From IMG/VR virus record IMGVR_UViG_3300030613_000016, positions 1-47,712 of that record: DNA of 47,712 nucleotides; one strand, written 5' to 3'. Made by a program: the position numbers and the translations under genes. The notes beneath the pieces are model-generated. The model had not been told where the DNA came from. It saw only the letters and a list, made by a program, of their open reading frames with translations, and ran no database searches. Of the stretch, positions 1 through 47,712 are shown piece by piece (positions within the stretch are counted from its first letter, which is position 1; each line of letters starts with the position of its first letter). The stretch is from a virus. Lineage: Duplodnaviria; Caudoviricetes.

Positions 1-19
1 AATTCAAGACAAGAAAAGA

Positions 20-385
20 ATGAAAACAGATTATATAAAATTTAATCAATATTTAAAAACTATACCCGTAGGACTCTTGGGTTGGTTAGCAGGATTTTGG
101 GAAGGAGAAGGACACATCGGACAACATAAAAATATAAATTTTAACTATACATTTACAATTTCTCAAAAAGATTTAACTTCTTTATATAGAATTAAAAATC
201 TTTTAAAAGTTGGTAATGTTGCAAGAGTAAGATACAAAAATATTAAGATTGGGAGATATAATTTATATTCATCAGGAAAAATATTAGCTTTAGTTGAATT
301 ATTTTTAAAAATTATTAAAGGTAATCATCGCCAAAAACAACTTAAAAAAGTTTATAAATTTTTGAGGAAAATTAAATGTTTTTAA
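20..385 (+). CDS. LAGLIDADG homing endonuclease (single motif)
   Basis: Motif WLAGFWEGEGHI followed by FTISQKD; basic 121 aa. Confidence 0.85.
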   Translation: MKTDYIKFNQYLKTIPVGLLGWLAGFWEGEGHIGQHKNINFNYTFTISQKDLTSLYRIKNLLKVGNVARVRYKNIKIGRYNLYSSGKILALVELFLKIIKGNHRQKQLKKVYKFLRKIKCF

Positions 386-648
386 AAATTCTTTTAATTT
401 TTGGATTTGGGGTTTTAGAGACAATGCTTTTTACCGGATGGAGTTTAGCTGCAAACCAAAAAAAAGTAATTTTATCTTCCATATTAATGACAACTTATAT
501 GATTATTTATTTGAGTATTATTGATATGGCATTTAAAGATAGTGATACTTTATTAATGATAAGTGTTTATGCTTTTGCTTGCGGTATAGGAAATGCTATA
601 AGAGTTTATTGGGAAAAGAGAAAAAATGAAAACAGTAAGGTCATATAA
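376..648 (+). CDS. small membrane protein
   Basis: Three hydrophobic segments; overlaps both neighbours. Confidence 0.6.
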   Translation: MFLKILLIFGFGVLETMLFTGWSLAANQKKVILSSILMTTYMIIYLSIIDMAFKDSDTLLMISVYAFACGIGNAIRVYWEKRKNENSKVI

Positions 649-1363
649 TAAACTTATAACAGAAATAATTAATCTTAATCTTCCTTTTAAGATTGAGATA
701 ATTGGATATGTAGATTATGATAAAATTTATCCAATGTTAGCATTGAAATTAGTTTCTAAAATGGCACAGAAAACTATAATTTTAACAGGTGGACATCATG
801 GAGAAGAATCTTATGCAATTAATGTTTTACTCCAATGGTTGAAACAACCGATAATGTTTCCTGATTTTAATTATTATGTTTTTCCAGTTTGTAATCCTTA
901 TGGTTATGAAAAAAATTATAGAAATAATGGTAATCGTCAAGAAACAAATAATGATACTCATTTTATGAAAAATTCAAAAGTACCAGAATTAGCAATTTTA
1001 TTTGAAGAATTTCCAAGAACTGCGGATTTATATTTAGATATTCATGGAGATACAGGCAAAAGTGGAGTTTATTGTTATGAACACAAATCAGAAAATATTC
1101 CATCAATCGCAGAAAAAGCATTAATAGAAAATGATAATATTATTCCTTATTTAAAAGCTAAAACTATTTATGGGAGTCCTTTACAAAATGGTGTAATTGT
1201 GCCACCAAAATATGATATTGGTCTGGAAGGTTTTCTTGAAAAATTAGGAGTAAAATATTCTCTCGCTTTAGAATTACCCAAAAATATGGAAGGACAGAAA
1301 ATGGTGCAAGGTGGAATAGCGATTATTAATAGTATTTTAAAATATTTTAAAGAGGTTAAATAA
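626..1363 (+). CDS. M14-family zinc carboxypeptidase / succinylglutamate desuccinylase-like
   Basis: GGHHGEE (HxxE), PVCNPYGY, LDIHG and C-terminal LELP. Confidence 0.8.
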   Translation: MKTVRSYNKLITEIINLNLPFKIEIIGYVDYDKIYPMLALKLVSKMAQKTIILTGGHHGEESYAINVLLQWLKQPIMFPDFNYYVFPVCNPYGYEKNYRNNGNRQETNNDTHFMKNSKVPELAILFEEFPRTADLYLDIHGDTGKSGVYCYEHKSENIPSIAEKALIENDNIIPYLKAKTIYGSPLQNGVIVPPKYDIGLEGFLEKLGVKYSLALELPKNMEGQKMVQGGIAIINSILKYFKEVK

Positions 1364-1552
1364 ATGAAAAAAGAAATCAAATGTACAGAATGTGGAGAAA
1401 TGTACAATAGCGAGTATATTTGTGATACTTGCGGTAAAAAAGAAGAATTATGTTTTATGATTGCATTAAGGATTGATTTAGATGAATATCATTTTTGTTC
1501 TTATCAATGTTTACTTCAATTTATTGTAGCAGAATTAAAAAAGGAGAAATAA
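1364..1552 (+). CDS. small zinc-finger protein
   Basis: CxxC, CxxC and HFCSYQC motifs. Confidence 0.6.
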   Translation: MKKEIKCTECGEMYNSEYICDTCGKKEELCFMIALRIDLDEYHFCSYQCLLQFIVAELKKEK

Positions 1553-2239
1553 ATGATTAAAAAATTTTTATTAACTTTAATAGTATTAACAATGTTTTTA
1601 ACATCCACTTTTGCAGTTACAGAAAAAGAAGTAAAGGAAATGGAAAATAATATAAAAGCAAAAGAACTTGAGCCATATATTGTTCAACTAATAGCAATAG
1701 GTTTTGACTTTACCAGTTGCTCTGGAGTATTACTTTCAAATGAAGAATATAATGCAACAGTTTTGACTTGTAAACATTGTATATCTTCAACATTTGAAAT
1801 GTATGCAGATGATGTTAAAGTATCAACGATTCATACTGCTGTAAAAGATGATTTAGCTTATTTAGTTTTAGAAAGACCTATAAAAAATAAAAAAGCAGCA
1901 AGAATAGCGACAAATAAACCCAAATTAGAAGAAGATATTTTTATGTTAGGTAGACCAGGTATGACAATTACATATTATAAATCAGGAATTATTAAAAAAT
2001 ATACAGATAATTGGGGTTTCGCTAAATTAGATGTTATTGGTGGATGTTCAGGAACTGGTATATTTAATAAAGATAATGAATTAGTAGGTATTGTTTGGGG
2101 AGCATATTCTGAAGGAACTGAAGGAGCAAGTTTTTTTTCACCAGGTATTGGTGGTATTGGTATTGGAATTTTTGAACCATTACCTGATATTCAAAATTTT
2201 ATAAATACATTACGTAAAATTTTAAAAAATAAATTATAA
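1553..2239 (+). CDS. secreted trypsin-like serine protease
   Basis: Signal peptide; LTCKHC (His), DLAYL (Asp), GGCSGTGIFN (Ser), ELVGI. Confidence 0.85.
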   Translation: MIKKFLLTLIVLTMFLTSTFAVTEKEVKEMENNIKAKELEPYIVQLIAIGFDFTSCSGVLLSNEEYNATVLTCKHCISSTFEMYADDVKVSTIHTAVKDDLAYLVLERPIKNKKAARIATNKPKLEEDIFMLGRPGMTITYYKSGIIKKYTDNWGFAKLDVIGGCSGTGIFNKDNELVGIVWGAYSEGTEGASFFSPGIGGIGIGIFEPLPDIQNFINTLRKILKNKL

Positions 2240-2241
2240 AA

Positions 2242-2931
2242 ATGGAAAATAAAAGATTAAAATATACTACATATTTGGCAGGGGCTATAGAGGCAGTATC
2301 TAACAAAGAAATGAAATCTTGGAGAAAAGAAGTTGCTGAAAAATTGACATCTCCAGATTTAGGAATTTATGACCCTGTTGAACAAGAATCAAATAAAGTA
2401 GGAAAAGAATCTGGTAAGCAAGTAGAATATATAACAGGATTAAAACAAGGGGGGCATTGGGAAATATTCTTTGAAGAAATGAGAAAAATTTGGTGGGGGA
2501 AAATAGATATTAAGAAATTAGACAAAATCAGATTATTAATTTATCTTTATGAAAAAGCGAGATTAGAAGGAAATTATTTAACTGATTTTCAATTTTGGGG
2601 AGATTATGAGGCAACAGTTCGTTCAGATTTTATTATTACTTACTATCCAAAAGACATTAGAACAGTAGGAACATTAAATGAAGTGCATACTTGTTATTTA
2701 TTTGGGATACCTGTTTATTTAATTCTTCCCGACCATCCAAAAACAGAAGCTAATTCTACACTAATAGATGAAACTATAGAATCTGGTGGAGAAATTTTTT
2801 ACAGTATAAATGAGGCATGTAATTTTATAAAAGAAAAATATCATTTAAAAGAACCTAAAGAAATTAAAGAAGAAAAAATAGAGAAAAAAGAAGAACCTAA
2901 ATTAGAAGAAAAGAAAGAGGAGAAGAAATAA
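2242..2931 (+). CDS. nucleoside 2-deoxyribosyltransferase-like / nucleotide N-glycosidase
   Basis: YLAGAIE...WR, YDP, SDFII, GTLNEV...IPVY. Confidence 0.7.
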   Translation: MENKRLKYTTYLAGAIEAVSNKEMKSWRKEVAEKLTSPDLGIYDPVEQESNKVGKESGKQVEYITGLKQGGHWEIFFEEMRKIWWGKIDIKKLDKIRLLIYLYEKARLEGNYLTDFQFWGDYEATVRSDFIITYYPKDIRTVGTLNEVHTCYLFGIPVYLILPDHPKTEANSTLIDETIESGGEIFYSINEACNFIKEKYHLKEPKEIKEEKIEKKEEPKLEEKKEEKK

Positions 2932-3104
2932 TGTTATTTTGTGCTATTGAAGGCGACTCATCTTCTTTTTGTAGATTTTTTAATTCATCAAATAGGAAAT
3001 GTATGAAATTTAAAAAATTATTAAGATTACATAAAGATTCTTTTAATAGAAATATCATTGTATTATGTAGAGATTGTGAAAAATACAAGGAGACCCATGC
3101 CTAA
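2931..3104 (+). CDS. small Cys-rich hypothetical protein (not in ORF track)
   Basis: TAATG-coupled ORF MLFCAIEGDSSSFCRFF...LCRDCEKYKETHA. Confidence 0.5.
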   Translation: MLFCAIEGDSSSFCRFFNSSNRKCMKFKKLLRLHKDSFNRNIIVLCRDCEKYKETHA

Positions 3105-3504
3105 ATTTGATAAAGTAAAAGATTCAGGAAAAAGACAAGAATTTAAAACAGGTAGTGTGAGAGATACCAATATTGGTAAAGGTCGCTATGATTTAATCAG
3201 TCCTCTTATGCTTCAAAGATTAGCTAAACATTTTGAAAATGGTGCAGTTAAGTATGGTGATAGGAATTGGGAAAAAGGTCAACCACTATCTCGTTATTTT
3301 GATAGTGCAATTAGACATCTTTATAAACATTTAGAGGGGCAAAGAGATGAAGACCATTTAGCTGCTGCAATTTGGAACGTAGGAGCAATAATACATACAG
3401 AAGAATTAATTGAACGAGGTCTTTTACCAAAAGAATTAAATGACCTCCCAAATTATTTAAAAAAAGAAGATAGACCATTTATAATTACTGGAAAAGAAAA
3501 ATGA
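3097..3504 (+). CDS. dATP/dGTP diphosphohydrolase domain protein (DUF5664-like)
   Basis: GKGRYDLI, GAVKYGDRNWEKG, SAIRHL, DHLAAAIWN; SD AAGGAG before ATG 3097 (track start 3058 is probably too early). Confidence 0.85.
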   Translation: MPKFDKVKDSGKRQEFKTGSVRDTNIGKGRYDLISPLMLQRLAKHFENGAVKYGDRNWEKGQPLSRYFDSAIRHLYKHLEGQRDEDHLAAAIWNVGAIIHTEELIERGLLPKELNDLPNYLKKEDRPFIITGKEK

Positions 3505-4010
3505 AAAGAATTCATATAGGACAAAACAATCCCAATTATAAACATGGAAAATACTGTATAAATAACACATATTATTGTTTGATTTGCAAAACAAAAATAA
3601 CTTACCAGATTAATATGTCAGGATTATGTAAACATTGTGCCTGGATAAGAAGATTTAAAAATCCCAAGAATCATCCAATGTATGGTAAATCTGCAAATTG
3701 GAAAAGAATAAAATACCAAGGAATTTGGATGTGTAGTACTTGGGAAGTTGCCTATGCAAAATATTTAGATAAAAAGAAAATAAAATGGCTTTATGAATCC
3801 AAAACATTTGATTTAGGAGAAACTACTTATACCCCCGACTTTTATTTACCAGAAAGCGATACTTATGTAGAAATAAAAGGATGGACAAGAAAAGATTTTA
3901 TTAAAAAACTTAGGAAATTTAAAAAATTATATAAGCATATCAAATTAAAAATATTAGATAAAAATAATAAAGAATTAGTAAAAATTTTAAAAAAATATAA
4001 TGACAGATAA
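3501..4010 (+). CDS. homing endonuclease, NUMOD-type repeats plus PD-(D/E)XK nuclease
   Basis: GQNNPNYKHG, NHPMYGK; STWE...YTPDFYL...YVEIKGW. Confidence 0.8.
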   Translation: MKRIHIGQNNPNYKHGKYCINNTYYCLICKTKITYQINMSGLCKHCAWIRRFKNPKNHPMYGKSANWKRIKYQGIWMCSTWEVAYAKYLDKKKIKWLYESKTFDLGETTYTPDFYLPESDTYVEIKGWTRKDFIKKLRKFKKLYKHIKLKILDKNNKELVKILKKYNDR

Positions 4011-4293
4011 ACTTTTTATAGCATGTGTAATATTTTTTGTTATTGATTTATGTTTTGTAGGAACAACTACTGTTTTTGTTGTAAAATTAGTAAGAAAAAT
4101 ATTAAATGAAAAATCAATGTTAGAAGAAATTAAAAAAATAATAAATACAAAATATAATAGAGATTTTATTGAAAAAGGAAATGAATCTCTCTGCAAACAT
4201 TGTGGTGGAGATTTAAGTATTAGGAATCCAAAAGGTTATTGCGACCACTTATATTATCCAGAAAATTGTGAAATTTGTAAAAAGAAAGAATAA
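4000..4293 (+). CDS. membrane-anchored zinc-binding hypothetical protein
   Basis: N-terminal TM helix; CKHC...CDH...CEIC. Confidence 0.55.
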   Translation: MTDKLFIACVIFFVIDLCFVGTTTVFVVKLVRKILNEKSMLEEIKKIINTKYNRDFIEKGNESLCKHCGGDLSIRNPKGYCDHLYYPENCEICKKKE

Positions 4294-4527
4294 ATGTCAG
4301 ACCCAAAACAAGAAAAAAAAGAAGTTAAATTACCAGAAAATGTTTCGGTAGATTATACTTTTGAAAGAATGTTAAAATCTTTTATTAAACAAGTTGAAAA
4401 AGATGGAGTATTACAAGAAATTAGAGATAGACGTTATTATCAAAAACCCAGTGTAATAAGACATAAATTATTAGGAACTATTAAAAGAAAACAAAAATTA
4501 CAAAGAAGAAGAAAAAGGAATAAATAA
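4294..4527 (+). CDS. rpsU: phage-encoded ribosomal protein bS21
   Basis: FERMLKSFIKQVEKDGVLQEIRDRRYYQKPS followed by a basic tail matches the bS21 consensus. Confidence 0.85.
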   Translation: MSDPKQEKKEVKLPENVSVDYTFERMLKSFIKQVEKDGVLQEIRDRRYYQKPSVIRHKLLGTIKRKQKLQRRRKRNK

Positions 4528-4712
4528 AAATGAAATATAAATCTGAAAGAATAAAAGGCTGTTTAATCATTAAATCTAGAAGTGGAGATACTTTATTAGA
4601 AAGAATTAATAGAAAATGCAGAGATAAAAATATTATAAATTTACAATTTATTCATGATAAAATATATTATGTCTTTATATTATATAAATAAAAAAACAAA
4701 AAGGAGAAGATA

Positions 4713-5159
4713 ATGAAAATTGATTATTTTATAGATGCAGAAGGATTAGAAAAATTATTAACAGACTATAAAGATATTTTTGACATGGTGGATGATTTTG
4801 GGCAACAATTAATACAAGGAATTCCAAATACTCCCGATGATTATAAAGAAATTTTAGATAAACTAACAGGTGCATTTATTTCTCTTGAGCCTCTTTATAC
4901 TCAAGCTGAAGCCAAGAAATTAAATGAGGAATTACAGGCTTATGTTACTGCCAAAAGAGAATTAGAAGCAAAGGGAGAAAAAGTGGTTGCTGCGTCTTTG
5001 GAAAAGGAATCTTCATTAGCAGTAGCAGATTATAGAAGAATTAGAGCAATTCTTGAAGGCTATGTAGAATCATGTGCAAAAGCAATTGGTACATGCCAGA
5101 CACAGCTAAAAAGGTTAGAAATGGAATACAAAAATAGGAATACAAAAATAAATGAATAG
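4713..5159 (+). CDS. helical hypothetical protein, possibly UvsY-like recombination mediator
   Basis: SD AAGGAG; all-helical coiled-coil 148 aa; function is a guess from size and context. Confidence 0.35.
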   Translation: MKIDYFIDAEGLEKLLTDYKDIFDMVDDFGQQLIQGIPNTPDDYKEILDKLTGAFISLEPLYTQAEAKKLNEELQAYVTAKRELEAKGEKVVAASLEKESSLAVADYRRIRAILEGYVESCAKAIGTCQTQLKRLEMEYKNRNTKINE

Positions 5160-5373
5160 ATTAATTACTCTTTATTGTGATTGTCCAGAACACAAAGTTG
5201 AAATAGAAGAATTTACTATTGGTAAAATAGAAGGTTCTTTTATGAGTATTTGTATTTATAATCATTGGTCGGGGAAAACTGGAAAGTTATTTAAAAAACC
5301 AAAATTATTAGCAGATGTAATTCTTAATCCAGAACAAACCAAATTATTTAAGAGTGCATTTAAAAATGAATAA
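5152..5373 (+). CDS. hypothetical protein
   Basis: Coupled ORF with CDCPEH motif. Confidence 0.55.
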   Translation: MNRLITLYCDCPEHKVEIEEFTIGKIEGSFMSICIYNHWSGKTGKLFKKPKLLADVILNPEQTKLFKSAFKNE

Positions 5374-5465
5374 AAATACTTTTAATGGATTGGCTTTAGT
5401 TGTTTTACCTGTAATTATGTTTATTGGAATTTTTGTATGTCTTTATGAAGAAATAAAGGAAATTT

Positions 5466-5594
5466 ATGAAAAAACATTATAACGTAGGCAAAAATAATTC
5501 CATGTATGGAAGTCATAGATGTGGCAAAGAGAACCCAAATTATAGACATGGACATACATTAATAAAACAAAAATGTACAAGATGTGGTAATTAA
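5466..5594 (+). pseudogene. truncated NUMOD3-type homing endonuclease remnant
   Basis: MKKHYNVGKNNSMYG...GKENPNYRHG...CTRCGN* stops before any nuclease domain. Confidence 0.65.
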
Positions 5595-5617
5595 ACAAGT
5601 GAATATAGAAGAAAATT

Positions 5618-6358
5618 ATGAGAAAATTAATAGTTATAGACCACGCCAATATTATGTTTAAATCTATTTTTGCTTGGAGAAATAGTCCAATGATGCCAGT
5701 AACTTATTTATATTTAAGTCAAATTACTGGATATTTGAAGAAAATTGGAATAACATTAGATGATACTATAATTGTGGCACAAGATTATGGTTCTTGGCGT
5801 AAAGACATTTGCAAAGAATATAAAGCCCAACGAAAAGAATTTAGAGAATCAAAAGAAGATGATTCTTTTTGGCAAGAAATGTATAAAGAATTTAATGAAC
5901 TAATTATTAAATTAGATGAATGTTTACCCTGGCATTTTCCCAAAATATATAAAATGGAATATGACGATTTGGCTTCTGTTGCTATTAGATATTTAAATGG
6001 ATATGATGAAAAAATAATAGTTTCAAGTGATGAAGATTTACAGCAATTATGTGTAACTCCAAACGTTAAAGTATTTTCTCCATATACCAAAAAATACAAA
6101 ATCGTAAAAAATCCAGAAAAAATACTTTTAAAAAAGATTCGTGGGGATAAAGTTGATAATTTACTTACAGTTCCGCAGACAGAATCAGAATGGGAAAAAA
6201 GAAAAATGATTGTTGACCTCAATCATTTACCACTTCACATTGAACAGATTATTAGACCCGTATTAGAAACTTTACCCATAAAAAATATTTATCTTAATAA
6301 AATTCCATATCGTAGTATTAGAACTAAAATTGCACAAATCTATAAACTGGAGGACTAA
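5618..6358 (+). CDS. 5'-3' exonuclease / T4 RNase H-like flap nuclease
   Basis: IVID, SWRK..YKAQR, EYDD, SSDEDLQQL, GDKVDNL. Confidence 0.9.
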   Translation: MRKLIVIDHANIMFKSIFAWRNSPMMPVTYLYLSQITGYLKKIGITLDDTIIVAQDYGSWRKDICKEYKAQRKEFRESKEDDSFWQEMYKEFNELIIKLDECLPWHFPKIYKMEYDDLASVAIRYLNGYDEKIIVSSDEDLQQLCVTPNVKVFSPYTKKYKIVKNPEKILLKKIRGDKVDNLLTVPQTESEWEKRKMIVDLNHLPLHIEQIIRPVLETLPIKNIYLNKIPYRSIRTKIAQIYKLED

Positions 6359-7296
6359 TGATAATGTTAAAGGTAATTAAAAAAATAATAAAAGCATTAT
6401 GTTGGGTTTGCAAAGGAAAAAAATGTAAAGTATGTCATAATACAGGTAATTGGGAAGAGAGTATTTATTATCATATTATAACTGATAAAAATGGTAATAA
6501 ATATTGTTTTGATGGTGATACTATTAAATAGAAGAAAAAGATGAAAAAAATTATATTTTTAATTTTATTGATTTTAACATTATCGGGTTGTACTATCAGT
6601 ATTAATAATCAAAAAGAAAAAATTATAGAAATTTTATAGCAAGTTATGATTTGGGTTATAATTGTGGTAAAAATAATGAAGATTATATTAAATATAAAAC
6701 AAATTAATTGAAATACTTGAGAGGAGATTATAAATGAATAAATATAAACTTCAAAAATGTAGATGTGGAGAATTTTTAAAAGTTTATGAGGAAAAGAATG
6801 GAGTTGTAAATATTGTAGATTTTACTAATCATCTTATTAATTATTTTAAAAGGAAAGCAAAAAAGGAGAAAAATAATGAGAATGTCAATAGGAACTTTAT
6901 TATATAAAATATCAAAAATATTTTATAATTTGGCAATGAAATTAGGATTTTATTTAGATAAATAAGGAGAACGAAAAATGAAAATCAGGAAAGGTCAAAA
7001 TGTAACAGTAATTTTAGAAGCAAAAATACCAAAATCTTATATTCAAAAAGAAATAATAAAATTAGCTAAAATTGGATTATCTTTAGGAAAATATAATTGG
7101 TATATTCCAAAAAACGGAGTAAAAATACAATGAATAAAGCGACAGTAATAAGGAAGGGATTTACACTTTATCTTAAAGTTACTGGAGAACCTTTAGATAA
7201 ACCAGTTTATTTTGAAATACAATCTTATGCTACTAAAGGAATAAAAGAAATAGTAACTTTAACAGAAGAATTTAATATTGATTTAAGTGGAAGAAA

Positions 7297-7524
7297 ATGA
7301 TAGAATTAGATAAATTATTACATCTATATGCTTGTGCAATTCTAATATTAGGAATTACATTTTGTACACAAAAATTAATATTAGGAATATTAATTACATT
7401 ACTTATTGCATTAGGTAAAGAATTTTATGATGGATATTTTGGTACAGAATTTGATTTAGTTGATATTGTATTTGATATATTTGGAATAATAATTGGAGTA
7501 TTAATTATAGATTTTTTTAAGTAA
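7297..7524 (+). CDS. VanZ-like small membrane protein
   Basis: DKLLH...GKEFYD...DIVFDIFG pattern with TM helices. Confidence 0.6.
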   Translation: MIELDKLLHLYACAILILGITFCTQKLILGILITLLIALGKEFYDGYFGTEFDLVDIVFDIFGIIIGVLIIDFFK

Positions 7525-7549
7525 TTAAATTTTTAAAAGGAGGAAAGAA

Positions 7550-7819
7550 ATGAAAAAAATAATAATATTTATTATCGCTTTGATGCTTTTAGTAACATCA
7601 ATAAATAATGTTTTTGCTTGTTCTGTTAAATATGCTAAAAAATTTGAGGGAAAAAATGTTACTCTTTATTTGAATGAAGATTTACATTTTGTAAAAATTA
7701 ATGTCCAAATAATTAAAGTGATTGATGAAAATTACTGCTATTTTAGAGATTTGCGAACTCATGCAGTATATTCCATTTGGTTACAATTTATAGATAAAAT
7801 AGAAGAAATTTTATATTGA
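7550..7819 (+). CDS. secreted hypothetical protein
   Basis: SD AGGAGG; signal peptide; beta-rich body. Confidence 0.6.
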   Translation: MKKIIIFIIALMLLVTSINNVFACSVKYAKKFEGKNVTLYLNEDLHFVKINVQIIKVIDENYCYFRDLRTHAVYSIWLQFIDKIEEILY

Positions 7820-8442
7820 TTTATCTGGGAGGAAATAAATTGGCTAAAAAGAATCAATATTTAGATAAAAATCCAAATTGGAAGGGTGGTTTCCCCGAAT
7901 GTATTAATTGTGGAAAAAATCTTTCTAATAAGCACTCTAAAACCAAATTATGTATGAAATGTTTTAATTTAACCCAGAGGGGAATCAATCATAAAAGTGG
8001 ACTTCCGAAATGTGTAGATTGTGGCAAAGAAGTAAGTAATTATAATAATAAACGATGTAGAAAATGTTATATAAAATTTAATAAAGGTGAAAATCATCCA
8101 ATGTATGGAATTTATAGATTTGGTAAAAATGCTCCTTGTTGGATAGATGGTCGTTCTTTTAAACCATATAGTAAAGAATTTACAGTAGAATTAAAAGAAC
8201 AAATCCGCAAACGTGATAATTATAAATGTCAAAATTGCTTTATGACAGAAGAAGAACATTTAATAGTAATAGGATATAATTTAATTCCACATCATATAGA
8301 TTATAATAAACAAAATTGTAATAAAAATAATTTAATTACATTATGTTTATCTTGTAATTTAAGAGCAAATTATAATAGAGATTATTGGAAAGAATATTAT
8401 AATAAAAAAATAAAGGAGGTAATAAATGTCTCAAGAAACTAA
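7816..8442 (+). CDS. HNH homing endonuclease with Zn-finger/NUMOD3 repeats
   Basis: GENHPMYG, IRKRDNYKCQ, HHIDYNK..C...NLITLC; true start may be the TTG after GGAGG near 7840. Confidence 0.9.
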   Translation: MIYLGGNKLAKKNQYLDKNPNWKGGFPECINCGKNLSNKHSKTKLCMKCFNLTQRGINHKSGLPKCVDCGKEVSNYNNKRCRKCYIKFNKGENHPMYGIYRFGKNAPCWIDGRSFKPYSKEFTVELKEQIRKRDNYKCQNCFMTEEEHLIVIGYNLIPHHIDYNKQNCNKNNLITLCLSCNLRANYNRDYWKEYYNKKIKEVINVSRN

Positions 8443-8971
8443 AGGAAAAATCTTGGCAAAAAAAGGTGATAACAAAGCATTTAAACTTGATGATGGTAAT
8501 TGGTACAATTTAAATGATAATGTTATACCTTATTTAGAAAAAATGAGTAAAGGAGATGAGGTTGTAGTTACTTTTGAAAAGAAAGGTGTATCAAGATATG
8601 TATCTAAATTAGCAAATGCAGGAGCCACAGAAATTGCAAAAACAGAAGTTAGAGAATCCGCCACAGGTTATGTATGTGAAGTTTGTAATGCTCCTTTAAA
8701 AGATGGCAGATTTAAAATTTGTTACATGTGTAATAAAAAAGGATTAAAACCAGAAGCTAAAAAAGAAGAAGCATCAAAAACTTATGAAAAAAAAGAATAC
8801 AAAACTAATTATGGGTCTCCAGAAGATATAGCAGGTAAAGAAGTAGGTTGTTCATTAGGTGCAGCAGCCACAGCAGCAAGTGGAACAGCTTTTAATGACC
8901 CAGAGACTTGTACTCAATTTGTATTAGAGGTAGCAGAAAGATTATTGGATTGGATGAGGTCTAAAAAATAA
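8426..8971 (+). CDS. putative ssDNA-binding (OB-like) protein with zinc ribbon
   Basis: N-terminal beta-rich AFKLDDGNWY...KGDEVVVTFE; CEVC...CYMC; strong SD AAGGAGGT. Confidence 0.45.
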   Translation: MSQETKGKILAKKGDNKAFKLDDGNWYNLNDNVIPYLEKMSKGDEVVVTFEKKGVSRYVSKLANAGATEIAKTEVRESATGYVCEVCNAPLKDGRFKICYMCNKKGLKPEAKKEEASKTYEKKEYKTNYGSPEDIAGKEVGCSLGAAATAASGTAFNDPETCTQFVLEVAERLLDWMRSKK

Positions 8972-9243
8972 AATGAAAAAATTATTATGTTATTTATTTG
9001 GACATTGTTATTTTATAATTACCAGAATTGATAATGGACAATCAATTTATGGTCATTATAAATGCCAACGTTGTGGAAAAGAAGAAATGTATCAGTATGA
9101 TTATGGATATTAAAAATGAAAAAATGTAAATTTGAACAATGTCAATATGATAATTCTATTTTTTGTATACATTCAAAAAATAAAACACAATTATGTGAAC
9201 CAAAATTTTGTCCATTAAAGAAAAAATCTAAAAAGAGGAAATA

Positions 9244-11091
9244 ATGATAACTACAGAACAATTATTTAGTTACCTTGAAAAAAAGATACCTACTTTTATT
9301 AAGACAAGAAAATCTAAATCAGGTGAATTATTATTCACTTGTCCTAACATTGTCAATCATAAATATAAATCTTCTCCATCGGCTACCTTTTCACCAAGTG
9401 GGAATATTGTATGTTTAATTTGTGGGTGGAAAGGTACAATGTTTGATGCTATTCGTATATTAGAAAAAGATAAACATAATAAAACTGATGCAGAGATTAC
9501 TGATTATCTTATTGAAGAATTACATTTAGATATGTATACAGAATTATCTGTTTATCATAATTATAGATTTGCTTTAATTCCTCTTTTACAAAATTCTAAG
9601 ATTCCTTTTGAAAAAGGATGGACAGAATCTTCTCACAAAGATAAAATAACATGGATTAAATGGTTAAATAACAGCCTAAACATTGGTATCAGAACTGGAG
9701 AAGTTAATGGGATTACAGTTATAGATGTCGATTTAAAAATTACTCCAACAGAAAAAGTAGAAGAAATTTATAAACTTTTAACTGCATTAGATACATTAAC
9801 ACAAGATACCCCACATGGAAAACATTTTTTAATTAAATATGATAAAGAATTACAACAAACAACAAATATAGGAGGGTTACATATAGATATTAGAAATGAT
9901 GGCGGACAGATTGTTGCTGCTCCTTCCAAAATAGATAATCTTACTTATAAATGGAAAAATTTAGGAAATGAAATTAAAACAATTACTCCAGAATTAAAAA
10001 TTAAATTATTAGAATTAATGAAAATACAAAATAATAATTCTATTGAAATTCCAGAAAAAAGGAATCCAACAGAACCACTTAAATTAAAAAATAATAATCT
10101 TGAAGGATGTTGTAATGATACTTTTATTTCTCTTGGAGGAATGTTTATAAAACAACTTTCTCCAGACCAAACTGAATTTGTTTTAAATGTTCTTAATAGA
10201 CACTTATTAGAAAATCCTATGCCTTCTACTGCAATAAAAGGAATGTTAAATTCTTTAGCAGATTATAAAGGAAATGATGAAGAAACTTATGAACAAACTA
10301 TTTATGATTACATGAGATTAATGCAGACAGATGTTACACCAAGAGATGTTATAGATAATACTAAATTACCACGAGCTATTGTTGATAAATATTTATCCAA
10401 ATTTGTAAAAGAAGGCAAGGCAGTTAGATTAGGTAGAGGTCGTTATCAATATAAAGAAAAAATTTCTTGGTCAGATTCTGCTCCAGAAATAATAAAAGAA
10501 TATGATAAAGATATACCATTATTTAATAATATTGCTCTTTTTGCTGGTGGAGATGTTATTCTTTTAGGTGGAAAACCAAATGATGGAAAAACTACTATTG
10601 CTTTAAATATTATTAGAGAAATGATAAACCAAAATATTAAACCTTATTACATTTATAGTGAAGCTGGTTCTCGTTTTCAAAAAACCAGCAAAACTCTAGA
10701 AATTACTGGAAAATATTATCATACATTTCATGAAAATCCTTTAGCAATTGAACTAGAATATAATGCTTTTTCAATTATAGATTGGTTATGTTTAGAAAAT
10801 AAAGCCGAAACCGATATTGTATTAAAACATTTAAATAATGAATTACAACGAAAAGGAGGAATTTTGGTTATTTTTACTCAACTTAAAGAAAATAATGAAT
10901 GGTTCGCACCAAATTTAATTACACATTTTCCTACTTTTGCAGCAAGATTATTTCAAGACAATCCAGAAAAAACAATAAATCATTGGCAATGTGATAAAAT
11001 AAAAGAACCAAAAGATTCATTTCATCAAACTTATATTCTTCCATGTACTTATGACCAAAAATCTAAAATTTATAAAATTCAAGGTATATAA
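9244..11091 (+). CDS. primase-helicase: Zn finger + bifunctional primase/polymerase + P-loop domain
   Basis: CPN..H..CLIC; NIGIRTG...VIDVD, TPHGKH, DIRNDGGQIVAAPS; Walker A GGKPNDGKTT. Confidence 0.85.
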   Translation: MITTEQLFSYLEKKIPTFIKTRKSKSGELLFTCPNIVNHKYKSSPSATFSPSGNIVCLICGWKGTMFDAIRILEKDKHNKTDAEITDYLIEELHLDMYTELSVYHNYRFALIPLLQNSKIPFEKGWTESSHKDKITWIKWLNNSLNIGIRTGEVNGITVIDVDLKITPTEKVEEIYKLLTALDTLTQDTPHGKHFLIKYDKELQQTTNIGGLHIDIRNDGGQIVAAPSKIDNLTYKWKNLGNEIKTITPELKIKLLELMKIQNNNSIEIPEKRNPTEPLKLKNNNLEGCCNDTFISLGGMFIKQLSPDQTEFVLNVLNRHLLENPMPSTAIKGMLNSLADYKGNDEETYEQTIYDYMRLMQTDVTPRDVIDNTKLPRAIVDKYLSKFVKEGKAVRLGRGRYQYKEKISWSDSAPEIIKEYDKDIPLFNNIALFAGGDVILLGGKPNDGKTTIALNIIREMINQNIKPYYIYSEAGSRFQKTSKTLEITGKYYHTFHENPLAIELEYNAFSIIDWLCLENKAETDIVLKHLNNELQRKGGILVIFTQLKENNEWFAPNLITHFPTFAARLFQDNPEKTINHWQCDKIKEPKDSFHQTYILPCTYDQKSKIYKIQGI

Positions 11092-11092
11092 T

Positions 11093-11251
11093 ATGATAAG
11101 AAAAGGCAATGTAATTCATCACATAGATTATAATAAATTAAATTGTCAATCAAATAATTTAATTTGTTTATGTAAAAAATGTAATAGTAAAGTTAATTTT
11201 AATCGTGATTATTGGTATGCTTATTTTAGATATATTATGGATTTAATTTAA
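11093..11251 (+). pseudogene. isolated HNH nuclease C-terminal fragment
   Basis: HHIDYNKLNC..NNLICLC..CN..VNFNRDYW, with no DNA-binding N-terminus. Confidence 0.65.
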
Positions 11252-11853
11252 TGAATAATCTTACTCAAAAAATACAGACATATTATATAAAAAATAGAGA
11301 AAAAATTCTTGAACAAAGAAAGAAATATTATCAAAATAATAAAAAAAGAGTTCTCAAGAAAAATAAAGATTATTATTTAGATAACAAAAAAAAGATTAGT
11401 ATTTATCAAAAAAAATATCATTTGAATAATAAAGAAAAACTTTGTAAACAAGCAAAAAAGTATTACTTAGATAATAAAGAAATAATCTTAAAAAAGCATG
11501 GATTATATGTTAAAAATAAACGTAAAATAAATATAAATTTTAAACTCAAGAATAGTTTAAGAAGTAGAATTCATCATGCTTTAAAAAATAATTCTAAATC
11601 TGAATCTACTATGAAATTAATGAATTGTTCTATTGAGAAATTAAAACAACATTTAGCAAAAAAATTTTATTCTAGAATAGACGGATTAAAAATGTCTTTT
11701 GACAACTATGGATTATGGCATATTGACCATATAAGACCCTGTGCAAGTTTTGATTTGAGTAAAGCAGACGAACAAGCAAAATGTTTTCACTATACTAATC
11801 TTCAGCCCTTATGGGCGAAAGAGAATAAGGAAAAAAGAGATAAAATATGTTAA
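11251..11853 (+). CDS. HNH homing endonuclease
   Basis: Basic repeats; WHIDHIRPCASFDL...NLQPLWAKEN. Confidence 0.9.
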   Translation: MNNLTQKIQTYYIKNREKILEQRKKYYQNNKKRVLKKNKDYYLDNKKKISIYQKKYHLNNKEKLCKQAKKYYLDNKEIILKKHGLYVKNKRKININFKLKNSLRSRIHHALKNNSKSESTMKLMNCSIEKLKQHLAKKFYSRIDGLKMSFDNYGLWHIDHIRPCASFDLSKADEQAKCFHYTNLQPLWAKENKEKRDKIC

Positions 11854-12080
11854 TTAAAAGTATACAAAAACTTAATGAACTTTATCATATATTTAAACGT
11901 TCTTTTGAATCTCTTAAAAAAATTGTAAAAAATCATTCTACAATTAAACAGAAATTAATTTTATCAGAACAGTTTTTAAATCAGGCATATATGTTGATAA
12001 AAGATGAATTAGAAACTACAGAACAAAAACGAGAATTTAATAAAATTATCAGAGGAGTTAAAAATGATAAAAATAAATAG
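11847..12080 (+). CDS. hypothetical protein
   Basis: Overlap-coupled ORF. Confidence 0.5.
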   Translation: MLIKSIQKLNELYHIFKRSFESLKKIVKNHSTIKQKLILSEQFLNQAYMLIKDELETTEQKREFNKIIRGVKNDKNK

Positions 12081-12276
12081 AGAAATCGCTAATTCATTAT
12101 TTGAAGTAATAGGTTATGGTAACATAGGGATTTATTGTTCACAGGGTGCAGTTATAGGAGATAATAATGAATTTGTAATAGTTTATACAGAAGAAACACA
12201 AGAAGTCTTTTTGGCTCATATTTCTGATTTTGAACAAGATGGTTTATTAATAAGATTAAAAAATGAAAACAAATAG
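12064..12276 (+). CDS. hypothetical protein
   Basis: SD GAGGAG; coupled. Confidence 0.55.
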   Translation: MIKINREIANSLFEVIGYGNIGIYCSQGAVIGDNNEFVIVYTEETQEVFLAHISDFEQDGLLIRLKNENK

Positions 12277-12616
12277 AGAAAAAGGAAAACAATTAGAATT
12301 TGCAGTTGCTCAGAGGTTACAAATTGCTTTTAATGACAGGGCAATAAGACCTACAAAAGCATCTGGAGCATCTACTGAATTGGGAGATATTAAGAATTCT
12401 TTTTTATTAATTGAATGTAAAAAAAGAAATACAGAATCAGTAACTATTAATCATGCAGTTTGGAAACATTTGATTAGACAATTGCCTATTAATTCAAAAA
12501 GAATACCTCTATTAGTATTAGAAAATAAAGAAGGAAGACAATGGGCTGTTATGGATTTAAATGATTTGCAGAGGTTGTTAGAGAAATGTTATAATGCTAC
12601 GGGAGATATACAATAA
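12263..12616 (+). CDS. Hjc-type (PD-(D/E)XK) Holliday junction resolvase
   Basis: KGKQLE...SGA...GDI...IECKK. Confidence 0.75.
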   Translation: MKTNREKGKQLEFAVAQRLQIAFNDRAIRPTKASGASTELGDIKNSFLLIECKKRNTESVTINHAVWKHLIRQLPINSKRIPLLVLENKEGRQWAVMDLNDLQRLLEKCYNATGDIQ

Positions 12617-12741
12617 TGTTTATTATAAAAATTTGCGATTTATGTGGACAAGATTATATGTATCATGCATTAGAAAGTGAATTTGCTAATATTTGTCAAG
12701 AATGTATTGAATTAATAGAACGTTTACAAGTAGGATTATAA

Positions 12742-12924
12742 ATGAGAAAAATAATTGCTTATTGTTTCCATTGTAAAAAAGATACTGAACAAAATGCGGT
12801 AGTAGAATCTTATCTAGGATTGGATGGAATTACAATTCATATTAATTATTGGACAAGATGTAACGAATGTGGTGAAAATGTTATTAACAAAACTAAAGAA
12901 ATTAATAGTGAGGATTTAGAATGA
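12742..12924 (+). CDS. small zinc-ribbon protein
   Basis: CFHC...CNEC. Confidence 0.55.
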   Translation: MRKIIAYCFHCKKDTEQNAVVESYLGLDGITIHINYWTRCNECGENVINKTKEINSEDLE

Positions 12925-13112
12925 AAACTTTTGTTTGGTTACAAATAGAACCAGAAAAAAATAGAATAAATAGAGATTTATTAGAATCTATGGGATTAGA
13001 AGTATCAGGAGGAAATGCAAGAGGATATTCTGATTATGAGGGATTTATTACGAATGAACAAATAGAAATAATTAAAAAAATTTCTACAATACATTTACAT
13101 ATTCATCCATAA
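12921..13112 (+). CDS. hypothetical protein
   Basis: ATGA overlap, SD GAGG. Confidence 0.5.
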   Translation: MKTFVWLQIEPEKNRINRDLLESMGLEVSGGNARGYSDYEGFITNEQIEIIKKISTIHLHIHP

Positions 13113-13113
13113 T

Positions 13114-13362
13114 TTGAAAGAAATGAATAAACTTAGAATAAAAGAACCAATCTGGATTTCAAAATCAATTGGTATTGCTGCCAAAAGAGTATTTGCTGAC
13201 TTAGAAATAGAAATAATGTACAAGGATAAATACGGAAATAGAGTTTATCCTGCTACTTATAAAATTATAAAAGAAAAAATAATTACATATCCCTATAGAT
13301 ATATTGGGGGTAATAGAATTTATATTATTCCGATTTCTGAACTAATTATTATACAAAAATGA
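13114..13362 (+). CDS. hypothetical protein
   Basis: ORF in a coupled array. Confidence 0.55.
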   Translation: MKEMNKLRIKEPIWISKSIGIAAKRVFADLEIEIMYKDKYGNRVYPATYKIIKEKIITYPYRYIGGNRIYIIPISELIIIQK

Positions 13363-13898
13363 AAACTAAAATTTGTAGTAGATGTAAATTAGAACAACTA
13401 ATATCCGAATTTTATAAAAATAATAAAAGAAAAGATGGATTGTGTTGTTATTGTAAAAATTGTTATAAAACTTATCAAAAAACTCATAAAACACATAGGA
13501 AAAAAATAAATCAAAAATATCGAGAAGAACACAAAGAAGAAATGAAAGAATATCAAAAAGAATATAGTCAATTGGCTAAAGGAATTTATAATAATTTAAA
13601 AGGAAATGCAACGTATAGAAATATTAAATTTAATATTAAAAAAGAAGATTTTATAAATTGGTATGAAAAGGAATTAAAAAAATGTTACTATTGTAATAGA
13701 ATGTTAGAAGATATAAGACAGGATATAAAAGAAGGAAAAGAAAACAAAAATAGATTAAGTATAGATAGAAAAAATAATCATAAAGGTTACGAATTAGATA
13801 ATATAGTTTTAGCATGTAGAAGATGTAATATAATTAAAGGCGATTATTTTACCGAAAAAGAGATGCTACAATTGGGAAAAATATTATATTCTATTTGA
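13359..13898 (+). CDS. HNH homing endonuclease
   Basis: CSRC...CKNC; CYYC; SIDRKNNHKGYELDNIVLACRRCNIIK. Confidence 0.85.
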   Translation: MKTKICSRCKLEQLISEFYKNNKRKDGLCCYCKNCYKTYQKTHKTHRKKINQKYREEHKEEMKEYQKEYSQLAKGIYNNLKGNATYRNIKFNIKKEDFINWYEKELKKCYYCNRMLEDIRQDIKEGKENKNRLSIDRKNNHKGYELDNIVLACRRCNIIKGDYFTEKEMLQLGKILYSI

Positions 13899-14104
13899 TA
13901 AAAGATTTAACAATCAGGGAGCAATAATGTTGATTTGTAATAGATGTAAAAAAGAAACTTATTCTACAATTAATGATAAATGTTCTGATTGTTATTATAA
14001 TTGGGAAGGATTAGATTTATTTTTTAAAATTGGCATAATAATTTTGACAATTTTATTTACTATACAATTTACATTGATTTTAATCGGTTTAATAGGAGGA
14101 TAAT

Positions 14105-14224
14105 ATGTATTATTGTAATAATTGTGATATTGCTCATGAAGAAAGAAATTGTCCTCTTTGTGAAGCAAAAGAAGAAATTACCAGATTAGAAAAAGAAATA
14201 GAAAGAATAAACAATTTAGAATAG
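14105..14224 (+). CDS. Zn-finger microprotein, paralog of 29104-29298 (not in ORF track)
   Basis: SD AGGAGG; MYYCNNCDIAHEERNCPLCEAKEEITRLEKEIE. Confidence 0.65.
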   Translation: MYYCNNCDIAHEERNCPLCEAKEEITRLEKEIERINNLE

Positions 14225-14234
14225 GAGTAAATAA

Positions 14235-14456
14235 ATGTATAACCCCCTTTCAGATTTAGGAAGATTAGCATCAGAAGTTCAAGACTTAGAAAGAAAGTTA
14301 AATAATAAAGTAGATGATTACGAAATCGATACTATAAAAAATGAATTATCAAAAATTACATACCAAATTTTATCTATCGAAAATACATTAAGTTATGTAC
14401 AAAATGATATTATTGAACTTAAACGAAAATTAGAACTGGAGATTACCAATGGGTAG
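14235..14456 (+). CDS. coiled-coil hypothetical protein
   Basis: SD AGGAG; heptad pattern. Confidence 0.6.
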   Translation: MYNPLSDLGRLASEVQDLERKLNNKVDDYEIDTIKNELSKITYQILSIENTLSYVQNDIIELKRKLELEITNG

Positions 14457-15441
14457 AAAAAAAGGTGGAAAAAATAAAAAAATGGAAATTGGTGGACATC
14501 AAACTAATATTCCTATGGAAAAAAAAGTAGAATCTAATCCTTTAATCGAAAAAAATAATATACAAGTCTCTCAAGAAAGAAAAGATAAATTAAATACAGT
14601 TTTGAGGGAGATTAATAAAATTATTCCTGATGCGATTAAGTATGCTAATACAATAGAGGAAAGGCAAAGAATTCCTTTTAAACATAAATGTCTAAATGAC
14701 CTAACAGGTGGTGGAATTGTCAAAGGTCTTCATACAGTTATTTGGGGAAGTAAAGCCTGTGGAAAAACTACTGAAGTATTAGATTTAATTGCTAAAGCTC
14801 AAGAACTTGGAAATATCTGTGTTTATATAAATGGGGAGCATACTTATGACCCAGTTTATGCAGAAAAACGAGGAGTTGATACCAAATCGTTAGTTATAGA
14901 AGATGTGGATAAATTAGAAGATGGATTAGATACGATTATTAAACTTTGTAAAGCAAATGTAGTAGACCTTATTATTTTTGATTCAATACATGGTCTCGCA
15001 CCCAAAGCAGAAATGTATGCTGGAAAAGGTGAAAAAGATAAATCTACAGCAGATAGTAACATGGCATTAAGAGCTAGAGCAATGACACAATATTTTGAAA
15101 TGGGTATGGCTTTTGTTTCAAAAGCTAAATGTGCAGTTGTATTAATTGCACAATCTAGAATGGATTTGGGTGCTTTTATTAAATTAGAAACATTAACAGG
15201 TGGACATGCTTTAATGCATAATAGTAGATTGACTTTAAGATTTAGAAGAGGACAAAAGGCTGATGCTCCTGTTGAAAAAGTTGCAACTGGAAAATTAACA
15301 GAAAAGGGCAAACCAGAAACAGAAAATGTACAAATCGGATTTGACCTTGTTGTGCATGTGGATAAAAGTCAGATTCCAGAATGTACAGAAGGACAAGAGT
15401 TGCATGTGCCCTTTTATTATAAAGAAGGAATAAAAGAATGA
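14449..15441 (+). CDS. recA: RecA/UvsX-family recombinase
   Basis: GGGIVKG, Walker A GSKACGKTT, EH.YDP.YA, IIFDSI, MALRARAM, TGGHAL. Confidence 0.9.
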   Translation: MGRKKGGKNKKMEIGGHQTNIPMEKKVESNPLIEKNNIQVSQERKDKLNTVLREINKIIPDAIKYANTIEERQRIPFKHKCLNDLTGGGIVKGLHTVIWGSKACGKTTEVLDLIAKAQELGNICVYINGEHTYDPVYAEKRGVDTKSLVIEDVDKLEDGLDTIIKLCKANVVDLIIFDSIHGLAPKAEMYAGKGEKDKSTADSNMALRARAMTQYFEMGMAFVSKAKCAVVLIAQSRMDLGAFIKLETLTGGHALMHNSRLTLRFRRGQKADAPVEKVATGKLTEKGKPETENVQIGFDLVVHVDKSQIPECTEGQELHVPFYYKEGIKE

Positions 15442-15629
15442 TTCATCATAATTTAAAAGGACGTTTAGAATTTAATTCAATGCAAGTTTATTCTGATAAA
15501 AAATTAGCTATATTAAATTTATGGTATAATTATGTACCGATAACATTATTTATGGAAGAAAAACATGTTAAAAAATTAATTGAATTAATTATGAAAGAAG
15601 ATTTAAAATTAACAGAGGTAATTAAATGA
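15438..15629 (+). CDS. hypothetical protein
   Basis: ATGA-coupled. Confidence 0.5.
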   Translation: MIHHNLKGRLEFNSMQVYSDKKLAILNLWYNYVPITLFMEEKHVKKLIELIMKEDLKLTEVIK

Positions 15630-16081
15630 AAATACCCAAAAGAACTTTATTAGATGAAGTAAGATATTATTGTTTTTATGCTCCTATAAGATGGTTAGAT
15701 ATGTTACCAAGAAGAATTTATTGGTTTTTTCAAAGGGGATTTAGGGGTTATGGAGATAATGATACTTGGGATTTTGATTTGTATCTTGCAGAAGTAATAA
15801 GTAAGGGATTAAAACAACTTAAAAAATATAATCATGGAATTCCTGGTGATATTTATAAAAAATATAAAGATAGAAAAGATTTAACCCAAAAACAAAAAGA
15901 TAAATTAGCAATAAAACATTGGAATATGATATTAGATATTATTATAAGAGGATTTGAATTAGTACCAGAATTATTTGAAGTAAAAGTTTTAAAAAATAAA
16001 AAATTAAAAAATGGATATATGTATGAATTAGAACGAGCTTTTGATTTCTTACGTAAATATTATTTTAATCTTTGGGATTAA
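15626..16081 (+). CDS. phage hypothetical protein
   Basis: RGYGDNDTWDFD...GLKQLK...YFNLWD; SD GAGGT. Confidence 0.65.
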   Translation: MKIPKRTLLDEVRYYCFYAPIRWLDMLPRRIYWFFQRGFRGYGDNDTWDFDLYLAEVISKGLKQLKKYNHGIPGDIYKKYKDRKDLTQKQKDKLAIKHWNMILDIIIRGFELVPELFEVKVLKNKKLKNGYMYELERAFDFLRKYYFNLWD

Positions 16082-16243
16082 GGAGTATAAAATGAATAAA
16101 ACAGGGAAAACATTAGAACAAATAATTTATGAAGTTTTAAAAGGTAGACCATTTGATAATGTAGTAAAAGAAAATGAAGATTTATATGATGCTTGGTGTT
16201 TAAGAATAGCCGAAACCGTAGATATGTATTTAGAAGAAAAAAA

Positions 16244-16614
16244 ATGAAAATTTTAGTACTTGAAGATAATCAGGAAAGACAAGAAAAATTTAAACAATTA
16301 TTTAGAAATCAAGAATTATTTCTTATGATAATGTTAAAGATGCCTTTCATATTTGTTTAACTATTAATTTTCAATTGATGTTTCTTGACCACGATTTGGG
16401 TGGAAGAATTTGGACAGATTCTGGTGAAGAAAATACAGGTTATCAATTTGTAAAATGGATAATAGAAGAAAATAAACAAAAAAATACACTTATTTATATT
16501 CATTCGATGAATCCAATCGGAGCAAATAAAATGCTTAATTTATTATTGGATAATAAGTATGATGGAATTTGGATTCCTTTTAATTTAATAAACTTGGAGG
16601 AAATAAATGGATAG
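16244..16614 (+). pseudogene. cyclic-phosphate-processing receiver-like domain, frameshifted
   Basis: MKILVLEDNQER in one frame and YDNVKDA...FLDHDLG...TGY...IHSMNPIGA in the -1 frame. Confidence 0.7.
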
Positions 16615-17311
16615 AGATAGAGAAATTCAAAGACAAACAAATTTAAAACAAAATCAAGGCAAATCTCCTGAAGAAATTGCACAATTAGTTGATAAAAAAA
16701 TTCAAGAAGAAGAATTATTAAATTCATTTGTTGGTTTAGATGAAATTGAACAAAAAAAAGCTATACAACTTTATGAACGATATGTAACTGAACATTCTTT
16801 TGAATCTTTGGCAGAAAAAAGTACATTAGTAAATTTGGTTTATCTTGAAATTTTGAATGACCGAATCAAATTATTTATTAAACAAGAAGGCGAAGAAAAA
16901 AAAGGAGCAATACCTTTAAGAATGAATGAACAATTAACATTTAATACTACGCAGATAATGTCATTAAAAGAAAAATTAGGCATGCTTAAAAATAAAGAAG
17001 ATGAATCTGCATTGGATTTAATTAATGAATTAAAAGAAAAGGCTCTTACCTATTATAATGAACATAGTGGAGAAACTTATGTAAAATGTCCAGAATGTCA
17101 GAATTTATTTAGACTTCTTATGAAAGTAGATGGATTAGAACCTGCAAAGGCTACTTTCTTTCGTGGCACGACCCTTTACAACGTTAAATTAATGGAGTTG
17201 TATCATTATAAAAAAGTAACATTAGAAGATTGTGCAGAAATAATGGGAGTTAATAGTAAGTATATTACTTTTATTTATGAAAATATTTATTTAAAACCAA
17301 AGGGAGAATAA
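16607..17311 (+). CDS. hypothetical protein, candidate terminase small subunit
   Basis: Helical, CPEC, C-terminal HTH-like TLEDCAEIMGV; lies just upstream of the terminase. Confidence 0.4.
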   Translation: MDRDREIQRQTNLKQNQGKSPEEIAQLVDKKIQEEELLNSFVGLDEIEQKKAIQLYERYVTEHSFESLAEKSTLVNLVYLEILNDRIKLFIKQEGEEKKGAIPLRMNEQLTFNTTQIMSLKEKLGMLKNKEDESALDLINELKEKALTYYNEHSGETYVKCPECQNLFRLLMKVDGLEPAKATFFRGTTLYNVKLMELYHYKKVTLEDCAEIMGVNSKYITFIYENIYLKPKGE

Positions 17312-17474
17312 TATGAAAGTTAAAGAATTGATAAATATTTTATATCATTATGGACAGAATGATGAAGTTAAATTAGATTTAGACCATTGCAAAAATCCAG
17401 ATGATTTTACATTTGAAGAAGAACAAACAGCAAATATATTAAAAATTACTCAAGGCAATTGTGGATTATAAAAA

Positions 17475-19088
17475 ATGATAGCCAAGATTAAAGAAAATGA
17501 TTTAAAGATTTTTCAGGTCTTATCTCATCCGATTGGATGTGCCGAAACTATGTTTCATGATTTTGAGTCATTAGGAATATTTGATAAGAATAAATTCGGG
17601 CATATTCGTGTTTATCAATATCCTATGTTAAGTTATGATAATTTATTTTTAAATGACCCCAAATTATCTAAAGAAAAAAACATAGAAATAAAAAATAATT
17701 TAGCCGAAAGTTATAATCTTGGAGGTCGTCTTACAGGTAAATCAATTGTTTCTATTACAATAGATGTATTAGTTTGTACTTTTAATCAAGTTTATAAATG
17801 GGCTGTTATTTCTTCTTATGATAAACTTCATGTAATGGAGATTTTTGAAAAATTAATTAATTCTTTTGAAAATCATAAAATAATGAAAATTTTAAATTAT
17901 CATCCTTTGCGTAGTCCGACTTATAAATTAAATTTTGCAAGTGGATTATTATTAGAAAGTGTAAATCAAAATATTACTGGAAAGAATCCAGGTGGACAAT
18001 ATTTTGGTAAGCACTATGACAGACAATACATGGAAGAATCAAGTTATCTTAATAAAGATGTTTCTGGTAAAATGCTTATGGCACAATCTGAAAATGGATG
18101 TATAAATCGTTTTTCTGGTATGACTACATTTACAAAAACATCTCCAGTAGGTGAGATATTTTTTGACCTCAAGAATAAAAAGAAAATAATTAATCTTCCT
18201 TCTTATATTAATCCTACGTGGAATGATAAAAAAGAAGCCGATGCTATAAAAGAATTCGGTGGCAAGGATTCTCCAGGTTATCAGGTTCAAATCGATGGTA
18301 AAGTAATTGAAGGAGCAGAAAGTGTATTTGATATTCAGAGAATTAGACAAACTTATATTTTGGATAAAAAAGGAATGGGAATACCTATTAAATCATTTGA
18401 GGTAAACAAAGATTCATTTTTTAGATATAAAGAAATTGTTATTGTTGAAAAACCAATCAATGCAGAATTTTTAGGAATTTATTTTGACGTGGGAGAAGGC
18501 GGTGCCCCTTCGGAATATATTATAATTTCCAAAACAAATCAAATTTATAGATATATATATCGGATTACTACCTTTCAATTATCACCAGATGAAGAACAAC
18601 AATTTGGAGATTATCTAATAGAAATATTACAACCAAATATTATTGGTTTAGACCATTCAAGTGGAGTAGGAAAAGCATTATATAGTCATTTTATTAAAAA
18701 ATATCCCGAAAATATAATTCCTGTAGATTTTAATGCAAACATAGAAATAGATTTTGAACGAGATGCAAAAGGTAAAGAACTAAGAGATAATGAAGGACAT
18801 CCAATTATGAAAAAAGCTAATATGATAGATTGGTCTATTCAATGTTTAAAGAATCTATTCTATAATAAAAAGATACAAATGTATGAAGACATTAAGTTTG
18901 ATACACAAGTGAACAATGTTATTACTGTTAAAAGTAAACAAGGAAAAATGTTATATTCTTGTAAAACTGCAAACCATTTATTTCAAGCCTTCCAAGTGTT
19001 TGCGATTTGTGATTTTTTAACAGAATTGAAAAATATTAAACCTATACAAAAAAAGAAACCAGGATTGGGTGCATTTGGGAGTGCTTAA
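17475..19088 (+). CDS. terminase large subunit
   Basis: Walker A GGRLTGKS, Walker B-like YMEE, nuclease YFDVG and IGLDHSSGVG. Confidence 0.75.
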   Translation: MIAKIKENDLKIFQVLSHPIGCAETMFHDFESLGIFDKNKFGHIRVYQYPMLSYDNLFLNDPKLSKEKNIEIKNNLAESYNLGGRLTGKSIVSITIDVLVCTFNQVYKWAVISSYDKLHVMEIFEKLINSFENHKIMKILNYHPLRSPTYKLNFASGLLLESVNQNITGKNPGGQYFGKHYDRQYMEESSYLNKDVSGKMLMAQSENGCINRFSGMTTFTKTSPVGEIFFDLKNKKKIINLPSYINPTWNDKKEADAIKEFGGKDSPGYQVQIDGKVIEGAESVFDIQRIRQTYILDKKGMGIPIKSFEVNKDSFFRYKEIVIVEKPINAEFLGIYFDVGEGGAPSEYIIISKTNQIYRYIYRITTFQLSPDEEQQFGDYLIEILQPNIIGLDHSSGVGKALYSHFIKKYPENIIPVDFNANIEIDFERDAKGKELRDNEGHPIMKKANMIDWSIQCLKNLFYNKKIQMYEDIKFDTQVNNVITVKSKQGKMLYSCKTANHLFQAFQVFAICDFLTELKNIKPIQKKKPGLGAFGSA

Positions 19089-21403
19089 TGCTTAATTTTG
19101 CTGTAATGAATATTGCTAATGTAGGAAGAGAAATATATGTTTGGCATAGAATTGGCAGAACTCTTTCTTGTTTTAAGGATAAAACTTTCTACCCATATTT
19201 TTATTCTGTTGACCCTAAAGGACTTTTCCGCACAATAGACAATAAAAAAGTTAGTAAAGTAGTTTGTAGTCACCCTTCTGATGTAAAAAATAGAAGAGAC
19301 GAGAATTCTTATGAAGCCGATATTTTATTTACTAAACGATATATTATAGATAAGATAACTTCGTTTGATAAGGCAGATTTAAAGTATTCTTTTGTAGATA
19401 TAGAAGTTCTTACTAAAGAATTACCCAATTATCTTTATCCTGAACAACCTATAAGTTGTATTAGTTGTAGTAATTCTTATACAAGAGAGATTAAGACTTT
19501 TTGGATAAAAAATTATCAACCAGAGCAAATGGAAGACAATGAATCGGCGGAAAAAATATTATTAGATGAATTTATTAAATGGATAAAAGAACAACAATTT
19601 GATTTGATTTTAGGTTGGAATTTTATTGAATTTGATTGGCGTTATCTTTGTGCTCGTTATAAAAAAATATTTGGTTGTGAATTAGCAGAAATGCTTAGCC
19701 CAATTAATCAATCTCGTTATTTAGGAAGTTCTAAGCAAGAAATAGAACCTAATCTAATTCCAGCAGGATTAAGTATTATGGATTATTTAGAAATGTATAA
19801 AAAGATTTATCGTACAGAATCTTCTTATGCATTAGATATGATTGCTCAAAAACATCTAAATGACAAAAGTTTTAAAAAGGTAGATTTTAGTAGATTGTCT
19901 GATGAAATTAAAGAAAAAAATATAAATGATGTAAGAAGAATGATAGATATTGAGAAAAAACTTAAAATTATTGAATATTATGATGAACTTAGGCGTATGA
20001 GTATGTGTGAATGGGCAGATGTTACCTGGAATAGTAAGATGTTAGATATAATTCTTTTACGAGAAGCTAAACAAAAAGGAATAATCTTACCTTCTAAACA
20101 TTATGGAGAAGGAATTGAAGTAGAAGAAATAGGATTTGAGGGGGCTTATAGAAGGTGTGATACTGGTCTTTATAAAGGATTGTATAAACTCGACCTTTCT
20201 TCAGCTTATCCAATGGCAATTATTAATTTCTGCCTGGATATTTCAAACATTAAAAATGAAGGAATTACCATAAACAAGGTAAAATTTTACCAGAATGAAA
20301 ATGCTTTACTTCCTACGATTGCAAGAAAGTTAATTAGTAAAAAAGATATTTTAAAATCGCAACTTAAATCTGCAAATCCAGAATTAGAAGAAACTAAAGA
20401 TTTACAGATTAAATATAATGCAATTAAAGCTGTAGTTAATTCACTTTTTGGAGTATGTGGATTGAAGATTTTTAGATTATTTGATTATAGAGTAGCTGCA
20501 AGTATTACATTTTTAATTAGGGATTTATTACACTACATTGAAGATGAATTGAAAAAACGTAGTGTAAATGTAATTTATATAGATACCGATTCATTTTTTA
20601 TTGAATCTAGAGATAATCCAAAAGATTTATGCAATGAATTAATAAAACAATGGGCAAAAGAAAAATATAATAAAGATAAAATAGATATTGTATTTGATTT
20701 AGAAGGTCAGTTTGAAAAACTTTTTATTATTGCTTTATGCCATTATAAAGGATATTTATCTACACCAAAAGGTGTAAAAGAAGAAATAAAAGGTATTGAA
20801 GCTCGTAGAAAGGATAGTTCTAATTTTATCAGAGAATTCCAAACTAATCTTATAGAAAAAATAATGAATGAAGAACCAATAGAAGAATGTGTTAAATGGA
20901 TTAATTCAGAAAAAGAAAGAATTAAAACATTACCATTAATAGATATTGGATTTCCTTGCAGAATTTCTAAAACAGAAGGATATAAATCAATTCCAATTTT
21001 TTTAAGAGCTTTACAATATACGCAAGAATTAGTACCTACTTTTCAGAAAAATACTGGAGACAGTTTTTATTGGTTGCCAGTTATTCCCTTTGGTACATCT
21101 ATAAGAAAATCTAGTAGAAATAAAACTGATAAGGAAACTGGAGAAAAATCGATACAATCTTCAGAAAAAGAAGTTAATAAAGATGTTCTATGTTATGATG
21201 AAGATTGTTATGAGCATATTAAGGAAGTAAATTGGGAAAAAGTAATTGATAAGAGTATCACAATGAAATGTGAAGCAATCTTTTTGGCATTAAAATGGGA
21301 TTTATCTTTAATAAAAGAAATTAAACCTAAAAAAGAACGGAAAAACAAAATACCTACAGAAGAAGAACTCAATGAAGAACTTAAAAAAAGAGGACTAATT
21401 TAA
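19088..21403 (+). CDS. polB: family B DNA polymerase
   Basis: Exo FVDIE and GWN...FD; motif A DLSSAYP, motif B KAVVNSLFG, motif C YIDTDS; KGIEARRKD. Confidence 0.95.
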   Translation: MLNFAVMNIANVGREIYVWHRIGRTLSCFKDKTFYPYFYSVDPKGLFRTIDNKKVSKVVCSHPSDVKNRRDENSYEADILFTKRYIIDKITSFDKADLKYSFVDIEVLTKELPNYLYPEQPISCISCSNSYTREIKTFWIKNYQPEQMEDNESAEKILLDEFIKWIKEQQFDLILGWNFIEFDWRYLCARYKKIFGCELAEMLSPINQSRYLGSSKQEIEPNLIPAGLSIMDYLEMYKKIYRTESSYALDMIAQKHLNDKSFKKVDFSRLSDEIKEKNINDVRRMIDIEKKLKIIEYYDELRRMSMCEWADVTWNSKMLDIILLREAKQKGIILPSKHYGEGIEVEEIGFEGAYRRCDTGLYKGLYKLDLSSAYPMAIINFCLDISNIKNEGITINKVKFYQNENALLPTIARKLISKKDILKSQLKSANPELEETKDLQIKYNAIKAVVNSLFGVCGLKIFRLFDYRVAASITFLIRDLLHYIEDELKKRSVNVIYIDTDSFFIESRDNPKDLCNELIKQWAKEKYNKDKIDIVFDLEGQFEKLFIIALCHYKGYLSTPKGVKEEIKGIEARRKDSSNFIREFQTNLIEKIMNEEPIEECVKWINSEKERIKTLPLIDIGFPCRISKTEGYKSIPIFLRALQYTQELVPTFQKNTGDSFYWLPVIPFGTSIRKSSRNKTDKETGEKSIQSSEKEVNKDVLCYDEDCYEHIKEVNWEKVIDKSITMKCEAIFLALKWDLSLIKEIKPKKERKNKIPTEEELNEELKKRGLI

Positions 21404-22275
21404 TGGATTTATCTAAATTAACTAATGAAGAATTATTAAAACTTAAATCTAAATTCGCAGGGGAAGTGTCGAAAAAGACATACGGAACTTCCAGTTCCGA
21501 GAGTAGCGTGCAAGTCGCTAACCCTGCTCCAAAAATTAGTAAACGACCTTCTTATACTCAAGATTTTATAAAAGTAGAAATACCCAAAGCCAATGAATAT
21601 AATAAAGAAATAGATTTAAAAGATTTAGAAATCAAACAAATTGATTATTCATTAGCTAAAATATTTATCAAAGAAAATCATTATTCTCATACAATTCCGT
21701 CTTCGGTAAAAGTTTCTTTAGGATTTTATTATAAAGAAGAATTAAAAACAGCGATAATTTATGGTGCACCTGTAGGAAGAAATGTTACAAATTGGTTACA
21801 GGTGGAACATTCTAATTGTTTAGAATTAGTAAGATTATTTTCGGCAGAAGGTATGCCAAAAAATACGGAAAGTTATTGTATTAGTAAGTCATTTCAATTT
21901 TTAAAACAAAATTACCCCCAATATAAATATTTAATTTCTTATGCAGACCCCAATCATGGACATTGTGGATATATTTATCAAGCAACGAATTGGAAATATG
22001 TAGGAATTCAAAGAAGAATCTTAAAAGAAAGAATCATATTAATCGATGGAAAAGAAGTTCATTCTCGAACTTTAAATGCAAAACATGGGTCTAATGCTGA
22101 TGATAAATTAAAAGAAATTTATGGGGATAGATTAGAAATTAAAGGAGCATTAAAAAAATATGTTTATCTTATGTGCTTGGGAAATCATAAAGAATGTAAA
22201 GAATGGTATAATAAATTTACTTTTTTGCCTTATCCAAAAGCTCATAATGATATTATAGAAGGAAAAGCACAATAA
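21403..22275 (+). CDS. mom: Mom-family (GNAT-fold) DNA adenine modification protein with tRNA-encoded N-terminal extension
   Basis: HYSH, ELVRL...KNTES..IS, LISYADPNHGHCGYIYQATNW.YVG; TAATG coupling to polB. Confidence 0.85.
   Translation: MDLSKLTNEELLKLKSKFAGEVSKKTYGTSSSESSVQVANPAPKISKRPSYTQDFIKVEIPKANEYNKEIDLKDLEIKQIDYSLAKIFIKENHYSHTIPSSVKVSLGFYYKEELKTAIIYGAPVGRNVTNWLQVEHSNCLELVRLFSAEGMPKNTESYCISKSFQFLKQNYPQYKYLISYADPNHGHCGYIYQATNWKYVGIQRRILKERIILIDGKEVHSRTLNAKHGSNADDKLKEIYGDRLEIKGALKKYVYLMCLGNHKECKEWYNKFTFLPYPKAHNDIIEGKAQ
21457..21531 (+). tRNA. tRNA-Gly(UCC)-like, non-canonical, nested in frame in mom
   Basis: Acceptor GCAGGG/CCCTGC plus T-CCA; D stem GTGTC/GACAT; anticodon stem CGGAA/TTCCG with loop CTTCCAG; T stem TAGCG/CGCTA with loop TGCAAGT; 75 nt. 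Confidence 0.85.
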
Positions 22276-22276
22276 A

Positions 22277-22855
22277 ATGAACTTTAAAATAAAAGATATT
22301 GAAAAAAGATTAGGATTTAAATTAAAAAGAAACACATATGTCTTGGGCGTGGATACTGCATCTATTACAGGATTAGCCATTCTTGAAACCGATAAAAAAT
22401 CTTTAAAAATTAAGACTTCTATTTTTAAATTACCTATAGTAAAAAAGACTGATGAATTATCTGATAAATTTGTTGAGAAATTAGAGTTTATGTTATTATC
22501 TATTAGAGATTTTAAAAAGACTATTGCTGTAAAAAAATTTGAACAAAGAAAATCAATTTTAGTATTAGAAAATTCTTTTCTTAGTCTTAATCCAGTAACA
22601 TTTGGACTTCTTCGCATGCTTTGTGGTATTATTTTTGCAGAATTATTTGATAATTTTGAAGAAATTAAAATCATATTTCCCAATACTGCAAGAAAACAAA
22701 TAGGATTTAAATCTCAATTAAAAAGAGGAAGCAAAAGAGAAGAGAAGAAAAAAGAATTAATAAATTTTATCAATAGTATTTTTGGAACTAAAGAAACTTC
22801 AGATGATATTATTGATGCCATTATTTTAGCACTTAATGGATTAAAGGAGAAATAA
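22277..22855 (+). CDS. RuvC-like Holliday junction resolvase
   Basis: VLGVDTAS.TG, VLEN, DDIIDA. Confidence 0.75.
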   Translation: MNFKIKDIEKRLGFKLKRNTYVLGVDTASITGLAILETDKKSLKIKTSIFKLPIVKKTDELSDKFVEKLEFMLLSIRDFKKTIAVKKFEQRKSILVLENSFLSLNPVTFGLLRMLCGIIFAELFDNFEEIKIIFPNTARKQIGFKSQLKRGSKREEKKKELINFINSIFGTKETSDDIIDAIILALNGLKEK

Positions 22856-22856
22856 A

Positions 22857-23090
22857 ATGTGTGAATATAATTATAAATTTTGTTATCATTGTCAAACTTA
22901 TTATATACATACAATAGAAGGACGTTGCTCTGTATGTTGTAATTTAAATTATCCGAATAATATTCAATTTAATTATGAATGTCCTGATTGTAAAGGGAAA
23001 TTTAATACTCCTGCTTATGTTAGTAATGGAACTTCTGCTTTTGTTTGGAAATGTCCTTTTTGTGGAAGAAAATTAGAGGGATTAAATTAA
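22857..23090 (+). CDS. zinc-ribbon protein
   Basis: CYHC, CSVC, CPDC, CPFC. Confidence 0.6.
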   Translation: MCEYNYKFCYHCQTYYIHTIEGRCSVCCNLNYPNNIQFNYECPDCKGKFNTPAYVSNGTSAFVWKCPFCGRKLEGLN

Positions 23091-23320
23091 TGAAAAAATT
23101 AATTACTATTTTAGTATTAATTAGTAGTTTATTAATATTTCCAGTTTATGCTGCAACACCCAAATTTAAAGTACATATATTAAAAAATTTACTTCCTGGT
23201 GTTAATTATTCTATTAATTACCCCGTAGTTATTGATTATGATAATGATTCTGATTTAGACATACTACTAATAACCAAAGAAGGTTGTATTTATTTTTTGG
23301 AGAATTTATTAAATGAGTGA
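23090..23320 (+). CDS. secreted protein with one FG-GAP-like Ca-binding repeat
   Basis: Signal peptide; PVVIDYDNDSDLDILL...YFLEN; TAATG start. Confidence 0.6.
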   Translation: MKKLITILVLISSLLIFPVYAATPKFKVHILKNLLPGVNYSINYPVVIDYDNDSDLDILLITKEGCIYFLENLLNE

Positions 23321-23379
23321 TTGGAAAGAAGAATTAACAGAAAAAGAAAAAGAACTGAATATAAAAAAGGAGGAAGAAA

Positions 23380-23472
23380 ATGTTCGTACTCGGATTGATA
23401 GTAGGAGCAATAGTCGGAATAGCATTGGGAGGAGCAGGAGCATACATTTATTTGAACGTAACAAAGAAATAA
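23380..23472 (+). CDS. 30-aa single-TM microprotein (not in ORF track)
   Basis: SD AAGGAGG; MFVLGLIVGAIVGIALGGAGAYIYLNVTKK. Confidence 0.65.
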   Translation: MFVLGLIVGAIVGIALGGAGAYIYLNVTKK

Positions 23473-23501
23473 ATAATATTACAGGAAAAGGAGGTAAAGG
23501 A

Positions 23502-23708
23502 ATGATAACGGTAGAAGGAGCACTTAAAGATTTAGAAGCAATCGAAAAGGAAGCTAATGATACTGGTGCAAAAGCAGTAGTAAAGGCTTTAAAGGTAGTG
23601 GTAAAATTTCTTTCTACAATGAGAACCAATCAACTTTTGACAGAACCAGAAAAAATAGTAATTGCTAAAGCACGTAAAGAACGCCAGGCAAAAGAAGAAA
23701 CAAAATAG
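23502..23708 (+). CDS. hypothetical helical protein
   Basis: SD AAGGAGGT before ATG 23502; the track ORF from 23313 is probably over-extended. Confidence 0.6.
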   Translation: MITVEGALKDLEAIEKEANDTGAKAVVKALKVVVKFLSTMRTNQLLTEPEKIVIAKARKERQAKEETK

Positions 23709-23715
23709 TATTAAT

Positions 23716-23740
23716 GATGGGGTAGAGAAATCTCCCCATC
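23716..23740 (+). other. GC-rich hairpin with GAAA tetraloop
   Basis: GATGGGG-T-AGA-GAAA-TCT-CCCCATC; no U tract. Confidence 0.55.
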
Positions 23741-23894
23741 CCAAAGAGGTAAAAGATGATATACTGCGTAAAAATAAGAGATTATATAGAACAAGATGAA
23801 AAATGTATTAATTGTATTTTTTATCTTTATGATGAAGATACTTGTGATTGGGAAAATTGGCACCCTGGATTAAAGAAAGGAAAAGATTTAGAAA

Positions 23895-24275
23895 ATGATA
23901 ATAGAAATAACTAAACAAAATATTTTATATTTCACAGGTGCGTTAGTTGCTATAACTGGATGGTTTGATGCTTATAAGTATCATGTAAGTGCACAGGTTA
24001 TTCGTAAAGTAGGTTTAGCAAAAGGTCATTCTCGCAGATTTATAAATTATGCTATATGGAATGATATAGCAAGAATTATTCATTGTATTTTATTACCTGA
24101 TTGGTGGCTTGTTATTAGTAGTATTATTGCTCTTATTTTTATGATTGAACATTTTTATACTCAATATTTATTTTATCCTTATAAATGTCGTGGTTTAATT
24201 GGATTCAAACGACCCAATTTATTGACTTATTTTATTAATAGTTTGGTATCAAATAAAATACGCAAACGTCTTTAA
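23895..24275 (+). CDS. PQ-loop/SemiSWEET-like membrane protein
   Basis: Three TM helices; Q.IRK...KGHS pattern. Confidence 0.45.
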   Translation: MIIEITKQNILYFTGALVAITGWFDAYKYHVSAQVIRKVGLAKGHSRRFINYAIWNDIARIIHCILLPDWWLVISSIIALIFMIEHFYTQYLFYPYKCRGLIGFKRPNLLTYFINSLVSNKIRKRL

Positions 24276-24287
24276 AGGAGGTTATTT

Positions 24288-24584
24288 ATGGCTACAATAA
24301 TATATTGCGACCTTTGTATGACACCTTTAAAAGAACATAATTATTTTATGTTATATGTTTCTGAACCCAAAGATACTAATTATGATGAATACAATTATAA
24401 TGAATATTTAAAAAAGGTGCAGAAGAGAGTTAAAGAAATTTGTCCTGGATGTAAACATGTTTTTGATAAAATGTTTGAATTAAAATTACAAAGATTATCG
24501 GAGTTGGCTAATGAGATTAATTTGATTTATGAATTACCTTCTAAAAAGAATCCAAAGGAGAGAAAAGATGGAAAAGAAAAGTAA
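24288..24584 (+). CDS. zinc-binding hypothetical protein
   Basis: SD AGGAGGT; CDLC...CPGC. Confidence 0.6.
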   Translation: MATIIYCDLCMTPLKEHNYFMLYVSEPKDTNYDEYNYNEYLKKVQKRVKEICPGCKHVFDKMFELKLQRLSELANEINLIYELPSKKNPKERKDGKEK

Positions 24585-24840
24585 AATTAAATCAGAATGT
24601 TGCAAAGTTCCAATTCGTTATTCAGATTTTGCTCCAGATTTTATTGGAGACGACCCAAAAACAATGCGAGTAGGAACTTGTTATGCTATTTGTAATAAAT
24701 GTAATCAACCTTGTAATATTTATATTCCTATAAGAAAAACATGGAAAATTAATCCTGCTACTAAAGTTAAGGGAGATAAACGTGAAAAAATTAAAGATAA
24801 AGAAATTAATAAAGAAATTCAAGAAATCGGACACGCTTAA
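24568..24840 (+). CDS. zinc-binding hypothetical protein
   Basis: SD AAGGAG; SECC...CNKCNQPC. Confidence 0.55.
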   Translation: MEKKSKIKSECCKVPIRYSDFAPDFIGDDPKTMRVGTCYAICNKCNQPCNIYIPIRKTWKINPATKVKGDKREKIKDKEINKEIQEIGHA

Positions 24841-24909
24841 AATCTTCGGGGAACAACCACACAATTTTGTTCCTTACGATGGACATCCTCATAGTAATGA
24901 TTGGAGATA

Positions 24910-25908
24910 ATGATGAATAATATCTTACTTTTCTCAGACCTTCATATTACACAATCCTCACTTAAAGAATGTATCCTAATTCTTGAAGAAATTGGAAGTA
25001 TAGTTACAAAATGTAATGTTGATACTATAATAGATTTAGGGGATACATTCAATTCTCTCAAACCTTCTTCTATAGAATTGGATACTTTTGCTACCTTTAT
25101 TAGAAGAGTTAATAAAAAAATTATTATACTTGCAGCAAATTCTCATGAATCTGAAACAGAACAGCAAAGTATTTTAAATCATTATGGCATTTTATCCAAT
25201 AATGTACAAATTGTCAAAGAATTCAAAGATGGTAATCATCTTTATTGTGGACATTTTTCTATAAAAGAATCCATAAATAATTATGATGCTAAATTTTCTA
25301 AAGAAGATTTTAAAAATTATTTATATGTTTTTTTAGGACATATTCATTCTTATCAATTAATAAAACCTAATATAATTCATCTTGGGTCTAGTCGATATGT
25401 TTCTTTTGATGAAGTTAAAGATAAGGCAAAAATTGTGGCTCTCATTACCGATTATGGTGCAGAAACTGAAAGGGTTCATTTTATGAAGTTAAAATCACCT
25501 ATACCAATGCAAGAGTTAAGGTTAAGTCAAAAGACCTTTTTAGAGGGGTCTAATGATGCCACCCAAGAGGAGAAAGTAGCAGGTAGAGCCGAAGAAAACG
25601 GTTTCTTAGGGCTTTTTGAAGGGGTATCCGAGCTTTCTACCTATTTGGGCAAAATAGACCCAAATACCAAAGTCAAGATAAAAATCCTGGATTTTGAATC
25701 GTTTCGTCAATTTCTTCCTTTAGTAGATAAATATAGTAATAAATTCCATTTATTTAAATACGAAACAAATTTTACAGTTATTTCGGATAATAATAAAAAA
25801 CAAGGACAAACTGAAATAAATAGTTTTAAAGAATCCTTTATTAATTGGCTTAAAAATCAAAAAATAGACCCCCAAATTACGGAAATTCTACAAAAAGAGG
25901 TCGAATAA
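24910..25908 (+). CDS. SbcD/Mre11 (gp47-like) nuclease
   Basis: FSDLH, DLGDTF, NSHE, GHF, LGHIH, GS. Confidence 0.85.
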   Translation: MMNNILLFSDLHITQSSLKECILILEEIGSIVTKCNVDTIIDLGDTFNSLKPSSIELDTFATFIRRVNKKIIILAANSHESETEQQSILNHYGILSNNVQIVKEFKDGNHLYCGHFSIKESINNYDAKFSKEDFKNYLYVFLGHIHSYQLIKPNIIHLGSSRYVSFDEVKDKAKIVALITDYGAETERVHFMKLKSPIPMQELRLSQKTFLEGSNDATQEEKVAGRAEENGFLGLFEGVSELSTYLGKIDPNTKVKIKILDFESFRQFLPLVDKYSNKFHLFKYETNFTVISDNNKKQGQTEINSFKESFINWLKNQKIDPQITEILQKEVE

Positions 25909-26436
25909 ATGGCAAATCATGAAGATAGACCTATAAGAGATACAATACATTTGTTATTGGCTTTTCGAAGAAGAAAAAATAATCCCGATTTAACTAATGA
26001 ATGTATTAGAGTGGTTATTAGTGATTATAATCTGGATTTATTTTTATTAAAAGAAAAATGTAAAAAATTAGGTGGAACTTGGAGAATTCATCATACAGTT
26101 AATGCAAGAGATACTAAAAAAGCAAGAATTTGGATATTACATAAACTTATAGAAACCTCGCAATTTGATGGTTGTATTGATTCTATTTGGAAAACAGCAT
26201 TATTACAATCTGAATGTAAAGCAGAAAATAATTTTATGTTTGATGTAGATACAAAAGATAATAATGAACTTATCCAAGTTTTAGATTTAATACCAGACAA
26301 AATAAAAATAGGTATAACTAAAACTCCTAATGGACATCATATAATTACAAAATCTTTTGATTCTCGGAAAGTTTTAGAATTATCTTATGTTACTTTAGTT
26401 AGAGATGGATATTATTTTCTTGAAGAAATTAAATGA
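25909..26436 (+). CDS. hypothetical protein with AEP/Prim-Pol-like motifs
   Basis: FMFDVD and TPNGHHII resemble the VIDVD/TPHGKH motifs of the primase at 9244. Confidence 0.4.
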   Translation: MANHEDRPIRDTIHLLLAFRRRKNNPDLTNECIRVVISDYNLDLFLLKEKCKKLGGTWRIHHTVNARDTKKARIWILHKLIETSQFDGCIDSIWKTALLQSECKAENNFMFDVDTKDNNELIQVLDLIPDKIKIGITKTPNGHHIITKSFDSRKVLELSYVTLVRDGYYFLEEIK

Positions 26437-26729
26437 TAATTAAATCTTTAAAGATTAATAATCTACAACTTATTAAATCTGCCGAAACTACTTTCGATAA
26501 GATTAACATTGTCTCAGGAATTAATCGAGACAATCCAAATGAAAGCGGTAATGGTTCGGGCAAATCTACTTTCGTCTTGCGAGCTATTTTATTTTGCCTT
26601 TATGGCTATTGTGAAGAAGGTCTTACTTTAAAAGATTTAATTCGTTTTGAAGAAAAAGAAGCAAGTGTGGAAATTGAATTAGAAAAAGATAATAAAACTT
26701 ACAAAATAATTAGGAAAATAGAATTATGA
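26433..26729 (+). CDS. SbcC/Rad50 ATPase, N-terminal half
   Basis: IKSLKINN, Walker A GNGSGKST, AILFCLYG, VEIEL...YKIIRK. Confidence 0.9.
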   Translation: MIIKSLKINNLQLIKSAETTFDKINIVSGINRDNPNESGNGSGKSTFVLRAILFCLYGYCEEGLTLKDLIRFEEKEASVEIELEKDNKTYKIIRKIEL

Positions 26730-27265
26730 AAAAACATAAATGTATAGATTGCGATAATTTAGTTAATTATGGATATTCTAGATGTAAATCTTGTGCTATG
26801 AAACATAATTGGAAGATTGGGCTTTATTCAGAAAGAATAATAATAGGTATAAATAATCCAAATCATAAAAAAGGATATTTCTGTATAGATAATTATTGTA
26901 AATGTGGAAGAAAAATTTCATCAGCTACAGCAGCATACGGTAAAAAAAGATGTTCTATATGTTCTCACAAAGAAGATTTAAACGGAAGTTATATAGATGG
27001 TAGAACAAAGAAATGGAAAAAAGTTAGTAAACAATGTCTTGAACGAGATAATTTTACTTGTATTTTATGTAAGATAAAAGGAATATATTTACAAGCACAT
27101 CATATTATTCATAGAAAAAACTGTATTGATATTTATGATATTAAAAATTTAATAACTTTATGCAGGAACTGTCATGCACAGATGACTAGAATAGAGTTTT
27201 CTAATGAATATTTATTTTATAAAAAAATATTCTTAAACTATATTAAAAATGAAAACAACTCTTAA
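26726..27265 (+). CDS. HNH homing endonuclease inserted in sbcC
   Basis: Zn fingers; ERDNFTCILC, AHHI...NLITLCRNCH. Confidence 0.9.
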   Translation: MKKHKCIDCDNLVNYGYSRCKSCAMKHNWKIGLYSERIIIGINNPNHKKGYFCIDNYCKCGRKISSATAAYGKKRCSICSHKEDLNGSYIDGRTKKWKKVSKQCLERDNFTCILCKIKGIYLQAHHIIHRKNCIDIYDIKNLITLCRNCHAQMTRIEFSNEYLFYKKIFLNYIKNENNS

Positions 27266-28427
27266 AATTTGTGTAGATAATCAAGAGATTCAATTTAATA
27301 CCAATACAATAGGACAAACCTATTTAGAAGAAATTATTGGTACATTAGATTTTTTCCGTTCTTATAGATGTGTTGATAATCGCAATGGTCTTAATTTATT
27401 AGACATGGGGATTGTAACACTTCGGAAATCGATGATGTCTTTTATAGAGGGTCTGTTTACAGACATTCGAACACGATTATTAGCACAAAAAGTAGAAAGA
27501 GAAAGATATTCGATAGATAAAAAATTATATAAACATTATCTTTCTGTGAAGCGATTAGACATCCTAAATGCTTCATTAGATGAAATAAAAAAAGATTATC
27601 AAAAATTTGAAATAGAAAAAGATAAACAAAATGGAATTATCAATCAGATTAGGTCAGAAATCTCAAGTAGAGAAAAAATTATTTATTATAAACAACAAGA
27701 AATGAAAAAAATAGATGAAGGAATTTGTCCTGTTCTTAAAATTAAATGCGAAAGAATTGCTCCAAAGAATAAGCCAAATACTTTGGGTATAACTAAAGAA
27801 ATAGACATATTAACAGGAGAAATAAATATTTATAATAAACAATTAGAATCTGAAGAAGAATCAATAGAGTATTATGATGATACTTTATCTGTTCTTCGTA
27901 ATAAAGAAAGTAAAGCAAGAGAAAAATTATTAAGATTAAAGGATGCCTTCCAATTTAAAGATTATAAATATACAAAAGCTGATATAGTTATCTATGATGA
28001 AGCAATTAAAATCTTAGATTCGTTTGCTGGAAAGTATATAAAAGAATGGTTATCTTCTCTTTCTGTAATTATAAATAATTTATTACAACCTATCAACATT
28101 TCTATAGAATTTACTGCGGATAAAGATTTTTTACATGTCTTCGATAATCAACAAATGTTAAAGTATGACCAATTATCTAAAGGTCAGAAAACATTTTTAG
28201 GATGTTTATTTAAATTTGCTATCTTAATGCAACAAAATAAATCAGGGGTAGTAATTTTAGATGACGGACTTAATGATATTGATTGGATTAATTTTAAAAA
28301 TTTAATAAACATAATTAAAACTCTTCCATTTCAAGCTATTTGTGTATATCAGGGATTACAAGAAGAAATAGAAAATACTAAACATTTTACAGTTATCAGA
28401 GAAAAAAGGGTAAGTCATGTTAAATAA
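27249..28427 (+). CDS. SbcC/Rad50 ATPase, C-terminal half
   Basis: Coiled coil, hook-like GICPV...C, signature LSKGQK, Walker B VVILDDG. Confidence 0.85.
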   Translation: MKTTLKICVDNQEIQFNTNTIGQTYLEEIIGTLDFFRSYRCVDNRNGLNLLDMGIVTLRKSMMSFIEGLFTDIRTRLLAQKVERERYSIDKKLYKHYLSVKRLDILNASLDEIKKDYQKFEIEKDKQNGIINQIRSEISSREKIIYYKQQEMKKIDEGICPVLKIKCERIAPKNKPNTLGITKEIDILTGEINIYNKQLESEEESIEYYDDTLSVLRNKESKAREKLLRLKDAFQFKDYKYTKADIVIYDEAIKILDSFAGKYIKEWLSSLSVIINNLLQPINISIEFTADKDFLHVFDNQQMLKYDQLSKGQKTFLGCLFKFAILMQQNKSGVVILDDGLNDIDWINFKNLINIIKTLPFQAICVYQGLQEEIENTKHFTVIREKRVSHVK

Positions 28428-28671
28428 GAAAAAACATTTTGATTGTAAAAACTGTAATTGTCAAGAAAAAGTAAGATTTAAAAATGCAGTCATTTTTTGT
28501 TTTGGCTTGATTAAAAAACTTTATGACAAAGAAGATTTTTATCGGTTTTGTATAATTAAAAAAGGAAATCGTAATTGTAATGATATTATGCAGGAAGAAT
28601 TGTATACTTTATTAATGGGATTGTCATCAATTTTATTTCATAAAAGATTAAAAGAGATAAATAAAAAATGA
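28417..28671 (+). CDS. Cys-rich hypothetical protein
   Basis: Coupled ORF. Confidence 0.5.
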   Translation: MLNKKKHFDCKNCNCQEKVRFKNAVIFCFGLIKKLYDKEDFYRFCIIKKGNRNCNDIMQEELYTLLMGLSSILFHKRLKEINKK

Positions 28672-29102
28672 TAAAATATTATATTTTTACTATAATCTTA
28701 GCTATTATAACAGCTTTGTGGGAGATTCAGGTCGAAGGAAAATGGGGCTGGGCTAAACTCTTACCTACATTTCGTATTAATGTTTTCTTTAGAAAATTAT
28801 TAGGAGGAAAAGCATTAACTGGGTATCATATTTTTCTATTATGTCTTTTTATAACTGTATTTCATGGATTGTTTATTAATGAATTGGGTACTCTTAAAAC
28901 AGAATATAAAATATTTGGATTGGTATCTTGGTTTTTTGTTATTGAAGATACCTTATGGTTTATTTTTAATCCACATTATACTTTGAAACGATTTAGAAAA
29001 AAACAAATTGAATGGCATAATAGATGGTTTTTAGGATTACCCATTACATATTGGTGGGGAATGATTATAGGTACTGGATTGCTTTTATTAGGAGGAAAAT
29101 AA
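28668..29102 (+). CDS. membrane protein
   Basis: Four TM segments; EIQVEGKWGWA, IEDTLWF. Confidence 0.65.
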   Translation: MIKYYIFTIILAIITALWEIQVEGKWGWAKLLPTFRINVFFRKLLGGKALTGYHIFLLCLFITVFHGLFINELGTLKTEYKIFGLVSWFFVIEDTLWFIFNPHYTLKRFRKKQIEWHNRWFLGLPITYWWGMIIGTGLLLLGGK

Positions 29103-29103
29103 A

Positions 29104-29298
29104 ATGAATTATTGTAATAATTGTGATATTGCTTATGAAGGTAGAGATTGCCCTCTTTGTGATATTAAGGCAAGTTTAGAAAGTGCTGATGAAGAAATTA
29201 CAAGACAAGAAAAAACAATAGAATCTCTAAATGATAGAGTTTGCGGATTAGAAGATATTATTGTAAATTTAAAAGAAGGTGGAGCTTCAGGAGGATAA
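29104..29298 (+). CDS. Zn-finger/coiled-coil microprotein, paralog of 14105-14224
   Basis: MNYCNNCDIAYEGRDCPLC. Confidence 0.65.
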   Translation: MNYCNNCDIAYEGRDCPLCDIKASLESADEEITRQEKTIESLNDRVCGLEDIIVNLKEGGASGG

Positions 29299-29922
29299 AT
29301 GTTAAAAACCCAATTTAAAGACAAATTAGAATTCGATATTTATCTCACAGAACAAAAAGTTCGACAAGAAAAAAATTATCTTAGTGTCTCAGAAAGAAAT
29401 CAATTGAAATCTATGCAAGAAAAGGATTATAAACCTACTTTTATTAAAGAAAAAAAATCAAAACTTCCTATAATTACTAACATAGATGAATTAAGAAAAC
29501 CTTGCCAAGAAGTAACTAAAGAAGATAATATAAAAGAAATTGTACAAAAATTAAAAGATACTCTAGAAAGTGTAGGGGGATTGGGTCTTACTGCTAATCA
29601 GATAGGAATTAATAAGAGAATTTCTTATGTAAAAATTCCTAAATTTATAAATAAAGAAATTCAATATAATGAATTTATTTTAATTAATGCGAAAATTATT
29701 GAAAAAGAAAGACCTATAAAAGTTAATAATGAAGGATGTTTGTCTTTTCCTGAAGTTTATGTAGATACTTTAAGATATGTTTTTTGTACTGTAGAATCTT
29801 TAAATGAAAAATTAGAATTACAGACAAATTTATATCAAGACCTTGAAGCTCTTGCGATACAACATGAGTGCGACCATCAGAATTCGAAAACTATTTTTGA
29901 TAATAAATGGAGGGCTAAATGA
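29299..29922 (+). CDS. def: peptide deformylase
   Basis: GLGLTANQIG, EGCLS, QHECDH. Confidence 0.93.
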   Translation: MLKTQFKDKLEFDIYLTEQKVRQEKNYLSVSERNQLKSMQEKDYKPTFIKEKKSKLPIITNIDELRKPCQEVTKEDNIKEIVQKLKDTLESVGGLGLTANQIGINKRISYVKIPKFINKEIQYNEFILINAKIIEKERPIKVNNEGCLSFPEVYVDTLRYVFCTVESLNEKLELQTNLYQDLEALAIQHECDHQNSKTIFDNKWRAK

Positions 29923-30581
29923 TTGAAATATTATTTCTACTAAGTCTTTTAGTGTGTATCATAATACATGAATTGGCTCATTTTTTTGCTGCAAAAATAG
30001 TAAAATGTAAAGTAAAAGAATTTGGTATCGGTTTTGGTTCTGCTATTTTTAAATTTATGTATAAGGGCACCTGTTATAGATTGAATTGGATTCTTTTAGG
30101 GGGATATAATAAATTAGATAGTGAATTATCTTATAGTAAAAATAAACATGCATTTAGTAATTTAAAATATAGAAATAAATTATTTATTTCTTTAGCAGGA
30201 ATAAGTGTTAATATTATTGTAGGTCTTATGGCTTATTTTATAGGAAAATACAGTATAAATCATCATTTAATTATGTTTGGATTTATTAATTTATTTTTTG
30301 GAATACTGAATATAGTTTTGGGAATTACTAATTTAATTCCTTTTCCTGCATTGGATGGAAGTTATCCTATTTTAGTTTGGTTAGAAAAAATATATGGCAA
30401 ACAAAAAGGTTATAGATTGATGAATAAGATAGTTAATAAAGGAATGAAAATATTAAATGATTTTAATAAAATAACATTAACTATTTTATGTACTCTTTAT
30501 AGACATCAAATACTTGATTATATTATTGCTGGGTTAAGTAATTTTATAAAATTTTTAGGAAAAATAAAAGGAGTATTATAA
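29919..30581 (+). CDS. site-2 protease (M50, RseP-like)
   Basis: HELAH, FGIGFG, AG..VN, NLIPFPALDG. Confidence 0.9.
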   Translation: MIEILFLLSLLVCIIIHELAHFFAAKIVKCKVKEFGIGFGSAIFKFMYKGTCYRLNWILLGGYNKLDSELSYSKNKHAFSNLKYRNKLFISLAGISVNIIVGLMAYFIGKYSINHHLIMFGFINLFFGILNIVLGITNLIPFPALDGSYPILVWLEKIYGKQKGYRLMNKIVNKGMKILNDFNKITLTILCTLYRHQILDYIIAGLSNFIKFLGKIKGVL

Positions 30582-30805
30582 TGATAAGAATATTACTTTA
30601 TTTATTAGAAAAAATTCCTTATAGAACAAAATGGGGTCTTTCTCTTGCTGATGAATTAAAATATTTTTATTATTATAAAATAGGGCAATATAAAAATCCT
30701 CCAAGATGTTTATGTGGAGGAATAATTCGTACTTATGGAGCAATTTATCCTGAAGGATATACTATTGAATGTTCAAATTGCCAATTACTTATAGATGAAG
30801 ATTAA
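30581..30805 (+). CDS. hypothetical zinc-binding protein
   Basis: CLCG...CSNC. Confidence 0.5.
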   Translation: MIRILLYLLEKIPYRTKWGLSLADELKYFYYYKIGQYKNPPRCLCGGIIRTYGAIYPEGYTIECSNCQLLIDED

Positions 30806-31342
30806 ATGAAAATAAAAAATATATTTAATAAATTATTAACTTTTATTCTCCCAATTGCAGGAGGTATCTTGGGTGCAATGGGAGGGGCTGGAAATAAGTC
30901 TTTAAGAAGAATATATATACCTCTTTTATTAACTGGATTGGCTTATGCAGAATTTGAACATATTGCAGTTTTGAGTATAATGATAATGTGTGCATGGCTT
31001 TCTATGGGTTACGGAATACCTGAGCCTGATGGAAGTGATGTAGGAAGTTTGCTGGGGAGATTTTATTATAAATTATTTAATCAAAATCATAAATTAGCAG
31101 ATATTTTTACAAGAGGTACAATAGGATTATTAATTACTTTTTCTTTAATTTCTATTCCTATAATTAATCATAATTGGTTAGTTTATGGACTTGGGTCTTT
31201 AGGAATAATTTTAACGCAATCTTTAATTAGTTGGAGAGGATTTGGTACATTTAAATTATTTGGTAAAGAATTATCTTGGGTAGAATTTACAACTTGGGGA
31301 TTAATAACATTATTTGCTGTTTTAATTATAAAAATAAAATAA
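30806..31342 (+). CDS. multi-pass membrane protein
   Basis: Several TM helices; GG...RR and SMGYG motifs. Confidence 0.65.
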   Translation: MKIKNIFNKLLTFILPIAGGILGAMGGAGNKSLRRIYIPLLLTGLAYAEFEHIAVLSIMIMCAWLSMGYGIPEPDGSDVGSLLGRFYYKLFNQNHKLADIFTRGTIGLLITFSLISIPIINHNWLVYGLGSLGIILTQSLISWRGFGTFKLFGKELSWVEFTTWGLITLFAVLIIKIK

Positions 31343-31485
31343 TATGAAACATTTTTATTTTAATAAAAAACAAAATAATTATGCTTTAGCAATTTCATTT
31401 GAAATATTTTATCTTACAAAATCAATTAAATGGATTTATTTAGATATAAATTTTCTTAATTTTTATATAACAATAATAATATAAA

Positions 31486-32184
31486 ATGAAAATTAAATTT
31501 CTTAAAAAAATTAAATCTGTTAGTTTCATGGATACAATAAATCTGTATATGGAGATTTTTCCGCATGATTGGGATTACATTCCTGTTATTCGAAGATTGT
31601 TAAATAAAAATCCTAATAAAAATCGTAAACTTTATTTATTAGTTGCAGAAGAAAATAAAAGAATTATCGGGGGTTGCTTATATAGTTATTGGAAAGATAC
31701 TAAATTAGGTTTGCTAGAATATTTATTTGTAAAACAAAATATGAGAAGTAAAGGTATTGGTAGTAAACTTTATTTAAAAATGCAAAAAGAATTAAAAAAG
31801 AAAAATTGTAAACATTTAATTTTTAATATAGCAAACGATAAAAATTTTAAAAAATCAATAACCGAAGAAGAAATCAAAATTCGTCAGCGTAGATTAAAAT
31901 TTTATGAAAAATTAGGAGCAAGACCAATAAATCATTTTATTTATGAAAATCCATTAAGATGGTGTCGAATACAAGAAGATTATCATCCTTCTTATTTAGC
32001 AATGGATAGTAATTTTTCGGATAAAATAATAGGGGGGGAACTTTATAAAATAGTTAGAAGATTTTATAAAAGATTTTATTATGGAGCCAATTCCAATAAT
32101 AATAAAATTGCTCGTAAAATATTAAAATCAATCAATAAAAAAATAGATTACAATTTAAGACCTATAACTTATATTAAAAAATGA
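31486..32184 (+). CDS. GNAT acetyltransferase
   Basis: LEYLFV...RSKGIGSKL; RLKFYEKLG. Confidence 0.85.
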   Translation: MKIKFLKKIKSVSFMDTINLYMEIFPHDWDYIPVIRRLLNKNPNKNRKLYLLVAEENKRIIGGCLYSYWKDTKLGLLEYLFVKQNMRSKGIGSKLYLKMQKELKKKNCKHLIFNIANDKNFKKSITEEEIKIRQRRLKFYEKLGARPINHFIYENPLRWCRIQEDYHPSYLAMDSNFSDKIIGGELYKIVRRFYKRFYYGANSNNNKIARKILKSINKKIDYNLRPITYIKK

Positions 32185-33407
32185 ATAAAAAAATGTTTTG
32201 GATTTATATTCTTTCGGCTTCAATTTATTTTACACAGGGAATAGAAGGATTACCAGGATTAAGCCTATTCTTTTATCTTAAAGAAAAATTAGGTTTTACT
32301 CCTGAGAAAATAATGTATATTGGAACTATTGCATCTCTAAGTTGGACGATAAAACCTTTATGGGGCTATTTATGTGATAATTTCTTGTCTAATAAAATGT
32401 GGATTGTCCTCTCCTTATTAGGTAGTATTAGTATTACTCTTTATTTCGGATTAACTTCTTTCTTACCATTATCACTTTTAGTGATATTATTATCACTAGC
32501 AAGTTTTAATGCAGCTTTAAGAGATGTGTCAGTTGATGGAATAATGTGTATTGATGGAAAAGAAACTAATACTTGCGATAAAATTCAAGCAATCCAGTGG
32601 ACTTCAATTACCGTAGCATCTATTTTAGTTGGTTTAGGTGGTGGATATATAGCAGACCATTTTACTTATAAAATAGGTTATTTATGTCTTGTTCCTATTT
32701 ATTTACTTATTATGAGTATTGTACTACGATATAGAACAACTGTACCACAGAATAGAACAGATGGATTTGTCATTTCAAAAACTGCAAAATGGGTTTCTAA
32801 TTTTACTCCACCCACAGAATCACTTTTCTGGAATACTATTAAATCCTATAAAGAATTATTCATAAATAAAGGATTTTTAATTGCATGTTTATTTTTATTT
32901 TTATATAAATATAATCCTTCTTTTGGAACTCCTTTATCATTTATTGAAAGAGATATTTTTAAATGGTCTGGTCAATGGATGGGAACATTAGGAGCAATTG
33001 TATCTTGTTTTGAAATTCTAGGAGCAATTTTGTTTTTTAAATTGTGTAAAAAAATCAATATTAAAAAATGGCTTTATATTTCTGTATTCTTAGGAGCAAT
33101 TACTACATTGTGTTATCTAAAATTTACTCCAGTAACTGCGGTTGTTTATGGAGTATGCTTTTCTGTTTTGGGAATGTTTGTACATTTAATAGTAATGAGT
33201 TTTATGGCAAAATCTACAATTTCTGGTAAGGAAGCCACAAGTTTTGCATTACTTTGTTCAATTTCAAATTTGGCAGGAACTACATCTTCTTTATCAGGAG
33301 CTTTTCTCTTTCCAAAAATAGGATTACAACCATTAATTATAGTATCAGCATTAACTAGTTTTTTATGTTTACCTCTAATTAATAAACTGGAGATTAAGAA
33401 TGGATAA
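32181..33407 (+). CDS. MFS transporter, folate-biopterin (BT1)-like
   Basis: About 12 TM; YFTQG, WTIKPLWG..CD, DVSVDG, EATSFAL..SISN. Confidence 0.85.
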   Translation: MNKKMFWIYILSASIYFTQGIEGLPGLSLFFYLKEKLGFTPEKIMYIGTIASLSWTIKPLWGYLCDNFLSNKMWIVLSLLGSISITLYFGLTSFLPLSLLVILLSLASFNAALRDVSVDGIMCIDGKETNTCDKIQAIQWTSITVASILVGLGGGYIADHFTYKIGYLCLVPIYLLIMSIVLRYRTTVPQNRTDGFVISKTAKWVSNFTPPTESLFWNTIKSYKELFINKGFLIACLFLFLYKYNPSFGTPLSFIERDIFKWSGQWMGTLGAIVSCFEILGAILFFKLCKKINIKKWLYISVFLGAITTLCYLKFTPVTAVVYGVCFSVLGMFVHLIVMSFMAKSTISGKEATSFALLCSISNLAGTTSSLSGAFLFPKIGLQPLIIVSALTSFLCLPLINKLEIKNG

Positions 33408-34047
33408 TTCATTTTTAGAAAAATTTAAAGAACAGACTAAAGAAGAAATATCTAAACTAAATTATAAGAAATATTTTTATCAATATGACGAACCAAGCAA
33501 ACTTATATTAGCAAAAGAAATGAAAGATATAGAAACATATTTTAAAACAGAATTAGAATTAGATGTTTATCCAGTTTATGGTACATTATTAGGCATGGTT
33601 AGAGATAATGATTTTATAGGGTGGGATACAGATATTGATTTGGCTTATCTAAGTAAATGCCATACTAATAAAGCAGTAATGAATGAATTTAATATGATTT
33701 GTAAATTTTTAGAAGAAAGAAAATTATTATTATATCGTATAAAAACTGCTAGTCATTTACATGTATATTCTCCTACAAAATATTTAAGAATAGATTTATG
33801 GATTTCTTGGATTGATGAAAATAATAAGTATCATTTAGTATGGACTGTTTCTGGAGATATTGATTCTTCTATGATTTTACCTTTTAAGACTGTAGAATTT
33901 AAAAACCAAACTCTTCGACAAATGAATGACCCAATGAAATTTATAAATGAACATTATCCTAATTGGAATATTCCTATAGGTGGCGAGGCAAAAGATTGGG
34001 CTAAAAGAAAACCAAGATTTGAACTAGAACCCTGGCATGGAAAATAA
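33400..34047 (+). CDS. LicD-family phosphotransferase
   Basis: YGTLLGMVRDNDFIGWDTDIDL. Confidence 0.88.
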   Translation: MDNSFLEKFKEQTKEEISKLNYKKYFYQYDEPSKLILAKEMKDIETYFKTELELDVYPVYGTLLGMVRDNDFIGWDTDIDLAYLSKCHTNKAVMNEFNMICKFLEERKLLLYRIKTASHLHVYSPTKYLRIDLWISWIDENNKYHLVWTVSGDIDSSMILPFKTVEFKNQTLRQMNDPMKFINEHYPNWNIPIGGEAKDWAKRKPRFELEPWHGK

Positions 34048-34666
34048 AGGAGGAAATATGTATAAGAAAGAAGAAGAAAAAGAAGAAATTGGTAAAAAAG
34101 AAGACCGATATGGAGAAGAATTTTATTATAAACTTTTGAATAAACATAGATATATTCTTCTTTATGATGAGATTCATAATTGTTCTGCCGATGTAGTCTG
34201 TTCTAAATTAAGGGCTATGGATATTCTCGGTCATAAACCTATCTATCTCGAAATTAATAGCCCTGGGGGGTCTGTAGCGGATGGTATGAGCATCATTAAT
34301 ACTATAGAACATATTAAATCTCCAGTTATTACAATTATAAGTGGTCAAGCATGTTCGATGGCTGCTTTAATTAGTATTTGTGGTGATTATAGAATGATAT
34401 ATTCTAACTCATATTTTATGCAGCACTCTACTTCTGATATAGTTGGAGATTATATAAATTATATTAAAGATAGAACAAAATTTCTTTGTGAATTCGAACA
34501 TCGTACTGAAAAAATACTCAAATTAAAAACTAAATTAACCAGCAATGATATTATGAAGATTAGAACTGGAGAACTTTGGTTGTCGGCAGACCAATGCCTT
34601 GCAAAAGGAGTGGTAGATAAAATAATTAGTTTTAAACCTAAAAAATTTAAAAAGATACAATTATGA
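34037..34666 (+). CDS. clpP: ClpP-family protease
   Basis: INSPGGSV, ACSMA, FMQH, WLSADQCL..GVVD. Confidence 0.88.
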   Translation: MENKGGNMYKKEEEKEEIGKKEDRYGEEFYYKLLNKHRYILLYDEIHNCSADVVCSKLRAMDILGHKPIYLEINSPGGSVADGMSIINTIEHIKSPVITIISGQACSMAALISICGDYRMIYSNSYFMQHSTSDIVGDYINYIKDRTKFLCEFEHRTEKILKLKTKLTSNDIMKIRTGELWLSADQCLAKGVVDKIISFKPKKFKKIQL

Positions 34667-35274
34667 AAAAATTTTGGGTAATTAAATCAAATATTAACAG
34701 AAGACGCATAAAAAATAAATCTTTATTAAAATATTATTATTTAATTAAAAATTATTCTATTAGAAAAATAGCAAAAATCTTTAATGTAAATAATTCTACC
34801 ATAAGTAGAACTTTAAAACGAATGAATATTAAAACAAAATATAGATTAAAAATAAATCAAAATACCATGTATAAATTATATTATATTAATCATTTTTCGA
34901 TGGAGCAAATAGCTCGAAAATTTAAATGTTCGAGAGGTGTAATATTTAGAATATTAAAATTATTATCAATAAAAATAAGACCTCAAAAATTTTATTCAAA
35001 AAAAGATAGAAATGGAAGGTGGTTAGGTGGTATTTCCTTCGACCCCTATTCTATAGAATGGACTAAAGAACTTAAAGAATCAATTCGTAAAAGAGATAAC
35101 CATACTTGTCAGATTTGTCATAAATTTGGTAAACATGTACATCATGTAGATTATAATAAAGATAACTGTCAAGAAGATAATCTAATTACTTTATGTTTAA
35201 AATGCCATGTAGCAACCAATTCAAATAGAGATTATTGGTATGCTTATTTTAAATATATAACTAAAGGAGTCTAA
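34663..35274 (+). CDS. HNH homing endonuclease with tandem HTH repeats
   Basis: SIRKIAK.., SMEQIARK; IRKRDNHTCQ, HHVDYNK..C...NLITLC. Confidence 0.9.
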   Translation: MKKFWVIKSNINRRRIKNKSLLKYYYLIKNYSIRKIAKIFNVNNSTISRTLKRMNIKTKYRLKINQNTMYKLYYINHFSMEQIARKFKCSRGVIFRILKLLSIKIRPQKFYSKKDRNGRWLGGISFDPYSIEWTKELKESIRKRDNHTCQICHKFGKHVHHVDYNKDNCQEDNLITLCLKCHVATNSNRDYWYAYFKYITKGV

Positions 35275-35275
35275 A

Positions 35276-35875
35276 ATTTACTATTTTATTTCCGATTGCC
35301 ATTTTGGACATTCTAACATCTTGCGTTACTGTAAAAGACCTTTTCTTAAAGAAGGAGATTTAGATTCTAAAGGAAATTGGGTATCTCAGTATATTGCTAT
35401 TCAAAGAACAAAAGAAATGGATGAAACTATTATAAAAAATTGGAATTCCAGAGTTAAAGATGGAGATATAGTATTTTTCTTGGGAGACTTCTGTTTATCC
35501 AAAAGTTCTGAAGCTCCTGATAGTAGAAAAGATGCTTTTGATTATTATCGTTCACAATTAAATGGAGATATTATTTTCTTTAAAGGAAACCATGATGGTA
35601 ATAATAAATGCAAATCAATTATTGAAAGTATTGTTATTAATCATGGTGGAAAAAGAATTTATTTAACACATAATCCAAAATTTGCCAAAGAAGATTTTCA
35701 TTGGAATTTCTGCGGACATACTCATGGTAATGAAGGAACTTTTAAAAAATTAGGAAGAAAATCTGTTATTATAGATTTATCAGTTGATTGCTGGGAATTT
35801 CGACCTGTAGATATTAATGAGATTAATCAAGCATATAGTGAATGGTGCCGAAGAGGATGTAAAGAGGAGAAATAA
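35276..35875 (+). CDS. calcineurin-like metallophosphoesterase
   Basis: FISDCHFGH (upstream of the track start), LGDF, GNHD, THNP, GHTH; probable ATT start after AAGGAG. Confidence 0.85.
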   Translation: MYYFISDCHFGHSNILRYCKRPFLKEGDLDSKGNWVSQYIAIQRTKEMDETIIKNWNSRVKDGDIVFFLGDFCLSKSSEAPDSRKDAFDYYRSQLNGDIIFFKGNHDGNNKCKSIIESIVINHGGKRIYLTHNPKFAKEDFHWNFCGHTHGNEGTFKKLGRKSVIIDLSVDCWEFRPVDINEINQAYSEWCRRGCKEEK

Positions 35876-36597
35876 TGAAAACTGCACTTATTACGGGAAG
35901 TACTAAAGGTATAGGAAAAGAAATAGGATTGGATTTATTAGATAAAGATTATCATGTTACTTTTAATTATACACATGATACTAAGGGTGCCGAACTATTA
36001 AAAAAACAATTAGATGACCCTAGATTACCTAGAATAAAAGGAGATTATCAAATCATAAGAGCAGATTTATCTTACATAGATGATTTAGAAAAAATTATAA
36101 AAGATATTTATAAATTGGATGTTTTAATTTTAAATGCAGGAATAACTGATAGAACTCCATTTGGAAAAATTGCATTAGAAAATTGGAATCATATATTAAA
36201 TGTAAATTTAACTAATCAATTTTTTTTAATTCAAGAGTTAAAAGATAAAATTAATCCTAATGGAAAAATAATATTTATTTCTTCTATTTCTGGATTAACT
36301 ACTGATTCAACTTCTATTGCTTATGGAGTATCAAAAGCAGCAATAAACATGTTAATTCCTTATTTAGCAAAAGAATTTGCAAATAAAAAGATTACAGTTA
36401 ATGCAATAGCACCTGGATATATAGCAACAGAATGGCATAAAGGCAAATCTAAGGCACAAATTAAAAGAATAGAGAAAAAATGCATTGCTAATAGATTGGG
36501 CACTCCAGAAGAAGTTTCTAAAGCGGTTTTAAGTATAATAGATAATGATTTTATTAATGCTCAAATAATAAGGGTGGATGGGGGATTTTTAGTATGA
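35875..36597 (+). CDS. SDR oxidoreductase (FabG-like)
   Basis: TGSTKGIG, LNAG, YGVSK, VNAIAPG, VDGG. Confidence 0.92.
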   Translation: MKTALITGSTKGIGKEIGLDLLDKDYHVTFNYTHDTKGAELLKKQLDDPRLPRIKGDYQIIRADLSYIDDLEKIIKDIYKLDVLILNAGITDRTPFGKIALENWNHILNVNLTNQFFLIQELKDKINPNGKIIFISSISGLTTDSTSIAYGVSKAAINMLIPYLAKEFANKKITVNAIAPGYIATEWHKGKSKAQIKRIEKKCIANRLGTPEEVSKAVLSIIDNDFINAQIIRVDGGFLV

Positions 36598-37082
36598 CTA
36601 TAAGAGAATTCGACCCTAAAAAAGAACTAATCTTTGACCTTAAAGTATGTGAAGCCTGTAAAAGTTGTAAACGCTATGGACTTACTGGTTGTTGCCCACC
36701 TACAATTGGAACATTTGAATACTATAAGAAACTATTAAAACGTTATACCTATGGAAAAGTATTTGTAAAAAAATTTGTTGTAGATGACCCCAAAAATTGG
36801 CAAGAATTAGGTAGACAATCTTCATTAGAATTACATAAAATTTTATTAAAAGAACGTAAAAAATTATTAGATAAAGGGCATTATTTCAATGTTATTCTGG
36901 GGGGTGGTTCCTGTAAATATTGTAAAGAATGTTCTATACCATGTAAAATGCCACAATTTCGTGCTATTCCTATTGAAGCAACTGGAATAAATGTAGTAGA
37001 AACTTTAGCAAAAATGAGAATATTTATTAAATTCCCTATTAAAAAGATATTCTATAGAACGGGGGCAATTTTATGGGATTAA
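36594..37082 (+). CDS. DUF2284-like metal-binding protein
   Basis: C..YG...CPP; GGSCKYCKEC; PIEATGINV. Confidence 0.7.
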   Translation: MTIREFDPKKELIFDLKVCEACKSCKRYGLTGCCPPTIGTFEYYKKLLKRYTYGKVFVKKFVVDDPKNWQELGRQSSLELHKILLKERKKLLDKGHYFNVILGGGSCKYCKECSIPCKMPQFRAIPIEATGINVVETLAKMRIFIKFPIKKIFYRTGAILWD

Positions 37083-37525
37083 AAAAAGTAATTTATACTT
37101 CTGGAACTTATGATTTATTTCATTATGGGCATTTAAATATTTTTCTTAAAGCTAAAGCATTAGGAGATTATTTAATCGTAGGAGTTTCTACAGATGCACT
37201 TATTAAAAAATACAAAGGTATAAAACCTATTATTTCTTATAAAGACAGAGTAACTATTATTGAAGAATTAAAATGCGTAGATAAAGTAATAAAACAAGGA
37301 AAGTTTTTTGATGTAAACCAATTAAAAAAGTATAACATTTCAACTATTGTCTTAGGGGATGATTGGAAGGATAAAACTTTTCCCGAATTAGAAAAATGTC
37401 TCAAAAAATTAAATATTAAAATGATTTATGTGTCATATACTAAAAGATTATCAACATCTAAAATTAAAGAACAAATAATTCGCAATGCTGTAGAAATTAT
37501 TGCAGCACAAACTAAACGAAAATGA
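37073..37525 (+). CDS. glycerol-3-phosphate cytidylyltransferase-like (TagD family)
   Basis: GTYDLFHYGH, VGVSTD, GDDW, YT..LSTS.IK. Confidence 0.9.
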   Translation: MGLKKVIYTSGTYDLFHYGHLNIFLKAKALGDYLIVGVSTDALIKKYKGIKPIISYKDRVTIIEELKCVDKVIKQGKFFDVNQLKKYNISTIVLGDDWKDKTFPELEKCLKKLNIKMIYVSYTKRLSTSKIKEQIIRNAVEIIAAQTKRK

Positions 37526-38133
37526 ATTATAAAATAGCAATACTTATAACTACTTTTTTAAGAGATAATTTATTGTATAAAACCATACAAACAATTGTAG
37601 ATAATTATACAAAAGATTGTATAGTTCTTATTGCAGACCAGGGGTATGCAGATTCAGAAAAAGATATAATTATTGATTACTTTACTTCTCAAATACCCTT
37701 AGAGTATTATAAATTATCTTTTGATTGTGGATTAGGTTATGCTCGTAATTTTCTAGCACAAAAAGCATTTGAAATGGAAATTCCTTATAGTTTAGTTATG
37801 CCCGATTCTATTCAATTTACTGAAGTCTATAATTTTGGACAATTGTTCAATTTATTAGACAATAATACTCTTATTAGTTTTGGAATTGTTCCATTTAAAG
37901 ATGTTTTTATAGCCAAAACTAATGCCTTATTAAATCTTTGGGATGAAGAACTAAAAATTTGTGAACATGAATTTGCTTATTTTAATTATATTAAAAGAAA
38001 TTATAAAGTTGTTTATAATACAAATTTTATTTTTAAAAAAGTAAAATCTCGGTCTTCAGATGAGTACCAATCTTATTCTAAAAGAATTAAAGAATATAAG
38101 AAATTATCAGAGCAAAAACTTAAATGTATATAG
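37522..38133 (+). CDS. glycosyltransferase family 2-like
   Basis: ILITTFLR, IADQG, GLGYARN, WDEELK.CEH. Confidence 0.7.
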   Translation: MNYKIAILITTFLRDNLLYKTIQTIVDNYTKDCIVLIADQGYADSEKDIIIDYFTSQIPLEYYKLSFDCGLGYARNFLAQKAFEMEIPYSLVMPDSIQFTEVYNFGQLFNLLDNNTLISFGIVPFKDVFIAKTNALLNLWDEELKICEHEFAYFNYIKRNYKVVYNTNFIFKKVKSRSSDEYQSYSKRIKEYKKLSEQKLKCI

Positions 38134-38288
38134 GAAAATCGTTATTAGTGAAACACGAAGATAAGATAATGAAGGGAATAGTTACCAAAATATATAATGA
38201 AGATTTAGATATTAAATTAGAAGATGAAACTATTATCCAGAGAAAATTCTGGGAAATAAGGATAATTCCTGATGAAAAAAAAGAATAA
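38124..38288 (+). CDS. small SH3-like hypothetical protein (not in ORF track)
   Basis: MYIGKSLLVKHEDKIMKGIVTKI..., overlapping both neighbours. Confidence 0.45.
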   Translation: MYIGKSLLVKHEDKIMKGIVTKIYNEDLDIKLEDETIIQRKFWEIRIIPDEKKE

Positions 38289-38964
38289 AAAAGAAAAAAT
38301 AAAAGAAATAAAATTAGTCGATATAACCAAAATACGGTTTTCTCCAGAATTTGAATTTGAGATGCCTAATGAAAAAATCTCAGAAAAATTAATTGAACGT
38401 GGGAGAACTCTTAAAGGTTGGGAATTGAAAAATGATGGAAGTTTAAACTCAGGTATAGAAATCAGTCCTGAAAATAATAATCATCTTTTTTATAACAAAG
38501 ACTCCTTAATGCAAATTAAAGAAATATTAGCATTGGTTAGAGTTTATCGTGGAAAAGCCTTACCAACTTGTGGATTACATATTCATGTATCAACAAAATC
38601 TATGTCAGACAAACAAATATTAAATTTAATTAAAGAATGGGTTCATCGCCAAAAATTTATTATTAAAAGATTTGGCACATCTAAATTACGTCTCGAAGAA
38701 ACATGTAAATTATTACCCAAAAATGAATTGCATAAATTAACTGAAAAAGAAATACATCAATTTAGAAATAATTTGAGAACATCATTTCAGTCATACGGAT
38801 ACCTTGACGAAAAATATTACAGTCTTTCAGCAATTCATTTACCAAAAAATGATTACGGAACATTGGAATTTAGATGTTTTGAAAGTACTACCAATTTTAA
38901 AGAAATAAAATCTATTATTTATTTTGTTTTGAATTTTGTTCAGGAGGCACTTGAACGTGAATAA
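38272..38964 (+). CDS. putative amidoligase (COOH-NH2 ligase type 2)
   Basis: EFEFE, WELKNDGSL, EISP, TCGLHIHVS, TLEFR. Confidence 0.8.
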   Translation: MKKKNKKEKIKEIKLVDITKIRFSPEFEFEMPNEKISEKLIERGRTLKGWELKNDGSLNSGIEISPENNNHLFYNKDSLMQIKEILALVRVYRGKALPTCGLHIHVSTKSMSDKQILNLIKEWVHRQKFIIKRFGTSKLRLEETCKLLPKNELHKLTEKEIHQFRNNLRTSFQSYGYLDEKYYSLSAIHLPKNDYGTLEFRCFESTTNFKEIKSIIYFVLNFVQEALERE

Positions 38965-38966
38965 TT

Positions 38967-39344
38967 ATGTATAAAATAACTTTTGAAGATAATACAGAAT
39001 TTATAGGGGGCACCTTATATAATAGTAACTGGAATAAAATTATAAATATCCCTATAAAAAAATTAGAATATTATTTATTAGGCAAAGTTATTATCTTAGA
39101 AAATTTTGAACTTTATAATCATTTAATAGAACGAATAAGTATTATAAATATTAATCAAGAGATTATTAGTAAACTGATTCTAATGGGTAAAAAAGAAGAA
39201 ACTATAATTACTTATACTTATGATTTTATAAAAAAGAATGGATATTTTGGAAGTGAAATATTTGGAAGAGAATATTTAGAGAAGGCAACTACGGGATGGA
39301 AAAAAGGAATACCGCATCAAAATCCTACCTTTAAAATTCTATAA
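38967..39344 (+). CDS. hypothetical protein
   Basis: Last + strand ORF; its end overlaps the convergent gene. Confidence 0.6.
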   Translation: MYKITFEDNTEFIGGTLYNSNWNKIINIPIKKLEYYLLGKVIILENFELYNHLIERISIININQEIISKLILMGKKEETIITYTYDFIKKNGYFGSEIFGREYLEKATTGWKKGIPHQNPTFKIL

Positions 39345-39893
39345 ATAAAATTCCATATTAGATAAACTTATTAAAGCCTTAACTTGCATAGGAAATACTT
39401 TATATTCTACATCTTGAGTTCTAATTATAGAAATACCAATTACTAAAGTAATATTTTTTGCAATATTATTTTCAATTTGTTTAACTTCAAAAAAATATCC
39501 TTTTCGTAATCTATCATTTTTTGCATTTTGAAATAACCCAGAAGTAGCAATAAAAAATAAAGTAGAAACCCAATCAGGAGATTTATATAAAATTTGTACA
39601 TCAATAAACGGTAAAAATTTAATAGGCATATCAGGTAAATCCATTCTAATTTCTTTATACATAGTAGTTTCATAAGTATTTTCAGTCCAGTCTTCTGTAG
39701 AAAAAATATCCATATCTAACCAATCTGTAGAATAATCTCTAATTTTCTTTTTAAGATTATTAACGTATTCTGTATTTTTAACTAATTTGGTAGTATTGGT
39801 AATATTTCCATCTAAATTATCTATAGTTTGTTCATTAGATGTTTCCTGATTATATATTTTCCTAATTTTAGATTTTGTATTTTCTGCTTTCAT
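39339..39893 (-). CDS. probable virion/tail protein, paralog family A
   Basis: N-terminus KIRKIY..ETSNE...YSTDWL shared with 41307-41753. Confidence 0.55.
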   Translation of the reverse strand: MKAENTKSKIRKIYNQETSNEQTIDNLDGNITNTTKLVKNTEYVNNLKKKIRDYSTDWLDMDIFSTEDWTENTYETTMYKEIRMDLPDMPIKFLPFIDVQILYKSPDWVSTLFFIATSGLFQNAKNDRLRKGYFFEVKQIENNIAKNITLVIGISIIRTQDVEYKVFPMQVKALISLSNMEFYL

Positions 39894-40251
39894 ATTGTCC
39901 TCGATTATTAATATAATGTATAATTACCATTAAATCAGTAGGATTACCATAAAAAGAATCGGTACTTAAATTAGTAGTGTCTGTTTCTATATATAAACTT
40001 ATATTAAAATAAATTTTATATTTTTCTGGAGAAGATTCTTTTGATATTTTTTTAAAAGATAAGATTATAAAATTATTTTCTAATTCTGGAAAATATCCTG
40101 GACTATTGTGATGAGTCAATCCATAAGAATGTAAAGTATCTCCTGCCTTCGGTGTTACTAATAAACATACTCTAATAGAAGATAATAATTCCTCTTTTAT
40201 AGTTAATGTGGTTTCAAATGGATAAGTTATAACTGTTTGTCTTTTATTCAT
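39868..40251 (-). CDS. hypothetical (virion-module) protein
   Basis: Coupled ORF in the - strand block. Confidence 0.5.
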   Translation of the reverse strand: MNKRQTVITYPFETTLTIKEELLSSIRVCLLVTPKAGDTLHSYGLTHHNSPGYFPELENNFIILSFKKISKESSPEKYKIYFNISLYIETDTTNLSTDSFYGNPTDLMVIIHYINNRGQYESRKYKI

Positions 40252-40258
40252 TTTATTT

Positions 40259-41338
40259 TTATGGAAATATTACCCAATAAGTTTTTGTAATTGGTGTAAA
40301 AAAATGAGAATCGCTATTACTTTCTCCTGGATAAGCAATAACACTAGTAGTACCAAATTCATTAATACTGACTGAAGCCTGTGCAGGAGAAATTACATGA
40401 TAATCTACTAAATCCCATCCTGGAGGAACAGAAATAATTGGCATAGAAGCAGAAACAGAAACATTAATTCCAGAAGTAGAAGCTAATACATCAAGTGAAG
40501 CGTCTCCTAAATACAATATACCATAATATGTCCATCCTGGGTCGCCATAATGTGCAACATATATAAGTACACATCCCTGACTTAAAATAAAATATATGGG
40601 GGTATCATAATCTGATATATGATGATTAACACCTGTATACCATCTACATTGATTACTATCATAAGCAGCATAATATAAATCTGGATATGATAAAGCTAAA
40701 TGATAATTCCATTCAGGATTGGGGGGGAGGGAAATACTAAAATTAAATTGATTACTATATACTGCATTTGGTACATAAGTTTGTCTATAACTATCTGAGG
40801 GTAATTGATAACTATATTCTGTATTAGGAGGAATAGGAAAAAATTCATAAGTAGAAAAAGTAATAGGACTTCCAAAATTACCCCATCTATTATAACTCGT
40901 CATAAAAGGTCTCGCTATTAAAGTATAAGATTTATCATAATCCATAATTGCTTGCACATCAGTATCTGAAGAAATGTCATAATACCAACCTTCATACTCT
41001 ATATAAGTACAAATTACTCTTTTATTAACAGTAGCCCCATCATTTCTAGTTAATATAAAATTAATATATTGTTCATTAAATTTAAAATCAATATAGTTAC
41101 ATCTGCAAGTTAAAGTTCCATCTATAGGTAAATCGATAACTCCATTCCAAAAACCTACATAATTGGGAATTTTTATTTCTGTTGAAGGAGTTATTAAAGA
41201 TTTCGATTTTTTAAAGAAATTATTAGGAGAAGTTTTTAAAGAATCATTTTTTTTCTTGTTTAATTCTTCTGTATTTTTTTGAGATTTCTCCCATAATTTA
41301 TTTATTTTATTCTTTTCTTGTTCGTATTTCATAAGCAT
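40259..41338 (-). CDS. probable tail/receptor-binding protein
   Basis: Family A-like N-terminus, then an aromatic/Pro/Ser-rich beta domain. Confidence 0.45.
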   Translation of the reverse strand: MLMKYEQEKNKINKLWEKSQKNTEELNKKKNDSLKTSPNNFFKKSKSLITPSTEIKIPNYVGFWNGVIDLPIDGTLTCRCNYIDFKFNEQYINFILTRNDGATVNKRVICTYIEYEGWYYDISSDTDVQAIMDYDKSYTLIARPFMTSYNRWGNFGSPITFSTYEFFPIPPNTEYSYQLPSDSYRQTYVPNAVYSNQFNFSISLPPNPEWNYHLALSYPDLYYAAYDSNQCRWYTGVNHHISDYDTPIYFILSQGCVLIYVAHYGDPGWTYYGILYLGDASLDVLASTSGINVSVSASMPIISVPPGWDLVDYHVISPAQASVSINEFGTTSVIAYPGESNSDSHFFTPITKTYWVIFP

Positions 41339-41753
41339 CTCCAGGATTTATTACGATAATATTAGTCTTGAAAAACATACCATAAATAATAGAATAAATA
41401 TCAACAAAAATTTCTAAAACATATTTATTTTCATATTCTCTTATAATATAATACCATTTAGGAATACAATTCAAATAATTATCTGTACTTATTAATCCAT
41501 CTGAGGTTTTAAAAATTCCTACTACTTTTAAATTAGAAATAAATTCTTCAGGGAAATCTTTTAATTCTATAGAAATATATCCATCCCAAGAAACTCCAAT
41601 TTGTAACCAATCTGTGGTATATTCTTTTTTATTTTTAGAATAATTTATAGATAAAGTTTTTATTCTAACTTCTTTTAATTTTTCTATATTATCTTCATTA
41701 GTAGTAGTTTTATCAAAAATTTGTCTAATTTTTTTATAATGTGATTGTGCCAT
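41307..41753 (-). CDS. probable virion/tail protein, paralog family A
   Basis: KIRQIF..TTTNE...YTTDWL. Confidence 0.55.
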   Translation of the reverse strand: MAQSHYKKIRQIFDKTTTNEDNIEKLKEVRIKTLSINYSKNKKEYTTDWLQIGVSWDGYISIELKDFPEEFISNLKVVGIFKTSDGLISTDNYLNCIPKWYYIIREYENKYVLEIFVDIYSIIYGMFFKTNIIVINPGDAYEIRTRKE

Positions 41754-41754
41754 T

Positions 41755-44700
41755 TTAATCTATATAACCTTCTTTTGGTAAATCAAATTTACTTCTTATT
41801 TTAGATGCTACTTCTGGTAAAATTTCTGGTTCTACTGGTAATGTAGCATCTATAGCATCTAATTCTGAATTAGACCATTCGTTATCAATTCTAAGGTCTA
41901 CTTTCATTGCCCCAGAATCTATAACCATGCTTTTTATACTTAATGGGAATCCATTAGAATTTGCATAAATTCCAGATTCTGTAGTGTTTACTATATTAAT
42001 TCTATTTAATAATTTTATATTATAATACAAAAATGCATCTATTGTTAAAGTTATAGAAGCCGAAGTACGAGGTAAAACTTGACCATTAATATTTTGTATT
42101 TTTTTATATTCTGTAGCAGCAACTTTTTTAGAATAAGCAATAAAATTATAACGTTCCGGTAAAACATCATATAAACCATCTGCTCTATCTTCCCATCTAT
42201 ATGAAACTATATGTGCACCATTTTTAACACTTATTTCTTTATATGGTGGACTTCCTAGAGTATAGTTTCCTAAATCAATTATAACATCATCCCACATTAT
42301 TTGTTTATAATATCCAATACCTGTGCTTTCGTATGTATCACTATATATGGGTGCTAAACTAGTTCCTATATATTCGGTACCAAACGACCAATTGGTAATA
42401 AAATTATTTCCTTTTACTAACCAAAAATAAGTATAATTTTGTTCAGGAATAAATTCCTCAAAATCTTCTGGAGACATACTTGCATAAGTCATATCTTCTC
42501 TCCATGCAGCACTTACTTTTTCGTAAGTACCCAAATCAATAATTATACCTTTATAAAATTCAGGATTTTCTTCTGCTGGGTCTATATAAGGATTATTTAT
42601 TGTTATATCATTTATTAATACATGATAGGGATGTAATTGTTCATTTAAACTAGGCAAAGATAAAGAAATAGCAGTAGTATCTTGTGCATATTCATCTCCT
42701 TTAGCATGAACAGTAACAGATTCATTAGAACTAGAACAATCTAAACTATTTATTTTTCCATTAAATATTAAAATTCCTTTTATAGAAATAGTTACTACAT
42801 TATTATTAGTTATTTGATTATAAACTCCTTCTAAAGTATAATTTAATCTGTCATGTTTTCTTGTTAAAGTAAATTCTGCTTGAGATTTTTCATCTGCATT
42901 TAAAGTTATTCTTACAGAAGTTTGAATAAAATCAGTAATACTTGCACCATTAATAGTAATGGTAAAATCATTGGCAGAAACTAAATTATCTGGAACACTT
43001 ATATATTCTACTAAATTAAATCTTAAATCTGTTTTTACTGTATCTTTTTTCAATAATAAAAATCTAAAATCAGTATTTATTACTTTTTTGAACACAAAAC
43101 TTAATACATTACTTATTATTTTTGTAAATCTTTTTAAAAATACAAAATGAGTATCTACTGTATTTATGATAGCATTATCAATTAAATAAAATTCATAATT
43201 AGAATTGTTAGTACCTGCATATAATTTATCAAATTCAGGATAATTATCTAAAGTTATAATATTATCAGAATCAGATACATCTATCTCTGTATCAATTAAA
43301 GTATTTATATCTACTTTTACTATTTTTCCACTATCACACCCTAAGAAAAATTTTTCCATTGTAGAATTAATAATAAGACAATTAGCATTATTATATAAAC
43401 TTAATATATATGTATCCCAACCAACTATATCATCTCCTGTTATATCTACTACAACATATTTTACTGGACTAGTTCCACAAGAAATGTATAATTTATTATC
43501 ATAATATTTTATATCGGTTCCATATTCTGCTGGAATAACTATTTTACTATCTGATAATATTGTTTTTTGTCCTCCCAATACTTTTATTTTTGCATCCGAT
43601 AAAATAGTTTTAATTTGTTTGTAAATAATTTTAGCATCAGATGTTATAGTTTTTTGTATATCTATTATCTTAATTTTAGCATCGGATAAAATAGTTTTTT
43701 GTTCACCAAATATTTTTATTTTAGCATCTGAAAGAATTTCTTTTTGAACTGTAGAAGTAATAATAGCATCAGATGTTATAGTTTTTTGTATATCTATTAT
43801 CTTAATTTTAGCATCGGATAAAATAGTTTTTTGATAAACAGTACTAGAAACTATGTATCCCGTATAAGATACCGTTGCTTTGCTTGCTCCTGGTGCTAAA
43901 ACAGATTCTGATTGTAATGTATCTAATAAATCTGCGTCTGAAACAGAAACATCTGCTGTTGAATTTCCTATTTTTCCAGTAGTTGAGATAGTAACTGTAA
44001 GAACCTGAGAACTTGCATTTTTTCGTAATGTAAATGTCCTACTTCTTGAAGCCCCTGGTGCTGCGGACAAAATAACATAAAGATTTTTTAAAGTAAACGC
44101 TGAAAAAATCTGATTAACATTAGATTCAGTTGCATTAGAATTATTTGTGCTACATAACCCGAAATAATTATCTTTAATTAAATTTTCTGTGCTTGATATA
44201 TAACCTAATATAAATTGTCCTGCTGTATCTGGAAGAAAAGTTAGACCTGCACTAACCTTTGGATTAGTGGCAGATGTTTTTGTAAGTTTAATTGAAACTG
44301 TATCCCCTGCTGCAACTGTAAAGCTATTTACAGTATCGTTTCCAGTAGTAGCAGCTCCACTTATAGTAACCGTCAATATTTGAGGATTCTCATTCTTATA
44401 TACTGTATAGACAAAGTCTTGAGTAGGTGCATTACTAACCTTTATAAATAAATTCTTTATAGTTCCAGCACAGGGAACCACCATATAAACGTTTGCCTCT
44501 ATAGTGCTATTGGCATAACATATTGCAGGAAAAAATTGATTATTTGCCATATTGACACCATTGGAGTTAGATAGTAAAATTGTTTCCCCTGAAGTGGTAG
44601 GAGTAAAACTTATTTCCCAAAAGACAGCAACTGCGGTAGGAGAATTTATGGGTTTTACTTCTATTGTAATTGCATCTCCTGCTGCAACAGATATTTCATT

Positions 44701-44970
44701 TGATAAATCACTTCCTGTTGTAGCAGAATCTGCAATATTTACTGTTAATAATTGAACTGTTCCATTTTTATATAAAGTAATATCATAACTTTTACTCGCC
44801 CCTGGAGCACTCGATAATTTTATTTTTAAATTTTTTAAAATACCAGATGTAGAAATCAAACCTTGCGATATTGATTCAGTTGTTTGTGCTCCTACTCCAC
44901 CATAAGGTAGATAATAATTTGTTACAGTAGAAGAAGCATTTGCAACACCTGTTATTAATTGAACTGACAT
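41755..44970 (-). CDS. large modular tail/baseplate protein
   Basis: Three ~125-aa beta-rich repeats, KTILSDAKI repeats, propeller-like segment, C-terminal hub-like region (AEFTL...IFNGKI). Confidence 0.65.
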   Translation of the reverse strand: MSVQLITGVANASSTVTNYYLPYGGVGAQTTESISQGLISTSGILKNLKIKLSSAPGASKSYDITLYKNGTVQLLTVNIADSATTGSDLSNEISVAAGDAITIEVKPINSPTAVAVFWEISFTPTTSGETILLSNSNGVNMANNQFFPAICYANSTIEANVYMVVPCAGTIKNLFIKVSNAPTQDFVYTVYKNENPQILTVTISGAATTGNDTVNSFTVAAGDTVSIKLTKTSATNPKVSAGLTFLPDTAGQFILGYISSTENLIKDNYFGLCSTNNSNATESNVNQIFSAFTLKNLYVILSAAPGASRSRTFTLRKNASSQVLTVTISTTGKIGNSTADVSVSDADLLDTLQSESVLAPGASKATVSYTGYIVSSTVYQKTILSDAKIKIIDIQKTITSDAIITSTVQKEILSDAKIKIFGEQKTILSDAKIKIIDIQKTITSDAKIIYKQIKTILSDAKIKVLGGQKTILSDSKIVIPAEYGTDIKYYDNKLYISCGTSPVKYVVVDITGDDIVGWDTYILSLYNNANCLIINSTMEKFFLGCDSGKIVKVDINTLIDTEIDVSDSDNIITLDNYPEFDKLYAGTNNSNYEFYLIDNAIINTVDTHFVFLKRFTKIISNVLSFVFKKVINTDFRFLLLKKDTVKTDLRFNLVEYISVPDNLVSANDFTITINGASITDFIQTSVRITLNADEKSQAEFTLTRKHDRLNYTLEGVYNQITNNNVVTISIKGILIFNGKINSLDCSSSNESVTVHAKGDEYAQDTTAISLSLPSLNEQLHPYHVLINDITINNPYIDPAEENPEFYKGIIIDLGTYEKVSAAWREDMTYASMSPEDFEEFIPEQNYTYFWLVKGNNFITNWSFGTEYIGTSLAPIYSDTYESTGIGYYKQIMWDDVIIDLGNYTLGSPPYKEISVKNGAHIVSYRWEDRADGLYDVLPERYNFIAYSKKVAATEYKKIQNINGQVLPRTSASITLTIDAFLYYNIKLLNRINIVNTTESGIYANSNGFPLSIKSMVIDSGAMKVDLRIDNEWSNSELDAIDATLPVEPEILPEVASKIRSKFDLPKEGYID
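43632..43833. repeat. 70-bp exact direct repeat (43632-43701 and 43764-43833) in a coding repeat array
   Basis: tagcatcagatgttatag...aaaatagttttttg occurs twice, 132 bp apart. Confidence 0.85.
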
Positions 44971-44971
44971 T

Positions 44972-45385
44972 TTAATCTCCTAAAATCCAATTACCTTCTG
45001 AATCTATTATTAAAATTATTTTATGATTTCTTTTTTCAGAATCTTGCCATTGTATACCTAAATGATACTCTATTTTATGACTTTTTTCTTTTCCATTAAT
45101 AGACATTTTTATTTGGTGTCTACGGAAATGAATTAATCTTGGATTATTTTTATTCTTTGGATAAATATTTATCAATTGTTTAAAAGAATTAGTAATTAAT
45201 CCCTTTTCTAAATCAACAATAAATTGGATATTTTTTTCTTTAAAATCTAATATAAAATATTTTAATTCTGCTAATTTATCCAAAATAATTTTAAATCTAT
45301 TTTCTGAATTATCTTCATTAAATTGATTAATTTTCGTTCCATCTTTAAAGATGGCTAGCCACATTGGTTTATTCATATTTATCAT
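44972..45385 (-). CDS. hypothetical protein
   Basis: WLAIFKDG..INQF; RLIHFRR; YHLG. Confidence 0.6.
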   Translation of the reverse strand: MINMNKPMWLAIFKDGTKINQFNEDNSENRFKIILDKLAELKYFILDFKEKNIQFIVDLEKGLITNSFKQLINIYPKNKNNPRLIHFRRHQIKMSINGKEKSHKIEYHLGIQWQDSEKRNHKIILIIDSEGNWILGD

Positions 45386-46043
45386 TTTTTTTCATATTAT
45401 CTTTAGCCCAGAGGGGTTGTAAATTGATATAATGAAAGCATTTGCGTTGTTCTTCGGGTTTACTTAAATCAAATGAGGCACAAGGTCTTATATGGTCAAT
45501 ATGCCATTTGCCATAATTATTCCAAAACATGCCTAGTTGAAACTTAGATTCTAAATGCTTTTTTAATTTATCAATAGAACATCCTACTAACTTCATAGTA
45601 GTAGATAATTTAGGATTACCTTTAAGTGCTGAACGAATTCTATTACTTATATACCATTTAACTTTAAAATGAATATTATTCTTGCGTTTATTATTCCAAT
45701 ATTTATTATAATGTTCTCTATTTAATTTTTTATATTTACAATCTTTAATTCGCAATTGTTCTTTATACTTTTTTCTATAAATTTGTTGATATTCTTTATT
45801 TTTTTCTTTATGATTTTCTTGATATAATTTTTGGTATCTTTTCATTTTAATTTTATGTAATTCTCTATATAATTTCATTTGTTTTAATAATTTTTTTCGA
45901 TTTTTTTTATAATATTTTTTTAATCTTTCTCTTACTTCTTTCTTATGAGTTACTTTATATTTCTTATCATATCTTTTTTTCTTAATAGGATGAAGTTTTA
46001 TATATTTTTTATAATACTCTAATTTTTCTTTTTTAGTTTTCAT
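45369..46043 (-). CDS. HNH homing endonuclease (same family as 11251-11853)
   Basis: WHIDHIRPCASFDLSK...NLQPLWAKDN. Confidence 0.9.
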   Translation of the reverse strand: MKTKKEKLEYYKKYIKLHPIKKKRYDKKYKVTHKKEVRERLKKYYKKNRKKLLKQMKLYRELHKIKMKRYQKLYQENHKEKNKEYQQIYRKKYKEQLRIKDCKYKKLNREHYNKYWNNKRKNNIHFKVKWYISNRIRSALKGNPKLSTTMKLVGCSIDKLKKHLESKFQLGMFWNNYGKWHIDHIRPCASFDLSKPEEQRKCFHYINLQPLWAKDNMKKNDKYE

Positions 46044-46140
46044 TTTAATAAAGACAGAGAGTATTTATTGTATTAAATCTCTCAAATATTTTTTGATATT
46101 GAATTATCATTTACATAACCTATTGATATTATTAGAGTTA

Positions 46141-46614
46141 TCACACTTCATCATACTGAAACAATATAGTTTTCTGAAAAACACTACCTGCTGGTGTTGA
46201 ACCTGTAGTCTGAATCTGTAATCTCAGGTATTTTGTATAACCTGGAGCTACAATAGTTCCACTTCCATCTGCTGCTTGAATTGATAATGCTGAACCTTCA
46301 ACTAATGGAATATCACCATCGGCATTAGGTGTTTCAGATGGTGTTGCAAAGGCTACATTCGCTACTGCTTTTAATGCTTCTCCTGTTTTATAACCTAAAA
46401 CATCAGAACGCCATAACTTCATATTTGAAATTTCAGTAAAAGTATCACTAAACTTAGCCCTGATGTATTTTTCAAAAGAAGCATCACCTCTAGTAATAGG
46501 ATAAGTAGCAGTATTTAATTCATGGTCATCAACAGAACCAAAATTTAAATTCGTTATCCCATCTTGAACTACTTCTGTTAAATTGCTTTCTGAGAACGCA
46601 TGTGTGGCTGACAT
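46141..46614 (-). CDS. probable virion structural protein
   Basis: Strong SD AGGAGGTG; NFGSVD, SFEKYIR, FQYDE. Confidence 0.6.
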   Translation of the reverse strand: MSATHAFSESNLTEVVQDGITNLNFGSVDDHELNTATYPITRGDASFEKYIRAKFSDTFTEISNMKLWRSDVLGYKTGEALKAVANVAFATPSETPNADGDIPLVEGSALSIQAADGSGTIVAPGYTKYLRLQIQTTGSTPAGSVFQKTILFQYDEV

Positions 46615-46633
46615 TTTTTATTCACCTCCTTTT

Positions 46634-47227
46634 TTATCCTAAATATTTTATTAAAGAAACTACTAATTCATTTGTTATCTTTATTAATTTAACGGGGTTT
46701 GTATAAGTAATAACCCATATATTATTATTTTCGTCTATTGTTATTGCTTTAGCATTATGAATTTCATCTCCATCTTTTTCTATATCTACTGAACTATCTA
46801 TGGTAGTATAAGCATAATAATATTTAAGTAATTTAGCCTTTTCTGTCGGTATTCCTGGAGCCAAAAAATAAATATAATTAAGTAAAATTACTACATCTAT
46901 AGAATTTTCTGTAACTGCAATTGGTTTAGTATAAGCCATATAACTAGATAATGGATTGGTTTTATTGTATCTCATACCTATATAATTAATTGAATCTATA
47001 GCTAAATAAATATATTCATCTGTAGAAGTAGTAATCATTTTATTTATTTTAGTAACATTATAAGATGTAGGTAATGTTAAATCATAATAAATTAATGTAG
47101 GGTCGAAATTACTTACTTTTCTTAATTTAGAAATTCCACTAGAAAGATAACCAATCCATAAATATTCGCCTTCTCTACATAATGCGGTAACTTCTCCATA
47201 ACTATCAGTTATTCTTTTTATAATCAT
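46634..47227 (-). CDS. beta-propeller-like virion protein
   Basis: YLWIG, YIYLA, AITIDENNNIWV blade-like repeats; start at MIIKR (47227) is more likely than 47317. Confidence 0.5.
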   Translation of the reverse strand: MIIKRITDSYGEVTALCREGEYLWIGYLSSGISKLRKVSNFDPTLIYYDLTLPTSYNVTKINKMITTSTDEYIYLAIDSINYIGMRYNKTNPLSSYMAYTKPIAVTENSIDVVILLNYIYFLAPGIPTEKAKLLKYYYAYTTIDSSVDIEKDGDEIHNAKAITIDENNNIWVITYTNPVKLIKITNELVVSLIKYLG

Positions 47228-47229
47228 TT

Positions 47230-47712
47230 TTAATTTGATGTATATTTTACTGCAAAAATTGGATGCTCTGTTGATGCTACTGTAAAATTTGCAGGTACTA
47301 TTACTTTTAATTGGCAATATAAATCTTTTGCTACTGTAAGTGCTCCATTTCCTCTATTTAATCTAAGAAAATGCCCATCTGAAGCTCCAGCAAGTTTACT
47401 TCCTACCCAATCAACACCTGGTGCAGTTCCATCAGTAGTTACAATTCCTCTCCACCAACTATCATCTTCATCTGCTTCGCCTAAACTATATAAATCTATA
47501 CTATCCATAGTATCATCATCCCATAATTCTAACATTGGTTCGGAGGCAGTTGCTGCATCAAAAGAAAAACAGAATACATACATTTTATCTTTATTACCCA
47601 TATTATGTATTTCTTTTAAAAGAACAGCACTTATATCAGCCAAAAAATAATGTGGTACTATAACATCTACAGTATCAATTATCACCCCGGCCTGATTTAA
47701 TGCTATTTCTGA
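47230..47712 (-). CDS. probable virion protein, 5' end outside the window
   Basis: Frame stays open to the window edge (SEIALNQAGVIID...). Confidence 0.55.
   Translation of the reverse strand, partial: SEIALNQAGVIIDTVDVIVPHYFLADISAVLLKEIHNMGNKDKMYVFCFSFDAATASEPMLELWDDDTMDSIDLYSLGEADEDDSWWRGIVTTDGTAPGVDWVGSKLAGASDGHFLRLNRGNGALTVAKDLYCQLKVIVPANFTVASTEHPIFAVKYTSN

Follow-up and report, generated by a model that had tools for sequence, protein, structure and literature searches.

A conserved, deformed glycine tRNA inside a phage mom-family gene, likely a dedicated glycine carrier for the encoded enzyme

The mom locus and its product

The DNA analysed here, referred to as the window, is a stretch of 47,712 nucleotides from a virus of the class Caudoviricetes (IMG/VR record IMGVR_UViG_3300030613_000016). 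It contains a mom-family gene, directly downstream of a DNA polymerase gene, with an RNA element embedded near its 5' end. The features of the locus, all on the + strand, are as follows.

19088..21403, +, polB, family B DNA polymerase gene (Pfam DNA_pol_B, 1e-25; PHROG 262)
21403..22275, +, mom-family gene, 290 residues, predicted Gly-tRNA-dependent DNA adenine aminoacyltransferase (Pfam, PHROG and 8BV8 matches)
21403..21456, +, 18-codon leader, MDLSKL...KF (alignment; low pLDDT)
21457..21531, +, tRNA-Gly-like RNA of 75 nt, mom codons 19-43 (fold; covariation; family model at 97 bits, as a member of its training set)
21490..21492, +, anticodon TCC (GlyRS identity elements C35 and C36; T or A at position 34 of relatives)
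21509..21515, +, T-loop TGCAAGT, with TGC replacing TTC (sequence; in the clade TGC in 11/19 copies, TTC in 3/19)
21528..21531, +, discriminator U73 (T at 21528) and encoded CCA (21529-21531)
21622..22239, +, Mom catalytic (GNAT) domain, residues 74-279 (Pfam, alignment and profile)

The TAA stop codon of polB (21401-21403) overlaps the mom start codon (TAATG), with a GAGG at 21390-21393, so that the two genes are likely to be translationally coupled. Promoter-like sites around mom are not above chance (14 vs 16.8). The placing of the ORF in the Mom family, proposed in a first-pass annotation made from the DNA letters alone, is borne out by matches to Pfam Mom (PF25680; E = 1.7e-42, 145.8 bits against a cut-off of 27.1), to PHROG 1384 (1.8e-52) and, by profile, to Mu Mom (8BV8; 1.1e-25). 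With the predicted structure of the protein as query, Foldseek placed 8BV8 at ranks 1-2 (E = 5.4e-15), the next GNAT following at 3.5e-5.

The residues named as important in Mu Mom are H58, Y59, R111, S124, D149, R151, Y159, W48 and W181 (PMC13219725). Six of these nine are kept here, as H93, Y94, R144, S157, D182 and Y192 for Mu H58, Y59, R111, S124, D149 and Y159, the numbering offset of the 8BV8 chain having been inferred via the HY motif. In the alignment R151, whose replacement by alanine inactivates Mu Mom (PMC13219725), lies opposite N184, and W48 and W181 are not kept.

The alignment also has the leader and the RNA element travelling together in front of differing Mom catalytic domains. 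This module is found in four separate parts of a Mom tree calculated with FastTree, from which 3 of 124 rows were left out as their cores were too short. In the window the RNA element has a GC content of 53%, against 26% across the remainder of the mom gene.

Structure of the RNA element

The element is a tRNA-Gly-like RNA, but not a canonical tRNA. It had first been described as a full 75-nt cloverleaf and a tRNA-Gly gene within the mom ORF. Its position, as codons 19-43, is correct, as are its coordinates and its overall fold: all four arms are present along with CCA, and the minimum-energy fold is the cloverleaf, at -30.4 kcal/mol (z = -4.27), an energy equalled by 0/200 shuffles. It is not, however, an ordinary tRNA gene. 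The acceptor stem has only 6 bp, being interrupted by a G7·A66 mismatch (21463/21521); the D and T stems have 5 bp each and the anticodon arm 5-7. The canonical core is missing: positions 8-9 are A8 A9, so that U8 is absent, the 6-nt D-loop (GAAAAA) has no GG and the T-loop lacks TTC. Within the anticodon loop, 32-38 and 33-37 pairing is possible. The element is thus deformed and looks unfit for decoding.

The bases by which GlyRS recognizes its substrate are G1-C72, C2-G71, C35, C36 and U73 (PMC9976931). The window element carries the complete set, with TCC at 21490-21492 and an encoded CCA, just as the first-pass annotation read them. Among relatives, G1-C72, C2-G71 and an NCC anticodon occur in 19/19 copies of the element's clade and in 21/21 copies found at GTDB Mom loci, U73 in 18/19 and 21/21, respectively, and CCA in 19/19 clade copies; such counts are biased towards the search patterns and models with which the copies were found, and many copies are kin, though the clade search pattern left the U73 and CCA bases free. 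Position 34 is free: TCC and ACC are seen in 17/19 and 2/19 clade copies and in 13/21 and 8/21 GTDB copies, making ACC the anticodon of 10/40. U33 is retained within the clade but present in just 6/21 GTDB copies, and U8 is found in 0/19 clade copies. A pyrimidine directly precedes G1 in 19/19 and 16/21. The host tRNA-Gly are canonical in 22/22 distinct cases, with U8, D-loop GG, TTC and a paired 7-66. By the EF-Tu table of PMC3239215, the three T-stem pairs of the window element sum to -0.2 kcal/mol and those of the commonest host tRNA-Gly stem to -1.1. On these figures EF-Tu binding would be some 0.9 kcal/mol weaker through the T-stem, a mild weakening rather than a strong exclusion; the G7·A66 mismatch lies outside the table.

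Selection on the RNA

Across 17 distinct elements 95.3% of cells are paired, a value that 0/500 shuffles match and that compares with 34-49% in slid controls. Stems are full-length, both sides have changed in 14/24 pairs and compensatory changes occur in all four arms, so that the stems covary while the encoded peptide drifts, a check proposed with the first description. The peptide is predicted to be disordered (pLDDT below 50 over residues 14-62), and in some relatives the element is translated in a different frame or lies outside the ORF. Fourfold-degenerate third positions are invariant at 4/6 sites in the element and at 0/18 elsewhere in seven genes. Selection acts on the cloverleaf RNA and on the GlyRS identity bases.

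Distribution and detection

Copies of the clade are tightly linked to mom, as the check suggested with the first-pass annotation asked of related loci: 18/19 lie in or adjoin a Mom (15) or DruA-like (3) gene. A model trained on this clade alone matched 15 of 80 GTDB Mom loci, which had been chosen by protein; a retrained model matched 21/80, with copies at either gene end and in two frames. In 20 of these 21, the copy is on the same strand as mom and no more than 100 nt from one of its ends. In reverse searches, 31/34 and 93/140 of the proteins that contain the element's peptide have a Mom or DruA domain. Three relatives (P0016, P0130 and L112) have PolB, the RNA element and either Mom or DruA fused into one ORF.

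The RNA is not universal among Mom loci. It is lacking at 59 of the 80 GTDB loci, was seen at 0/78 IMG/VR Mom loci within 2.5 kb and is missing from 6/9 virus records that are whole but incomplete, among them a 5-kb one whose Mom is 62% identical (L008). Its placement also varies. Relatives carry it at the 3' end of the gene, behind the stop codon or free-standing, so the element need not lie within the coding sequence. Among Mom-phage records, 3/9 have intergenic, free-standing copies, these being from large phages, and one Mom phage has such a copy beside a separate canonical tRNA-Gly(TCC). A blastn search of 50,697 phage records gave one match, the sole annotated tRNA of the cultured Salinibacter phage B2_17, directly downstream of a mom gene. 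This RNA has 76 nt, and in its deposited form the mom gene of that phage looks frameshifted. In many cases the carrier is an element integrated into a host genome. One copy (L088) falls within a 45-residue ORF, and the 3.2 kb covered there show no Mom gene. By eye, a promoter-like motif was seen before one free-standing copy (L244); the scan did not call it. In two further proteins (P0074 and P0023) the N-termini, judged by protein sequence, resemble tRNA-Gly in another frame.

Standard tools largely overlook the element. At default settings ARAGORN, one of the programs named for checking the first-pass annotation, reports 0 tRNAs across the window, and the Rfam tRNA model (RF00005) gives no match to the element up to E = 5; of 13 loci put to the test, five attain the Rfam tRNA score. 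With the ARAGORN threshold at 80% the element is reported among 18 calls in the window, but this setting, which gave 189 calls when run on the window and 85 loci, was too noisy for counting. The family model locates no further copy in the window. Our cloverleaf finder had 0 matches in 2.9 Mb of shuffled loci.

No relative came up when viral contigs were scanned with a single protein, and a GTDB-type element had no match in plasmids. The element pattern had 0 matches in GTDB contigs, so the exact form of the clade was not found in those genomes. A 3'-half pattern returned the known contigs and one further copy of a known element. Scanning 151 genomes of one phylum, with 32 candidates scored per genome, yielded no further Mom-linked copy; apart from the Mom-linked copy, the other 23 matches were all tRNA-Gly genes, from which descent of the family from tRNA-Gly can be deduced.

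Proposed role and alternatives

We favour as likely the interpretation that this conserved, deformed glycine tRNA is the dedicated, non-translating glycine carrier of the Mom-family enzyme in whose gene it lies. The polB-mom mRNA would be translated through the element. Some transcripts would instead be cut at G1, in the manner of RNase P, and trimmed to CCA, each giving a free RNA and being lost as mom mRNA; no in-frame ATG, GTG or TTG is present from the element to the start of the catalytic domain, nor further on up to 21700, so that cutting would end use of the transcript for Mom synthesis. The free RNA would be charged by host GlyRS and, missing U8, D-loop GG and TTC and with a defective acceptor/T-stem junction, would avoid EF-Tu and the ribosome. 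The charged pool would thus be left to Mom, which may transfer glycyl to N6-dA with rearrangement to 6-NcmdA, a step for which Mu Mom is the one established case (Silva et al. 2026, PMC13219725). That study confirms Gly-tRNA(Gly) as the Mu Mom donor, which the first-pass annotation had named. The cognate Mom is accordingly predicted to put glycine on adenine of the phage DNA, blocking restriction.

The same study found all three E. coli tRNA-Gly isoacceptors to support Mu Mom, so a private RNA is not needed by that enzyme (PMC13219725). To call the locus a self-contained cassette, as was done at first, is therefore an overstatement, the more so since host GlyRS and processing are probably required.

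An unlikely alternative is that the element acts in cis as a control element of the mRNA, either as an RNase P cut site that keeps a toxic Mom in check or as a place where GlyRS or Mom binds, coupling translation to the supply of glycine or tRNA. Its location between start codon and catalytic domain, without a restart codon, would let a cut silence the transcript, and the closeness of 20/21 GTDB copies to a mom end and the pyrimidine common before G1 (19/19 and 16/21) fit such a site. Yet position (5', 3', behind the stop or fused with polB) and frame both vary, some intergenic copies are distant from mom, and C35, C36 and U73 would be needless for a cut site.

It is improbable that the RNA, rather than being a donor, buffers or inhibits Mom in antitoxin fashion or serves as a decoy for host enzymes attacking Gly-tRNA(Gly). 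Mom has been speculated to read the tRNA-Gly acceptor end (PMC13219725), the toxin TacT reads U73 and G71 (PMC9976931), both of which are kept, and restraining Mom would help in the many carriers integrated in host genomes. The invariance of C35 and C36, however, suggests synthetase recognition and hence charging, and a decoy offers no reason for the overlap with mom across so many lineages.

That the element is an odd but working tRNA, topping up glycine decoding in place of tRNA-Gly drained by Mom, seems very unlikely. GGA, which UCC reads, is the top Gly codon of ten long ORFs in the window (122/220), the clade retains U33, and some loci reach the Rfam tRNA score, as noted above. Against this, U8 is found in 0/19 clade copies and TTC in 3/19, the D-loop GG is absent, 32-38 pairing and ACC anticodons occur, U33 is lost in 15/21 GTDB copies, host tRNA-Gly are uniformly canonical (22/22), and one phage has a canonical tRNA-Gly(TCC) besides. 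Finally, a relic, whether a captured tRNA-Gly, what remains of an attachment site or a side effect of conservation of the protein, would suit the descent from tRNA-Gly and the rejection by default tRNA finders, but is hardly credible given covariation in four arms with full stems, invariant synonymous sites, an unstructured and frame-variable peptide and the lack of matches in shuffled loci.

Relation to known systems

The overlap itself has been described before. McMurdie et al. (2011; PMC3146451) reported that mom homologues on ssrA islands of Dehalococcoides contain, in their first 150 bp, a 76-bp tRNA-Gly-like 'pseudo-tRNA' with anticodon DCC, which they saw in 16 islands as well as in one marine fosmid; in the passages of that paper considered here no function is proposed, Mom being then regarded as a methylase. 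The window element is alike in its length of 75 nt, its start 54 nt after the ATG and its TCC anticodon (TCC or ACC in relatives). Chloroflexota loci such as L130 and L129, which score with the window-trained or the retrained model, share the order of mom, ParB and serine recombinase together with the element; the likeness to the Dehalococcoides copies themselves is one of description and gene order. Unlike those islands, the window has mom adjoining polB and phage genes, with no ssrA module containing ParB and serine recombinases. It also differs from most GTDB copies in its G7·A66 mismatch, where they have a bulged T-stem A. Those passages of PMC3146451 mention neither 3' placement nor copies that stand free, and no DruA partners.

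A donor role for mom-embedded RNA was not found in our literature search, in which few subscription papers were covered, nor were the terms 'tRNA-like', 'encoded tRNA' and 'mimic' in the main text of PMC13219725. The interpretation as a glycine carrier would unite two facts that we did not find joined in the sources covered, the mom-embedded tRNA-Gly-like RNA (2011) and Gly-tRNA(Gly) as the Mom donor (2026). Compared with Mu Mom (PMC13219725; 8BV8; PF25680), the window protein shares fold, family, most of the important residues and the predicted donor, but differs at R151, W48 and W181, and Mu Mom uses host isoacceptors.

A functional precedent is given by the staphylococcal NP1-NP3, non-proteogenic tRNA-Gly(UCC) with TGC T-loops that are donors for FmhB, FemA and FemB, according to the parts of PMC7826273 considered here. 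They too are extra tRNA-Gly with UCC and T-loop TGC, reserved for a GNAT-type aminoacyl transferase, and the combination that marks them as non-proteogenic, a UCC anticodon with TGC or TGT in the T-loop, is found in the window element. In those parts of PMC7826273, NP1-NP3 are chromosomal and free-standing, serve cell-wall synthesis and have measured weak EF-Tu binding; the window element, in contrast, is phage-borne, shares its DNA with the ORF of the enzyme, has no U8 and would supply glycine for the modification of DNA.

If the carrier interpretation is correct, phages produce an orthogonal charged-RNA cofactor for DNA armour that avoids competition with EF-Tu, and one DNA stretch encodes both an enzyme and its co-substrate. 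The element would then be a marker RNA for aminoacyl-DNA chemistry overlooked by tRNA finders, with Salinibacter phage B2_17 as a cultured case. We suggest, tentatively, a broader possibility: translation-disabled glycine tRNAs might form an unrecognised class in phages and integrative elements of many phyla, often overprinted on the gene of the consuming enzyme and acting as private donors for DNA hypermodification; DruA/DUF4338 might form, alongside Mom, a second class of nucleic-acid aminoacyl transferases that depend on Gly-tRNA; and excision of the RNA might also brake enzyme synthesis.

We know of no donor or substrate for DruA/DUF4338, and the element offers a candidate donor for these GNATs. 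The family (PF14236), termed a GNAT in PMC10853773, partners 3/19 clade elements and two free-standing copies. The in-frame peptide was seen in 0/29 of its longer relatives among the matches listed (of 119). A model of one DruA-like protein has 8BV8 as its best match (E = 1.8e-6), with other GNATs near (3.9e-5).

A tRNA-Gly-like RNA inside a Mom-family gene

The protein encoded at 21403-22275 is a Mom-family member, as the first-pass annotation had proposed: residues 74-279 match the Pfam Mom entry (E 1.7e-42), a profile built from 21 close relatives retrieves phage Mu Mom (8BV8) as its only match in the PDB (1.1e-25), and the same structure is the best fold match of the AlphaFold model (5.4e-15). 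Six of the nine residues named as important in Mu Mom (PMC13219725) are conserved in the alignment; N184 stands at the position of Mu R151, and neither W48 nor W181 is conserved. Predicted disorder in the model spans residues 14-62, including the peptide encoded by the embedded element. Mom moves glycine from Gly-tRNA(Gly) onto N6-dA, accepting all three E. coli isoacceptors but not Gly-tRNA(Ala) (Silva et al. 2026, PMC13219725); the donor named in that annotation was thus correct.

The start of the ORF overlaps the stop codon of a family B polymerase gene in this 47.7-kb virus record, and the element follows an 18-codon leader:

21457-21531, + strand: tRNA-Gly-like element, codons 19-43 of ORF 21403-22275

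Its bases are exactly those first reported, with a GC content of 53% against 26% in the remainder of the gene. The predicted fold is indeed a cloverleaf (-30.4 kcal/mol, z -4.27, none of 200 shuffles as good), and the UCC anticodon, U73 and CCA are all present. It is not, however, a canonical tRNA-Gly. The acceptor stem has only six pairs, with G7 opposite A; position 8 is A, the D-loop has no GG and the T-loop contains TGC. ARAGORN at default settings called no tRNA anywhere in the window, and an Rfam search of the window gave no tRNA match up to E 5. The RNA most likely functions like a non-proteogenic tRNA-Gly. The staphylococcal tRNA-Gly(UCC) species reserved for Fem transferases (PMC7826273) likewise combine UCC with a TGC T-loop.

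Selection on the RNA

A DNA pattern search yielded 5 viral and 21 metagenome stretches, reducing to 17 distinct elements with that of the window; a pattern for the 5' half added two more (19 in total), both with an ACC anticodon, which still specifies glycine. Among the 17, 95.3% of cells are paired and both sides have changed in 14 of 24 pairs (six of seven in the anticodon arm), although these counts are not independent events, since the copies are kin. None of 500 shuffles did as well, and slid controls were paired at 34-49%. Pair 7-66 is unpaired in all 17. Across the anticodon arm the encoded peptide varies freely, so the stem covariation under a drifting peptide that the first-pass annotation suggested looking for is present. 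CCA (19/19) and U73 (18/19) are fixed though unconstrained by the search pattern. A comparison of seven genes from the closest Mom group shows invariant fourfold-degenerate sites at four of six positions inside the element and at none of 18 elsewhere. The element is real and selected at the RNA level.

Linkage to Mom and DruA-like genes

Fifteen of the 19 elements lie in or adjoin a Mom gene (recognised solely by its motif in two cases), and three lie within a DruA-like (DUF4338) gene. The last, at locus L088 (626-763, minus strand), occupies a 45-aa ORF between a polymerase-like and a RuvC-like gene (the latter labelled by eye), with neither a Mom nor a DruA-like gene in the surrounding 3.2 kb; this suggests that the RNA outlasts the enzyme or works apart from it. 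Among the placements are the 5' end of mom, the 3' end of a DruA-like gene and the junctions at which PolB is fused to Mom or to DruA. A profile of the element's peptide plus flanks matched 34 proteins, 25 with Mom and six with DruA domains. DUF4338 has already been termed a GNAT (PMC10853773), and the AlphaFold model of one DruA-like partner, P0125 (pLDDT 87), has Mom as its best match (1.8e-6), with other GNATs scoring close behind.

The leader-plus-element module turns up in four separate parts of a FastTree phylogeny built on 121 Mom cores, so that catalytic domains appear to have been swapped behind it. One phage (L001:2899-4887) has two different tandem mom genes. Both begin with one identical leader and element and share a short tail at their ends, an arrangement suggestive of cassette duplication in which the catalytic part was exchanged. 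In L112:215-3514, P0016 and P0130 a single ORF joins the element to a family B polymerase and to a DruA-like or Mom domain, suggesting modification coupled to replication. Frameshift-broken mom genes stand beside intact elements in L098 (on the minus strand, immediately downstream of 2500-2574), L161:2070-2690 and L242:3465-4000; these may reflect sequencing error, decay or a programmed shift.

A wider family

With its training restricted to the window's clade, a model of the element found matches in 15 of 80 GTDB loci chosen by Mom protein alone (the best 80 of 97). Retrained, it gave 24 matches there, comprising 21 elements and three ordinary tRNAs, and left 59 of the 80 loci with no element. 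The element-bearing records are labelled Acidobacteriota, Chloroflexota, Bacteroidota, Gemmatimonadota, Methylococcus and Acidimicrobiaceae. All 21 elements share the strand of mom; seven lie within 100 nt of its 5' end, 13 within 100 nt of its 3' end (the mom end of L179 being taken from the ORF), and the remaining one is 555 nt upstream. Two frames are used to read them, in some with the mom stop inside the RNA. G1-C72, C2-G71, NCC and U73 are conserved throughout (anticodons TCC 13, ACC 8), CCA is encoded in 15, and U8 and U33 are each present in six. By eye, the T stem, where EF-Tu binds, carries a bulged A in 20 of the 21 (13 parsed by script); the window's clade has instead the mismatch G7·A66, at a distance of two pairs. 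Both-sided changes affect 20 of 23 pairs in 25 copies fitted to the model, a procedure that biases the count towards the structure.

The Rfam tRNA score was reached by five of the 13 loci examined, and the family model's next-best genome matches are tRNA-Gly genes; the family thus derives from tRNA-Gly. Two element-bearing genomes also carry canonical GCC, CCC and TCC tRNA-Gly, and each of the 22 distinct host tRNA-Gly shows U8, U33, D-loop GG, TTC and unbroken stems.

Among 1.84 billion proteins, a +1-frame peptide profile matched 140, of which 93 also matched Mom at E<=0.01; for proteins of at least 150 aa the figure was 58 of 65. The count is biased by six of the 16 profile rows starting in Mom's own PYPK end. 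A blastn search of 50,697 phage records with one element matched a single record, Salinibacter phage B2_17, at its only annotated tRNA, directly 3' of the stop of a Mom frame. The N-termini of Mom proteins P0074 and P0023 and the C-termini of P0083 and P0091 resemble, at protein level, tRNA-Gly read in other frames. L227:1506-1577 (minus strand) is a tRNA-Gly(GCC) with A8 A9 in a large tRNA array (56 bits with the family model), with no Mom in the surrounding 3 kb.

Free-standing copies and function

No element lies within 2.5 kb of mom at any of 78 IMG/VR Mom loci: not every Mom needs the RNA. Nine of those virus records, 11-84% complete, were searched whole. In three of them a copy (66-74 bits) lies between genes at a distance from mom; two of these copies immediately precede a DruA gene, and one of the three phages additionally encodes a canonical tRNA-Gly(TCC). 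Placement within the mom coding sequence, as first described, therefore holds for the window but is not a requirement. Overlap with the ORF being optional, action of the RNA in trans is favoured. At L245:1380-1830, a free-standing ACC copy sits in an extended intergenic region of a large phage; this region is richer in GC, and other non-coding RNAs may be encoded there.

We consider it probable that the element is a glycyl carrier for Mom. The features it has lost are those needed by the tRNA elbow and for decoding. Those it conserves are the ones read by GlyRS (PMC9976931). This pattern, with the staphylococcal precedent, argues for the carrier. The RNA would be released by RNase P plus trimming, charged with glycine, and would escape EF-Tu; by tabulated T-stem energies (PMC3239215) its EF-Tu binding is predicted to be only about 0.9 kcal/mol weaker than that of the commonest host tRNA-Gly stem. 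No in-frame ATG, GTG or TTG occurs between the element and 21700, so a transcript that gives rise to the RNA is lost as a template for Mom. That loss of message is the basis for a possible cis-control of mom by the element, which, set beside the intergenic copies, seems unlikely. An inhibitor or decoy RNA is less likely again, and a working tRNA, with the decoding features lost, slightly less so still. A relic is very improbable beside the covariation.

Relation to known systems

The mom-embedded arrangement is already in print, without a function: McMurdie et al. (2011, PMC3146451) described a 76-bp tRNA-Gly-like locus (anticodon DCC) in 16 Dehalococcoides islands, where it falls inside the opening 150 bp of a gene homologous to mom. 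Our Chloroflexota loci display this module. The main text of Silva et al. makes no mention of an encoded or tRNA-like RNA, and a search of largely open-access literature found no paper joining the mom-embedded RNA with the Gly-tRNA donor finding. Nor did it turn up a published account of the donor role, of the breadth of the family, of copies at the 3' end or free-standing, or of a link to DruA.

Other features

In many large phages (L032-L082) a stretch of 5 kb contains two or three paralogues of mom, and at L077:3028-3102 a canonical tRNA-Arg(TCT) starts 6 nt past the end of the Mom match. In the window, an SbcC/Rad50-like gene (26433-28427, labelled by eye) is apparently split by a 179-aa HNH-type ORF (26726-27265), and there are several further HNH-like ORFs. 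A run of accessory genes at 29299-38964 encodes a peptide deformylase, a second acetyltransferase, an unknown membrane protein, a ClpP-like protease, a FabG-like reductase, a nucleotidyltransferase and an amidoligase.

Follow-up and report, generated by a model that had tools for sequence, protein, structure and literature searches.

A tRNA-Gly(UCC)-like RNA of 75 nt, with its CCA encoded, lies inside the gene of a Mom-family protein in the window, by which we mean the whole stretch of 47,712 nucleotides of viral DNA analyzed here. Enzymes of the Mom family disguise DNA with glycine drawn from charged tRNA. The RNA has a tRNA-like structure, is conserved among relatives and is linked to Mom and DruA-like genes. 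We put at roughly two in three the probability that it is excised, is charged by the host GlyRS, and serves Mom as a glycine donor that is poorly taken by EF-Tu and the ribosome. This reading of the RNA as a nonproteinogenic donor is well supported for the family as a whole, and only partly so for the EF-Tu determinants of the copy in the window.

An RNA nested in the mom gene

The Mom-family GNAT gene occupies positions 21403 to 22275 of the window (+) and encodes 290 residues, with the Mom domain at residues 74–279 (Pfam PF25680, E 1.7e-42, 145.8 bits against a cut-off of 27.1; PHROG 1384; Mu Mom 8BV8, E 4e-16). Directly upstream is a family B DNA polymerase gene (polB; 19088–21403, +), which in some relatives is fused to the RNA and a Mom or DruA-like domain, and downstream lies a weakly RuvC-like gene (22277–22855, +; PHROG 159, E 1.9e-4). 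The mom ATG overlaps the polB stop (TAATG) and opens an 18-codon leader (MDLSKL...KF; 21403–21456, +), after which the RNA fills 21457–21531 (+), that is, nucleotides 55–129 of the ORF, in frame as codons 19–43. Since there is no in-frame Met between the RNA and the Mom domain, the Mom protein is read through the RNA.

The acceptor stem of the RNA (GCAGGGG/ACCCTGC) has a mismatched G7.A66 and is followed by A8 and A9, a D stem (GTGT/ACAT) with the D loop CGAAAAAG, devoid of GG, and an anticodon arm (CGGAA-CTTCCAG-TTCCG) with the anticodon TCC at 21490–21492 (+). C32 can pair with G38, which would leave a 5-nt anticodon loop, and this pair is Watson-Crick in 38/38 relatives. C14 replaces A14 and is able to pair with G21, while G48 stands opposite G15. 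The T arm and 3′ acceptor strand (21504–21527, +) comprise the stem TAGCG/CGCTA, with the pairs U49-A65, A50-U64, and G51-C63, the loop UGCAAGU after G53, and A66 opposite G7; the discriminator U73 and CCA close the RNA at 21528–21531 (+).

A sequence-only reading of this DNA had listed A8, a D loop without GG, a T loop reading G-TGC-AAGT, the G7.A66 mismatch, a T stem opening with U-A and A-U, and four intact stems, and every one of these features is present. The cloverleaf is the MFE fold (−30.4 kcal/mol, z −4.27), none of 200 shuffles was equally stable, and the element has a GC content of 53% compared to 26% for the window. The same reading took the synthetase identity elements to be otherwise intact, which is correct for G1-C72, C2-G71, C35, C36, and U73 but not for pair 3-70, where A-U replaces the G-C found in 33/38 relatives. 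As G3-C70 is a listed glycine determinant (PMC9976931, accessible part), A3-U70 may, judging from the sequence, lower the charging of the window copy.

Among the features expected of a bacterial tRNA-Gly, the RNA thus has the four-stem cloverleaf, C35C36, U73, G1-C72, C2-G71, and CCA, and it lacks the U8, A14, G18G19, T54-U55-C56, and paired 7-66 of a canonical elongator. ARAGORN did not detect it at default settings or at -ps90, only at -ps85, and an Rfam search returned no match to it. Elsewhere in the window, ARAGORN at -ps90 made a weak tRNA-Thr(AGT) call within the ClpP gene (34335–34422, +), which is probably a chance match.

Several other features of the window were recorded. The polB C terminus (EELNEELKKRGLI) and the Mom leader (DLSKLTNEELLKL), within 21340–21456, form short conserved motifs of helical appearance, which may be what remains of docking or helix-extension-helix elements. 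Scans for promoters and terminators stayed at the level of chance (41 versus 44.0 and 2 versus 1.5, respectively), and no integrase was found in the 46 of 98 ORFs scanned. A cluster at 31486–38964 holds genes for a second GNAT, a BT1/MFS transporter, a LicD-like protein, ClpP, a short-chain dehydrogenase, DUF2284, a cytidylyltransferase, GT2, and an amidoligase, and is possibly another modification pathway. Peptide deformylase, M50 peptidase, and dATP/dGTP diphosphohydrolase genes lie at 29299–30581 and 3058–3504.

Conservation among relatives

Relatives were sought in metagenomes with a pattern restricted to the D arm, G1C2/G71C72, and CCA; the anticodon, position 8, and base 73 were left free. 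It returned 110 matches, and these fell into 32 that fold, with two mismatches or fewer, and 78 with six or more. Every one of the 32 folding matches, a set that includes the window's own record and several duplicates, has A8 and C35C36, and 31 each have TCC and U73. Across 28 distinct copies, 96.7% of cells were paired and compensatory change was present in all four stems; 157 changes were double-sided, whereas shuffles gave 41.7 and slid controls no more than 31, these being counts from related sequences rather than probabilities. The earlier argument that the stems speak against simple decay is borne out, and because the deviations recur and the stems covary, a random, unconserved pseudo-tRNA is largely ruled out.

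Pooling all loci that share this D arm gave 38 distinct elements. The search patterns themselves required G1, C2, G71, C72, and the D stem, whose conservation in this set is therefore not independent evidence. A8, the Watson-Crick pair 32-38, and G48 are present in 38/38 and U73 in 37/38, although A8 was imposed in a genome scan that contributed three elements, and CC was imposed there and in one further scan. CCA is encoded in 30/38 and absent in the other 8. The sequence-only reading had proposed an alignment to see whether the deviations recur; A8 does, as does the 7.66 mismatch (23/38), and the stems covary, whereas GG and TTC are each kept in 13/38. GG and TTC occur together (Fisher p 4e-6, a value that ignores kinship among the elements), and elbow loss is, on these sequences, the trait of a sub-lineage.

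The anticodon is TCC in 29 of the 38 elements and ACC in 9, and in 47 loci we counted 25 ACC, 18 TCC, and 4 CCC; GCC was found in none of the 38 elements or 47 loci. The ACC anticodon, which is rare in bacterial tRNA-Gly, is mostly accompanied by G33 or C33 (L269, L304, L301, L320, L321, L316, L319, L221, and L344). Decoding positions are thus relaxed (wobble base U in 29 and A in 9, U33 in 27/38, and 32-38 paired in all 38), as opposed to the held charging positions. The family core is rebuilt in a fixed way, with the positions for decoding drifting and those for charging held.

Other searches yielded less. An initial short DNA pattern was discarded, 50 of its 52 matches being due to chance. 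A blastn search of the RNA element against cultured phages gave no match, and the cultured carriers described below were located via Mom; a viral search with a single protein also gave no match. Of 139 new Mom representatives scanned for a peptide motif, 3 had tRNA-like peptides. P0023 and P0074 look tRNA-derived by peptide only, and P0074 was the sole match when its own tRNA-like start was used as a region query.

Linkage to Mom and DruA-like genes

On viral contigs, a Mom or DruA-like ORF was present at 23 of 24 folding matches and at none of 21 nonfolding ones, as judged by Mom/DruA-like profiles that were partly built from those same loci, with Pfam confirming the subset of ORFs that it scanned. 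Likewise, 34 of the 38 distinct elements fall within a Mom or DruA-like ORF or at its end. The remainder comprise a truncated Mom (L243), a contig edge (L238), a locus whose Mom is gone (L166), and one without Mom within 2.5–3 kb (L184/L351). In L166 (644–718, −), a mini-ORF that lies between polB and the RuvC-like gene still contains the RNA and is not followed by a Mom domain.

The position of the RNA relative to the protein varies. It may lie 5′ or 3′ of the Mom domain, in frame 0 or 1, and sometimes across the stop; in phage B2_17 it follows the stop, and in phage Appa it is encoded on the other strand. This variety of ends, frames, and strands argues that the element acts as an RNA and not as a peptide or a 5′ switch. 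The Appa copy (L440, 1160–1234, −) is an annotated tRNA-Gly(CCC) with A8, convergent on the mom gene.

A second Mom lineage carries the element at the 3′ end of the domain in 73 of 80 loci near the L320 Mom, a set of 59 distinct RNAs once near-duplicates are removed, which includes the query and a few loci already found RNA-first. Over 260,658 bases, the loose scan used on these loci gave a background of 73 matches at other places and 87 on the reverse strand. Of the 59 distinct RNAs, 34 lack an encoded CCA. After the Mom 3′ end of L408, L409, L432, L397, and L401, we noted by eye shorter tRNA-like ends whose D arm is reduced or absent and which the scanner had missed.

Among the matches listed, at least 3 of the 80 viral Mom loci nearest the window Mom carry the element, and of 11 hand-picked cultured records, 5 are carriers (Arthrobacter phages Shade and Sicarius2, Salinibacter B2_17, Pseudanabaena Pan3, and Microbacterium Appa) and 6, including Mu, are not; no element was found within 2.2 kb around Mu mom. 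With so few close relatives and only some cultured records carrying it, the element is dispensable. On a tree of 63 Mom domains, the 5′ type needs at least eight changes, and the sequences suggest that Mom domains have been swapped behind a resident polB-leader-RNA cassette.

The same RNA occurs with DruA-like (PF14236) genes in L216, L157, L211, L301, and L344, and in L231, which is assigned by our own profile only. After trimming of the RNA-coded peptide, the DruA-like and Mom families gave a weak match in hhalign (75.6%, E 2.4e-5); a value of 97.9% was rejected as inflated by the shared RNA-coded peptide. The sequences suggest that RNA-bearing DruA-like proteins also use Gly-tRNA.

Unusual arrangements were observed at several loci. 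Single ORFs fuse polB, the RNA, and a Mom or DruA-like domain (L140/L335, L344, P0016, and L323), and in L323, by eye, a long polymerase-like region comes after Mom and the RNA. In L054/L314, two Mom genes of different subfamilies stand in tandem, and each begins with an identical copy of the leader and RNA. In L210, the RNA-bearing start is split from the Mom domain by a frameshift, which lies close to an A-rich stretch immediately 3′ of the RNA and may reflect an assembly error, a pseudogene, or recoding.

Predicted affinity for EF-Tu

The sequence-only reading had proposed that this RNA avoids EF-Tu. We estimated affinity with a published three-pair T-stem model (PMC3239215, accessible part), in which the 7.66 mismatch, the elbow, and the anticodon loop are not scored, and regarded as weak binders those RNAs lying more than 1.3 kcal/mol above the class mean. 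The T stem of the window copy scores −10.3 kcal/mol, within one sigma of the Gly-UCC mean (−10.8 ± 0.68) and short of that threshold, a near-ordinary value owed to the tight G51-C63 pair that it keeps. The 38 elements have a mean of −9.53, and 20 of them pass or equal the threshold, scoring −9.5, the staphylococcal value, or weaker; 13 are at −10.3 or tighter, and none reaches −10.8. An A bulges from the 3′ strand of the T stem, between pairs 50-64 and 51-63, in 51 of the 59 distinct RNAs of the second lineage. This bulge sits in the surface read by EF-Tu and would be expected to affect binding.

EF-Tu avoidance is therefore predicted for the family, from its mean score and bulged T stems together with the unscored 7.66 mismatch, and not for the window copy, whose T stem is no outlier. 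Were the latter excluded from EF-Tu, the cause would, under this model, have to be its 7.66 mismatch, its lost elbow, or its 5-nt anticodon loop.

Proposed function and alternatives

In the mechanism that we propose, the tRNA-Gly-like RNA would be cut out of the mom transcript and glycylated by the host GlyRS via the retained G1-C72, C2-G71, C35, C36, and U73. The charged RNA would be weakly used by EF-Tu or in the A site, decoding poorly or not at all, and Mom would prefer it as a dedicated glycine donor. Because the Mom protein is translated through the RNA, each transcript would give either enzyme or carrier. With a slight tilt of the evidence, we also favor a wider view, in which many phages encode a translation-avoiding glycine-carrier RNA within the gene of a DNA-modifying enzyme. 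Such RNAs would together be tRNA-like cofactors of DNA hypermodification, a class of their own, dodging EF-Tu in several independent ways (weak pairs, the 7.66 mismatch, and a bulged T stem), and DruA-like (PF14236) proteins would be Gly-tRNA-dependent modifiers.

If the RNA is instead a real, charged tRNA-Gly that tops up a pool drained by Mom and still translates, its oddities would stem from the overlapping reading frame and relaxed selection. This would suit the near-normal EF-Tu affinity predicted for the window copy, its U33, A37, U54, and A58, and the predominance of GGA among glycine codons in the sampled window genes (117/205); moreover, Mu Mom accepts any isoacceptor (PMC13219725, accessible part), and C14 appears to avoid an in-frame TAG/TAA. 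We nevertheless consider it unlikely, as the ACC anticodons, G33 or C33, bulged T stems, and reduced D arms of relatives hardly fit decoding. A8 is also found in the B2_17 and Appa copies, which lie outside any ORF, and coding overlap is thus no explanation for it.

A cis-acting tRNA mimic within the mom mRNA, serving as a binding site for Mom or GlyRS or as a target of tRNA-processing nucleases so as to limit a toxic enzyme, strikes us as a little less probable still. The fold usually lies within the mom ORF, so that cutting there would inactivate the mRNA; the mom gene of Mu is itself under a translational regulator, Com; and CCA is often not encoded. Such a role is nonetheless weakened by copies located 5′, 3′, beyond the stop, or on the opposite strand, by a U73 held even where CCA is not encoded, and by the persistence of the RNA as a mini-ORF after Mom loss in L166. 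Limitation of the enzyme in cis is compatible with the RNA being a glycine donor and could be a side effect of it.

A decayed tRNA or integration-site relic without current function, which rejection by ARAGORN (default) and Rfam and the patchy occurrence across Mom genes might suggest, is largely refuted by full-length compensatory change in all four stems, and the invariant noncanonical bases, the 23/24 versus 0/21 linkage, and the lack of an integrase in the scanned ORFs leave it very improbable. Altered anticodon loops could resist cleavage by tRNA nucleases, but a decoy or spare tRNA against host antiphage nucleases, placed near mom by chance of operon timing, is scarcely credible when glycine is the only identity seen and the element keeps to the ends of Mom/DruA genes in unrelated phages.

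Were the donor function to hold, the RNA would be a tRNA specialized to feed a DNA-modifying enzyme, a second answer to the competition with EF-Tu known from staphylococcal cell-wall synthesis, and an account of the "pseudo-tRNA" reported in 2011. It would also serve as a sequence marker for the substrate of uncharacterized Mom- and DruA-like enzymes, an RNA of which annotation tools miss many copies. Three components are already in print, in the accessible parts of the respective papers: nesting in mom (PMC3146451), the Gly-tRNA donor of Mom (PMC13219725), and nonribosomal tRNA-Gly (PMC7826273). A dedicated nonribosomal donor for DNA modification was not found in the openly accessible literature that we searched.

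Comparison with known systems

In Mu, Mom takes glycine from Gly-tRNA-Gly and attaches it to adenine N6, any of the three Escherichia coli isoacceptors being accepted; 6-NcmdA formation from Gly-tRNA-Gly has been demonstrated for Mu Mom and screened homologues only (PMC13219725, accessible part). The window Mom is a homologous GNAT (PF25680; PDB 8BV8, E 4e-16), and in a pairwise alignment, six of the listed active-site residues of Mu Mom (H58, Y59, R111, S124, D149, and Y159) are identical in it, whereas R151, which is listed with them and essential in Mu, is replaced by N184, and W48 by S83. Mu Mom differs further in using host tRNA-Gly, with no element near its gene. The accessible text of PMC13219725 and two of its three supplements contain no mention of a tRNA encoded with Mom, nor does the accessible part of PMC7824862 mention such an RNA.

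The closest description is that of McMurdie in 2011, a conserved 76-bp tRNA-Gly-like "pseudo-tRNA" in a mom homologue of 16 Dehalococcoides ssrA genomic islands, for which no function is proposed in the accessible part of the paper (PMC3146451). We liken the two by description, not by sequence. That element lies in the first 150 bp of a gene of ~270 amino acids, and the window RNA is likewise early in mom; it has a DCC anticodon with a variable first base and a 5-nt loop, compared to TCC and a 5-nt loop here. It differs in residing on a genomic island and not in a lytic-type phage, and Mom was then taken for a methylase.

The parallel with the staphylococcal nonproteogenic tRNA-Gly species NP1–NP3, which serve Fem transferases, is one of working alike, and we claim no homology. 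In that system, FmhB is inhibited through EF-Tu sequestration of Gly-tRNA (PMC7826273, accessible part). The NP genes are free-standing, chromosomal, and of a staphylococcal lineage, and their product is peptidoglycan, not DNA. The likeness to staphylococcal RNAs that the sequence-only reading had drawn holds for the T and D loops and extends to the anticodon loop, but not to position 8, where the staphylococcal RNAs retain U8, carried as 4-thiouridine (PMC7826273), and the phage RNA has A8, nor to the T stem, which is A49-U65/U50-A64/A51-U63 (−9.5) in staphylococci and U-A/A-U/G-C (−10.3) in the window. The accessible parts of the published record confirm the absence of G18/G19 (PMC4574755) and the altered T loops, TGC or TGT (PMC7826273), in these tRNAs. 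The staphylococcal RNAs thus share with the window RNA the UCC anticodon, a TGC T loop, the lack of G18G19, and a six-pair anticodon stem with a 5-nt loop, and in both systems the partner is a tRNA-dependent transferase of the GNAT fold.
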